Part shown: in pieces, positions 1 through 64,000 of the stretch
How the letters are laid out: every line of letters starts with the position of its first letter
How positions within the stretch are numbered: position 1 is the stretch's first letter
NCBI GenBank assembly: GCA_964106645.2
Contig: OZ067042.1
DNA: 64,000 nucleotides
From: Podarcis pityusensis
Lineage: Eukaryota
Reading direction: 5' to 3' (one strand)
Notes under the pieces: model-generated
The model's input: only the letters and a program-made list of their open reading frames with translations
What the model was told of the DNA's origin: nothing
The model's database searches: none
Position numbers and translations under genes: made by a program

Positions 1-86
1 CCCTGCCCAGTTTGCATCCTACAATTTGCCTAGTATAGATAATGACCACCTTATGGAGCATAGAGAGTGATTCTGTTTTGTTCAGA

Positions 87-250
87 GGGACCTGGATAGC
101 TCAGTTGGTTAGACCATGGTGCTGATAACACTCAAGGTTGCAGGTTCAATCCCTGTATGGACCAGCTGCATATTCCTGCATTGCAGGGGGTTGGACTAGA
201 TGATCCTCAGGGTCCCTTCCAACTCTACAGTTCTATGATTCTATGATTCT
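87..250 (+). mobile_element. tRNA-head SINE with CR1-type 3' tail
   Basis: tRNA-like A box (TAGCTCAGTTGGTTAGA) and B box (GGTTCAATCCC), then the CR1 3' end GGACTAGATGATC...CCTTCCAAC and an (ATTCTATG)n tail. A second, internally deleted copy lies at about 42711-42826. Confidence 0.8.
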
Positions 251-455
251 GTGACCTACAGTATAAAATTTCTGTACAGTCTATCCTCTCATCAGGAATA
301 AAGTTGCCTTACTGATAATGCAGGGAGAATTTTCATTCATGGCAAGAGGAGACAGTGCTCAGGTCCTAATAGGCAACTGGTTGGCCACTGAGTAGTATGC
401 TGAACTAGATGGGCCATTGGCCTGATGCAGCAGGCTTTCCTTATGTTTCTTCTTA

Positions 456-810
456 AAGGTACCCCTGCCCGTACGGGCCAGTCTTGACAGACTCTAGGGT
501 TGTGCGCTCATCTCACTCTAGAGGCCGGGAGCCAGCGCTGCCCGCAGACACTTCTGGGTCACGTGGCCAGCATGACGAAGCTGCTCCGGCGAACCGGCAC
601 CAGAGCAGCACACGGAACGCCGTTTACCTTCCCGCTAAAAAGCGGTACCTATTTATCTACTTGCACTTAATTGTGCTTTCAAACTGCTAGGTGGGCAGGA
701 GCTGGGACCGAAAGACGGGAGCTCACCCCGCCGCGGGGATTCGAACCGCTGACCATGCGATCGGCAAGTCCTAGGCACTGAGGTTTTACCCACAGCGCCA
801 CCCGCGTCCC
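456..810 (-). mobile_element. Sauria SINE, full length, young
   Basis: Minus strand starts GGGACGCGGGTGGCGCTGTGGG and ends in an ACCTTT tail. Exact 12-bp TSD TGTTTCTTCTTA at 444-455 and 811-822. Confidence 0.92.
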
Positions 811-1407
811 TGTTTCTTCTTAGGGGTGCTTTAAAGGTAAAGGAAGGGGCACGCAACTTTAGAAGTGTGGGGCTGGACCTTTTCATATCTAACAACCACC
901 CTTTCATCTGGAAACAAGAGGTGCCTACCAGGTAAAAAGCGGTTGTGCGTTTCTGCATTCCCAAGCTGGTGTGGGGAGAAGCCAAGGAAAAGCAATGAGT
1001 TTCAGATGTAACCCAAGGGCTCCAAAGCAAGTGTGAATAGGAGTGCAGCCTTAAAGGTTCTGAGCACAGTGTATCTCTCTTGTACACTGATCTATGCACA
1101 TGTGGGATTTCCTTGCCAACAGCACACCTCTGTGTGTAGATGAGTATACAAGGAAGGGAAGTGCTAGGTACTCAAGATGTCTGGATATTTAGTTTTGAAA
1201 AGCATCTCTCGTAAGTTGAACATCAAAAGCTAAAACTCTAAAATTCTAAAAATTCCTGAATTTTGAAAGACATTTTTTTATTGTATTTGAGAACACAATT
1301 TTTCTGTAATTCTGAAATGGGCAAAAAATGCATTTTTAAAAGTATTTTAATAGGATTCTTGTCATTTGTTTCTCTATAAATAGTCGGCAGATCCTTTGCC
1401 AACAAAG

Positions 1408-1490
1408 ATGCAGAGCGGTGATGAAAGAGACCATGGTGATGTTCCAGATGCAAAGCCAGATAGAAGACAGCGATCTTCACTCTTTTCAAA
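1408..1490 (+). CDS. CASP7: Caspase-7 first coding exon in window (prodomain)
   Basis: MQSGDERDHGDVPDAKPDRRQRSSLFS(K) resembles caspase-7 DSVD/AKPDR...SLFSKK. Acceptor TAG 1381-1383, donor GTAAGG 1491, phase 2. The frame is open back to the acceptor (SADPLPTK), so the true start may be upstream. Confidence 0.85.
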
Positions 1491-2948
1491 GTAAGGCACA
1501 TGTTTGTTAGCTTGTCCAAAAGAAATTTATCTTGACTTTATTCTGGATCCACTGATAGAATTATAATGGAAATAGCATTGGTTGTGCAACAAGTTTCTGC
1601 CAGTGCAGCTGTTGTGTTTGGTTCCTCTGCTGTGCAGCCTTCAAACTCAGCCGTCCAATAGCACAAAAGGAAGATAGCATTGCATACAGACCTATAAATG
1701 CACTACATACTAGAAATGAACCTTACGCCTGTTCCACATGGGGGGGGAATCTTATAATTTAAACTTTTCCTTTTCCTTTTAAATTGAATTCTGAATATTA
1801 AATTCCAAGAATAGCTGTTAATTATATTTTATATTCATAACCATTGTCAGTCCCAAGTGGATGTTTACTTCAGTTAAATTATTCACAGTATTCATTCACG
1901 AGTTAATATAAGCTTGTTTGTTAAGGGTGGAGAAACAACACAAGTGGATTGGGTGGGGCACTCTACCTGACTTCCACTGGTTATGATCGCTAAGATTTGG
2001 CCAACTGGACATGATTGGCTTCTATTTTTAAAAGAGCAAATATTGGGAACCTGTAGTGCAGCCTATTTTAATTGGTATGTGTGTATGTTTAATTTCTGTT
2101 ATCAAGTGGCAGCAAGTTTGTGCATTTTGTATGTGTCTGCCTTTAGGGATTCTCGAAATCATGGTAATATTTTTTTTTACCTATAAGAGGTCAAATTAAA
2201 TGCTAGTATGTGGATTACTCAACTTTAGTAGATAGAAAAGTATAATGATTGTTAACAAGGAATAACGTTTTAGGTTTCAAAAGAAGGTGAACCTAGTACA
2301 GTAGTGTGTTCTCATTCACTTTCTATTGACTTCTGATCATGCTGCATCTGTAAGAGGCAGGTGAGTGAGTACCTGTTTAAAACATGGTTAGAGAGCTAGA
2401 GAGAGAGAGATTATGATGCATTTCCCTGGCTTTGTCTCCTCCCATGTGGGAATATCTCAAGAAAGGAACCAGTGAAATAAAGTTGACTGCCACACTTTTG
2501 TATCCAGTCCAAACTGTGAGGCTGGGCCTTGCCTTAAATACTTAATACGCCAGTGCCTTCCAAACTCCTCCCCACACCTCATGGACCGCTTGTACATTGC
2601 TCAGGGTCTTAGCAGACTACTTATTTTTCTGCCTATTGTAGTAATTGTAATGCACTAGTCTAGATACTGTTTATGTTCAAGTGTATTTTCGTTTCTGCCT
2701 TCATTTCTTACAGATTGTATTTTATTGTGGTACAATTTGAATTCCGCTAAATTCAAATTGTAATTAAATGAAAAACGATACGAGAAATAAAAGAAGCAAT
2801 AAATATACAATTAAAATTTAATGAATACTTAATGCGATGGATGTGCTGTCTCTGGTCTTCGAGTACAAAACCACAGACAGCACTGCAGACACTTGAGCAA
2901 AGCTCCCAGATCACAATTTGGGAATCCTCATCATAGTTTGCTCCCCCT

Positions 2949-2951
<3 letters not shown>

Positions 2952-3010
<59 letters not shown>

Positions 3011-3011
3011 A
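2952..3011. repeat. Compound microsatellite (CT)n(CA)n
   Basis: Seen directly. Confidence 0.95.
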
Positions 3012-3246
3012 CTTGGACACCAGAGCTCACGTTTCTTTTTATAGTGCAGGAGTGGGGAGCGTGTGGCCCTCCAGATATTGCTGAACTACAGTTCACATCT
3101 GGACCAGGCTAGGCCCTGATGGGTGGTTGTATCCAACATCTTGGGCTCTCTGTCTTTGGTTTAGTTTTAAGGCAAAATTGCTGTATTTTGAGAGAAGTCG
3201 TCTACTGATTGGATTGAATTTTTAAACAAACCTGTATATCTTCTTC

Positions 3247-3260
3247 CCACTAGATGGCAG
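3247..3260 (+). promoter_or_regulatory. Candidate CTCF core motif
   Basis: CCACTAGATGGCAG matches the CCACYAGRKGGC core. Motif match only. Confidence 0.4.
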
Positions 3261-4398
3261 ATGAATATAACTTTTTGCTTGTTAGATGTCATAAGATCTT
3301 TGAGATCTGTTTTTACTTGTCACAGCTTAAAAGTTAATGCTTATTGTATTACATTACTGTAAATGTCACTGAAAGTACAATGAGAAAACAGAAGGTGAGG
3401 AAGATTTGGCAGCAGGGGGGAATCTTTTGACATTAATTTCCTTCTGTTGGATTCCATTATCTTTCTTTCATTTAGATTAAATCAGACTAATGGTTCTGCT
3501 CCACAGTTCTGTGGGCCAATCAACATAGTGCTCTCAGCATAATTCAATGAGGGTTGATAAAATGTGCAGTGAGGCACATTTAGCATGTCACAAGCAGTCC
3601 ACTTCTAGAGCGTTTATTACCTGATGGTGTGTATGGGGCCAAATTATTGGTACACAGTGAAACCATTCTGCGACCACATTGCCACAAGATTAATTGCAGC
3701 CAGAGTGAGGCAACTCATATTTCATCACAAGGATAGGTGAATCTACAAGTATACACACTCCAAATAAGAAATTGTCTCTTAGATTACATCCAGTATTGCG
3801 ATTTGTGTTGGTGATTCGTTGACATTCCAAGAACAGCATTATTAAGCACATTTCAACTAACTTAAAGGCATTTGACTTCAATGTTAGTTGGATCCACAGC
3901 ATGTACACCCAATTAGGGATCTTAGATATGCACTTTTTCCCTACCATGCCTACACCATGCACATGGCATGTACACACACCTGTGTCACAAGCTGTCTTTT
4001 CCATTGTTTTTCATCTGGGGCGGGGAGTAAAAAAGAGTCAGAATTCTTACAAACTCGGTATGTAAGTGCGCCTGGACATTTATTTTATTGTTTGCATTTA
4101 TATTTTTTTTTAAAAAATATATTTATTGGGGTTTACAATAAAAATAAATATAATGAACAGTATAACAAATATCTTAACATAATTTCACATTTTCTTTGGA
4201 CTTCCTCACATCTCCCGCTCCCACTTTCATCATTATAACTTTTTACCAGCAATTTATTATCTTATTTGCATTCTTATATCCCATCTATGTATTTATAATC
4301 TTATAATTCTCAAAAAGGTTTATATTTTCTCAATCTCACTTATTATCTTAAATCTTCTAAGTTAGTGGTGCTCAATTATTTATGATCTAGCATCCTGC

Positions 4399-7300
4399 TT
4401 AACATTCACTCAAATTACAATGTTTTTGTAAATAATTCTTAAATTTCTTCCAGTCCTCCTCCATCTTCTCTTCTCCCAGGTCACGGATTCTGCCGGTCAT
4501 CTCGGCCAGTTCCATATAGTCTATCAGTTGCATCTGCCATTCTTCCAGTGTGGGTAGATCTTGAGTTTTCCAGTGCTTTGCGAGAAGTATCCTTGCTGCT
4601 GTTGTTGCATACATAAAAAATGTCCGGTCCTTCTTTACCACCCCTTGGCCGACAATACCCAAAAGAAAGGCCTCTGGTTTCTTTGTGAAGGTATACTTAA
4701 ATACCTTTTTCAAAATAAAAAAATTCCTTCCTGTAGCACCTTAAAGACCAACTAAGTTAGTTCTTGGTATAAGCTTTCGTGTGCATGCACACTTCTTCAG
4801 ATACCTCTTCTTCAGATACTTCTTCAGATGCATGCACACGAAAGCTTATACCAAGAACTAACTTAGTTGGTCTTTAAGGTGCTACAGGAAGGAATTTTTT
4901 TATTTCGACTATGGCAGACCAACACGGCTACCCATCTGTAACTGATACCTTTTTCAGTTCATTATAAATCATTTCCCAGAACGCCTTCACTTTAGGGCAG
5001 GTCCACCAGAGGTGGAAGAATGTTCCTTCACTCTCTTTACATTTCCAGCACTTATTATCAGACAGGTGGTATATTTTTGCAAGTTTGACTGGGGTCATAT
5101 ACCATCTATATATCATTTTCATTACATTTTCTTTCAAAGCATTACATGCAGTAAAATTCAACCCAGTACTCCACAACCTTTCCCAGTCCTCAAACATGAT
5201 ATTATACCCAATGTCCTGCGCCCACCTTATCATAGCCGATTTCACCATTTCATCTTGTGTATTCCATTTTAACAGCAAGTTATACATCCTTGAAAGTACC
5301 TTAGACTTTGGTTCTAACAGTTCTGTTTCTAGTTTCGATTTCTCCACCTGGAACCCTAGTTTCTTGTCATTTTTAAAGACTTCTTTAATCTGAGCGTAAT
5401 GTAACCAGTCTCGCACTTTATCCTTCATTTTCTCCAAACTCTGCAATTTCCAGTTGTCTCCATCTTTTTCTAGTATTTCCCAATATTTTGGCCATTTAGC
5501 CTCCATATTGGGTCTTTTTCGGGCCTTAGCTTCCAAGGGTGAAAGCCACCTTGGAGTTTTGTTTTCCAACAAGTCTTTATATTTTGTCCAGACATTAAAC
5601 AGTGATTTTCTGACAATATGGTTCTTAAAGGCCTTATTTGCTTTAACCTTGTCATACCATAAGTATGCATGCCATCCAAAAGTATTGTTAAACCCTTCCA
5701 AGTCCAACACGTCAGTGTCTTCAAGAAGTAGCCAGTCTTTTAGCCAGCAGAACGCTGCGGCCTCATAATACAACTTTAGATCTGGCAGGGCAAAGCCCCC
5801 TCTTTCTTTCTCATCAGTTAATATCTTAAACTTAATTCTGGGCTTTTTGCCCTGCCAGACAAACTTAGAAATATCTCTCTGCCACTTCTGAAAGCACTCC
5901 GTCTTATCCAAAACCTGAAGTGTTTGAAACAAAAACAACATCTTTGGCAATACATTCATCTTGATAGCAGCAATTCGGCCTAACAAAGAAAGTTTCAATT
6001 TTGTCCAACTGTCTAAATCTCTCTTAATTTCTGCCCAACACTTTTCATAGTTGTCCTTAAATAGACTTAGATTTTTTGCTGTTATGTTTACCCCTAGGTA
6101 TTTTACTTTTTTAACCACATTAAGTTCTGTCTCTTTCTGAAACCGTTCTGACTCTGTATCTGTCAGGTTTTTCCCCAAAACCTTAGTTTTCTGTTTATTT
6201 AATTTGAATCCCGCCACCCGACCAAAATCATGAATCAGTTGTAATACTCTTTTCGTACTAGACTCTGGCTCCTGCAGGGTCAAAACCAGGTCATCTGCAA
6301 AGGCTTTTAATTTATATTGTTTCTGTCCGACCTGAATTCCTTCCACCAACCGGTCCCCTCTAATCATATTCAATAGCACTTCCAGAACCGAAATAAATAA
6401 CAAAGGGGAAATAGGGCAACCTTGTCGTGTTCCTTTTTCAATTTTAAACTCCTCTGTAACCACATTGTTAACTATCAGTTTAGCTTTCTGCTCTGAATAT
6501 ATCGCCTCAATCCCATTCTCAAAACCCCGTCCCACTCCCATTTCTTTTAAGTTTCCCATCATAAATTTCCAGGAAATGTTGTCAAAGGCCTTCTCCGCGT
6601 CTATAAAAATTAAAACTGCTTTTGTGTTTATATCTGTTTGCAAAAGTTCCAAAATGTCAATAATGTTCCTTGTGTTAGCAAACAAATGTCTGCCTGGGAG
6701 AAAGCCTGCCTGGTCCTTGTGAATTACTTCATTTAAAACTTTTTTAAATCTACTTGCCAAAATGTCTGCAAATATTTTGTAATCCACATTTAAAAGAGAA
6801 ATGGGACGATAGTTCTTAAGTTGTGTCTTTTCAGCTTCCGTCTTTGGTATCAATGTGATAAACGCTTCCTTCCACGACTCCGGTGCCCTCTTCCCCTCCA
6901 TAATTTCATTGCTGACCTCCATCAAAGGTTGTATCAAGTAATCTTTTAATGTCTTATAGTACTTGGAGGTCAGCCCATCTGGCCCTGGAGATTTGCCCAA
7001 TTGCATGTTCTGAATGGCCTGTTCAATCTCTTGTCGTGTTATTTTACAGTTCAGGATTGTCTTATTTTCTTGTGACAATTTTGGTAATCCATTTTTTGCC
7101 AAAAATTGTTTAATCTCAACTTCGTCTTGCGGCCCTTGCGTGTATAATTTTTTAAAATATCTCTGGAAACACTTTCTAATGTCCACGGGATTCTGGATGT
7201 TTCTTCCTTCAATCTCTAAATTTGTAACCGTATTTAATCTTTGTCTTCTCTTCAACTGCCAAGCTAGCAGTTTCCCACATTTATTCGCCGACTCAAACGT

Positions 7301-8383
7301 TTTTTGTTTCATTAATTTGACCTTCCACTCTATTTCCTGATTTATCAATTTAGAATATTGTGCTTGATAGAGTTTGATTTCTCTCAGAATTGGCTGTGAC
7401 TTCGGGTTTAATCTTAGCTTCTTCTCTAGTTCTTTTATTTTGTCCAGAATCTTATCTTTTTTCTCATTTTGTGTCCTTTTCTTTACTGCATTCTGTTGTA
7501 TCAAGAATCCCCTCATAACGGCTTTACTTGCGTCCCAGACGATTCTTTTTTCCACCGTGGTGTTCATATTTATCTCAAAATAGTCCTTCAAAGCTTTTTG
7601 GGCCTTCTTGGTGATTTCCTGATCTCTGAGTAAATTGTCATTCATCTTCCATCTAAAAGAGCCGGTTGGTAACAGTGTCATGTCCATCTTTACTGCATTA
7701 TGGTCGGAGCAGGTCTTTGGGCAGATTTCCACTTTTCTAGCCTTAGGTGCCAGGCCTCTAGATATCCATATTTGGTCGATTCTTGTCCAGGTCAGTTGGG
7801 CTTCAGAAAAGAATGTTCCCTCTCTTCCCAGGGGGTTCTTTGTCCTCCAGATGTCAATCAAATCCATATTGTCTGTCATTTCAAAAAAAGTTTTAGGTAG
7901 TCTGCCGTCTTTTGTAAAATTTTGACTTTGTGACTTTTCCATGTTGGTTGATACTACCCCATTCATGTCTCCCATCATGATGATGTTGTTATAGTCCAGA
8001 TAATCCAGCATAGTCTCATGCAACTTCTTGTAGAATTCCGATTTCCCTTCGTTTGGTGCGTAAATTCCTAATATCAAAAGTTTCTCTCCTTGGTGTTGTA
8101 TCTCAATTGCCAAAATTCTTCCATGTTCATCTTTAAATAAGAATTTAGGTGACAGGCTCTCTTTCGCATATATCACCACACCTCTCTTCTTTACTCTGTC
8201 CGAAGATATAAATTCCAGGCCCAATCTTTTGTTTATTAACACTTTTCTGTGGAGCCTTGTCACGTGAGTTTCCTGTAAACAAATAATGTCCAATTGTTCT
8301 TTTTTTAATATATGAAATATTTTCTTCCTTTTTTCCGGAATGTTACAGCCATTTATATTCCAGCTCAAAAGTTGCAGAGACAT
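4399..8383 (-). CDS. L1 ORF2p (APE endonuclease, reverse transcriptase, Cys-rich C-terminus), interrupted by an insertion at 4713-4944
   Basis: SWNING, LQETH, GDMN and SDH (endonuclease); YRPISLLN, DAEKAFD, RQGCP and FADD (RT); CWKC..HLWWTC. Removing the insert and one TSD joins ...ELKKV to FKYTFTKK... and gives one 3741-nt frame (1246 aa). Confidence 0.93.
4713..4944. mobile_element. Penelope-like element pseudo-LTR fragment in inverted-repeat arrangement, nested in L1 ORF2
   Basis: Exact 12-bp TSD ATACCTTTTTCA (4701-4712 and 4945-4956). Perfect 77-bp inverted arms at 4713-4789 and 4829-4905. Motifs GTAGCACCTTAAAGACCAAC and CAGACCAACACGGCTAC are recognised from memory as reptile Penelope pLTR. 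Confidence 0.8.
4766..4805 (-). ncRNA. Minimal type I hammerhead ribozyme (Penelope pLTR type)
   Basis: Minus-strand RNA GGUAU-CUGAAGA-A-GUGUG(CAUG)CACAC-GAAA-GC-UU-AUACC. Helix I is GGUAU/AUACC, with CUGANGA and GAAA cores, helix II and a palindromic mini helix III (AGCU). Confidence 0.75.
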
Positions 8384-8398
8384 CCTGAATAAATCTGA

Positions 8399-9430
8399 TT
8401 ATTTCTCTAGGGGTGGTATCTTATTCACAGGATCTTCAGGTTCCACAGGTGCCGGTACCGCCGGTGCTCCAGGCCCAGAAGGTAGTTCAATTCCTTTTTG
8501 GAGGTCCTCTTCGTATGTAGACAGAAATTTGTCTCTCTCTTCCGGTGTTCTAATTTTGACCTTCTTCCCTCTAAAGGTAAAGGATATTCCTTGGGGGAAT
8601 TCCCACCTGAAAGCGATTGAGTTGCTCCTTAATAATTTAACAAGTTCAGAATAGGCGGCTCTAAGGTCCAACAGTTGTCTAGGAATATCTTTGTAGATTT
8701 CAATTCTTCTGTCCAGAATGTCCAGTGACTTTCCGTAGTGTAGGCCCAAAATCTTGTCCCTTTCCTCCTTTGATCTCAATGTTATCAGGCAGTCTCTGGG
8801 CCTCTCCTTCTTTATGAATCTTCCAAGCCTGAAAGCTGACACAATTTTAAAGTCCTTTTCCTCTAAATTCCAGAACTTGGAGAATTCTTTAGTTAAAAAC
8901 TCAGCTAGGTTGCCTTCTTCTGCTTCTTGTAACGACCTAATCCTTAGATTATTCTCACGGTTTCGCAGTTCTATCATAGAGAGATAAATCTGGTGTTCCC
9001 CCACTTGTTTGCTGAGTGGTCTTACCTCTTGTTCTAAGTTTTCTAGTTTTTGACTAGTGTCCTCAGCCAATTTCCGATTTTCTGCTGTGGCCTCCGTCAA
9101 ATGTCCAATTGCCTGTGTGTTCTGTGCAACTTGTCCAGTTAATTTATTTAGGCATTCTGTATTTTGATCAATCTTAGCTGTTTGCTCATCTGCTTTCTTA
9201 TCCAAAGCTTCCAATTTTTCATAAATTTTCTCTAGAATAGAAGCAGATGATCCTGAGGCCATATCTTCCAATTGTAACTGCTCTATTTCTCCCTCCTTTG
9301 CCTGTGGCAGAACGGCTTCTTCTACTTCTGAAGGCAGAGTAGGTACAGATGATCTACGTATCTGCGAGGCTGAGGTTAGGGTTGTCAAAGTTGTTTGTCT
9401 AGTTCTTCCTCTTCTTCTTGTGCCACTCAT
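8399..9430 (-). CDS. L1 ORF1p (coiled coil, RRM, CTD), 343 aa, intact
   Basis: Heptad-rich coiled coil followed by RENNLRIRSLQE, AFRLG, PRDCLI and IEIYKD, typical of the L1 ORF1/Transposase_22 family. Confidence 0.92.
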   Translation of the reverse strand: MSGTRRRGRTRQTTLTTLTSASQIRRSSVPTLPSEVEEAVLPQAKEGEIEQLQLEDMASGSSASILEKIYEKLEALDKKADEQTAKIDQNTECLNKLTGQVAQNTQAIGHLTEATAENRKLAEDTSQKLENLEQEVRPLSKQVGEHQIYLSMIELRNRENNLRIRSLQEAEEGNLAEFLTKEFSKFWNLEEKDFKIVSAFRLGRFIKKERPRDCLITLRSKEERDKILGLHYGKSLDILDRRIEIYKDIPRQLLDLRAAYSELVKLLRSNSIAFRWEFPQGISFTFRGKKVKIRTPEERDKFLSTYEEDLQKGIELPSGPGAPAVPAPVEPEDPVNKIPPLEK

Positions 9431-10466
9431 TCCAACGTTATCTAACAGTCAAGGTCACGCTGAGTTATTCCCATGGGAAAAAAGAGGCCCAGAGAGAACA
9501 AGCGGCCGGGAAATAGAAAGTAAATGTAAAGTCACTGTTTTAAATCTCCAATCCTCTAGAGGGAGCTTAAGATGTCTTTAGGGAAGAATTCTAATGTAAT
9601 TTAGAGTCTAATTTAATGTCCAAGAACCTTCAAATACAAATATTTAGCAGAGTTGATGTTAACAGTCACTTTGTTTCAAACAGTGCTTACTGGTCTTCAA
9701 AAGATGTTTCAAAATAGCAGGTCCAAATACCCTCAGATTGTTACAAGTTCTGATACACAATAGCCAAATCTGCAAAACTGACAGCTCAGTCTCTCAAAGA
9801 GCTCAGGCAGCTCCGGACCCTGGGTTTCTCCTTTCAATTGTAATTCCAATAGAAGAAAGATAAATCAAATGCAAATAAATAGTTCCAAGTCATAAACTTA
9901 AAAACTTTACTTTGTATAGCAGATTCAGTGGGTGCTCAGATCAATAAGGTTGAAAGTTCTTTTTAAGCCTCCACTCCTCCAGCTCTTTGCTTTTTAAAGT
10001 TCAATGGCAGCGGAAGACGGACTTCCTGTTTCCACGTCTCTCCGCTTTCAGCCAAATTCAATATTTTAAATTTCAGCTTTTAGTCTCAGATTGAAGTATT
10101 TCAGTCTTTACTCACAAATAAGTTGTTGTTTTCTTCCGGATCCAAAGTTTGCAGGAAAAGGGATCAGCGCTCACCGGCAGCAGCAGCGCGGCTTCGCTCC
10201 GCAGATCGTGAAACGGCTCTCAGCGCCGCAACCCCCCTCTACGTTCCGGAGCCCCTTACGGGGTTCCTTTACCGCTTAGGGGGTTGCTTCTGGCGCCCAC
10301 CGAGCCTCAGGACCACAGGCTCTTGCTGCCTGTGGGTTTCCAACGTGGGTCTCCGCTTCGCCGTAGCGGACGATCCTTTTCTGCGGAGCCTCCTCCTCGC
10401 TAGTGGAAGAGGACCGCCATTGCCGTTCGCGCCGCCCCCGGAAGTCCCTATTGTTTGCATTTATAT

Positions 10467-10645
10467 CCCACCTTTCCTTTAAGGAGCTCACAAGGCTCTC
10501 CCCTTCTCCATTTTTATCCTCACGACAACCCTGTGAGGTAGGTTAGACAGAGCTAATGACTGGCCCAATTCATCCAGTGAGTTGCATGGCTGAGAAGATT
10601 TGAAACTTGGGTCTCCTAGGTAAGAATTCACCTCTACACCACCTT
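10467..10645 (-). mobile_element. Old MIR/CORE-like SINE (target of the L1 insertion)
   Basis: ATCCTCACGACAACCCTGTGAGGTAGG...TGACTGGCCCAA...ATTTGAAACTTGGGTCTCC. A related copy lies at about 37455-37640. Confidence 0.7.
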
Positions 10646-13164
10646 GTTCGCTACCCAGGTGAGGAACAACCATATTTTGAATGAACCACAGAACCCAGGA
10701 ACTGTTTCCTAGTCCAGCATCCAGATTTAAGGACCCAGGTTTATTATAGCTTTGCAATAGGACAGAGCTCACTCAACTCAATGTGCCAGTTGAGAAGGTC
10801 TGGCCCAAGGCACTTCAGAACCAAAGCTCATATAGTAGTTCAAACACAGCAAACAAGGAGTTATAAAACATATTCACGTACATCAGGAAGGGTTACAGGT
10901 CGTGAGAAGTAAAGCACGAATGGCTCTGTACAGGCATCTTCAGCCCCACATCACCTTGGAGTGGCCCCGATGTTCCCAGGCCATTTGGCCATTTTAGGTC
11001 TCGGATGTCCCGCGTTACCCTGGCAACTTAGTCTTCAATGAGGGAAGAGCATCATAAAATCCTCTTCCTGAAGATAGCTTCAAGGATTGCCGATTTACAC
11101 TCTGGTGCTAAAACATCCTGCCATTTGTACAACTTTCACACAGAAAGGAAGCCTGATACATTCTAAAAGGTTAAATGAAACATTATTAAAATAATAAAAA
11201 TAAAATATACACTTGGGGTCTCTAATTCATACATCACAGGTCATAATCCGACACCATTTTACCACACTGGTTCTCACTAACTGGGCAAATGAGCATGCAA
11301 ATAACATCCATGTTGAACTTTATGAAATGCTTCTGATGTGGGTGTGCATGGCATGCACAAGAATCCTAGTTTGGTGAGTGCCTGAATGCATTTCTTCTAA
11401 GCAATTTAGATACAACACATTAATATTCAGCATATTTCTGAACTTGCCATATTCTGATCCGCACTAATAGTTTGGGGGTTGCTCTTGAATTGTTACCCAA
11501 AACTGTCGTCATCCAAGTTCTACTTTTTTGGGTCATTTCTCTTTTCGAAAGCTTGATCCGCTGCGTGACTTCAGAATTTTGCTGAAGAAAAGGAGCCTGG
11601 AAGACCTTGTTCCAGAGGCCTTGCATTCTTCTTTAACGGTGCTTGCACATAGCTTAATAACTACTTAGGTTGACAACTTCTGAGATGTAACGGAAAGGGG
11701 AGGGTTTCGTGCCAGCCTATTTCTGTTACCTGTCTTGTCTTCCACCACCCCCTCTCTTGGTTGTTAATTTCCACCAACTTTTGATGGCTGACAGGTTCCT
11801 GTCATCTCTTAGAGAAGCAAAACATGCATAGCAAAACTTATTGGGGGAGAATTAATTAAGTTTGCACTCATTTGTCCTCTCCTGATCTAGGCATGTTCTG
11901 CACTGTGTGCTGCTGTGTCCTTTAAAATCTGACTTCTGTGAAATTAACCTTCAATGCCAAAGAGAAGAACATTGCTTTGTTGCACAGGGGAACAACTCAC
12001 AGCCTGTATGTAGCCAGGCACAGGTTACTGATCCCCTTGTCGCTGAATTCATGCTGTACTCCCTGCGATCTATCAAGGACGTGGGGAGGTACACTGTGAG
12101 ATTACTGTACCTCCTCAATGCCCAGCTGAACTATGCTAAGAAGCTCAGACTATCACTTAGGCACCATAAGCTTTTAGGAATCGCTAATGTAAACATTTGA
12201 GTGGTTTTTCTACCTATTTGAGTGGGTCGTGGCTGTTTTATTTTGTTCCTTTAATTTTCTGTATCGGTTTGCATTCATTATTGTCTATTATTATTACTCA
12301 GTTGTACTTTTTGTTTTTAACGATTCTGTTAGCTGCTGTGAATACACATACATTTGTATTGAAGTTGCAGGGTATAATTATATAAATAAATTCAATCCTT
12401 ATTTTAGCCATGATCATATACGTTTATGGCCCCCACTCCAGAGGCCAATTGGCGAGTAATCCAGTCTTTATCAACCAGGTGCTCTCCAGATTTTTGGGAC
12501 TACAATTCCCATCAGCCCCAGCCAGCAGAGCAGTGGGAATTGCAATCCAGAACACCTGGATTGACACCAGATTGACAAAGGCAGGAGTGGACCATCCAGA
12601 CTTACCATTAAAGTGTCTTTATTTATTAAATTTGTATACTGCCTTTCATTCCAAGGATTACAGGATGGTTTACAATATAAAAACACAAAAATACATACCA
12701 TCGTAACAAACAAAAACAATAATTTCATGCACACATAGATGGTTTAATTAGCCAAAGGCCTGTCAGAAGAGGGATGTTTTTGCCTGGTGACTAAATATAT
12801 TGTTACGCCAGCCCAATCTCCAAGCAGTATGAGATCCCAGGGGCCCAGGTGGTTAACCAGGGTTCATGCCTCCTATTGGAAATAAAGCACAGTGGAGACT
12901 GTGGTATCTTTATGGTATATGGTTTATTTACACATATCTACAACCTGAGCCTACGATGGAGAGGTTCCCAGCATTACACTCCAAGAGGGTCTCTCACTCC
13001 TCCCACAGGATCCAAAACAGAAATCAACCATGTTCTCTTTCTCCTTTTACGGTCTATCCCAGTTTTTTTCGCTAGTGCCAACTGCAATCCTAAAAAAACT
13101 AACACTGGCTTATTTGTCTTACTTACTAAAACCAGGGCCCAGGGTGGGGCTTAACCTGTTAGGC

Positions 13165-13300
13165 CAGGCATGGCCAAACTTGGCCCTCCAGCAGTTTTGG
13201 GACTACAGTTCCCATCATCCCTGACCACTGGTCCTGTTAGCTAGGGATGGTGGGAGTTGTAGTCCCAAAACAGCTGGAGGGCCAAGTTTGACCATGCCTG
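13165..13300. mobile_element. hAT-type MITE, almost fully palindromic
   Basis: TIRs CAGGCATGGCCAAACTTGGCCCTCCAGC / GCTGGAGGGCCAAGTTTGACCATGCCTG. 8-bp TSD TGTTAGGC / CGTTAGGC. Confidence 0.88.
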
Positions 13301-16300
13301 CGTTAGGCTGTCTGGCACTGAATCTCCCAGTGGCCCATCTGACTCAGCCATCATCACATGACTACCTCATGAGGAAACTGTCCTGTGTTATTTCCAGCCT
13401 TTGCCAGATCCAACAATTGAGGGGTTGGATTAAATTCTAACTCTTTATTGAATTCAGAACAATGTGTAAGGAGGCTGGTGGCCCATTCTTGTGTTGCTGC
13501 CCTCCAGACATGCAAAGAAGAGCCTCAGACTGCAGGGTCTGGGTTTGCTTTCGAATGTTTGTTCAGATACGTGTAATTTCATTTCTTTTAGGAATTGGAA
13601 TTTCATTTCTTTTAGGGAAATGGAAATAGGGCGGTTGGCATCAGATTGATGTTGGATAATTATATCATAGAGTTTGACAGTTTGTTCTCAAAGGGTAGAG
13701 AAAGTAAAGTGCAAACCTATTTAATCTGTCCGGTTGAACCGTAAGCAACAAATTTATTTGTGAGGATGTCAGGGCTGCAATATCAGAAGGAAAACATTGT
13801 GCATATAACTCTTTTGGTCTAAATTAATTAGGCAGGATCCCAACATCAGTCATGTAGAATTTCATATACTAGTAAATATAGGGTATTAAATAGACTGAAA
13901 TGCTTGTTTTTCTACAAAGAAGTTTAAGAATTTTCAGGAACACTACTTTGATACAGTGTGAGGTTGTATATCAGAGTTAGGTGATGGTTTCAAAGGACAG
14001 CAGCCTTATGCTTTCTGCACACAGAACCACATGTGTCTATCTCTTAAGCATTTTTTTAAAAAAGTTCTGTGCATTATTATTACAGCAGAGCAGTGATAGA
14101 ATCACAGTGGTGCAAGCACATGCTTTCTGCCTGTCAGCAGGAGCGGAAGAGACCTGCATGACCTAGGCTTGCATGTTAGGCCATAGTTATGGAGGTTTCA
14201 ATAGCCCTATAGAAAAGTCCAGCGTGACCCATTGCTGACACAGACAAATCTTTGGGTCTGTGAACACACCCGTAGGCTGCTTCAGTCACTAATGTAGTGT
14301 AAGCATGGTGGGATGCTGGCATTAATAGAGAACATTAAACCTATTCATCATCGCAAGGTGGACGTATTTTTCAGATGCAGAGTGGTGTACCACTTGATGA
14401 AGAGCCAAGGTACTGTACATTCTTTGTGTCGCCCTTTCACTTTCTGTAGGAGGGGGAGAACAGACTTTAGATAATTTAGCATCCTGAACTCAGAAAATGA
14501 GCATTTTTATGTTCCTGATTGGCAATCCACAGACTGGGTGCACATTTGTTTGGTGAATTAAAACAGGTCAGTAAGGCATTGAAATGGAGAAGTATTTGCT
14601 CCCTTGAAAGCAACAGTAGTCTATTGGTACCTTCTCACATTATGGGATGGTAGCCAGTGTGGCACAGCTCCTTCTTGTGCCCAGGTAACGTGAGAAGCTC
14701 CATGCCAGGTGGGGGGAATCCACTCTGCAACTCCTCCCCACATCACTGTTGGCCCAACTTCCAGGACAAGTGAGGCCAAGTGCCATGTTACCCTTAGTGG
14801 CTGTGTGCAGAGATAGCATGATGGCATGAGACAAGCAAGAGACTAAAAAGCTGTGCCAGGTAATAGCAGTCTTCAGTTCTGACAACAAACACAAGAGGAG
14901 CTACATGAGTGGTATGAAATTTTAAGCTGAAGCAAATTTGGTTTGAGAAAAGAATGGTAACAGTAAAAGTATGAATGGGTGTGTTTGTGCGCGCAAAAGA
15001 GGTTATATAAATTGCCAGTGATCAGAGCATGGTAGGAATACATTCAGCTGGAAGGTTGGGTTAGATCATCCCAATTATTATTGGTGATCTTAAATTAGGT
15101 ACAGGGGTCGAAACGTTTGGTCCTGCCTCATTTACAAAGATAACCAAGCCATGTGGTGAGGGTGGTGCTAGATTCTGTTGTTTTCCCCTCACCCATACTA
15201 GCCAGAGGCTGTAACAAAGTTGTGACATTTGTAGAACAGAACTTCACTCCCTCTCCTTTTCCCCCTTTCTTGCTCCCTCATTTGCCAGATTTGTTAGATG
15301 AGGAGATCTGGCCTAAGGAGTTAGGGCAGCTTTTCAAATAGTTTCTAAAAATTAGACACATTTCAGTTTGTGTGTTTAAACTCTACTCAAGGGACTTACT
15401 GGGTATTGCACCCAAGACTTGATTAATAGTATCTGGTACTGGAATAAAAGAATACAGAGCATGCATAGAATAAGATGGCCTATTTTGTCTAAAGGGACTA
15501 TGATGCTGTTATCTAAACTTGATTATTTGCGAAAGAAAGAGCATTTTGAGGTATAATTAACTTTTACGTAGTCAGTGGTCCCAGTGAATTCACTTTCCAT
15601 GGCCCTCTGTCTCAGACCTACATGGGGGTTGTAGCTAATGTGTATAAATAACTTGGCATCTGCATGTCTCCTCTCCACAGGCATTTGAGAATTACAATGT
15701 TATGCTTATTGTTTTATTGTACTTTACCTGAAATTGTCAGTGCCATCTTATATATGCTTACTCAGAACAAGGCCTCACTCGAGTTCACTGGGGCTTATTC
15801 CCAGGAAAGTTTTTCTTTCTGCAGCAACTGAATCTGCAGCCATCTGATGATCTCCCCTCCCCCCCCCCATGCAACAACTTCATTCCAGCCTTTTTCAGAG
15901 TTCTCACACTGAAAACTATGTAGCAGCCTTTAGGGTCTTTTATAGCTGAATATTTTTTTCTACGTCATATTCTTTTCATCATTGGTATTTCTTTAACAAC
16001 TATTAATCTGCTTGCATTTCAGTTTTGTTTTGTTTACATACAGAAAAACATACAGCGTATTAGGTTACTTGTTAGATGCAGCCAGGAAATAAATAGTATG
16101 TAAAGATTGAAACACAAAAACATGAATGAGGGAACAGCAGTTAAAAGTGCACCATTTTTCATAGCACAATGACCTACCACAATTGATTAATGAAAATGGC
16201 AGTTCTGGAACATTTACCAAGTTGTTCGCCACTTCATAATCAGTCAGTATTGTTCAGCTGCTGGTGTAAGCTGAAGGCTGGGGGGGGTTTTGGGTTCACA

Positions 16301-19300
16301 TCAAAGGAGCCTATTTAAACATCTCACTGCTAGCCAACCATTTCTTGCTCTATAGAAAGCTAAATCGCTTCAGCAGTAAGATACTGGAATGTATGTGTGC
16401 TAGACTTTTGGTGTGTGGTTTTTGGAGGGGGTGTGTGTTTACTGTGCAGGAGAGCTTTGAAAAGCACAGGAGGTCTCCCATAAGGTCTAACATGGTAGGA
16501 CGATCTCCAGCTCATACCCTGTGGGTGGGTCCTAAAAACTATTGGTTGTTACCATCGCTCATAAGACAGACCACTTCACGGGAATGGTTAGATGCCCCTC
16601 CTAACTAGTCAAATTCTCTGGGTAATCCTATGCATATTTATTTGGAAGCAGGCCCCACTGTTGCAATGTGACTCAAAAATAAGTGTACATAGGATTGCAG
16701 CCTGAGTTGCTTGCTGGTGGGTGCAGGTGTGGCCGTAGGTATACTATTGTGTTTACACTTCCGTCTTAACAAAAATCTGACTATTTGCATCAAAGCTTCC
16801 AGTAATTGAGCAGTCTGACATAGGAATTTGAAGGCCTCAAATTTCACATAAATGTAAATTCATACTGTTACAGTTATGCACAACGTCCTATCCAGACAAC
16901 CCAAAACTATATCTAGAAAATGATTAACAGAAAAGGCTTTTTTTCAATCTCTTGATTAAAAATGTTAACTTTGTAAGTGTTCATTTTGATTAACTGTAAC
17001 TCATGTACAGATGTATTTTATTTACACATAGCACTGGGGGAAAATAAAAAGGTAAACTTATCTTCCCTTGAAACAAAATAAGAAGTTTACAGTCCTGCAC
17101 ATAACCAATTGCGCATTGTGTCAAAGAAAATGTCATGTGAAAACATTAAAGTGTGATTAGTTTATGGGAATGTGTTGTTACAAGATGTTGCTTTGGTCAA
17201 GTTTAAGAAGCAAACTGTTCATAGTAATCAATGATACAAGTTGTGTTTTGTTGTAAATTTTTACATTTCTGTAAGCAGAAACTTAAGTTTGAGAATAGAT
17301 TTATTTTTCACTAAAAATGTATTGCATTGCTGTCTCTGCCTGAAGAACTTGTGCTGGGCACAAATCAAAGAGTAATATTAACCAGTGACCTGCTTTTATT
17401 ATTCTCGAACAAACTAATTTATCATGATTTGCTGTGGCATGCAAATAAGGGAAATTCCAAAACCTGGTTTGTTCCCAACTACAAATTTGCTTCCTTCTTG
17501 TTCTGCCACTCCTTGGACAAGTACCAACTGTTTCTCACAGTTGTCCATCTAGATTACAGTGATGTGGGTCTAAACCTGAATCACATAGGGGCTCTCCAGC
17601 ATTATCATAATAGCTTCCCCAGATCAAGAATACAAATATGAGGAAGATTGGCCAAATAACAACTGCAGCCCTAGAGTTCATTATGATAGTATAAAGGCAG
17701 AGTGGGAAACAAAATAAGTATACTTTAGGCCTCTACACCTTACTTGCATGCAACAAGTTTAATGTGTTGAGGAGCTGGCCACACAGTTTCCCTGGACTTA
17801 CACTTTCCTTTGAATGGGCATCTGAAAAGAAACCTCTTTTCAGCTGTCTATGCAGAGGGGTTCCACGTGATCCGCACATGTGTAAAATCAGGTTGCCCTG
17901 GTCACATGGCACCCTGAGTTGTGAACAGTTGCTCACATGCAGATAACTCCATTTCAAACACCCACACTCAACATGCAGGTGCCAGAGGCAAGGCTGGTGT
18001 GGGGGCACAGGGTCAGGGATGAGGCCAACAGGGCAGACCCTCCCTGCTTCACCACATGAGTGAATGCGTGAATAGGCAGAATGGTAGATTACCAATTGTT
18101 TTCCTGAGACCTCAGGTTCCTTGGCCAGCTTAATCAGGGGCTCCCCTTTGAGATCAGCCATAGCCTACAAGCATGGAAAAACAGCTTTCCTATCCCTAAC
18201 AATCTTCCCTTAGTGTACAGGGCTGAGGATTAAACCTGTTCTAAAGCAGACTCTGTTTTCCTGGGTTAATGACAAGGCTCTACTGGCTGCGCTTGGTGCC
18301 CCATGTGAAATCTCAAGCCCAGGCCACAGATGTGAAGGACAAGGAGAGAAGAGACCTCAAAGGTGCACTGAAATTATCTAGCAAAGGCAGAGGCCTGTTT
18401 TCTTGTATTTATTCCAGGTCTTAAAAATCCAGAGGCTTACTTCCACCTGTAATCTACAGGAGCCCAATATCTCACACCATTATTCTTTGCAGCACACTTA
18501 CTCTTCATAAGTACACATAGTTTCTTAACTTGCTGGTCTAGGATAGCAGACCCGGTTCTTCATGGTTCAGGCTCAGCCCTAGAGCTCTGCCCTACAATCC
18601 TTTGCAACATAAATAGGCATGCTAGGGAGACAAATTTGATAGGGAATGCTTTTCTTAAACATAGAAAGTTGGAAAGAACTATCCTAGAGAAAGAAGCTTT
18701 CTGTACACAAACCCACAGCATGGCAGTTGTGGCAGAATCCTTTTCACAAGAGGTTAGCATCTACAGCCCGTTGTGCTGCTTCAACAGGGACAACCCTACA
18801 ATTGGGCAAAGTGTCTCAGATGCTGGAGATCAGCAGTCCCCAGCCCCTCAGCCATTCCCCTTTGTTGTCATCCTCCCCCAATTGGCCTGCTTTCTCAGGT
18901 GTGGTAGAGGACACTATGCTGTTAACCATGTTGCCTCAGTCAGCAAAATGTCTTGGTCTGGCCTTATGCTTCAGAAGGCTCTGCGCTTCCAACTCTCCTA
19001 AGAATGATTGGTTCAACAAATAGGATCAACTGATCACCTCATCGGGTTCAAAGCTGTTTTCCACCTGACGATTTGAGCTCTGAGTGCCCAGAGGAATGAA
19101 GGACTTTGAGAAGGACTTTAGAAACGCTTCCATTTTTTATTTCCCTGTCATCCAAATCTGAGAAATGGTGGTTATGCTTAACTGTGGTTTGTTGAAACAA
19201 GCGAACTGCTTACCATAGTTCAGTAACCTGACTTGTTTCAGCAAGCCCTAGTTAAAATGCGCTGTAGTTCAGGGCTTGGATAATGCTAAACCATGGTCAG

Positions 19301-19638
19301 TCTGAAATAGGAGTAGAAGCCTTTCATCTCTTCCACCCAGCCACTCCAAAGGAGAAGTGGCAGATGCAAGCCAAAGGCTTGCTATGGCTCATACTTGTAA
19401 TTTTAAAACTTAATTTGGTGTGTGAATCAGGCCACTGTTTCTTGATGTGTTTATGTAACTCAGCTTTTAAAAAATAAAGGCAAGTACTTCCTTTTCTTAG
19501 AGTTCTTTATGACAGGAAGGATATAACACCACAGTTTCATTACAGTCATTTTTTACCCCCACACATGAATTTGGTGTGTAGGTTATTTGTGGGTTTTATC
19601 ATCTAACCCTCCCTCCTCCGAAAAGTTAATAGATTTCA

Positions 19639-19672
19639 AGCAGCAGCAGCAGCAACAACAACAACAACAACA
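19639..19672. repeat. (CAG)n(CAA)n trinucleotide tract, intronic
   Basis: Seen directly. Confidence 0.9.
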
Positions 19673-20066
19673 AAATAATCATACTTCAGGTTCTGTAGAA
19701 GGCTTTGTGCTTTATTGGCACAAATAGCCAACTGCGTGAGGCAATGAGATGTAAAAGAGAGGCTTGCACTTGGTAGCACACAAAAAAATATGGGAACTGT
19801 CTTAAGGATTTGGGGGGGGTATTTTTTATAAAATATCAGCTGAGGCCAGCAATGAGTAGGAATTCTATACACGCAAGAGGGAAAGACATTATCCCATTCT
19901 ATTTGCTACCTAGGCCACAGTATTGGTAAGGAAATGTTGCTGTGGCTTCACTCTTGTACAAATGTTCGTTGGGACTAGATTAATAGAAGCACTTTTTCTG
20001 TCTTAAAACTAATCATACTTTTTCTTGTGTGGTATTAGTAGGTCCACAGCAGGGTGGTTAACTTGT

Positions 20067-20067
<1 letters not shown>

Positions 20068-20097
<30 letters not shown>
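20068..20097. repeat. (CA)n microsatellite
   Basis: Seen directly. Confidence 0.95.
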
Positions 20098-20100
<3 letters not shown>

Positions 20101-20659
20101 AAAAAACTAGCCATTAAAAATATATATTATTGCTCACTCCTGTGGGTTTGCTTCTATGATGCCAAAATGTTTTAGGTGTCTCCCCAAAGACTTTCCCTAC
20201 ACTTGTACAACAACAACAGATTTAAAATATTGTAGACCAGCTGTTGGAAAAAGCTTTTGAAGGGCAGGCTTGAAAACTACAGTTTTCACCACACCCCCAC
20301 TTTCATACTTTGGCCGCTTTGACATTTGGCCCCCAGAGGGTTGACTATGTGTCATTCCTATTCTTGGCCGAAGAAAGCTACCCCTGCTGTAGTCTTTGGT
20401 TGGTAATAGCATGCTATGACCAAGAACTTGCAATCACTTAAAAGTTGGAATGTGTGTCTTAAAGGCACAGCCTGGGAGCAGTTTACTTCTGCCCATTTAA
20501 CTGTTTTGATCTGCAGAAATAGCCCTATTACAAGTGCCACATTATACACGTTCCGCAGTTGTAACAAAGTATTTTTTAGTGTGTTTGAAACTCCCTGTCG
20601 ATTGACATCAGGAAAGATACTGTCATTTACTTGGTCATTTAAGAAATGTAAAATCAAGG

Positions 20660-21150
20660 CCCACCTCTCAATAAATTTGTTTTCTTGATTCCAACAATGC
20701 TTATTAGTATGAATCCAAAAGAGAACTATTTTAAAACAATCTTCCAGTGGTATTTAACTCCACACAGAATTAGACAAATATTTGGCCAAAACATGCACGG
20801 CTGGAGATGCAATAGAATTAAGGCGAATTTAAGATTCATCTTTTGGAGCTGTAAAAACAAACATTTCTGGACAGAAGTATTGAATAATATATTAATAAGT
20901 ACGGACTATGATATCCCAAGGAAACCTAAAATAACTCTTCTTTTGAGTTATTCTTCATCCTGCAGTCATTAATACTGATTTACAACTGATTACTGCTTCT
21001 AACAACAACAAAACAGTCTATTGCACAAAAATGGAAAAACAAACACCCCCCTACCATAACTGTTTGGCGAAGGAAAATTTGGCAAAATATCTTAATGATA
21101 AAGCTTACATACAAGAGAAACACCATACTTAATAATCAGTTAAGCATCAA
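20660..21150 (+). mobile_element. Degraded L1 ORF2 3' fragment
   Basis: KENYFKTIFQWYLTP...WRC...FWSC...FW aligns with KENVMKMIYRWYMTP...CWKC...WWTC...FW of the young L1. Frameshifted; boundaries approximate. Confidence 0.75.
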
Positions 21151-21207
21151 TGAGAATTTGAAATGCTTTTGTGTTCTGTCTGTGAACATTTAGTTACATT
21201 TCCACAG

Positions 21208-21353
21208 AAAAAAGAATGGACAGGAAATTCAGCCAGAGACCTCTTTCCCAAGCCGAAACCGAATTGTTCCTCCAGAATTCCTGTATCGTATGGACTACAA
21301 GAAAATTGGAAAATGTGTTATTATAAACAACAAGAACTTCAAAGAAAGTACAA
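21208..21353 (+). CDS. CASP7: Caspase-7 coding exon 2
   Basis: KKNGQEIQPETSFPSRNRIVPPEFLYRMDYKKIGKCVIINNKNFKEST; CAG acceptor, GTATGT donor, phases 2/1. Confidence 0.93.
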
Positions 21354-22077
21354 GTATGTTTTTCACATCATCTTAATATAACTCTGGGTGGTACTTCTGT
21401 TAGAGAGCAAGAGCTGTACGCGAGAGCAGTGCTTTTCAAGACAATATGCTAATATCTAGGGACACTCTTCTCCCATATCAATCAGCCACATTTGATGGGA
21501 ACAAGGGAAAGTAACTTTTCTATTGCTAGTTTCATATTTTGAGACCCTGCTTTGCATGTTCCTTTTTGGCCTTCAAACATAAAGTTAAAAGCTTTCTGTT
21601 AGAAAGGCTTTTGTGCTTTAAACGTCTGACATAACCACCTTGCCTATAGTGTTCTCTTATGAGGGGCTTTTTGCAGTTTTAAAGGGATATGCTGCTGATA
21701 ATGTATTTTTATTACTATTTCTTAGCATGCTGCTTTAGTGTTTACTTTGCCCGGGGGGGTTGTATTTTGCTCTGAGCAGCCTTGAACTCTTCTAACGGAA
21801 GTGTGGCCATACCCAGAGAATGACTGAGCCCACAAAAAGCGCACCGTAAAATATTGATAGTCTTTATGGTGCCACAAAACATTGCTGCAGCAGTCTCGAC
21901 TGGGCCCCCTCTCTGGCCATTGCTTTGGTCGTTGTGAATATAACAAGCTGTTTCTGAATACTGCTCAAAGGTTTTAAATTTTAAAATCATTTTCTCTCCC
22001 ATTGGGCATTCACACAACCTATAATAATAAGTACGCCTCTGCACAGTCAGCATCAATCTTCTTGTGTTTCTTATCAG

Positions 22078-22206
22078 ACATGGGTATACGAAATGGCACT
22101 GATAAAGATGCTGGTGACCTGCTAAAATGTTTTCGAAGCATTGGATTTGATGTTTCCATCCATAATGATCTCACCTGTGAAGCTATGGAGAATAAACTCA
22201 AGGAAG
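22078..22206 (+). CDS. CASP7: Caspase-7 coding exon 3
   Basis: MGIRNGTDKDAGDLLKCFRSIGFDVSIHNDLTCEAMENKLKE; 129 nt; AG/GT. Confidence 0.95.
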
Positions 22207-22510
22207 GTAACAATGACCACCCTGTTTAGATAGTTTGCTGGTTAACTTAAGAAGACCAATTGTGTTCTTCCTTTGGTCATTTGAGAAGCTGAGCTCTTAA
22301 TACATAATTTGGGTAGTACTAAACGAATTGGGTTGTTGTCAGTGTAGCACTAAGGAGATTTGTTTCTGTTTGCTCAATAGGACCATCTCCCCTAATTCAC
22401 TGTTCTGGGGGTTCTCCTGACCATCTGGAGAAGATTTGGAGGGTAGCGTTCCATTGCACTAGCAGGCATCATTGCACTGGCTTCCTCTAGCACAACAATT
22501 TCATTGAATA

Positions 22511-22748
22511 CAGTGGTACCTTGGTTGTCAAACTTAATCTGTCTGACTCTCGAAACAGTTCGAAAACCAAGGCGCAGCTTCCGATTGGCTGCAGGAGCTT
22601 CCTGCACTCAATCAGAAGCCACAGAAGCTGTGTCGGACGTTCAGCTTCCAAAGAACGTTCGCAAACCGGAACACTTACCACCAGGTTTGCGGCATTTGGG
22701 AGCCGATTTGTTCGGGAGCCAAGCCCTTCAACAACTAAGGTACCACTG
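22511..22748. mobile_element. Tc1/mariner (Tigger-like) MITE
   Basis: TA-CAGTGGTACCTTGGTTGT ... ACAACTAAGGTACCACTG-TA: TIRs with a TA TSD. Confidence 0.85.
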
Positions 22749-23015
22749 TACAAACGCTTCCTAGTGATCAGTTCAGGCTTAGTAATGCTTAGAATTGAGC
22801 CATTGGAAACAGTGGGACTAATTTAAGTTCCATTGATTTCAAAGGGTCTCTTTTAAGCATGACAAAGATCCAACCCAGTGGGAGTTATTTCTGAGTAAAC
22901 ATGAATAGGATTGATGTTAGCCCTTCTTTTAATTGTGCAGAAAAAAGACTTGCCACGTATAGTTTTTGTTAAGTGGCATTTCCATTATGTAAGAGGAAAT
23001 ACATTTGATTTGCAG

Positions 23016-23191
23016 TTGCCCTTGAGAGCCACAGTGATGCTGCTTGTTTTGCCTGCATATTATTAAGCCACGGAGACGAGGGGTTTATCTATGGCACAGA
23101 TGGAGCTATGGCAATAAAGGAGTTGACAAGTCTTTTCAGAGGAGACAAGTGCCCAAGCCTCATTGGAAAACCTAAATTGTTTTTCATTCAG
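23016..23191 (+). CDS. CASP7: Caspase-7 coding exon 4 (catalytic His)
   Basis: [58 protein letters not shown]; 176 nt; AG/GTAAGG. Confidence 0.96.
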
Positions 23192-23918
23192 GTAAGGAGG
23201 TATTTGATGCAAGCTAGCATGTGCTGGGTAGAAGCTGTTTTCCAAAGTTTAGCAGCAGGAAGCTAGAAGTGGAAACAGTGGTCTAAAATGGTTGCTGAGC
23301 AATGCCTAAGGTGAGGTAGATACGAGAGATACTTGGTCAGCTTTTCTTGAGAATGATTCTCAATAGTTGTCTTTTTTCCTGTTTTCTCAATTTGTGTCTC
23401 AAACACTACAACCCACTTTCATTTCCTTTTATTGTCCTCTCCCTTCTTTTGTAGAAGATGTTACATTATTTGCCCTAGAGTAATTTATTTGTTGTTAAAT
23501 TAATTATTAATTAAAAACTCATTTAAAAAAATTCTCATGTATTGAGTATTTTGGATAACTGCACAAACACAAAATGTCAGTTTAAGGCCAATATTAGGCA
23601 CTTAATAAATAATGAATAGCATGCTCACCAGCAATGGCATGGCATGGCCTATCTGTGTATTCATACAAATGAATTGCAGCTAATATATTTAAGCTGTAGC
23701 CCTAGGACAAATATGTTTTTCATAGGGTTGATGCTGCTGATCCTAGTATAGGTCATTAACGTACCATATTTCATTTACAAGGTTCAAGTATATGTTCAGT
23801 TATAATGTGAATCTGTTTCAGTTACAAAATTATCATAAAATTCCATAACTCCTGTAAATTGTATGTGATTTATGTGTACACTGAATTATTTTGCTCACTG
23901 TTTATATCATGGTTTCAG

Positions 23919-24057
23919 GCCTGTCGAGGTTCTGAATTTGATGAAGGGATTCAGACAGATGCAGGTTCTCCAAATAACGATCTGGAAATGGATGCCAATC
24001 CAGGATGCAAGATTCCTGTAGAAGCAGATTTTTTGTATGCATATTCCACCGTGCCAG
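23919..24057 (+). CDS. CASP7: Caspase-7 coding exon 5 (catalytic Cys, intersubunit linker)
   Basis: [46 protein letters not shown]; completes QACRG across the splice. Confidence 0.96.
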
Positions 24058-24321
24058 GTATAAATGGGAAAAGTGACAAACTTGACATACAAATGAGTGC
24101 GAGTAAAACAAAGTGTCACATATTGGGGAAAATTTAAGCATTTGTCAGCTGAAATTAAATAACAATGAAATGCTATTTTATGGGGAAATGTATTTTCTTT
24201 ACATTGAATTATGAGCCAGTCTTGAAAGTTTGAAGCACTGGACTTTATATTTTCACATATCAAGTTTGTTTCCTTCTGAAATGTATATAGGCTTTTCAGT
24301 GTTCTAGTTTGTGTGTATAAT

Positions 24322-24914
24322 CAGGGGTGAACAAAGGCTAACCGACACCCGGGGCGGAGCAAACTGCTGGCTGCGCACGCGTTGTGCCGCTACGCACGAC
24401 GCATTCATGGCATTGTTACGCAGGGCACATATGCAGCATCGCTACGTACAGCACATGCGTGCAACACTGTGCATGCGTTGTACGTAGCGGTTTGCTGCCA
24501 GTGCCGCTTGAATGCCGTATGGATGGTGGCGGGATCCTCTGTTCATGGCTGCAGCCGCGAACAGAGGATCCTCCACGTGCGGCGACAACGGAGGGATCCC
24601 AACGCCGTCCATACAACGCTTGAGCGCCGCCGGCAGCAAACCGCTATGTACAGCGCATGTGTGGCATCACTACGTACAGCGCATGTGTGCGACACCGCAC
24701 ATGCGTTATACGTAGCGGTTTGCCGCTGGCGCCACTCGAACGCCGTACAGACGGTGGCAGGATCCTCTGCTTGCAGCTGCAGCCGCGAACGGAGGATCTT
24801 CCACATGTAGCTACAGTGGCGCAATGGCTGCTCACTCCGCCACACCCGGGCTCACCCCCCCCCCACGGCACCCAGGGCACACCACCACCACCCGCCCCCC
24901 TTGTGATGCCACTG
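24322..24914. mobile_element. Putative hAT-like non-autonomous element with internal CpG-rich nested inverted and tandem repeats
   Basis: Imperfect termini CAGGGGTGAACAAAGG / CCTTGTGATGCCACTG. 8-bp flanks TGTATAAT / TATATAAT. Internal period of about 228 bp. Confidence 0.6.
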
Positions 24915-25099
24915 TATATAATTAGTGCAAACGATCGAATGTGAGCAACAAGAACAGCTCCTCTTGACATTCTGCTGCTAAGCCATGGATTGACTCAGCA
25001 TGGCATGCAAACCCAGGCTCATGGTTTAGCTCTCTCCATATAAACCATGTGCTGTAAGCAAGGCTTATCCTATGGTTTATAGCTCATGGTTTGTCTGGG

Positions 25100-25347
25100 A
25101 GCTTCTGCCAACCTAGCAGTTCGAAAGCACATCAAAGTGCAAGTAGATAAATAGGTACCGCTCCGGCAGGAAGGTAAACAGCGTTTCCATGCGCTGCTCT
25201 GGTTCGCCAGAAGTGGCTTAGTCATGCTGGCACATGACCCGGAAGCTGTATGCCGGCTCCCTCGGCCAGTAAAGTGAGATGAGCGCCACAATCCCAGAGT
25301 TGTCCACGACTGGACCTAATGGTCAGGGGTACCTTTACCTTTACCTT
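25100..25347 (+). mobile_element. Sauria SINE, 5'-truncated
   Basis: ACCTAGCAGTTCGAAAGCAC...AGATAAATAGGTACCGC...(ACCTTT)n tail; TCTGGGAG repeated on both flanks. Confidence 0.88.
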
Positions 25348-25957
25348 ATCTGGGAGAGCTAAAGCTCTCCCAGATAAAGGTTTAGATAAAATACTAAGCC
25401 AAACCATAACTTAGGGCAGCACAGCAGCAGAATGAGCAGAGGAGGACCAAAGCAGCCGCAATCTCCTCTGTGGGATCCCACACATTTGTTGTACATGCTA
25501 AACTGTGGTGCCAACGATACCAATGTCCTCTTTTATTTTTAGTTATCTTTCTCTATCTCAGCTAGCTGGAAAAGTCTTAACAATTCCATATTTTTAATAA
25601 TTTGCTATTAAAATGGAAACTGATTTTTTTTAAAAAAAAAAAAGCCTTATTTAATGTGTATTATGATGATCCAGGATCATTTTAGTTGACACAGTCCAGC
25701 CCTATGCACTTTTTGAGAGTGTTGCATGTGCATGGGTTTCCACAGCAAGCACTCACACTCTTGAAAAAGCAAAATGCTTTGCTTGCCTCTTCAGCAATGC
25801 AAATGATTGTGACAAAAACCTATAGACCCAAATTGGTTCCCTCCTGCACTTGTACGTATATGGTTTGGATTATGACCCTATTTGTAATGTGCAGTGAATA
25901 TCTCTTTTGCCCTTCATTATGGTAAGGAGGCTTTTTTCCCTTTGCTCTCACTTACAG

Positions 25958-26181
25958 GTTATTATTCCTGGCGGAATCCAGGGAACGGCTCCTGGTTTGT
26001 GCAATCTCTTTGTGAAGTTCTGACTAAGTATGCCAAAGAGCTGGAGATCCTGCAGATGCTCACCATGGTTAACTACAAAGTAGCAAGAAACTATGAATCG
26101 CAGTGTGATGACCCACGCTTCAATGGGAAGAAACAGATTCCTTGTGTGGTCTCCATGCTAACCAAAGAAGTTTACTTCTGA
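25958..26181 (+). CDS. CASP7: Caspase-7 last coding exon (small subunit)
   Basis: [22 protein letters not shown]...[17 protein letters not shown]; CAG acceptor at 25955-25957. Confidence 0.96.
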
Positions 26182-27966
26182 AATCTCATTTGTTTGGGCA
26201 TATATCATCTGCTCATCTTCCGAAGAAAGATTGAAATATACAATGGGGATCTTCTAATCAAAACATTTCAAATCAAACCACACTGGATCCAGAGCTTCAT
26301 CAAGATAATCTTTGAAATATGCAATATGACAATTACCTCAGTTGATAGTTAAAATCCTTTTCAACATGCCACCTTGACTGTTTATGTGTATTTTGGTAGA
26401 TAATTCTGGTCTCTTGTTGTTTCTGGCCACACTGGAAAAAAATGCCTCTAATACCTCTCTTGTTTGACCACATAGGTTTTTTCTCATGGAAATTCCTCAT
26501 AATTCCCCAATATTAACTACTTAAAATGTGTTGGCACTGTGCTATTGGACTGAAACATTTTTCTTAATTTCTCAAATATAAAAGGGAGGAATCACACAGG
26601 AATATGACCAAGGTGTACTGGAGTTTTCTGTGATTAAATGGTGGACTTGATATCATTGGTATTTTACATATCAGAGGACATATCCATTCATAGGTCTTGC
26701 TTGGTCTCAGTGTGGGTTTGAAATCATAAGCCATTTACTTTTCAAAATCACTCTGTTTAAGTCTGTTTCTGTTTTCCTTACTTCTCCCTACATTCGAAAA
26801 CTATCCTTATAAAACCTAGGAAATACTTGAAACGCTCCTTTTTATCCAATATGGAAATACCACTCCAGTTTTGTCATGAGAACACTAAACAGTTAAGTGC
26901 AGCTTACGACATTTTCAGCGTAATAACAATTTGATAGCAAATATGTGCTGTGTAGTATATAGCTTTCAAACAGAAATAACAGTGATGCCCGTACGTTGTC
27001 AGATAGATCAAAGCACAATTATTCCACAAAGCAATAAGTAAAATTATAGCAAACTAAGTAAATTAAGAGTTTCTACTTCCTTGTAATGACTGACCGCTGC
27101 TGAGAAGCCACACAGTTCTTTACTTTAAATGCCTTAACCTTGATTGTGTTGCCCTTTCTGCATGATTAGACATTGCAGATTCGGTGCCTACATATTCACT
27201 TGAAGGCAAACCACCACCACCCCCCCATCATTCTTGATCTTACACCATAAATTCACATTTTACTGTATGTCACTTTATAGTGCCAATTTCTTGTTTCTAG
27301 ATTTGTTTCCTTGTTTCTAGATTTACAAACAGTGTTGTACAATTGTTGAATTTCTTGTTATTATAACAAGTCCACAGTATACCCAACACTATGGATGTAT
27401 TGGCCAACTTCCATTTCATTACCATAAAGGCTCTCTTTCTTGGCGTGTTCGGTGCTGTGGCTATTTGAAGTAAGTTTGAGCTATGAATCCTAGCTACTCA
27501 TGGAAACTTGATTTTGTGTCAGTCAAGTCACCAGTACAAAGGCAATGTTTATATAGTTTTCAAGCTTTAAAGCAAGATAGGAAAAGAGTCTGCTGAATTT
27601 TAACTGGGGATAGACCACATCTTACACAACATCAGGTAGGAAATATTTCCATCAGTGCAAGAGGAGATCTCCACAGAATGCCAATGACTTAAGAAATCCA
27701 GTGCGCTATGGATTCTAGAGTGAGACAAATTGCTTTTCTGGCATGATGCAAAAATATAGCAGTAGGATCTCAGGTAGTGACAACTGCAGGACTAGGCCTC
27801 ACCATGAAGTGGGAAATATGCGATCCTATGAATTTATCCTGGCAAAGACCTGTATGTTTCTTGAGCAAGAGAGTAAACTAAATTGGAGCATCAATGGGAG
27901 TTTTGCCTTGCAAATGGTTGTGAAATAATCTCAGTTAATCATAACATTTTTTGCACTTAAAGAATT

Positions 27967-28312
27967 AATAAATTCTTTTGACATAACATGTCTGTCAATG
28001 TTCAGACAATGTTCAGACAATATTCAGACAATGAAATAATAGTAAAAACTATAAACTAGTAGTTCAAGACACCGAAACTAATCAGCTGTTTACATGTTGA
28101 AGTTAATAAACTGTTTACATATGATGGAAATGCATAACTCCTTTGTTCTTCAGGGAATCGTCATGGAAAATCTCAATTAAGAGATCAATATATATTTGAT
28201 GCGAATATAGCAATATATAAATATTTTAATGGTTATTTTAAAGCAGCATAGGATCATCTTTTTTCATTTCAGAAACATTAGCTAATTCTACAAAGAAATA
28301 AAAACAAATAAA
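27967..28312 (+). terminator. Cluster of candidate CASP7 polyadenylation signals
   Basis: AATAAA at 27967, 28105, 28297 and 28307, about 1.8-2.1 kb after the stop. The last pair is followed by T-rich sequence. Confidence 0.5.
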
Positions 28313-31300
28313 GATAATTTTCTAACCTGCTTGTTTCATTTTTCTCTCTGTGGGAGGAATGAATGTATCTTCTGAGCTCTCATCCACAGAAATTATGGGT
28401 GGTTTCCTATAATCAGCCAAGGTATCTCTAGCAAAGCTGAATTCATCTGTTAGAAAATCTGGTTCTGTATGTTTTCTTTTAAACGGGTTTGCTTCCAGGT
28501 TTGTTAGTTCTTAACAGTGCTTGTAAGAAATATTGTGAACTGGGATCCCTGCCTAGTTCAACATCCTTTGCCTCACTAGTCAAATGGTTTTCATACATCC
28601 GCAAGGAAAATATTAAGGCAACAGCCCATATTCACTGCCTCTTGAACCTGTTTTGCTAATAGCCACTATCTTAAATGTAGTTGTCATTATTTCTCAGCGA
28701 CCCTTCACCATCTGATCCTAGGGCTGCTTAGAACAATATAATGTAAGTTTATAAAAACAAAAACAGTTGCAATTATAAAAATATCCATTCTAAACAGCAA
28801 TATCGATTGCTTAAAAGAGAGGGGTCCTGCAAAACAAATGCCTTAACTGTCAATTTTGTGAGAGCCCTCTCCCTTGCCACCATTCTCCACACTTCCAAGG
28901 ATAGCAGAATTACCAAGAAAACTCCTTCTGCTGATCTTAACACCCAGAAGTTTCTGTAGAGAAGGATGTGACAGGAACTGAAGGAGAAGCTAATAGCTCA
29001 ACAGCCTTCTGATCAATCATTGGTGACAGTGGGCCCTAAGTGGTTAAATTTTCCTCATCTCTCCTCTTCTGAAGATCAACTGCAGTGTAATCGTGACCTG
29101 TGCTTCTAGGCACGGGTCCAAGCAGCTTCCCTCTTGCCCTGCTCCTCCTCAAGGGAAAACCCAAATTGCCATTTGCTCTGATGGAGCACTGAAGAGCAGT
29201 TTTTTCCAGAGGAAAGCAGTGGGACAAGAAGTGTCGATAAACCCTCACTGGATTATCCAGTGAACGTTTGCAGAGTAGGTCAAATAACTTCCTCTTCTCT
29301 TTCAGCATTGGTTTATGGGAGAAGATTAGCACACATTTAAGATTCTGATGGTCTTTCAAAAAAAAAAACCACAGCTGATTGGAAATCCCTAAATCCCTTT
29401 GGAATGCCCAGGTTAAAGCAAGCTGTGACTTTTTGTTGCTTGTGTGAAAGTCTCAAAAATTACAGTGCTACCCAAACCATTTCTACTCAGTCATACTGAA
29501 TTTAATATGTATTATTTTCAGGTAAGGGGGGCTAGGTTTGCAGGCTCTGTGTTGATCTTTAAATATGCTGCTTGGCAGGGAATATATATCACATTGATTC
29601 CTTTTGTTGCTATGATCATTCAAAATAAAGCACAATTCTTTTACTACAGTATTTTCCCCTATTTCTCTAAGGAAATAGGGGACCTTAATATATATAAGCA
29701 ATATTTGGGGGGGGGACATGCTGTTTGTAAGGAGAAACAACTAAAACCATTCTCTTTCCAGGATGTGTTTTGTGACTGAGTTAAATGTAAGCTTATTGCT
29801 ATGTCTGTTTCTCAGGTGTTGTCAAAGGCACATTAGCATGCTATATCCACTTCTGGTTTTCCCCCATTTGAAACTTCTTTCAGCTCGACAGGAGGTTGTA
29901 CATTTGCCCTGAGGAAAAAGCCTGGGTATTTCCTTATGACTCATAGTACAGCCTATGTTTTGCGCACTGGTATAAGGAGGCAGTTTCTATTTGCTCAGCA
30001 TTAAACTAAGAGCAACAGAGCACTTGGAAAATATAACTTGTCGTGGTTTGACATTGTGGATCTTCAATTTTGCAACACCTAGTGCCTGTAAGTACCCCTA
30101 CAAATGTTCATGTTCATTTAGAGTAAAAGTTAGCAGTATCATCTAATTTCAACCTCCTCCTCCTGTTTCATACATACACTTTTCTTAAGTGGCTTGTTTT
30201 GATTTTGTTCTAAAAAGGCTAACTGTACTATTTTAAATTCTGAAAACAAAGCCTACTTGGGTAAGAGTTGTGCAATGTAAAAGCTATTTCTTCCACTAAA
30301 TCCAGTTTGTGGGTGAAAATGTGCTGTGATTTAAAGAGTGACCACCCCTCTCTTCTAATCATATATTGACATTTTGCAGTGACCATTCTCTGCTGTAAGT
30401 TCATAAGTCTCTCTGTATATCATGGCATTCCTTCACATTTATATTGCCTTGCCTTGATCTTAATATATTTTTAATTGTGGTATGTAGCACTGGTTTATTC
30501 TTAATTCTGACAACTTTACCAAGACCAAGTGTGTGTCTGCTCAGACCCAAGTGGTAACATAGAAAAATGTTATACTGTCTTTAGCTTTAAAAAATATTTG
30601 TTTAGAGATCTTTTAATTCAGGGAAGTCATTGATGCCACAAACAACACGTAGTTCAATCTTTTGCAAGACTATTCAGAAATAAATCCTATTAAGTTCACT
30701 GAGCTTAGTGTACATAGGATTGTAGCAATAACCATCATTTGTTCTGTGCCTTCTCTACGAATGCAGAATTGCAAGGGCTCATCACACTAAAAGAGGGGGG
30801 TCTTAAAAAAATAAAATGAAATCACCAAACGTTACCCATTAGATTAATTTGACTGGAATACAACTGAGGGATAATATAAGTAAATAGCAGCAAACATAGG
30901 TCAATAGGAGAAATAGGACATTAACTGAGGTAATGTGATTAGTCAATAGTAGAAATGGGATATTAACAAAAAGAGCAATATATTACCAATCTTTTGAGTC
31001 ATTCAGCTTGATGGCAAGTAAAATTGAATGCATATTGATTGAATCTTATGGGAAGTATTCCTGAGACCGAGTTCTTTAGAAAACACCTGAATCAACTCAA
31101 GTTTGTTCCGAATACAGCAGGAAGTGAGAGGCAGAATGTGAGTTTGCATAGAAGTAAGATCGCCCTCAAACTTGCCTTCCAAAAAGTGAAATAACTTGAC
31201 TAAGGCTAATAATCAGTCCTCAGATAAAATTGTCCCAGAATGGATTTGCTGTTTTCAGAATTCTTTTTGTCAAACTGGGCAGAAGAGGAGATAGGAGAAG

Positions 31301-31597
31301 AAGACAGAGAAGTGGAATGCCGGGTTTAGGCTTATTGCTCAGCTATAGTGTTTTCTTCTTCTAAAAAATAGCTATCAGTATGTTTATCCTAGGAAGCAAA
31401 GAGCAGCTTGGGGAAGAGGGAATTGAATCATAGACTTGGGGGTTGTATTGGCATAGGAGCACACACTGCAATGCCCTCATGGCTGCCTCCACGCTCATTT
31501 TTCTACATGGGCAGTTCACAGAGAATGAGTGTGAATGGGGTGTGGGTGCATGTGGATAGGGTGTGGGGAAAAGAAAGGGGGTATCTGTGTTAAGTGT

Positions 31598-31598
31598 A

Positions 31599-31643
<45 letters not shown>
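31598..31643. repeat. (GT)n microsatellite
   Basis: Seen directly; one interruption. Confidence 0.95.
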
Positions 31644-31647
<4 letters not shown>

Positions 31648-32249
31648 AGTGGTGGAAGTTTGGGTTGATAGGTGAAGACAGCAAACCAATTTTAAGCTGT
31701 CACCTAACTCCCTGCTGGCAAAAAAAAAACTCCCGCAGAATGTGGCCAATTCTTGATCCAGCCTTTGGGCTAAAGAAAGGCCAAACTGTGTATGTGCATG
31801 CATCACTGGGGCATATTTTAAAGACCTAGCACTCTACCTTTCCTCTATTTACTTTGCTGCATATTTTGTGATTTTAAATCTCTGCTGAGGTTCTCTCACC
31901 AAAGAGTACTTGCCCAAACCTGGATCTTGGCATCCAGGGAATTCTCCTTTCTCTATACCTATTTACTTGTCCTTGCACCAGCAAAAACAAAATTGATCAA
32001 TAATTGTATATTGCATATATTTCTTGCAATATCTCACTTTCCTTTCAGGTAGGTTGATTTGTCCTCATCTGGATATGAATGAACAACACATCTTGTTTGG
32101 GTATGGTTGCAATTTCAGGGTTGCGTTTTAAATCAATTAATTTACAGGCTTGTGTTAGTTCAACTGTGCGTGCATAGTCTCACAAAGTAGTTGGATGCAA
32201 TGTGTGTAATCTATTCCATCCACAAAATAAGAGTTTCTGTAGAGTTTCT

Positions 32250-32543
32250 ATAGTGCAAGTTCATGTTCCGATGGGGCTAGCATCTGGAGCCAACTGACGA
32301 TTCCCAGATAAGATCCTCCCCCTATTGTGTGGGCACGGTAGTCCCTCCCCCTACCTGGCCTGATCACCGTGGCAATGCCCCCCCAGGAGGGATTGGGCAA
32401 CTGGCTGAGGTAGGCAGAGACCTCCAGGTATCCCAACTGGGGAAGGCAAAGCCAAGCCTATGCTAATGGTGCCGCATAGGGTCCAGGGGGCTGCGTGTGA
32501 CCACGCAAAGGGTGCCCCCCATTTAATGTGGGGAGCAGTCATT
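32250..32543 (-). mobile_element. GC-rich interspersed repeat fragment, inverted relative to 35742-36032
   Basis: 32429-32543 is the reverse complement of 35742-35856 with few mismatches. Left boundary approximate. Confidence 0.65.
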
Positions 32544-33009
32544 GTATCTGCCCTACACTGGTTGCTCTCGACACTCTTTTCTTAGCCCCAATTCCAAGCT
32601 GCTTCCCAAGTAAATGGCTGAACCCATGAACTCTGGTGAGGGGAACATAGAAAGTTCAGAGTCCCTTTTTTATACACTTTTGTGTTGTGGTTACTGCTAA
32701 TATAACCTTTCTCCACTTTTAGGAGCAAATGGTGAGTACAGTAGTCACATGAAATAAATGGATCTCTTCAGGCATTTGAGGTGAACATGTGTAGGCTTAA
32801 AGAGGAGAGAGACACCACTACTACCACACATTTCATATGTGACTTAGTGCTGCTTTGGATACAACCTCATGCCTCTTGTCCCTCTGATGTTACTTCATAC
32901 TTGTTTCATTTCTACCAAACCAAAACATTCTAAATCAGAATCGGTTTTACCAGAGTTTTGAAAAGTATTTATTTGTTTAATTAAAATTTTCAAAGTTTCA
33001 TTGGTGGGA

Positions 33010-33780
33010 ATCAAAGAATTGTAGAGTTGCAAGGGACCCCAAAGGCACAACCGCCTGCAAGGCAGGAATCTCAGCTAAAGCATCCATGACAGATGGCCAT
33101 CCATCCTCTGTTTGAAAACCTCCAATAAAGGAGAGTCTATCCCCTTCCAAGGTAATCTGTTCTACTGTCGAACATCTCTTACTGTCAGAAAGTTCTTCCT
33201 AAAGTTTGGTCGGAATTTACTTTCTTGTAACTTGAATCGATTGGTTCAAGTCCTACCCTCTGGAACAGAAGGAAACAAGCTTGCTCCTTCTTTCATGTGG
33301 CAACCCTTCAGATATTTGAAGATGGCTATCATATCGCTCCTCAGATTTTTCTTCTTCAGGTTAAACATCCCCAGCTCCCTCTGTTGCTGTTTAGTCGTTT
33401 AGTCGTGTCCAACTCTTCGTGACCCCATGGACCAGAGCACGCCAGGCACTCCTGTCTTCCACTGCCTCCCGCAGTTTGATCAAACTCATGTTCGTAGCTT
33501 CGAGAACACTGTCCAACCATCTCGTCCTCTGTCGTTCACTTTTCCTTGTGCCCTCAATCTTTCCCAACATCAGGGTCTTTTCCAGGGAGTCTTCTCTTCT
33601 CCCTCTAGCACTCCACATAAGGCTAGGTTTCTAGACCTTTTATCATGTTGGTTGCCCTCCTCTGCACACATTCCAGCTTGTCAATATCCTTAAACTGTGA
33701 TACTCAGAAGTGGACACAGTACTCCAGGTGGGGTCTGGTCAAGGCAAAATAGAGCAGGACTATTACTTCCCTTGATCTGA
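33010..33780 (-). mobile_element. CR1 LINE 3' fragment interrupted by BovB
   Basis: AGAGTTGCAAGGGACCCC...ACTGTCAGAAAGTTCTTCCT...TGGACACAGTACTCCAGGTG, the typical antisense CR1 RT end. Confidence 0.8.
33383..33598 (-). mobile_element. RTE-BovB LINE 3' fragment nested in CR1
   Basis: Minus-strand peptide EDSLEKTLMLGKIEG..RWLD..LREAVEDRSAWRALVHGVTKSWTRLND is the BovB C-terminus. CTCCCTCT is duplicated at 33375-33382 and 33599-33606. Confidence 0.9.
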
Positions 33781-34398
33781 AGAAGGTATTATTGTAAACA
33801 GGTATTATTGTAACCCATCCATTCATTTCAAAAACAACTGTTGATCTAATTTACGGTCTTTTGTTGCCCTTTTTATGCTGTGTAAGTTCTTGGAATGCTA
33901 ATTGTATTTTATTGTTCGAAACATTCAATGGAGCAAGTGGGAAGAAAGGACTGTAGGAATAAAATATTGCTGTTCTTTATGTTATATGTTCATTGCATCG
34001 TTTTGGGAGAATTATAAATTGAGGGGTTTTTGTAGTTATTTTCTGGCACACAGTCACCATCTACATCTATGTTAATATTTTGTTAACCTAGTTAATGGGT
34101 ACTGACAAATAACAAATATTTGTTAACATCTGATAAACTGCTGCTTGGTTACAGTTTCTGTTTATATACCGCATAGCAGAAGAACAAAAAAGAAAATTAA
34201 GTACTTCTGTTCCTCATAATATTCTGTTTATTTAATCTGAACAGGAACTGCAAGTACTTACTGGAAAGGCAAGGTGTGGTTTATACAAAGTCCTAGATTA
34301 TAGTGATGGTGCACTGGGCCAGTACCTATTAAACATGAGTTAAAGTGGTCTTTAACCCTCACTATTTGTTTGTTTACTAGGTTGAATTTGCAATCAAA

Positions 34399-34426
34399 AT
34401 GGATGCTCCACGAACGATGTGCATAG
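34399..34426 (+). CDS. PLEKHS1: PLEKHS1 first coding exon (exon 34381-34426)
   Basis: MDAPRTMCI(G): 28 coding nt; TAG acceptor at 34378-34380; GTATGA donor; phase 1 matches the next exon. Confidence 0.7.
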
Positions 34427-35410
34427 GTATGAGATGGAGTCTCATGAGTTTATCCAGACAGCAGGCCATACCCGTTTCCCTGGCAATTTTCATGTTTTTC
34501 TCAACATGCACTGTTTCTTTTTTTAATGGATACAATCAGTATGTGACTCCAACCAAAATTAGCATACAATTTTATGGCCCTGCCATGTATTGTATGTCCC
34601 TGTTCCAAAACATGGCAGAGTTTGCATATTTGGGCAGGGATATTCAGGTCTTGAGCCACATTGGAACTGACACATTTGCACTTAAAGCCCTGCCCTCTGA
34701 TCCAAAGATATGGGATGGACTCCCTTCACTCAGTGTTGTAGAAAATGCATTCTGCACATGCATTGGATTGTTGCTGCATGAGTCCTAGGGATGAGGCTTG
34801 GCTGAGTTAGCCTAAGATCAAGATGCCCTGTTTCTGATTCACCATGATGCTCCACCGACAATATTTCATTTCTACTGGTGATATTTTTCAAGTACTTGAT
34901 TTGGGTTTTCCAGCAGCAGCATCCATACAGACTGTCCTGCTCCCCTACATAGTTTTAACCATTTTATCTTGGATTGTGCCTGCCGGTCCAGTAGTAGATG
35001 TGCTATGAGTTGTAGGAACAAAGGGACGACCTCCCCTTTAAACATTCAGCGTATATTCAGATAGTTCTTCCAGTCTATATTCTGATTTCAACCAAATTTC
35101 TGAATTGGATTTTTGCTCCAGCTGCTGGGAATTGTTAAATTGCCGTACACTGCCTTGATATTTTATGTGAGTGGGAGAAACATAAGCACTTCAATAAATA
35201 AATCAAACTGGACCAATCATGGTAGGACTGGTCAAAAACAATTTCATATTTTACTTCAGACACAAATATCATTGTTTTGGTCATTTTGAATTGGATTTCT
35301 CTCCCTCCTTGACTATGGGTCTGTGGCTAAGGGATACAGAAATCCACTCTTCAGGGTTCTTTTCCTATGGAGGTAACATGGAATGTTTCTTACTGTTATC
35401 TCTTTATCAG

Positions 35411-35487
35411 GAAATTGTAGTTATGGAGATGTCTACAAGCATGGTTTCTTCATCAAATCCCCACCTCCTCATCTTTTCTCCAATCAG
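35411..35487 (+). CDS. PLEKHS1: PLEKHS1 exon, PH domain start
   Basis: GNCSYGDVYKHGFFIKSPPPHLFSNQ (Gab/PLEKHS1-type PH motif KSPP). Confidence 0.9.
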
Positions 35488-35611
35488 GTACTGTTGACAT
35501 AATAGCCATGGTGCTGCTGCTATAATAATGATGAGCAAATAGCAATAATAATTGTACTCATAATGTGTTACTGTATTTCTCATTCCTTGTCTTTTACCTT
35601 TCTTCCAACAG

Positions 35612-35718
35612 AACTCCTGGAAAAGGAGACACTTTATCCTTTGCAAGTCTGGCAAGAACGATTATGTCCTGAGGTATCTTAAAGGTGCCCAGTTAAAGGG
35701 TTACATTGAAATCAATGA
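35612..35718 (+). CDS. PLEKHS1: PLEKHS1 exon, PH domain
   Basis: NSWKRRHFILCKSGKNDYVLRYLKGAQLKGYIEIN; AG/GTAAGT. Confidence 0.92.
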
Positions 35719-35741
35719 GTAAGTATCTAGCCATGTCTCAG

Positions 35742-36032
35742 AATGACCGCTCCCCACATTAAATGGGGGGCGCCCTTTGCGTTGTCACGCGCAGCCCCCT
35801 GGACCCTATGCGGCACCATTAGCACAGGCTTGGCTTTGCCTTCCCCAGGTGGGATATCTAGATCCCTGGCAGGGGACTGGGAGGGATAAATGCCCAGTGA
35901 CTGAGCCAAGGTCTACCCACAATTGAAACATAATACAGTTGTGGCCAATTTTAATCCCATAGCACGTTGTCTTGAGTCGTTATTCCACACAGGGGCCGCC
36001 CAGAGTTTGGGGGACTCCGCCTGTCCATGCAA
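35742..36032 (+). mobile_element. LTR-like (possibly DIRS/Ngaro) terminal-repeat fragment
   Basis: Shares AATA(C/A)AGTTGTGGCCAA and a GGGGAC...GCAA end with the 51824-52610 element; its 5' part matches 32429-32543. Confidence 0.5.
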
Positions 36033-37059
36033 AGCTTCTTTTAACACTCCCTGACTGCCTGAATTGCTGCTTGCTGGCCCCCTCAAAAAAAGTTCTTCTC
36101 CAAGTTCTTCCCAAATGCATGGTGGAGCACCATATGAAATTGAACCACCTCACAGGTTAAAAGCACTGCGAGGCAGTGAGCAAGACTTGCCCCCTCGTCA
36201 GCCATGTATTCAGCTCTGAAAAGGGTCCCACACACTTCCTGATGTATGCATGCAGAGGCCTCCATGCTAGGGGGAATCCTGATCAGAACTACTTTTTGCA
36301 CAAAGAAGCTCTGATGGTATGCATATAGGGACCCTGCAGCTGGGGTGGGGTGGAGTGCCTGGGGGGTGCATTGGTAGGAGAGTGGCTAATCCATGTGGCC
36401 CTGCAACCCCTTCACAGTAATGCGCTTTTAATGTGTGAGAACCCGTGCAGCTGTTTAGGGTTCTATGAGTTCTAAAATGGAACCTCAGCCAGTCATCTCT
36501 CCAGATGCTCTGAGGTAATTCTAATCTGCTTTATTGTTTTAAGTTTTGTGTGTTTTTAAAGCGTGGTTGTGGTTTCTTCCTTGCTTTTCCTTGTTTTATC
36601 TTTTGTAAACCGCTTTGAGGTTTGTTTGTTTTTTTTAATTGAAACAAAAACTATTACATTTTCAAAATTAACAAAGAAAGAATAAAAAGAATAATTTGAT
36701 CTTCAACGACATATTCTAGGATAAAAATAGGTGTTACAAAATACACGGTAAAAGTATTTAAACATCTAAGATAAACAGAACAACATTGAAAAAGAAAAGG
36801 AAAAGAAAAAAACCAAAGCAAAACAACAAAAACTAGAAAAAAAACTTTTCTTAAACAAACATTTTTTAGGAAGTTCAAACCAATACTTAAATATTCTGTG
36901 CGCAAAGTCCTTCATACCGGTTTGAGTCCCTTATAATTTTGTTGACTTGTGCCTATCTCTTCGCAGTTTCAACTCAACTATTACAGTTAAATAATCTGTG
37001 CTTTGCTGTTTATCTAAAATTCTTTTCCTTTTCTGTGTAATTAATCAAAACAGGTTCAT

Positions 37060-37290
37060 TCCTGCTTTGAGGTTTTTGACAATTCAGCGTTATATAAATT
37101 TTGAGGAACAAACGAATGAATGAATGAATAATCTGGCTGCCGCATTTTGGACAAATTGAAGTTTCTAAGGTGTCTTCAAAGACAGCCCCATATAAAGTAC
37201 ATTGCAATAATCCAGTCTGGCAGTTACCAGAGCATGGAGTACAGTGGCCAAGTCTTCTCTGTCCAAAAGGGGCCATTGCTGGAGACAGGA
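37060..37290 (-). mobile_element. Degraded L2-like LINE fragment
   Basis: ACATTGCAATAATCCAGTCTGGCAGTTACCAGAGCATGG is the antisense of the L2 'HALVTSRLDYCN' region. Related relics at about 12610-12800, 49920-50070 and 57960-58450. Confidence 0.55.
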
Positions 37291-38052
37291 TTAATATGGT
37301 TTTAAATATATGTATCATTATATCACATTTGTCTACCCATTTAAAACCTCATGTGATTCTGTTTTATATAACTAGTTAAAATAACCAAGCTTTGTGAGTG
37401 TGCTATATCGGAAAAGGAATGTACTAGAATGCATTAGGCTGCCATGTGGCGTAATTTAAACAAGGTGGAATATATAGTTCTCTCCCTCCTCATTTAATCC
37501 CCACAACAACCCTGTGAGGTAGGTTGAGCTGAGAGATAGTGACTGGCCCAAGATCACCCAGTGAGTTTCATGGCTGAGCAGGTGTTTGAACCCTGGTCTC
37601 TCAGCTCCTAGTCCAACACTCCAACCACTATACCACATTATATTACACATTACATGCTTTTTATGACATGCACAAGATGGCAGTTTATTTCATCTATTAT
37701 AACTTACATGATTGTAAAAACCTGTATTGAAAGGATCTCAAGAATCAACCACGGTTCATAATGGTGCTACAATATATAGACATATTTAAGTTGAGTTATG
37801 TTTCATGTCTCTGAGGTTTTTTGTATCTATGGATTGGGGTAAGAATTTGGGACAGACAAGTTCTAATTTTGCACTTGCTTTTCCCATTCTGGATTATGTA
37901 AGACCAAAACACTTGTTTAGAAATGACATGCAGTAAAAACAGTCTCATCACGCGCAAGAACATATTTTACAATGCTAGATCATTGCCTATGACATCTTTT
38001 AACATGATGAGCCACACAGACTGTGTACATCTTTCATATATTTACCTAACAG

Positions 38053-38187
38053 GACTTCAGAAATAGAGATTGGCATAGGTGACCCTGAGAAAATGACGGT
38101 TGTGAAGAAGATGTTTAAATGCAAGCCTGCAGAAGTGATGACCATCAGAACAGAAAATAGGGTTTTCTATCTTATTGGATCAGACAG
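38053..38187 (+). CDS. PLEKHS1: PLEKHS1 exon, PH domain
   Basis: TSEIEIGIGDPEKMTVVKKMFKCKPAEVMTIRTENRVFYLIGSD; 135 nt. Confidence 0.93.
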
Positions 38188-40466
38188 GTATGTTCACCAT
38201 TCTTTACAGATATGTATGTATAGCTTTCATACCTGCTAGTATGAAGGCAATGAATTAAAAAAATTTAAAATACCGGTACAGGATCCTCAAATTGGTCAGA
38301 GCACATCCTCAAAGAAATTATCACACAAGCCATCATATATATTACACAAAAAAGGATTCCCCTTACAACGTTTACAAAGCTCGTGAAATACATTTGAACA
38401 GCAAGATGAGTGGAGGTGAAGGAAATTTAAGGAGCCACCATAGCTTAATAAATCAAGAATGGTTTCCCTACTGTGATTCCTTTCTTGCCCAGTTAAGCCA
38501 CTTATTATAGTGTGTTTCCCTTCTGAAAAACCCTTGCTTTAGAGGCTGTTCCGGAAGTAGAAGAAGAGCTGTGCTACAAGGTAAATTATGAGGGAATCTT
38601 TATTTGAGAAGAATCAGCCACAGAATAATCTCTTTTGGCATTACACATGCGGCAGGGATTTTCCCAGAGTCAGCATACCTAGAACTTATGAGAGAAATCA
38701 GTGCTGCTTGGAAAGAGATAATGCAAATCCTGTTAGGTACCTTTTTACCTTATACTCTCCTCCCCTTATTCTGCATATTCAATACCCAGCAGAGACTTTG
38801 GCACTGAAACAAAACCAGTCTGACCTCAAAGAAAACAAATACCCTTTGTTTGTTTTCGGTAACTTAGAATGGAGTGCCAGTTTCCTTAAAGGCTACTTTG
38901 AAAGATTCTAACCACTCCTGCAAGGCAGTGGGTACAGAATTTTCCTCAGGGTTTACTCCTGAAGGCCTTCCCACGAATGAGTTTAGCTGCAAGGCAGCAG
39001 AGGTTTAGGATCAGAGTTTTCCTTCTCCTAGATGGGCTACCTTCCCAGGTTGATGAGCCCCATCTTCCTCTCATTTCCCTCTATAGCCTACAGCCACACA
39101 TTAACAGCAACTAATGGAAAAGGTGGTGGTTGATAGAAACATTGTTTTTTATATAGATATCACAGTCACCATCAGACAGGGGAATCTCATCCTCACAATA
39201 AAGGTGGGGCAGAACCTGTGGGGTCCCCAGTGGGTGTATTGAAATGCCACCCTGCAAGAGACTGGTCTGGCTATCTCTGCACTTGCCTTCCAGCATGCCT
39301 TCTATATGAGCTTGGAACCCAAGTCAACAACATCATCCTGACAGTGTAGGAAGCTGCAGCCTTAGTGTGAAATGCCAAGGTTGCTAAGCAAACCATAATT
39401 GTCTTGGTTAGAAGATCTAATCCTTTTCAATGTGTGCAGTCACCCTGCTCCCATTCACATAGTATGCTCAGGCCAATGCATGGATATGCCTTTATGTCTG
39501 GGTTAAAACACTGATTAAAATGCTTTTGTTCAGCTAAAAGGATGCCCAAATAAAGCAGATAATGGATTTTTTTTTACTGTTCTTTATCAAAGTAGTGCAT
39601 CTAAAAGCTGCAGATGTACATTACATGCAGGTCCCACTATCTAAACAGAATGCATTTGCAGGAATTTGTTTCATAAGCATAACAAGTTGACCATTTCCAA
39701 TGATCTCTTTGGGGAAATGTGTTCCTGACCACAGAATATGACAAAATGTCAAAAATACCTGGGAAAGCCCTCTGAAACCTTGCAAAGGCAAATAAGGAAA
39801 GAAAAAATTGCTCTTATTTGTCTGATCTCTCCCCCTTCCTCCTCACTTCCTCCCACCATGGTTTCTGGTGAAACGGCTGCCGTGGACCAGCAAAACACAA
39901 AAAGTAAGGCTTCTTTAAGGCTGCTTATTTGTTTTCAGTGCTACACTCAGGTCCAGCTCTATGGATCTGTGGTGTGTATAATTTGCACACTAATTCCTCA
40001 TTTTTGGATAAGTGATTTTTTTTTTATAACAAGTGTTTGGAATAGCGGGACCTGTGTATATTTAAAATAAACTAGGGTTTTGCTTCAGTGCTATTGCTTT
40101 GACTCCTAAATTTATGCAGATTTGATAAATTAATTTACTTAGTTTGCAGTCCTAACCATGCCTAATCAGAAGTATGTCCCATTTGGGTGGCTATAGAGAA
40201 TGAGAGTTGAGATTCTTTTAAGATTTGAAATCTTCTACAGCCATGGAATAAAGGCATCCCTGGTTATATGGTGAAGGATTACCGGTGAGAATCTTGAAAT
40301 AATGGGTGATTAACTTTGGCCTTCCATATCTTGCCAAACCACAAGCCCCACCACTTCTGACTATTGGCCAACTGCTGGAGTCCAAGAATGCTTTAGATGT
40401 TTTCTGGATATACCCAGGGTAGTATTCAACTCTGAGTAAAACTTACTTGAATATCACTCAGCAATA

Positions 40467-40708
40467 CAGTGGTACCTCGGGTTACATACGCTTCAGGTTA
40501 CAGACGCTTCAGGTTACAGACTCCGCTAACCCAGAAACAGTGCTTCAGGTTAAGAACTTTGCTTTAGGATGAGAACAGAAATCGTGCTCTAGTGGCGCGG
40601 CGACAGCAGGAGGCCCCATTAGCTAAAGTGGTGCTTCAGGTTAAGAAGAGTTTCAGGTTAAGAACGGACCTCCGGAGCGAATTAAGTACTTAACCCGAGG
40701 TACCACTG
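40467..40708 (+). mobile_element. Tc1/mariner (Tigger-like) MITE
   Basis: TA-CAGTGGTACCTCGGGTTA ... TAACCCGAGGTACCACTG-TA; internal repeats of CTTCAGGTTA. Confidence 0.9.
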
Positions 40709-41233
40709 TATTGCTCATGCCAGGGATTATGGAACCTTAAGCCCAAGGCTCAAATATGGCCCTTGAGGCCTCCAAATCTTTCTCCCAGAAGTCTCCCCAA
40801 GCCATGCTCCTTCACTAGCCCTGCTTCATACCTTCCTCATCCTAGTTTTTCCTGTCCTTGAACTGTCTTGCCTGCCTGGCTGAAGGGATGTAGAGCGTAG
40901 GGTGTAAAGACCTCTGACTTTTGCATAGGTGGGATGTAGCCTACCTGACAAAGTTAAAAGTCTGATTTGTTGCCACTTTTGACTCTGGTCACAACCATCA
41001 CAGGCCTGTGACTCCCATCCTTGATGTTTTCCCATGAGGCAATGCAGCCCTTGGGCTGAAAAAGTTTCTCTGCCCCTTGGCATATAGGGAGGAGGCCCTT
41101 GAGCACCTTGAAGATGCTGCTCAAGGATTTGGTTCTTCTTAAAAGTAAAAAAAAAAAATTCAGAGGAATACAATCTCATTCCTAATATTTTGTTTCTTTA
41201 TCTGTCTCCTTAAAATGTAATTTCACTCTCTAG

Positions 41234-41288
41234 CAAGGACGTTGAGGACTGGGCCACCTTTCTGTTTTCAACCAGCAGAGAAACAAAG
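41234..41288 (+). CDS. PLEKHS1: PLEKHS1 exon, PH C-terminal helix
   Basis: KDVEDWATFLFSTSRETK with the conserved PH Trp; TAG/GTCAGT. Confidence 0.85.
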
Positions 41289-41917
41289 GTCAGTGGTTGC
41301 AATGCTGTTTTAATTATCGAACATCAGCCATTGACATTTTTTTAAAAATAAAAATAATAACAAATGTCTTCATCATTTGTTCTACTAGTGCTCGGTTTTC
41401 CTTTCTAAACTGTAACTTACAACTGGAGTCTGTCAGTTTCAGTTCTCTCAAGTTTCTAATTTTTCCAGTCTTAAATTCAGTTCTCCATGTTTTGTAGCAA
41501 TTGACACATTTTTAAAAATCCTCATGGAAATTTACCAGCATTTTAGTGTAAATTTCTCCCAATAAGCACATTTTATATGCACTTTTGAGAAATGTACACA
41601 TTTGCATTTTTTCAACCAATTTCCCCTAATACAATGCATATTCATTTGTTATTTTCACCAATCTATTCATTTTTTCTTGCATGCTTTCCTCTAGTATATG
41701 CATTTTTGTAAGCCTTGTTTGGTTGGAGAGCTAAATAGCAATATTCATGTAAATGTCAATTTCAAAAAATAGGTAAGCTTTGGTTTCATAATGTTTTGTG
41801 AAGTGTGGAATTTGATTGACTCAGCTTCAGACAAGATCTGAATTGAATTTCTCCCCCATCCCTACTTACAAACTAAGGGAAGTTTTAGGAATGAATTTGT
41901 ATCTTATCTCTAAACAG

Positions 41918-41974
41918 GGAGCAGGAGAGAGCTACAGATACAGTTACTGTGATACCAAGGAAAGACAGCATAAT
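41918..41974 (+). CDS. PLEKHS1: PLEKHS1 candidate 57-nt exon
   Basis: GAGESYRYSYCDTKERQHN; CAG/GTAGGT; phase 0/0; no homology recognised. Confidence 0.5.
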
Positions 41975-42991
41975 GTAGGTGCTTGCTATCTAGGCTGCAT
42001 TCTTGTGCTATTGGAGTGCATTGCAGTGCCATTTAAATTAATTTATCTATTAAAAATGTAAATTAAGCACCATTCTTCTCCACATATATTAACTTTATTT
42101 TTCAACTACATATATTCTGTGAACAAAAGTGTTTTGTTAGGCTTTTATGAATCTCCTGGAAATGAATAACTAGGTAATTATAAAATGAGACAGATTACAT
42201 AAAACAGGTCATTAGATGATCCTTTGCTAGGCCACTTTTTGGTGTTAGTTGGTTAATTGTCATCTTACACTGAAGTAGCATTGGAATGGGGATGATGGGA
42301 GTTGTTGTCTGGCAACATCTGGAAAACCACAGGTACCTCACTCCCAGATCTATCAGAACTCAGTTTACACAGATCCAAATTTTTCACTAGCAAAGGCTTG
42401 ATTAATAGATGCTGTTTGGATCTACAGGCTAAATTCCAGGACAAAACCTCAGTCGCCATTTTTTCAAACAGTTCCTGTAGAGTTATTATCAATTGCCCTC
42501 CTAAACAGCAGCCAAAATTCCTGGAGATAACAAAAGACTCTCTCCCCCCCCCCTCCCTCTGTGTCTGCCAGTGTTCTGGAACTGAACTTGCTGCATTCGG
42601 GAACAAACTAGACTTTTCATAGCATGCAGCTTCAGAGGCAATTTTTCAGGCATGGGGACAAGCGCTTATTGGGAAGCAGGTGCATACAGAGATGGAAGGC
42701 TTATCACTAGCTTAGATAGCTCAGTTGGTTAGAGTGTGGTGCTGATAACGCCAAGGTTGCAGGTTTGATCCCTGTATGGGACAGCTGCATATTCCTGCAT
42801 TGCAGTCTAACTCTGCAGTTCTATTCTTCACTACCTCAGCTTCAGCTAGGAGCCTTGAGGGGGAGAAGTTTCCATAGGTTGTGGGGTGATCTTTATTCAC
42901 ATCGTGGTGGGCATGGAAGAGATAAACTTTTATATTATTACAAAGGTTTTAACTATGTGAAATTACTCTGTTGCTTCATTTCTTGACCCAG

Positions 42992-43093
42992 AAACCAGAA
43001 ATGAGAAGTCGGTCAAAATCTTCACCAGCTTGTCTTGATGAAGTAGCTGCTGACATCATCAAGAAGGAACCGTGTCCTGACAATGAATATGAG
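42992..43093 (+). CDS. PLEKHS1: PLEKHS1 linker exon
   Basis: KPEMRSRSKSSPACLDEVAADIIKKEPCPDNEYE; phase 0/0. Confidence 0.7.
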
Positions 43094-43425
43094 GTGGTTG
43101 TTATATACTGTTTTTTTCATTTTAAGGGTGCTTCCAGGCTGTCAGTATTTCATGGGAAGGATTTCAAGGCATACCAGAAAACTTAGGTTTGCGCAATTAA
43201 AGTGCTCTGTTCCCCGGTGCCACAAATCCATCTTAAAAAAGAAACAGTTTTTTTGGCACTAATTGGAAAATGCATTGAAAATTGAGGGATGAATGAATGG
43301 GAATGCATGTAAACACCATTCAAATAAGTCACGATGAATCCAGGATAGGTACTCATTGTCATATAACTTCCCCACAAACAAATCAGAATAAATGCACAAT
43401 AAAGACTAGATATAGCCTAATTCCA

Positions 43426-43787
43426 GGGACGCGGGTGGCGCTGTGGGTAAAACCTCAGCGCCTAGGACTTGCCGATCGCATGGTCGGCGGTTCGAATCCC
43501 CGCGGCGGGGTGAGCTCCCGTCATTCGGTCCCAGCTCCTGCCCACCTAGCAGTTCGAAAGCACCCCTAAGTACAAGTAGATAAATAGGTACCGCTTTATA
43601 GCGGGAAGGTAAACGGCGTTTCCGTGTGCTGTGCTGGTGCATGCTCGCCAGAGCAGCTTCGTCACGCTGGCCACGTGACCCGGAAGTGTCTCCGGACAGC
43701 GCTGGCCCCCGGCCTCTTAAGCGAGATGGGCGCGCAACCCCAGAGTCGGTCACGACTGGCCCGTACGGGCAGGGGTACCTTTACCTT
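43426..43787 (+). mobile_element. Sauria SINE, full length, young
   Basis: GGGACGCGGGTGGCGCTG start and ACCTTT tail; TSD TATAGCCTAAT (43411-43421 and 43788-43798). Confidence 0.93.
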
Positions 43788-44064
43788 TATAGCCTAATCA
43801 TTGGGTAAGCTTTGTGAAAGAAAATCAGGATGAATGTGCAATAAATAAACTTGTCTGGGCGAGTGCTAAAAATAAAATAAAAATATTATTCCTTTTCTTT
43901 TCCACACCCATAACAATTTTAAAGTAGAACTACAACTCAAGTACCTGATTTTGCTTAAATGTGTTCTATCAGCAGAAAGAACAGGGCTAATTTCTAGTTT
44001 TAATGAATCACCCTGAAATAAAACTATGCTTTCTTTTATTCTGTTTTGATTTGTTGCGCTGCAG

Positions 44065-44169
44065 GATATAGGAACATCCATCTCCAAGAAGAGGCCCTAT
44101 TCAGAGCCTATTACTCAAGAATCCTCCCAAGAAGCCCCTGTTTATGAGTCACTGACAGTACTGCAACTA
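44065..44169 (+). CDS. PLEKHS1: PLEKHS1 linker exon (105 nt)
   Basis: DIGTSISKKRPYSEPITQESSQEAPVYESLTVLQL; CAG/GTGAGT; phase 0/0. Confidence 0.72.
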
Positions 44170-44320
44170 GTGAGTGTTGAAAGTGGGACTGGAAGAACTG
44201 TATGGATAATTTGAAGCAGCTACTGCATCACTTCCATGCATCGTGTAGTGGAGAAAGTTGCATGAGGCATTGCTCAGTTATTTTAAAAAATAAAATAAAA
44301 TAAGGGTTTGCAAGTGATTA

Positions 44321-44685
44321 AAGGTAAAGGTAAAGGTACCCCTGACCGTTATGTCCAGTCGCGGACGACTCTGGGGTTGCGCGCTCATCTCGCTCCATAG
44401 GCCAAGGGAGCTGGTGTTTGTCCGCAGACAGCTTCCAGGTCATGTGGCCAGCATGACTAAGCCTCTTCTGGTGAACCAGAGCAGCACACGGAAACACTGT
44501 TTACTTTCCCGCCGGAGCGGTACCTATTTATCTACTTGCACTTTGATGTGCTTTTGAACTGCTAGGTGGGCAGGAGCAGAGACCGAGCAATGGGAGCTCA
44601 TCCCGTCGTGGGGATTCGAACCGCCGACCTTCCGATCGGCAAGCCCTAGGCTCTGTAGTTTAGACCACAGCGCCACCCGCGTCCC
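44321..44685 (-). mobile_element. Sauria SINE, full length
   Basis: (AAAGGT)n at the left end and GCGTCCC at the right; TSD TGC(A/T)AGTGATTA. Confidence 0.92.
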
Positions 44686-45277
44686 TGCTAGTGATTATTT
44701 GCTACTTTTTATTTCTTCATTTTCTGATCCTTCCTTTTCACACCCACTTGCCTCTCCTTATCCCTGGCTTCCACACAGTCGCCCATAATGCTTCCATTGC
44801 AGAAACGTGCTTAGAAACTTATATCCATGGGCACGATAATATGATTATAATTACCTATAATTATTATATTTATTTATAGCCCGTGTTTTTCCCAGACCAG
44901 GACTCAAGGTGGCTTGCACAAATTGAAAAAAACAGAGATAAAATACAGAAAGCCAAAAACATATAAAATATAATAATTTAAAAGTAATTAAATTATAATA
45001 GAATTGAAACAATTTAGAAACAAATCTGTCATAGGTCAGCGGGTTTGAGTACATTCATACCAGCTGTTCTCCATGTTGTTATGGCACATCTCAACCTGAT
45101 TACATTCCTCATAAGTGTTTCACTTCTGATTTTCTTGTGGGGCAGCAGGTCTTCCTCATTGCTGGTTTCATTTGCCAAAAAAGAGCAAGTGTTTGCATAT
45201 TATCCATTTTGACCTTTCTCAGAGCATGATGAGCAAAGAATAATGACACTGTAAATATGTCTGTACTTTTGTTTCAG

Positions 45278-45361
45278 CGACACCTGACAAATCATCAAGA
45301 GTCAGAGGAAAAATCCGAAATGGAGGACTACTATGCTTGTCCAACAAATATTCTAGCTACG
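45278..45361 (+). CDS. PLEKHS1: PLEKHS1 exon
   Basis: RHLTNHQESEEKSEMEDYYACPTNILAT, similar to the mammalian EENHYLTPRSVL region. Confidence 0.8.
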
Positions 45362-46166
45362 GTAACGTATATATCATTATTTGCTCTGTTCTAAATAATG
45401 AAGTAATGCTTATATCTCTTTTTAATGTGCAGAATCCTTTATCTTGTGTGCAGATTTGTTCCATGCCAGTTTAGTCTCGTAGCACTGTATAAAGCTTGCG
45501 TCATACTGAGTCAGAACATTAGTCCACAGAGCCCAGTATTATAAATTCTGACTAACAGCAACTTCCAAGGGTCTTATTCAGAGGTCTTTCCCAGCCCTTG
45601 CATCTGAAACAATTTGTTACTAGAGCTGGATATTAATTATCATTATCATTATATGATGATGATGTATACCCCCGTCCATCTGTCTAGGTTTCCTGGTTTA
45701 CAGGAATTTACATTTCAAGGTGTTTGAACTAGAAGACCCTTAGGTCCCTGCCAACTCCAGAATTCTGTGATTCTACACCTGGGAACTTTGGTATGCAAAA
45801 TGTGCTTTACAGCAGTGGCTCTCACCTGTGGTAGAGATTTACCCAAAGCTTCCAGCTGTTTCATGACTGTTTAGGGTCTTCTGCCTCTAAATCAACCCTC
45901 TTCCCCCTCTAAGATTTGCAGTTGTTCCAGTACTCAGAATTTCTTCAGAAATTAAACGATTGTAGTTTGCTGAAACCAAGTCTTTCATGAAGCAGTAAGA
46001 GTTATCTTATTTTGCTTTAGTGGCATATCAGTTTTATCCAGACAGACTAGACCATATGTATTAGTGGGTTCAATAACAGTACTGAGAGCACCGCTTTTAA
46101 CAAAGTTGAGTTTTTATTTCCTTTGGATACGTTAATATACTTTGCATATGCTTTTTACTTTCATAG

Positions 46167-46267
46167 CTGAATGATATGCAGGATAAATTCAGCACCACAG
46201 AAGAGACTACTAACCCAGATAAGGAAAAGGTTGGTGAACCTGAAGAATACATGCCCATGGGATGCAT
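46167..46267 (+). CDS. PLEKHS1: PLEKHS1 exon with YxxM motif
   Basis: LNDMQDKFSTTEETTNPDKEKVGEPEEYMPMGC; TAG/GTGAGT; phase 0/2. Confidence 0.85.
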
Positions 46268-48350
46268 GTGAGTATTCAAGCATGGTGCATTTTGCTCCTA
46301 AATTTATCTGAAGCAATAGTTCGTGGATTTCTTTTGCAAAGCTTTTGCTAGATCAGGATTCCAAATCCCATCAACTCCAGCCAGCATGGCCATTGGTCTG
46401 GAGTGATTGGAGTTGTAGTGCAGAAACACATGGAGGGGAACAGGTTCCCCATCTCTGTGCTAGACCATCATTGCTTCATCTTTACTGCACCTGGGGGAGA
46501 ACATTTTAGTCTACTGTGGCACTCTGTTTCTTTCTCACAACAAAGTGATGTCTACCTTTAGGTGTTAAATTAACATAGCCAGAAAGATAGTATTATTACC
46601 AGTAACTGCTGGTGCAAATTGATCACTCTTGTAATCTTGAATAGATTCCTTCCTTCCTTCCTCTCCTCAGAAGGAGCTGATCCTGTAGAAGCTACTTTGT
46701 CTTAACCAGTCTGTGCCAATTTCCAAGCCCATCAGCCCTGGCAAGGCAGTAATGTACATGCCAACAGCAATCACATAATTCCCCCTGAATCAGCTTTTGG
46801 CATGTTACTGTAGCTGCTCAAAGATGGCCAGGACTTCTGGTGCCTCGAAGCCCTGGAAAAGGCCATAGTACAGAAGCTGGATAAACACAAAATATATTAA
46901 AATCCTCCAAGACATTGGCTGGGTACACTCACGGCTCATTGCCAGTAAGTAAACCACCACACAGATATTTTTTTTTAGTTGAACCAGTAGCCTGAATTCA
47001 TTGTATGGATTCTGTTGCCATTCAAATTCAGCGAGGATTCAAATAATTGTTAAGGTTTTGCTCCAGGTGTTATTTTTGTGGGGAGGTAACACTATAGTCT
47101 AGCTTTCAGTTTCATGTTTGGTTTAGCACCCGAACTGCTAGACAGTCATTGTACCATTTTTCATGGATCATTCCTAGGATCCTCTAAGAAACCCAACTCA
47201 TGTAGACTCAAAAGCATGCTATAGAGCTGTTTTAAAGTCCATTTCAGTGATTTGGGGTTGTCGTGGCAAGTACTGTCCTGGCTGAAGGCTGTGGACTAGT
47301 GTAACCTGAGTCCGCTTGTTCCATCTAGATTAGAAACCCTCAAACAATAACTATGTCCCAGAAATTGGAACAAGCTGGACGTTCCTATGGATTGTAAGCC
47401 TTTTCTGGGCAGTGGCTGAGGTCAGATTTCCCTTCCTCACAAGCAAGTCAGACTCTCAGGAACTCCGTGCAGACTGCATACCATCACTATGCTGGTGGGG
47501 TAGTACTGGGTTCATGCCTGCTGGCTCTGTCCTGATCTCCACACCTTGGTAGCATCACATGCACAGTGCCTGCACTTGTAAAAGCTGTTACTCCCCATGT
47601 CCAATCTTTACCGTGTTGTTTTTTTTTTTGCAAAATACAGGTCTCATGACAAAGGTCTGTTTCAATCATTGGGACTTCAATGGGGCTGAATAGAGTGGCA
47701 GAGAAACATCCAAAGCTCTCCCACTTGTGCTAGCCATGAAAGAGAGGTGGCTGTGAAACTGCAGTTTTTCCCTGCACCGGCTTCAGGATGGTGCAGCAGA
47801 GAGGCCTAAATCAAGTCCAGCATCAGTAGCTGGAGTGGCTTAGGATCCAGCAGATACTTGGTGGACCCTTCTCCACACCATCCTTGTCACCCCCACACAC
47901 CAAAACTCTCAGTTTGGGGGCTTTCCATTAGCTAAAACTGGCAGAGATACCTCCAACCGTAGGTCTGTTCATCCAGTTATAGCGGGGACCTCTGTGGTGG
48001 TGGAGGTCCCCTGTTGGCAGATTGCAGTGGAGCCAGGACACCATCACCACATCCTAACCCCCTCTAGAATGGCAGGTTAGGGTTTCTCTGCCCATCTGGA
48101 TCAAACCCAAAGACTGGGCATGTACAATTTGCATGTGTGTTGATTTTCTGCACAAAAACTGGCCAAAGTTTGGGGGTCTGTCAGGGCTGATCTGGCACTA
48201 CAATTGTGCTTCACTTCCCACTACCCCTCCGTTCATACACTGATTGTGCAGCTTCAGTCTGCTGCCCAGGCTAAAGTTTTTTTTTAAAAAAAAAAATTAT
48301 AGACATGGTTGATGCATTTCCTTTTAAAAGTAATATAATTTACTCATTAG

Positions 48351-48551
48351 AGTTTCAGGGGTAGCGGAGGTAAAAATTGAACCTACAAACAATGAATCGA
48401 CGACCCTTCCTGAAGGCCAGGAAGATAGCACGAATCTGCAGGTGATAGAGGACAAGCCTTTGAAACCAACACCACTACCAAGGACCTGGAAACCAGAAAA
48501 AACACCGAAGCTATCAGTTCTGTCTGTGGTTCAGTTGTCCATTATTCTCAG
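48351..48551 (+). CDS. PLEKHS1: PLEKHS1 exon
   Basis: ...TLPEGQED...KPTPLPRT...LSVLSVVQLSIIL, matching the conserved LTVVQLSIL motif. Confidence 0.85.
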
Positions 48552-49250
48552 GTGTGGATTCTCTCAGTGTTTCCTGTGGATAGTGATGGCTGGATACATG
48601 TGCATAATTTACATTTTCAATATATTAGTAATTATGTCTGTATTTCTCACAAACTCCCTGAGAGCAAAAGAAAATGCATTTCTATTTCAATGGGTTTTCC
48701 ATTGTCCTGATTTCCAAGTGATACAATCAGTCCAATAGTCAATGTCAATGCTTTGAAGTTAGTTCTTTGCTCCATTATGTGAACCAGAAAAGAATACTTA
48801 ACCTTTATCTCCCCACCATGTGAGCCTTTTGAATTCATTCAAGTGTACATTGGACTTTGTTCCATTGTTCCACGTAGTTTGCAAAGGTGCAGGGGAAATG
48901 AATGACTATGATTCTTGCTTCGACAATAATTTGATTCTGTTAAGAAATGAGCCCTTTCTTACACACTGCTTTACAGCTGTATTCTAACGCACACTTACAT
49001 CACCTTGAGTTTTGAAAGGGCAGAATATAAGTGTTTTGAAAAGCTCCCTATTTTATATAAGAAGATAAAGAAGTCAGATATAGAATGTTGTAAGACTGGT
49101 TGTGTGGGTTATCATGGAACATATTTAGACTGTTTCTAGCTCAGTACTGTCTGGCAGTGGCTCTCATTAATAGCAACAACTTGCAGTGGTACCTTTCTGG
49201 TTTATTAGCCACACATTTTGGGTTTCACAACACGCCTTTCCTCTTTTCAG

Positions 49251-49352
49251 TAAAGTCAGAGATGACTGCAAATTGGAAGAGGTGGATATTCTCCTTCCCC
49301 GGAGTGATTTCACCAACTGCCTGACACTTGTCAAAGCCGCTGGGCGTATATG
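49251..49352 (+). CDS. PLEKHS1: PLEKHS1 exon
   Basis: KVRDDCKLEEVDILLPRSDFTNCLTLVKAAGRI(C); CAG/GTAAGG. Confidence 0.9.
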
Positions 49353-50022
49353 GTAAGGCCTCTTATTTTCATGCTGGTTTGTACATTCAGCTCTTAAAAA
49401 GCAATCAGTTTTTTTGGTTAGTTCCAGCAATGTCACCGCATCATTACTGATCAATTTCATAAGAGACAGCTCAAGTTAATATTAATAAATTAACCCAAAT
49501 TAAGGCTCACCCACACATGCTCCAGGCTTTCTAGGCACTGGGCTGAGCTTTCCCCTGTCCCAGGGCTTTCCCTGGGAAAGCCCATGTTTTACTGCTGAAT
49601 CGGAGCAAACAGCAATCTGGAAAGCCCTATTGCTGTTTACTCCCACTCGGCGGTAAAATGCAGGTTTTCCCCAGGGAGAGCATTGGGAACAAAAAACCCA
49701 ACAACACCTGAACCTGTGCCTAGACACCTGGAGCAAAGGTAAGTGTGGATGAGGCCTAAGAAGAGCCCTGCTGGATCAGGCATAAGACCCATTGAGTAGT
49801 CCATCATCCTATTCTTACAGCTGTGAAACAGATGCCTGTGGGAAGCCTGCGGGCAGGACCTGAGAACAGCAGCACTGCTGCTATTGATCCCCCACAACTT
49901 GTATCCATATGCCTGTTTAGGGAAGTTTTTAATATTTAATGCTGTATTTTTTTAACACTTGATTGGGAGCCGCCCAGAGTGGCTGGGGAAACTCAGCCAG
50001 AAGGGTGGGGTATAAATAATAA

Positions 50023-50069
<47 letters not shown>
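50023..50069. repeat. (TAT)n tract, tail of an L2-like element
   Basis: Seen directly; follows GGGAGCCGCCCAGAG...GGGGTATAAATAATAAA. Confidence 0.85.
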
Positions 50070-50072
<3 letters not shown>

Positions 50073-51823
50073 GATGCACACATGCACTCATTCACACTTC
50101 TTTATTCTTGTTAGCCTGTTCTGTGTGAAATCTGCTGTAGCTCTTGCTGTTGTAGCTCATGCTAGTCTTTCTCAATACAAGTCATATAAGTGTGAAATGA
50201 TTGTCCCAAAGAAGATTGCCAGAGCCCTGCCTTGTAATCAATCTAAAATCTATCTTTATATTTAACCTTTTGAGTTGACCTTTTGATCAGTCTATTTTTG
50301 GGTGTGAACTTTATTTTGCATTTTTAAATAAGTTATTTAACATCTAGCTGTTATTGTTCTTGATTGTTACCCTCTTCAGGTTTGCCAAGAAATAAAAGTG
50401 GGATATATTTTTTTCAAAAGCAACATCTGTTCACTGGCAGGTGAACAACATACTTAAATTAACTTGTTTTTATACATACTTCATATGGTGACCTGTCATT
50501 TTGCAGTGTTCAGGAGAGCTGGCTATGTAAGTCGTTTAGGGAGTGCTAGTTTTGCATTCCTGCCAGAGACCAGAAATGAATTTGTTAAAACACTGAAAAC
50601 TGCTGCTTGGCAGTTTAGGTTTTAATTTGCAAATCACCAACTTAGTTTTTATGTAACACAAAACAGAAGTTTTAATCCCCACATTTCTTAGTATATTCTT
50701 CAGTTGGGCATTCCCATACTAATGAGTTGGTGAGGGAGTTGAAATAAAAATAAATTTACAAGCACATAAAACTGTTCCACAGTCTTTGTGGACCACAAGA
50801 TGTCACACTTTCTCTACCACAGTTTATTCCATATGACAAACAGTCCGGTGGCATTATGCTTTTGCATCCATATATTTCAGTGCAAAGAAAACACAATGCA
50901 AATGTGGTGGGGGGTAGGGAGGGGAGAAAAGTCATCAGTTACATACTGTTTGCAGACTATAAGGTACAACAGCAGTGAACACTGATCATATTCACCAGAT
51001 AAGACTTCTGTTCTGTACATGGGACAAATAAGTGAACATTGGCAATTTCCACTCCTATTTTCATAGATATCCTACAACATTCCCAAGAGAAGGTTAAGAA
51101 AGTAGAGAATTTCCATTATCTCACATATTTTGCAGAGGCAGTAGGGAAGTTAGTGTGCTTCCTAGAAAATCAGTATCAGTGACTGAGGAAAGGAAGGGAG
51201 GGTGAAATGGACATAGATTAGAGGTGCCTAGAGCTCATCTCCTGCTGTGCCTTCCCTTGTGTACTCTCTAGTGCTCAGTTGCAAGTCTGACTCTCTCTGC
51301 TCTCCTTTGATGTACTTCACATGCCTGCTGCACACTGCGCACAAGAAAGTCACTTTCTCAGGCCTTGTCAGTGATGGGAGGAAATTCTTCCCAACAAGTT
51401 TCAGAGAGGAAGTCCCCCTGTCACAGAAAGCTGATGGGCATATTCAGATTAGTAGAAAGAAGGCTCCTATCAAAAAAAAATAAAAAAAAAATCCAATGTT
51501 TAAAAAGTGCTGGAAAGAAGGTGGAGAACAATTGCTGACTACATTTAACAAGGATAAAGCAAAGAGTAATGGAATGAAGTGACAGAAAAGGAAATCTACC
51601 TTAAAATGGCCTATCAGACCAATTCAGCAATGCAGTAAACTACTTACAGAGATGGTAGAATCTCCTACTTAGTGCATATAATGCATGTGTGTGTGAACGT
51701 GTGTGTGTTTAAATAGATAGTGTGTTTTGGCATGTGACTAGATAATCTAGGTAGTTTAAACTTCCAGGGCTAGGGCTGTGTACTGGAATGCCGTAAAGCA
51801 TGTTCTCCTTCACAGAGAGCACG

Positions 51824-52610
51824 TGTTGCGGTGGGGGCCGCCAGGACACTCCAAAGTTGGGGGCGGGCTAATTGATTGTTGGCCACTGATGCGATTGGGG
51901 CTTCCCTTGTTGTTGGGAGGAAGTTAATGTTGCCATTTGTTGATTGACAGCCAGAAATGCTAAAACTTCTTGCACGAGGCTAGGGCTTCCTCTTTTCGCC
52001 CGTGCATCGGATTGCCCGTCCCTCCCTCCCTAGAAGAGGGTTGTTCACTTTGACCTTGCTATGCCTGTCATGGGGTCGTCTGCTTTGGGGCAGGGGCCTG
52101 GTAGGAATTTTGTCCATCTGGCTGATTGGTTGGGGCCATTTGGTTTTTGCCTACTGCGTAGCAAATCATCACAACTTGTAAGGTTCGCGGTTAGGCATTA
52201 GTTTATGGTTTGGTTAGTTGAGGGGCATGGATTGGCTGTGCCTGCCCCTCTAATGCTGCTGCTGCAAGGGATTCCGTTAAAGGAATTGGGGGCTAACTAT
52301 TGCTTGTCCACTCTGACAAGGGGGCTCGGGCCATAGCAATGAGCTCCTGGTTGCATTTGGGAAGGGCTGAGGGCAGGTTCCCTGCGCCGACGCTACCCCC
52401 AAGTGTATTCCCCTTTTCTGACTTTCGCATCGTGCGGAATGTCAGTCTGTCCCCCATGGTGGGGGCAGATCGTCGCAACCAATGCCTAAGCAGCCACTCA
52501 CAAATTTGTATTTTAATAAAGTTGTGGCCAAAATTATGCCAAAAATCTTAAACAAAAATTCTGTGTGATGTGTGAGTTATTGGGGTGGCCCTGGGGACCT
52601 CAACACGCAA
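51824..52610 (+). mobile_element. Solo LTR-like element (possibly DIRS/Ngaro terminal repeat)
   Basis: GC-rich block of about 790 bp. Short inverted termini (TGTTG/CAACA or TTGCG/CGCAA), several GATTG(G) boxes, and AATAAAGTTGTGGCC at 52515. No TSD visible. Confidence 0.5.
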
Positions 52611-53098
52611 TAAAATTGCTCAACCAGCCTAATGGGCCAATTATGTTAGGTCTCTGGGCTGAGATAAACAGAATACCCCCAGATTGTCTACTGGAATTTC
52701 TGCTGGACTTTATATGTGTACAAAGCCGGAGGCTTGAATACTTGATATTATTCATTTTGATTTAAAGATGTATCTTCCAACTTTCAGCAGCCTTAACTGC
52801 CAAAGAGCAATTTAGAGAACTTTCTCCCAACTCAAAGAATGAATTCAAAAGTAGTATGGTCAGGGGTCCCTTTACCTTTTTAATGTAGAATAGAAATCAC
52901 AACCACAGGGTCAAAATCATTTAGTACCTTCATTCAATATAGATCATTGGTTACTGGTTCTAGTATCTTTAGGCTGACATACTACTTTTAATTTTGGTCA
53001 CCAAAAGCTTTTACCTTTCATGTTTATAATAGGATCAGAATTAAGAATTCTCTCTGGTTTCTAAGCTTCCTCTACAAGATTTGTGACCCCTAATAGCC

Positions 53099-53154
53099 AC
53101 AACCCCAGAGTCGTCCGCGACTGGACTTAACGGTCAGGGGTCCCTTTACCTTTA
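53099..53154 (+). mobile_element. Sauria SINE 3'-end stub (second stub at about 52858-52879)
   Basis: ACAACCCCAGAGTCGTCCGCGACTGGACTTAACGGTCAGGGGTCCCTTTACCTTT. Confidence 0.75.
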
Positions 53155-53306
53155 ATAGACTATAGACGAGTACCCCGAGATCACCCTAAACTCTGATAGC
53201 GTATTTCCATTTCACCTCCCTGCTTGGAAGCTTTAACGGATGTCTACTGCTTGATTGGATTAACCGCTTAGCTATTAATTTCATCCCAACTCTCCAGTAT
53301 TTTTGA

Positions 53307-53567
<261 letters not shown>

Positions 53568-53881
53568 TAGGACCACCAAGCAGTGAATTAGTTTGTGGCA
53601 ATTAGCTGTGGGGCTTATCCAAGCACATTTGTTCAGACAAAAGCATGGTTAACATTATGATTATGATTATTATTATTGCTGCTGCTGCCTCTGCTGCATA
53701 CAATCTCCCATGTGGCTACCCATATGTTGGTCTCTTGTGTGCAGCCAGTAGTTTCACACCAGGGTAAAAAATGGTAGTGGATTTCCTACCCTCAGCAACC
53801 CACTTTAATCTGAGCACGGACCTTATCCAAGGAATATGTTTCTAATGATTTTGCTCTGGAACATAATGGAAGACAGTGTAA

Positions 53882-54073
53882 CATAGGAGCCAACTCCTAG
53901 GGGCTGTGGGGGCTTCACTCCCCCCAGAAAATATTTGAGGGGGCCAAGGCCCCACCCCCAAGTTGATAGGCATTGCCATTCAAATGGTGTGCATGCACCG
54001 TGTCATGTGATCGATTATGTGGGGTGAGGCTTACCTGGGCCCGCCCAATATTTTATTCAAGTTGGCACCCCTG
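53882..54073. mobile_element. hAT-like MITE
   Basis: Termini CATAGGAGCCAACT / AGTTGGCACCCCTG; 8-bp flanks CAGTGTAA / AAGTGTAA. Confidence 0.7.
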
Positions 54074-54972
54074 AAGTGTAATAAAACTCAAGCATCTTAA
54101 TCACATCAAGTTTCATTAAAAGCCATTGATAAAAATAGGCGCACACCCCCACACACCCCCAACAATAATAGGTTTCATAGTAGAGTATTCATGAGCTGGG
54201 CTACCTGCTTAGAGGGACAGTCGGTTAAATGCAGTGCCAGCAAAAAATACAAGCTGTGTGGGAAGTTTAATTTGGACTAGAGCACGAGTCTTGCAGAGTG
54301 CCCAGGGACAGCATGGGCTGATCTGTTGTTGGGAAGAAAAATGTACACAATGAAGAAGGGCTGAGCAGACAAGCAAAATGAAATGTGAGCAACTGAACCA
54401 AGGGGCCAAGGTGGCAGAGAAGACAAAGGGGAAATTATCTAGTATGTGGAAAGCTGGAGAAAGCAATGGAAGAAGCAGAAGTGTAGTGGAGAACAGAAAG
54501 GTAAGTGGAAGTGATGGAAAACTGAAAACAGGGTCAGGGAATTTAGGGAAGGTGGGACTAATAAAAAAATAGCACTGGGTGAAAATTCTTCATACTGATC
54601 TTGGGGGAAAAGAAGACTGGTTATGTGTTGAAAAGGAAAATGGGGAAGCAATGGTATTGGTATTCATCTCCTGTTGAGACTCCTGTTGGTTTTAAGGCAA
54701 TTCCAGACCTCTCATTTATATTGTATGTATTAGGATTAAAGATACACTGCATCACTAGTAATCATTTAATGTGGTTCAGGTTAGGTGATCATAGGTGATC
54801 ATGGGTTAGTTGGCTATATTGGCTCAAAAACAATTGGTTTAACACTGTGAATTCATACTCTGGTAAATGTTAATCTGTAATCTCTCCCTGTTTGGCATAC
54901 ATTGCAATATTAGGAAGTAGCTAGATTGTGCAATTCTTAACCAATCACCTACTCCTAGATAACCATTTTGCC

Positions 54973-54977
<5 letters not shown>

Positions 54978-55007
<30 letters not shown>
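54978..55007. repeat. (CA)n microsatellite
   Basis: Seen directly. Confidence 0.95.
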
Positions 55008-55011
<4 letters not shown>

Positions 55012-55463
55012 TTTCTGTGTATTTGATATCCCAGGAATTAGTCCCACCTCCCTAGCCACTATACCACACTACCTCAAAGTTTATTTGCCACTGCCTTGAA
55101 ATCACTTTACCCAGAGATCTTCCATATTGTATTGGTGCTGGCAGTTGCAGGCTCTACACGCTTCTCTGTGTCTGGCTGTCAAAACCATTTGTGGAGAACC
55201 ACTCATTGTAAAACCTTGAATTTCTCATGGCCTGCATCAGGATTCTGTGGACACCCAACTTCACAAAGCTGTGCGGTACTGCAATTCACCACTAAGATTA
55301 AATAATTTTAAACCTGCAAAGGTATATGGGGAAAAGATAAGTTTATGAATTGTATATACAAAGTTGCTAATCACTATTCTATTAACACAATGGTGCAGGC
55401 TTGTAAACTATAAATAGTAACGTGGTAAGTGCTTTTCTCTCCATTTTTTTTTCTTTCCAAAAG

Positions 55464-55532
55464 GTGAAACTGACTGTATGTCGGCTTCCAGATTCAAAAA
55501 TTTTACATGCTCAAGGATGCAAATGTTCCTAA
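55464..55532 (+). CDS. PLEKHS1: PLEKHS1 last coding exon
   Basis: VKLTVCRLPDSKILHAQGCKCS*. The summed 14-exon model is 1359 nt and in frame. Confidence 0.88.
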   Translation: MKLTVCRLPDSKILHAQGCKCS

Positions 55533-57580
55533 TGGAGAAAATGTAAGTGTGTGACGAACCTGCCTACTCTTCTATGCAAAAGTCATCAACAACTCATTTA
55601 CGTTGTAGTAAGCAGGCTTAGTTTACCATGATAAATGGAGTTTTAATCCAAGTGTTCTGATTTCACTGGCTTGTTATCCCATTTCCTTCTAGAACTAGAT
55701 GTTACTTATTCCAGAACTAGCATGATTTATACTTTTCTATCATGCCTATTATCAGCACTAGAGCGAAAACACAGGATCCCCCATCCCCTCAATTGGAAAT
55801 ATATGCTATGAAGCAAATCTAGAGTTCCCAGCCTACATTTGCCTCATAATGATAGTGCAGAGATTTTTGCAATGGGATATCAATGGTTTGCATTCATACT
55901 TTAACAACTGAACCACCAGCAGCTGGTGGCAATTAAAAAAAGTATTGCTATATGATCTATTGGAAATGTTATTACATTCAAAATGAAACATATGAATGGT
56001 GGGTAAATAAATATAGTCTATGATGCCAAAAATCCAGTCTATGATGCCAATATAGTCTATGATGCCAAAATCCAGCTCAAACTGGGCACAGTAGCATAGG
56101 TTGGGCATACAACATGTACAAGGGCCTACAGCCTATAAAACAGGATATCAGATAACTTTATGCACGGACAGCCAGGTCAAGCAGCCATTCTCAGAACAGT
56201 GGTTCTGGAATCAGCTGATTCCAAAATCCAATCCAGACATTTTGTAAATCAAGATCAAGAACTTCAATTCCTCTGAGTTTCTTTGTGAAAAGGCAGGATC
56301 CACATGTAATAAAAATATTTTTATTTGTTACTTGTTGCAGAATCTTCATTGGCCAAGATCTTAGGTCAAATACAAATGAAGACTTGAAAACAGTGCCCCC
56401 CCCCCAAAAAAAAAACCCACCGTGAAGACACCAGAACTTTGTCTCATAAAAAAAGTAGCATGGCGGTGGTCTCTCCTCATGTAGCACTCAGTGAACCGCA
56501 CCAGACTGGGACAGGACTATTCCTGTGCAACTTTTGAAATGCAGTGGTATTCAGAAGAAATGGTATTTCACTGCTGTGAATATCCATACATGTATTTAAA
56601 ACCCTTTCAGAGTTTCTGCGCTGCTCCAAAAACAAAGATGTTGCCATCCCACTGTGGTATCAGACATTTGTCTTTCTTTCTTCATTGCTTTTCTATTATA
56701 TCATATCTTCACCACATACTGCGTTACAGTCCAACATAAGATAATAAGAAAGGAATAGCATAAATATAAGACATATGTAAGTGAATAATAATAATAACAA
56801 CATAACTTATTTAACTCTTATGTATCTTAACTGTTACTCCCCTTCCACTCTTTCCATGGTTTCCTATTTGCTATCATTTTAACTGTGTTTTCTTATTCTA
56901 CTAGGTTATTTTCATTACCTTACATTCTCTCATGTTGTAACATCTACTGCTGAGTGTTTTTTATCAGTCTGTTACGATTATTTTCATGTTGTAATATTTT
57001 TTCCATATAACCTATATATAATGTCCAGTCTTCTTTTAGACTTATCTTTATTTCTTAATCTATTTGTCATACAGTCTTACGGTAAATGTTTTGTTGTTTA
57101 TTTTTTTTTTGCCAATTTATGGACCAAATGATTTTCTGATTTATTGAGTTAGTTATGCTCATAGTTAAGAAATCCATGATTGCACATCAACTTCACCTTT
57201 TCCTTCAGCAGAGGTTTATATTCTTGTAGAGATTATTAATATCCAAAAACATATTGTGCTAATTCATGTGCAATGCTAAACCATGGTTTTAACACTACAT
57301 GCACAAGCTAAAGTAAGCCCAAACAAAATCTCTGGTTGTGCGATACCCCCATTCTGGCCAGGAAAAGGACCTTGCTTCCATTTAATTTCACTTTCCACAC
57401 ATCATATGAACCAGTTAACATGGTTTCAAACAAACTCTAGTCAGTTTCAAAGCAAGCCAACGTCAAACCACACATTATAAGTTGGCTTGTTTAACTAACT
57501 AAAGTTTCTTTTAAACCACAGTATCTGGTTCATACATATCATCAAGTGTTGTCTATGAAACATAACATCTTATATGGCTT

Positions 57581-57952
57581 TAAAAGGTAAAGGTAGAGGA
57601 CCCCTGACAGTTATGTCCAGTCGCAAACAATTCTGGGGTTGCGGCACTCATCTCACTTTACTGGCTGAGGGAGCCGACGTTTGTCCACAGACAGTTTTTC
57701 CAGGTCATGTGGCCAGCATGACTAAGCTGCTTCTGGCGACACCAGAGCAGCACACAGAAATGCCATTTACCTTCCCGCCGGAGCGGTACCTATTTATCTA
57801 CCTGCACTTTGATGTGCTTTTGAACTGCTAGGTGGGCAGGAGCAGGGACTGAGCAACAGGAGCTCACCCCGTTGCGGGGATTCGAACTGCCGACCTTTTG
57901 ATCGGCAAGCCCTAGGCTCAGTGGTTTAGACCACAGCGCCACCCACGTCCCC
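57581..57952 (-). mobile_element. Sauria SINE, full length
   Basis: Exact TSD CTTATATGGCTT (57569-57580 and 57953-57964). Confidence 0.92.
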
Positions 57953-58680
57953 CTTATATGGCTTAGGCCTGGGCTATTTAAAGAATGTATTATCCCATAC
58001 AAACCTGCCTGGGCTCAGAGATCTTTGGGGAAGACCCTTCTCTCCGTTCTGCCACCCTTGCAGGCACGTTGATGGAGATGTGAGAGAAGTCCATCCCAGT
58101 GGCTTCTCCCAGTCTTTGGAATTCCCTTCCTACAGAGGCTAGAATGCGTCCTTCCTTGCTTTTTCTTCCACCAGCAGGTGAAGACTGTTGATTTAGACTG
58201 TTGATTTAGACTGTTGAATAGACTTTCAGGAACTGACTGTTTTTAAGACAAGGGCTTTAAATAGTTCTGTGTTTTGCGGTTTTTACTATATGTATATTAA
58301 TATATATTTTTTATATTGTTTTCATTCTATTATAGTTCTTTTAAGTGATCACCTTTTGTATGTTTTTAGGTTTTTGTATTTTATCCATGTTATTTCAGTT
58401 TTTGTAAATAGCCTTGAGTCCCATTCTGGAGAAGAGGTGGGATATTGAGGATCAAAGAAGATTTGTGGAAATTAAGTACAGTTCTTCCATCCACTTGGCA
58501 GCATGAGAGGGGAGGGGCTTTGCTCAAGCTCATTATAGCTTGGGCATTATTTAGTGTTATGTGTGAACCAGCCCTTTGAGTAACCATTAAATCAAGGTTA
58601 ACCTATTTAAATAAGCATTCAGCTTTACATAGAAGCACAGGTTCTGTTCCCTTGGACAACCAGGATTTCTAAATATTATA

Positions 58681-58911
58681 CAGTGGTTCCTCGGGTTACA
58701 GACACTTCAGGTTACAGACGCTTCAGGTTACAGACTCCGCTAACCCAGAAATAGTACCTCGGGTTAAGAACTTTGCTTCAGGATGAGAACAGAAATTGTG
58801 TGGTGACAGCGGGAGGCCCCATTAGCTAAAGTGGTACCTCAGGTTAAGAACAGTTTCAGGTTAAGAACGGTCCTCCAGAACGAATTAAGTTCTTAACCTG
58901 AGGCACCACTG
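58681..58911 (+). mobile_element. Tigger-like MITE (same family as 40467)
   Basis: TA-CAGTGGTTCCTCGGGTTA...GAGGCACCACTG-TA. Confidence 0.9.
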
Positions 58912-59249
58912 TATTGTATCTTGCTTCTGATGTATAAGATGTAGACAGGAGAACCATATGTTCTATTCTACAGAAATATGCCAAATTATATATTTCTGGT
59001 TTGGATAAAATGATGACAGTAACAGATGATGTTATGCTGAATCAGTTACCGGTAGCTTCTGGTGCAGGGAAAACAATAAGAATGTATGTGCATGCAGTTT
59101 CTACAGAGAAATGTCACCAGAAGGTGACATTACCCTTCAGTTCTTTTGTGGCTAGTCACTTAGCTACTCATGGTCGGCTCAAGACATTCTGCTTCATGAG
59201 GCAAAGGACAAGATGGCTCCTCCCCCAGCACTGAATGCACAAAAATATT

Positions 59250-59430
59250 GGGGAGGGGTCGTAGGTCAATGGCAGAGTATCTGCTTTGCAGGCAGAAGGT
59301 CCCAAGTTCAATCACTGGCATCTCAAAGTAGGGCTGAGAAAGATTCCTGCCTAAAAGCATGAGGAGCTGCTGCCAGCCAGTGTAGACAATACTCAATGGA
59401 CTGACTCAGTTTAAGGCAGCTTTCTATACT
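59250..59430 (+). mobile_element. Old tRNA-derived SINE (further copies at about 60488-60667 + and 45495-45610 -)
   Basis: Degenerate A/B boxes (TCAATGGCAGAG...GGTCCCAAGTTCAATC); body CTGCCAGCCAGTGTAGACAATACT; end AAGGCAGCTTTCTAT. Confidence 0.7.
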
Positions 59431-59723
59431 CCTTTGTAACCAACTACTGTAGATTGGTAGCTAAATTTCCCTTCAGTACTGGCAATGGGACAGTGCCCTC
59501 CACTGCACCTGTACTGGGTGACTTTTAAGCCTACAGCAAGAGATGTCACAAAGGAGGACAGGTCATTGCTACTGTGCCAACCCACCCACCCACTTTGATC
59601 CTAGGCCAATCCGTCTCCTGAGTTGTGATGTTTCTTCAGAACATTGTGGTGACTACTGTTCTGGCTGCAGAGTTGTTGAATCACTCTTTGCGCTCGTATC
59701 TCCATTTCTCTCACAGATCAGAT

Positions 59724-59959
59724 TACCTCAGGTTAAGTACTTAATTCGTTCCGGAGGTCCGTACTTAACCTGAAACTGTTCTTAACCTGAAGCACCACTT
59801 TAGCTAATGGGGCTTCCTGCTGCTGCCGCGCCGCCAGAGTACGATTTCTGTTCTTATCCTGAAGCAAAGTTCTTAACCTGAAGCACTATTTCTGGGTTAG
59901 CGGAGTCTGTAACCTGAAGCATCTGTAACCTGAAGCGTATGTAACCCGAGGTACCACTG
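59724..59959 (-). mobile_element. Tigger-like MITE, inverted copy, left TIR damaged
   Basis: Reverse complement of the 40467 and 58681 elements; ends GGTACCACTG-TA. Confidence 0.88.
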
Positions 59960-61461
59960 TATTCATTATCCCCCCCAAAAAATAAAGTTGAGGGATATTC
60001 ATAGCACAGCATATAGTCAAACGATAGTCAACGTCATAGCTTTTAAGCACTTGTCAAATTTGGCTCTTTTATTGATATTACTGTTAGTTTTCTTGGGGAA
60101 CAATAAGGAGCTTTATTTCCTCTAGTATATGGGGCAACTATTGTTTTCATACCTTTCAAGGTGATAACGCTGTAACATGTAACAGGTTTCCACCCATAGC
60201 AGTGCATTTTAAATGAGATCATCTCCCACAACCTTTTCAGATTTTTGTCTTATTAAAGACTTGGCTTTAATCAGATGAGTCTCACAGGCAACTTGGAACG
60301 TACGGAGCAGTTCCTAGAAATGCTTCTGGCATTTCAGGTGTTCCTTGAATATCAAATTTATTGATTTTTCTTTTCTTTTAAGGGCTGCTGCCAAGAGTTC
60401 ATATTCTCCAGATTCTCTGAACTATAGCAAAATAGATCCCATCTGTGCCCTATGAAGATATCCATCAGAACAGATTGATCTGTTGGGAAAAGGCAATAGA
60501 TCAATGCTTAAGCATCTGTATGGCAAGCAGATGGTCCCAGGTTCAATCCTTGGTATCTCTAGGTGGGACTGGAATTCTGCAGTAATGTTTCCAGTCAGTG
60601 TAGACACTGTTGAGTTAGATTGACCCAATAGTTTGACTCAATATAAGCCAGCTTCCTATATTCCTATTTTTCAGAGTTAGGGTTGCCATATTTTAAAAAG
60701 TAAAAACCAAGACACCCCAAAATTGTTGAGCTTTTATTTCCGGACATATGACAGCCCTACTCATAGCTGCCTTTTCCTTATAGCACACACATTGCTTGAC
60801 TTGGTAATTGACTATTTCCTAAGCGGAACTTCTTTAGGGTTGCCAGAATGCTGCCTTGATACAATGGGGCACAAGACCTCAATGCAGCTTCTGACCATTT
60901 TCTTACTTTACTGCTGGGATGAGCAGGCTTTCCAAACAACCTCTCTCTTCGCCACTTTCGGCATTGACTTTCTTAGGAGAGCACATATACTTAGGGAAGC
61001 TGTTTCTTCCTTCAATCTGTATTCCAAATGCCACCATCTTTATTCCGCTACAACCAACCTTCCACTTTTCATTACCTCTGTGGACATTTTGGTCCCAACA
61101 CCTCTGAATTCTCCATCCAGGTAAGCAAGATACACTATCACAGTTCAAGGGCACTTTCCAGACAGACAAAACACTCAAGGTCGGCACAGGGTATGGTAAG
61201 GGATGTGGCCTGGGAAAAGGGGTGTAACCTGAGAAGACACAGCTTAGAGATAGTCCCAAAGGCAGAAAAAGACACCCAAGAAGCCACATTTAGCCAGTAG
61301 GACTGAAGTTTTTAGCTCCTGCTTCTGCTGTGGCCAACCAATCCAAAAGCAGGACATGTGACCAACTGTGACCCTCTTCTGCTGTTATTTCCCAGCATAC
61401 TGCATCTGATCCTAGAGGTAGCATATAGCCATCATAACTAGTACACCTTGATAGCTTTGTT

Positions 61462-61661
61462 NNNNNNNNNNNNNNNNNNNNNNNNNNNNNNNNNNNNNNN
61501 NNNNNNNNNNNNNNNNNNNNNNNNNNNNNNNNNNNNNNNNNNNNNNNNNNNNNNNNNNNNNNNNNNNNNNNNNNNNNNNNNNNNNNNNNNNNNNNNNNNN
61601 NNNNNNNNNNNNNNNNNNNNNNNNNNNNNNNNNNNNNNNNNNNNNNNNNNNNNNNNNNNNN
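61462..61661. other. Assembly gap (200 N)
   Basis: Run of N. Confidence 0.99.
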
Positions 61662-62490
61662 ATAGTAGGGAGATATTTCCCCACATTTAATTCTGTTTTA
61701 CATAAGGGTTTATTTTAGGTTTTTGTTTGTGCCAGTTTCTATCAGCTCTATGATACCACAGCTCATGCAGATCTGACAGAGTGGAAAAGTTCGGCTGGTG
61801 CCAAGGTACTCATCAGAGAGACTCGATAAGAAGATGGCATTGTATAATGATGGTTAAAGGACCAAAGACATGAGAAGCAGAAAAGGCATTTCAGGTTACT
61901 TCAGCTGTCCCATTGCCATTAGAGGAGCATGCAGTGGTTTTTTTTCAGTGCAACTCACTGAAATGTTTCAGACATTAAAGCATCTTCCAGATCTATTCCA
62001 AAAGCTATTCTGCTCTCAAAATCACCCCTGCCATTTTTACAACAAAGTCAACTTTTCTGTGGCTAGAACCTAGATTGGTTAACTGTACTTTCTTCCAAAA
62101 TGCTAAAATGGTAAGAAATGTATAACTTCTGTTTAAAAATTTGATCTGCTGGAGGAAGTTATGAGGAAGCTATATTAACCATGTTACACACTCTGATTGC
62201 TTTGTCAAAGCAATTATTAGTTTATGACTTTAGTAAACCAGTGCAATTGCTGTTATATTCAACTATGTTACATTGCTATAAGTCGCTTCATTTTCCGTTA
62301 GATTTTAAAACGTCATTATCTTCTATATGTCTTAATTGAAGCATAGTACACCAATAAACAGATTTTTTAAACAATCACTGCTTGTGCTTCACTCTCTGCC
62401 TCACTGGGTTTCTACTGAACAAATTTGAATCCTGACTCTAGGACCAAATTTGTGTTGGTTTTCTGGCCAGGAATGGGCAAGGTATGATTA

Positions 62491-62863
62491 AAGGTAAAGG
62501 TAAAGGTACCCCTGCCCGTACGGGCCAGTCGTGTCCGACTCTAGGGTTGTGCGCCCATCTCACTTAAGAGGCCGGGGGCCAGCGCTGTCTGGAGACACTT
62601 TCCGGGTCACGTGGCCAGCGTGACGAAGCTGCTCTGGCGAGCCAGCACCAGCGCAGCACACGGAAACGCCGTTTACCTTCCCGCTATAAAGCGGTACCTA
62701 TTTATCTACTTGCACTTAGGGGTGCTTTCGAACTGCTAGGTGGGCAGGAGCTGGGACTGAAAGACGGGAGCTCACCCCGCCGCGGGGATTCGAACCGCCG
62801 ACCATGCGATCGGCAAGCCCTAGGCACTGAGGTTTTACCCACAGCGCCACCCGCGTGCGTCCC
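62491..62863 (-). mobile_element. Sauria SINE, full length, young
   Basis: TSD CAAGGTA(T/C)GATTA; shares the CCCGTACGGGC variant with the copies at 456 and 43426. Confidence 0.93.
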
Positions 62864-64000
62864 TTCAAGGTACGATTAGCCTTCCATGATTAACACCTCA
62901 CTTCTTAACATGTTAATCAACCTTCAGTACATTTAATATTAATCAATGTAAAAATTTACTTTTATCTTGTTTATGTTGTAATGATGTAATGTAATGTTCT
63001 GTAAAGTAATTTTCTTAATAACAAAGAACATACGTAACTTGGGAGCGGGGGGAGGGAACTAAGTTGAGCCAGTTTGAAAGCACCTTCTGTTCTCATCTTG
63101 TATGTGTGTTTATTTTTTCACATCAGAACTGGGTGGATAAGGATTGGCTTGATCAGGATATTTGGAAGTTCTTAGAATTCAAAAAAATATTAATAAAAGT
63201 CACTGCTGTTGCCAAGGAATAGGATCACCCAAAATTCATACAGCCTTAAAATCATTAAGGTGAAAGATAGCATTTGAATCTCAACTTTATCCACTCTAGA
63301 ATCTAGACATTTATAATGCATATTTATAGTCATATTGGAGATTAATAGCATGTGAGTTTGAAAGAGATACTCTGGATTCACTACAGTTTAGACAGCCCAT
63401 TGAGTCTGTTGCTGAAGTTACCTGTCAGCCAAAAATTTGTCTCTTGGAAATGCAGGATGTTTACTTAAGTTACATAAAGGACCATGTCCTTCTGCCAATT
63501 AACCTTTTGGCAGCTCTTTCTGGGCCTAAAGAAAAAGTATATTTCTGCTTCAAGTTTCAGACAAAAAGCAGATGAACAGTAAATATACCAGGGAGTAGCA
63601 CATATTCCACATAATTTTTTTAATCCGTCTGTAATGTTCTGATGTCAGATGGAAGTGCTTGTCTGCAGGTTCCAAAGAATATATTGGACAAAATGGAGTG
63701 TTGGTTTACCTTTTTAGTGGGTCACGAAATCACTTGTCTACTCCATATTAATTGATCCAAAAATAGCAATCACATGTTGTTTCTATATTTCAGGCCAAGC
63801 GAAAGGCAAATGGCGCCCTGTCTTTTCCAAAACATCTGGAGGGTGCCATCTTGTTTTCCCTTGATATAGGTGCTTAGCATAGCTGCCATATTGATTTTAT
63901 TGGACAGGAGACATAGCAACATTCCTATTTTGTAATTCCCATTTAATTTGGGACTTCTGCAATTTCCAACAATAAAATAAAATGTTGATTATTTTTACAT

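Follow-up and report, generated by a model that had tools for sequence, protein, structure and literature searches.

In the 64-kb window (the whole stretch of DNA that was analysed), a young full-length L1 has its ORF2 split by a 232-bp insert. The insert probably arose in a single retrotransposition event, from a short non-coding element that bears a hammerhead and is of the Penelope-like element (PLE) type. The nested insertion is real and young, and it is an ordinary transposon-in-transposon event, with a known kind of element inside another known kind, which is well explained by published Penelope biology.

Structure of the insert

The insert is bracketed by an exact 12-bp direct repeat, ATACCTTTTTCA, which the repeat finder placed at 4701-4712 and 4945-4956. 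The two copies constitute a target-site duplication, the left one encoding residues LKKV of L1 ORF2 on the minus strand and the right one being 100% identical to it, while a microhomology of 2 nt at the left insert junction gives the duplication a length of 10-12 bp. The target site is 75% A+T. Inverted arms of 80 nt with 99% identity were called at 4710-4789 and 4829-4908; their lone mismatch sits within the 3 nt overlapping the target-site duplication, and without these the arms (4713-4789 and 4829-4905) form a perfect 77-bp inverted repeat. Between them lies a spacer of 39 nt (4790-4828) with three near-copies of CTTCTTCAGATAC, spaced 15 and 12 nt apart, a sequence that equals the 5′ half of the hammerhead (UAUCUGAAGAAG) and is triplicated on the minus strand. 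A sequence-only reading of this DNA had described the 232-bp insert with its exact 12-bp duplication, as well as the perfect 77-bp inverted repeat around a 39-nt spacer of three near-copies, and the repeat coordinates bear out both descriptions.

Read in the hammerhead sense, the arms are two copies of one element with their 3′ ends outward. The minus-sense copy of this mini-element (4713-4805) possesses the canonical 5′ end and a complete hammerhead, and its 3′ end, which reads ...UUUUUUUAUUU and adjoins the left duplication, is the short reverse-transcription start. The plus-sense copy (4829-4905) is the perfect complement of 4713-4789 and is 5′-truncated inside helix II, lacking the CUGANGA box; it is extended outside the right arm by a one-sided 'tail' of 39 nt (4906-4944, plus strand), which includes an AC-rich stretch and for which the left side has no counterpart, making the insert asymmetric. 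The end of the plus-sense copy at 4944 is 113 nt after the helix II loop ATG (4832). There is no ORF within the 232 bp, a stop being found 10 codons past that ATG, and BLAST against the 64-kb window revealed no second copy of the insert or of the L1.

The host L1 and its split ORF2

The L1 body spans 4104-10448 on the minus strand with a 9-nt poly(A) at 4104-4112, and it is flanked by its own exact target-site duplication of 18 bp (4086-4103 and 10449-10466). The ORF at 4928-8383 (minus strand, 1151 aa) comprises the N-terminal 1146 residues of ORF2 followed by SVTDG and a stop derived from the insert, with Pfam matches to Exo_endo_phos (5.5e-14), an APE-type endonuclease, and RVT_1 (3.3e-38). 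Its closest relatives are ORF2s of Podarcis muralis, with an identity of up to 93% and full-length members of 1246 aa, which places the window in a lacertid lizard. An open frame of 343 aa (8399-9430, minus strand), 15 nt upstream of ORF2, is described as ORF1-like by its position, since Pfam gave no significant match for it and only weak hits of the coiled-coil type. Together, the APE-type endonuclease and reverse transcriptase (RT) of ORF2, the upstream ORF1 (by position), the poly(A), and the target-site duplication constitute the hallmarks of an L1, which can fairly be called young and, apart from the insert, intact.

The insert enters ORF2 16 residues past the Cys-rich motif, and the frame terminates as ...LKKV-SVTDG-stop, so that L1 ORF2 now halts after residue 1146 of 1246. 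The C-terminal 100 residues severed by the insert are still open at 4402-4700 (minus strand); the open frame 4402-4713 on that strand gives a gapless alignment (76% identity) with residues 1143-1246 of P0004, a Podarcis muralis ORF2 of 1246 aa, and uses the same stop position. Both pieces share one frame once the 244 added bases are subtracted, and the 1146 residues retained and 100 cut off sum to 1246. The earlier reading had proposed that SVTDG and a stop replace the last ~100 aa past the Cys-rich motif, that excision would restore an ORF2 of 1246 aa, and that the L1 is otherwise intact, all of which agree with the reading frame, the gapless C-terminal alignment, and the sum of the two same-frame pieces. 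It had also proposed a very recent transposon-into-transposon event: the nesting is evident from an insert with its duplication inside a full-length L1 with another, and the perfect arms and exact duplication show youth without dating the event.

As known from the human element, an L1 ORF2 protein cut in its C-terminal region is unlikely to support retrotransposition, and we infer that this L1 copy is disabled and no longer makes a competent ORF2 protein. A separate pair of sequences of ~120 bp with 80% similarity, at 10497-10615 and 37479-37600, is probably a SINE-like repeat; the L1 landed in the copy at 10.5 kb, and its 18-bp duplication is therefore in the tail of that repeat.

The hammerhead motif

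A minimal hammerhead motif was located at 4766-4805 on the minus strand by a descriptor script and by published hallmarks. From 4805 to 4766 it reads GGUAU, CUGAAGA, A, GUGUG-CAUG-CACAC, GAAA, GC, UU, cut, AUACC. Helix I pairs GGUAU with AUACC over 5 bp (4805-4801 and 4770-4766) and is followed by the core box CUGAAGA (4800-4794), a bulged A between positions 9 and 10.1 (4793), and helix II, which is made up of GUGUG/CACAC with a CAUG loop and has a G and a C at its base (G10.1-C11.1; 4792-4779). The second core box GAAA (4778-4775) is followed by a palindromic GC (4774-4773) within AGCU (4775-4772), by U16.1 at 4772, and by U17, the cleavage-site base, at 4771, with the predicted cut between 4771 and 4770, all on the minus strand.

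CUGANGA and GAAA, the two core boxes, follow the type I order, with U and not G at H17. An extra unpaired base precedes the G10.1-C11.1 pair closing the long helix II, helix III is reduced to A15.1-U16.1 around a palindromic 15.2-16.2 through which two copies must pair, and helix I has 5 bp where 4-5 bp are expected. These features resemble the four hallmarks of Penelope minimal hammerheads, a base between 9 and 10.1, G10.1-C11.1, a palindromic 15.2-16.2, and a short helix I, which emerged from the survey of Cervera and De la Pena without being imposed by their search, and all four are present here (PMC4209133). That survey included reptiles, with no lacertid named, and described mostly solo dispersed copies, together with paired motifs that lie 100-700 bp from each other on opposite strands (PMC4209133). 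The helix II found here is, in comparison, a perfect 14-nt palindrome.

The descriptor script, which encodes the core boxes and PLE hallmarks and was composed after the motif had been seen, gave a single hit when both strands of the 64-kb window were scanned, compared with no hit in 200 shuffles. It detected no second complete hammerhead near 4766-4805; the single complete one is on the L1-sense (minus) strand, and the other arm holds only the 3′ half. The Rfam hammerhead families (types I, II, III, HH9, and HH10) had no match in 4400-5300 even at E<=10. The hammerhead-bearing Penelope structure named in the earlier reading is thus supported by the hallmarks, the target-site duplication, and the inverted arms, but with one complete motif only and with no Rfam match.

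As RNA, the insert folds into a single hairpin (about -150 kcal/mol, z = -22 vs shuffles), and a structure in which helices I and II are enforced is less stable than this full hairpin by about 37 kcal/mol. A co-fold of two hammerhead 40-mers favours an intermolecular helix II duplex and is uninformative about activity. Self-cleavage of this hammerhead is unlikely, because it has no helix III of its own (1 bp) and no nearby partner, because the hairpin is 37 kcal/mol more stable, and because the complementary arm is transcribed first and minimal hammerheads in the literature show poor cleavage even when dimeric (PMC4209133). The hammerhead in this copy is therefore most likely idle, and a silencing of the L1 through RNA self-cleavage, as previously suggested, finds no support in a lone motif without helix III and with a penalty of ~37 kcal/mol. 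Insertion in vitro did not require hammerhead cleavage (PMC11167929). That the 77-bp perfect duplex in L1 transcripts attracts dsRNA pathways could in principle occur, but silencing by dsRNA and RNA editing of the arms are both speculation.

Rfam matches of the insert to miRNA or sRNA models are of a generic long-hairpin kind and far below the gathering scores, and such an identity for the hairpin was dismissed on these grounds. For instance, the hairpin at 4750-4866 gave E values of about 1e-9 to 1e-10 against the plant and animal miRNA precursors MIR7993 and MIR2950, below the gathering scores, and copies of the repeat family of the insert could accordingly be mis-annotated as miRNA genes.

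Insertion signatures and the probable enzyme

Insertions of PLEs are characterized by strong 5′ truncation, by pairs in which an inverted 5′-truncated copy adjoins the 5′ end of its partner, and by a tail of 30-40 bp, often at only one end (PMC8557442). At this locus, an inverted 5′-truncated copy abuts the 5′ end of the other copy, and the one-end tail at 4906-4944 is 39 nt long. The Poseidon protein of Anolis nicks and extends both target strands, prefers AT-rich targets, and initiates reverse transcription at two internal start sites, the interval between which is the tail, with a start located 111-118 nt downstream of the stem II ATG (PMC11167929). The insert resembles Penelope/Poseidon-type PLEs in its inverted 5′-truncated copies, one-sided 30-40 bp tail, AT-rich target, and apparent both-strand priming, and its long start ~113 nt past the helix II ATG is placed as in Poseidon_Ac (PMC11167929). 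A minimal hammerhead is also common to the insert and to Poseidon_Ac (PAc) of Anolis carolinensis, in which it is laid out as CUGAGGA-U-helix II-GAAA-CG-UC; in both, one nucleotide is bulged ahead of helix II, helix II includes an ATG, and the core of helix III is a palindrome of 2 nt.

The insert differs from Poseidon_Ac, however, in having no ORF and a primary sequence that is unrelated outside the ribozyme core, where comparison by eye revealed no evident similarity, and its unit is a 92/131-nt mini-element with a seemingly discrete 5′ end 5 nt upstream of CUGAAGA, in contrast to an element of 2.7 kb. An ORF with RT and GIY-YIG domains is absent from the insert, and among the other ORFs of at least 130 aa in the window none contains a domain of either kind; the insert, being 232 bp without an ORF, is therefore at best a truncated or non-autonomous PLE copy. 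Pattern scans for the 27-mer from helix II to the cut site gave no match in metagenome and viral contigs, four 16-18-mers of the element were not found in the full-text literature, and nothing specific was found in the literature on Penelope in Podarcis.

Insertion of a hammerhead-bearing RNA by the L1 machinery instead of a PLE enzyme, with the inversion arising via twin priming, is improbable. Some L1 and SINE insertions are known to become inverted through twin priming, and these are, like the insert, inverted, 5′-truncated, flanked by a duplication, and primed from both target strands; L1s are clearly active in this genome, and a 12-bp duplication is inside the L1 range. Both sense copies lack a 3′ poly(A), however, and a TTTT/AA-like site with a primer end in a T-run is seen at neither nick. 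As a rule, twin priming yields two different, adjoining parts of the template, whereas both arms here copy the same 77 nt. The two 3′ ends lie 39 nt apart at internal start sites and match PLE internal initiation (PMC11167929).

Copies of the element in lizard contigs

The contigs of four public runs from three lizard species were aligned on 4300-5400. The insert sequence is commoner than the L1 in these contigs, about 1,800-4,500 of which fit both arms in each run. Many other genomic copies stop exactly at 4804 with diverse, unrelated flanks beyond, for instance in 47 loose-end contigs of run X1 and 60 of run X8, which points to a discrete 5′ end of the unit five bases upstream of CUGAAGA. 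Many joints connect 4796-4804 with the opposite arm at points that vary (4854-4918), and they represent inverted partners, elsewhere in the genome, whose 5′ truncation differs from locus to locus. The base at the cleavage site (4771) is U in both arms of this insert and C in most family members (contigs), and the sharing of the subfamily variant U17 fits one RNA source for the two arms.

The reverse orientation of the element, in which the CTTCTTCAGATAC repeats would be a 3′ microsatellite tail, needs variable 3′ truncation of partner copies elsewhere and would also place the hammerhead on the antisense strand; it was rejected on the variable joints and the ends at 4804. The same two features argue against cut-and-paste transposition, in which a transposase recognising the 77-bp inverted repeats would have moved a miniature inverted-repeat DNA transposon (MITE) or foldback element. 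The long, perfect inverted repeats with a flanking direct repeat, the short non-coding sequence, and the very high copy number in contigs would suit such an element, but the right inverted repeat is not terminal as in a MITE or foldback element and ends 39 nt inside, and the variable inner truncation points with many solo units ending at 4804 are a pattern of reverse transcription. A 12-bp duplication is not known to match any common transposase superfamily. With a hammerhead motif and a layout that are those of PLEs, a DNA-transposon origin is very improbable, and retrotransposition of a PLE-type element is preferred.

The empty site of the L1 (...GGAAGGTATATTTAA followed by ATACCTTTTTCA...) is read straight across by 12-28 contigs per run in all four runs; these uninterrupted contigs show that L1-family copies elsewhere have the empty site with one 12-mer, so the insert is lacking from other copies of this L1 family, as the earlier reading had anticipated. 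An assembly artefact, in which a palindromic chimera or a collapsed repeat was put in the L1 by the assembler, would suit the known trouble that PLE inverted structures cause in assemblies (PMC8557442) and the lack of any contig bridging the L1-insert junctions of this locus among those listed from the four runs, so that support for the assembly here is indirect. It has a very low probability on grounds of logic, since such an error would not leave L1 coding sequence exactly duplicated over 12 bp at both ends with both ORF2 pieces fully open in the same frame, and runs X1 and X2 (same organism label, different samples and studies) hold twice the share of the words of this stretch found in the other species.

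Proposed mechanism and source of the insert

Under the preferred PLE reading, the reverse transcriptase/GIY-YIG endonuclease of a PLE would nick the AT-rich site with a stagger of 12 bp, and the 3′ ends at both nicks would prime cDNA synthesis from a single kind of RNA. Synthesis at the plus-strand nick would start at the inner site, giving a minus-sense copy that ends ...UUUUUUUAUUU, and the minus-strand nick would start 39 nt further 3′, giving a plus-sense copy that bears the 'tail'. The two cDNAs would converge and be joined in the middle of the insert, one having reached the 5′ end of the element, where its first 12-15 nt would be triplicated, and the other having halted inside hammerhead helix II. 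The outcome would be two 5′-truncated copies with their 3′ ends outward, forming a perfect 77-bp palindrome with a one-sided tail and a 12-bp duplication.

It is possible, though somewhat short of probable, that the insert belongs to a discrete SINE-like family parasitic on the Penelope elements of lacertids, with an RNA of 92 nt (short) or 131 nt (long) and a sharp 5′ end. If so, the parasite family would be very abundant in several lizard species, and this one insertion would record in vivo both the priming on both strands and the two alternative start sites, which have so far been shown only in vitro with the Anolis enzyme.

The animal non-LTR retrozymes are another hammerhead-bearing group, composed of head-to-tail tandem units that each have a complete hammerhead (bioRxiv 10.64898/2026.07.22.740005). 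They are, like the insert, non-coding with a type I hammerhead; they derive from PLE pLTRs, as the insert probably does, and are absent from birds and mammals. In contrast to their tandem units, the two copies in the insert are inverted and have a single complete motif between them, so that RNA of unit length would not be released from this locus.

CASP7 and the surrounding sequence

Five caspase-7-like coding exons were recognised on the plus strand at 21194-26178, with the landmarks CVIINNKNF, GIRNGTDKD, LSHG..., and GSWF and the end MLTKEVYF-stop. All of them except the first have Peptidase_C14 Pfam hits, and their best matches among solved structures are to caspase-7, ahead of caspase-3. 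Motif searches did not locate the first coding exon or the 5′ UTR of CASP7. The L1 and its insert occupy 4.1-10.4 kb, and the insert is 16 kb upstream of the first recognised CASP7 exon. The strand that carries the hammerhead is antisense to CASP7; therefore, even if the site were intronic, the CASP7 pre-mRNA would bear the hairpin but not the hammerhead. The suggestion that the insert places a long hairpin in that pre-mRNA is not supported, with all recognised exons 16 kb downstream and the hammerhead antisense, and there is no evidence of an effect on CASP7.

Elsewhere in the window, a motif search showed near-identical translated stretches (...SRRSGTYLSTCTLMCF...) in the plus frame at 44513 and 57779, 13 kb apart, which are probably two copies of another interspersed repeat, and a gap of 200 N is present at 61462-61661.

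Significance

No new kind of system is revealed by this locus, and its value is mostly for annotation, as the insertion explains a split ORF2 in an apparently young full-length lizard L1. It also flags a very abundant hairpin-forming repeat that is able to break assemblies and to mimic miRNA precursors. Moreover, it illustrates cleanly, in a natural setting, the architecture predicted from recent biochemistry of a lizard Penelope enzyme, in which both strands are primed and the start sites are 39 nt apart.

Follow-up and report, generated by a model that had tools for sequence, protein, structure and literature searches.

Inverted Sauria SINEs around exon 7 of PLEKHS1 in Podarcis: probably later bystanders of an old in-frame cassette

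Exon 7 of PLEKHS1 in Podarcis pityusensis is enclosed by two SINEs in opposite orientation, and is probably an old in-frame cassette exon, with the SINE pair as later bystanders that do not govern the choice between inclusion and skipping. The exon has likely been skippable since at least the reptile-bird ancestor. The two elements, called SINE1 and SINE2 here, inserted separately, as they differ in age and each has its own target-site duplication; they likely came later than the skippable exon, and they likely pair with each other in the pre-mRNA.

The window, i.e. the whole stretch of 64,000 nucleotides that was analysed, lies at G000:C5:49848001-49912000. Mapping of squamate proteins placed the coding span of PLEKHS1 at 34399..55532 (+), with 13 coding exons and an open frame of 433 amino acids. 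The gene was named by a query with its PH-domain exon, which matched squamate proteins annotated as PLEKHS1, from Zootoca and Podarcis among others. PH domain, linker, YxxM motif, and C-terminal domain are colinear with these named proteins, and the frame differs from P. muralis P0013 at 7 residues in 433 amino acids.

Exon 7 (44065..44169, +) has a length of 105 nt, is in phase 0/0 and bounded by AG and GT, and carries an RPxSxP motif (Ser181), Tyr180, and Tyr195. It is preceded by exon 6 (42992..43093, +; 102 nt, phase 0/0), which encodes an RSKSSP motif, and followed by exon 8 (45278..45361, +; 84 nt, phase 0/0). The YxxM motif (Tyr259), the PI3K p85 site, is encoded in exon 9 (46167..46267, +) and hence stays outside exon 7 and unaffected by skipping. 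The frame symmetry of exon 7 is unremarkable, because 7 of the 13 PLEKHS1 coding exons have lengths divisible by 3, among them both of its neighbours, which are themselves in phase 0/0. Its acceptor has 11 pyrimidines in 17 positions (10–15 in the other PLEKHS1 exons), and its donor reads CTA/GTGAGT. Elsewhere in the window, a possible caspase-7 exon was noted at 22078-22206 as a candidate from its translation; both the assignment of the product to caspase-7 and a CASP7-PLEKHS1 synteny are our assumption. A 200-nt run of N, an assembly gap, is located at 61462-61661.

SINE1 (43426..43787, +) is a full-length Sauria/Squam1-type element of the younger subfamily in PLEKHS1 intron 6, and its tail ends about 277 nt upstream of the exon-7 acceptor. 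SINE2 (44321..44685, -) is a full-length, older copy of the same type in intron 7, with a tail that begins 151 nt downstream of the exon-7 donor. The two are inverted, tail to tail, with a gap of 533 nt, and enclose this one exon, all of which agrees with the initial annotation. Target-site duplications were found for both, one of 11 nt at SINE1 (TATAGCCTAAT; 5' copy 43411..43421 (+), 3' copy 43788-43798) and one of 8 nt at SINE2 (AGTGATTA; 44313..44320 (+) and 44690-44697). Both elements have an A-box-like motif at +11 and a B box at +64, as in a tRNA-derived head, scored with what we take to be the Pol III A/B-box patterns, and both end in an (ACCTTT)n tail of at least two units. Read in SINE sense, both duplications begin with TA. 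The Tn-TA signature would add a T-run about 10 nt further upstream; it was looked for, and no TTT was seen in the 5' flank of SINE1 or SINE2. An Rfam search of the pair gave no matches. By their boxes, tails, duplications, and high copy number, the two elements are best assigned to the Sauria SINE family (Squam1). For Sauria SINE, an (ACCTTT)n tail has been described together with a Tn-TA insertion signature that is a tendency and not universal (PMC13295347).

SINE1 and SINE2 are identical in 302 of 358 aligned columns (84%), with a longest perfect run of 23 nt, and in the MFE fold of 43400-44710 they form 318 base pairs with each other, which bears out the physical plausibility of a duplex. 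Within the PLEKHS1 coding span, SINE1 has no full-length inverted partner other than SINE2; the best inverted partner overall (96-97%) was located at 62489-62856, 18.7 kb downstream and past the PLEKHS1 stop codon.

Several other repeats were observed in the window. A tRNA-like element in PLEKHS1 intron 5 (42711-42805), of which a second copy exists at 133-186 (repeat family D11), gave an Rfam tRNA match at 42717-42775 (E 4.5e-6), many of the reads there deriving from other loci; it is likely another tRNA-derived SINE. The 3' flank of SINE1 (43800-43870) has 28 short matches elsewhere in G000, which suggests that the insertion hit an older low-copy repeat or a site next to one. A 121-nt inverted repeat with 93% complementarity (32423-32543 and 35742-35862) lies around PLEKHS1 coding exons 1-3, its downstream arm beginning 23 nt past the exon-3 donor. 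Downstream of PLEKHS1, a repeat family of about 240 nt forms another close inverted pair (58678-58916 and 59724-59963), 92-94% complementary and less than 1.1 kb apart, with a third copy at 40463-40713. MITE-like repeats at 4710-4908, 13165-13300, and 24425-24815 consist of near-perfect short hairpins, with arms of 80 nt at 99% and 58 nt at 91%, and a direct/inverted cluster.

For the subfamily age, 55 SINE copies were aligned and the distance of each to the leave-one-out majority of its cluster was determined. This distance is 3.6% for SINE1, in a cluster of 12 copies (median 4.7%), and 8.5% for SINE2, in a cluster of 37 copies (median 7.0%); the larger cluster also holds copies at 2.8%. SINE1 is younger than SINE2, yet outside the youngest copies. 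Its placement in a young subfamily, as had been proposed, therefore stands in relation to SINE2 (3.6% versus 8.5%) but not in relation to the copies at 2.8%.

Full-length copies of this SINE number 60 in 1.063 Mb (about 56 per Mb), and published Squam1 counts range from 107,217 to 130,894 per Podarcis genome (PMC10670947 Table 1), with presence differing at tens of thousands of loci between Podarcis species (PMC10670947 Table 2). The focal pair is the sole full-length pair within 1 kb among these 60 copies. Under random placement, about 0.8 inverted pairs this close are expected per Mb (about 1,200 per genome), and 0 were observed in an unselected 1.0 Mb; a depletion of inverted pairs was not evident, with 19 direct versus 18 inverted pairs within 10 kb. 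A Poisson background gives 71-278 exons per genome flanked by inverted pairs within 0.5-1 kb, an estimate with an assumed 180,000 internal exons per genome underlying it. So close an inverted pair is locally uncommon, but many are expected per genome. The SINE1-SINE2 duplex is average in strength: 19 of 40 random copy pairs give a duplex as strong, and 58% of 1,485 copy pairs are as identical. Two more tail-to-tail inverted SINE pairs less than 1 kb apart, with one partial copy each, were seen at L018:6691-8119 and L079:8846-9724.

Sequencing runs of relatives were used to follow the insertions and the splicing. In total, 24 runs matched, none of them on record as RNA in the run search, and 8 were examined. 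For a congener (organism B), the DNA evidence comes from one run (X3) of 12, from a sample other than that of the RNA runs. Contigs of run X3 (42810-43448, 43776-44353, and 44661-45450) join unique sequence to both ends of both SINEs. Both SINE1 junctions are crossed by organism-B contigs 23 and 29, and the SINE2 junctions by X3 contigs 29 and 30, the head junction being reached in runs X1 and X2 too. Both SINEs are at the same sites in organism B, and SINE1 therefore predates the split from that congener, within which, going by this one run, it may still be polymorphic. An empty SINE site was not seen in the contigs of runs X1, X2, and X3.

In the RNA of organism B, one contig (X15 record 9) has exons 6, 7, and 8 back to back, which confirmed exon 7 as a spliced exon. 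RNA runs X16 and X18 of the same organism, from two other studies, contain exon 7 in spliced contigs that account for all exon-8 depth. Inclusion is the only form assembled in all three contig RNA runs (X15, X16, X18; three studies), a count that has to be read with the tendency of contigs to lose rare forms, and the same applies to the search for a skip contig in these three runs, in which none was seen. The SINEs are likely bystanders, because a relative with both of them includes exon 7 in its assembled transcripts. Two raw RNA runs, X23 and X21 (about 12% and 6% read), had zero depth on exons 6-8. Differences inside the SINEs in raw reads were mostly C>T and G>A; they were rejected as a sign of editing, since the reads derive from paralogous copies elsewhere. 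Lizard SINEs are edited in general, with 8,663 sites reported (PMC5625713), and therefore some editing of the SINE1-SINE2 stem would be unsurprising.

In organism A (runs X1 and X2 from two studies), positions 43967-44233 are uncovered, with no contig over exon 7 at 96% likeness, and contigs end at 43386, and among the contigs listed none runs across the SINE1 junction. A genomic deletion of exon 7 in this organism was considered and rejected, as no contig joins across the gap and the contig tool filters silently. By a rough estimate, absence would give a word share of at most 0.67 and 0.60 in X1 and X2, versus 0.76 and 0.69 found. Exon 7 is probably present in organism A, with the gap explained by filtering or divergence. 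Joints of the type 43788>44319 derive from other loci, because their sides measure about 20 nt and they occur in run X3 with an intact region as well.

Skipping was then compared across 141 aligned PLEKHS1 proteins of more than 200 aa, among them the 120 matches listed, of 212, from a wider search. Five short unrelated cluster members (<200 aa), including P0015 and P0137-P0139, stand outside this set, as do proteins from later crocodilian, platypus, amphibian, and mammal comparisons. YxxM was found in 141/141 proteins. The exon-7 block is missing in 10 of the 141; three of these are the Podarcis proteins, and the other seven belong to birds and a sea turtle. In pairwise comparison, each of these seven lacks one clean block of 32-37 aa with RPxSDP: Chelonia mydas isoform X2, Dromaius isoform X2, Pezoporus occidentalis isoform X3, Cyrtonyx isoform X3, Neopsephotus isoform X2, a Pterocles model, and P0083. 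Five of them are numbered RefSeq isoforms, one is the sole Pterocles model, and P0083 is the protein from a 1,550-nt assembled Logan contig, so that the turtle and bird skip isoforms are predicted models for the most part. To our knowledge, these SINE insertions are absent from birds and turtles. The presence of the skip form in a turtle and in birds suggests that exon-7 skipping is likely older than this squamate SINE pair.

Within Podarcis, the in-frame isoform that had been postulated is annotated exactly: a protein joining exon 6 to exon 8 exists in P. muralis (P0002, UniRef A0A670HU74) and in P. lilfordi (P0003/P0008). RefSeq gives P. muralis and P. raffonei a single isoform each, with exon 7 included, and in P. 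lilfordi both proteins found are skip forms, the inclusion form not being found among the matches listed. The P. lilfordi annotation drew on the P. muralis UniProt proteome in addition to RNA-seq and Iso-Seq (PMC10214862), and the Podarcis skip models are for this reason not independent. Among the matches listed, squamate skip models occur in 2 of 3 Podarcis species versus 0 of 28 other squamate species by hand count; a Fisher test with 2/3 versus 0/27 (later count 28) gave p=0.007, with species and pipelines that are not independent. The neighbouring blocks are missing at times as well, that of exon 6 in two turtle isoforms and that of exon 8 in one parrot isoform. None of the crocodilian, platypus, and amphibian isoform pairs compared skips exon 7. 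Anolis P0151 and the rodent proteins P0153/P0156, in which the motif is missing, were poor or uninterpretable models and were not counted as exon-7 skips.

Exon 7 does encode YSEP and YESL, as was noted initially, and the two tyrosines had been put forward as candidate SH2-docking sites. Only 3 of 45 squamate inclusion proteins have the YSEP tyrosine (Tyr180); Lacerta and Zootoca carry Ser at this position, and P. raffonei carries Cys. Of the 45 squamate proteins, 44 retain the second tyrosine (Tyr195), 35 of them with Pro at +3, and its counterpart is mostly missing in birds and turtles. The four named residues of RPxSxP are the same in 131/131 inclusion proteins, and a matching motif was found in crocodile, platypus, bilby, pocket mouse, caecilian, and newt. 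This conserved motif agrees with RxxSxP, the sequence consensus of 14-3-3 mode-I sites, and presumably is such a site. The only invariant content of exon 7 is this predicted 14-3-3 site, and with a functional YxxM outside the exon, the weight given to the two tyrosines was misplaced.

Mouse PLEKHS1 pulls down 14-3-3, and S157, S256, and S180 are predicted sites with S157 on top; S157 is phosphorylated and predicted to bind 14-3-3, and the protein activates PI3K via Y258xxM (10.1101/2023.05.18.541123). In the pocket mouse, the serine of RPLSDP is at 155 from the aligned Met and YxxM is at 251. By these pocket-mouse positions, taken in place of the mouse sequence, the RPxSxP serine is likely the counterpart of mouse S157. 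Skipping of exon 7 would then delete the phospho-serine 14-3-3 site, in squamates also Tyr195, and would rewrite the junction YE/D to YE/R, whereas the PH domain would stay, as would the PI3K site YxxM. The skip models presumably reflect real transcripts, and the skip form is presumably a minor product, which might act as an adaptor less restrained by predicted 14-3-3 binding. It was also observed that Tyr-Glu-Asp-Ile spans the exon 6-7 junction (43085-43093 / 44065-44070) and turns into Tyr-Glu-Arg-His upon skipping; we take the former to resemble a Src-family SH2 ligand.

Other explanations have to be weighed against that of an old cassette with bystander SINEs. It had been proposed that SINE1 inserted recently, may be polymorphic, and gave rise to an in-frame isoform without two SH2 docking sites, as a lizard analogue of TBXT. 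In line with this, SINE1 is the younger copy, Squam1 loci vary between Podarcis species by the tens of thousands (PMC10670947 Table 2), and no organism-A contig listed crosses the SINE1 junction, but the skip form occurs outside squamates in seven turtle and bird proteins, a congener shares SINE1 and includes the exon, no empty site was seen, and the YSEP tyrosine is not conserved. Such a de novo creation has already been largely refuted by the non-squamate skip isoforms and is very improbable. Conversely, exon 7 might be constitutive in Podarcis, with the Podarcis skip models as annotation artefacts and a SINE pair without any splicing effect. This appears quite improbable, as the models join exon 6 to exon 8 exactly and the same skip is found in a turtle and in birds, P0083 from an assembled run included, and as the P. 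lilfordi annotation is backed by RNA-seq and Iso-Seq (PMC10214862); it would nevertheless fit the lack of skip contigs in X15, X16, and X18, the single inclusion isoforms given by RefSeq to two Podarcis species, and a possible spread of one UniProt model into the P. lilfordi annotation.

An unlikely explanation is that the SINE pair acts as a real tuner: by looping out a cassette that is weak to begin with, it would increase skipping in Podarcis, possibly up to dominance in P. lilfordi. The pair could act, since its 84% identity at a distance of 533 nt exceeds the 228/297 of the TBXT pair, and engineered inverted pairs drive skipping whatever the sequence (PMC10901737). The 318 inter-SINE base pairs in the MFE fold and the position of SINE2 as sole full-length inverted partner in the coding span speak for it as well, as do the confinement of squamate skip models to Podarcis among the matches listed (2/3 versus 0/27, p=0.007, non-independent) and the lack of exon 7 in the two proteins found for P. 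lilfordi. However, organism B carries both SINEs and yields only inclusion contigs in its three contig RNA runs, RefSeq keeps exon 7 in P. muralis and P. raffonei, and the P. lilfordi skip model may be inherited from the P. muralis UniProt proteome (PMC10214862). In addition, many constitutive exons in humans also lie between inverted Alu pairs, and the MFE differs little (d=-0.12; 10.1101/2025.03.07.642063). It is unlikely, too, that the inverted Sauria SINEs captured an ancient cassette and pushed it to species- or tissue-specific skipping, dominant in P. lilfordi, thereby stripping a tetrapod-invariant predicted 14-3-3 brake from a PI3K-activating adaptor and leaving YxxM in place. Taken together, the splicing choice is likely old, and the SINE pair is likely beside it by chance or at most tunes it.

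The conserved skippable exon suggests a splice switch between a restrained and an unrestrained form of a PI3K driver that is studied in prostate cancer. With the many species-variable Sauria SINEs in Podarcis, the loop-out model derived from Alu becomes testable outside primates, and the PLEKHS1 locus is a usable, not an outstanding, test case for it. If the SINE pair did capture exon 7, this would be a reptilian case of splicing control by a SINE pair, and a few hundred similar exons together with tens of thousands of species-variable insertions would then serve as natural experiments.

Compared with PLEKHS1 as described for the PI3K adaptor (10.1101/2023.05.18.541123), the squamate protein shares the PH domain, the YxxM, and, in all likelihood, the serine that ranks first among the predicted 14-3-3 sites, and it adds a conserved Tyr-Glu-Ser motif in the exon with RPxSxP. 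Skipping of this exon is not described in the accessible part of that report (10.1101/2023.05.18.541123), nor was it found by literature search. The two SINEs resemble the Bov-B-mobilised Sauria SINE/Squam1 (PMC13295347, PMC10670947) in their length of about 360 nt, A/B boxes, tail, TA duplications, and high copy number, and depart from the Sauria SINE signature in that the T-run is missing at both sites.

In humans, inverted Alu pairs are enriched around skippable exons, with a stability that differs little from that around constitutive exons and an effect that is modest and probabilistic (10.1101/2025.03.07.642063). PLEKHS1 exon 7 is similar to these exons in being short and skippable with an inverted pair within 1 kb, and differs from them in the SINE family and its density of about 56 full-length copies per Mb. 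A literature search found no lizard survey of inverted SINE pairs around skippable exons and nothing on Sauria SINE pairs and splicing. With a few hundred SINE-flanked exons expected per genome, the configuration at exon 7 of PLEKHS1 is an ordinary one.

The closest layout is that of TBXT, in which an inverted AluY-AluSx1 pair leads to skipping of exon 6 in hominoids (PMC10901737). In both genes, a younger and an older SINE in opposite orientation occupy the introns flanking one in-frame exon, with 84% identity at 533 nt for the PLEKHS1 pair versus 228/297 at 1,448 nt for that of TBXT (PMC10901737). The TBXT skip isoform is lineage-specific and lost on deletion of either Alu (PMC10901737), whereas the PLEKHS1 skip is annotated in lineages without these SINEs and carriers of the pair assemble the inclusion form. 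The proposed analogy to TBXT therefore holds for the layout and for repeats capable of pairing, but not for a skip form confined to the lineage that bears the pair.
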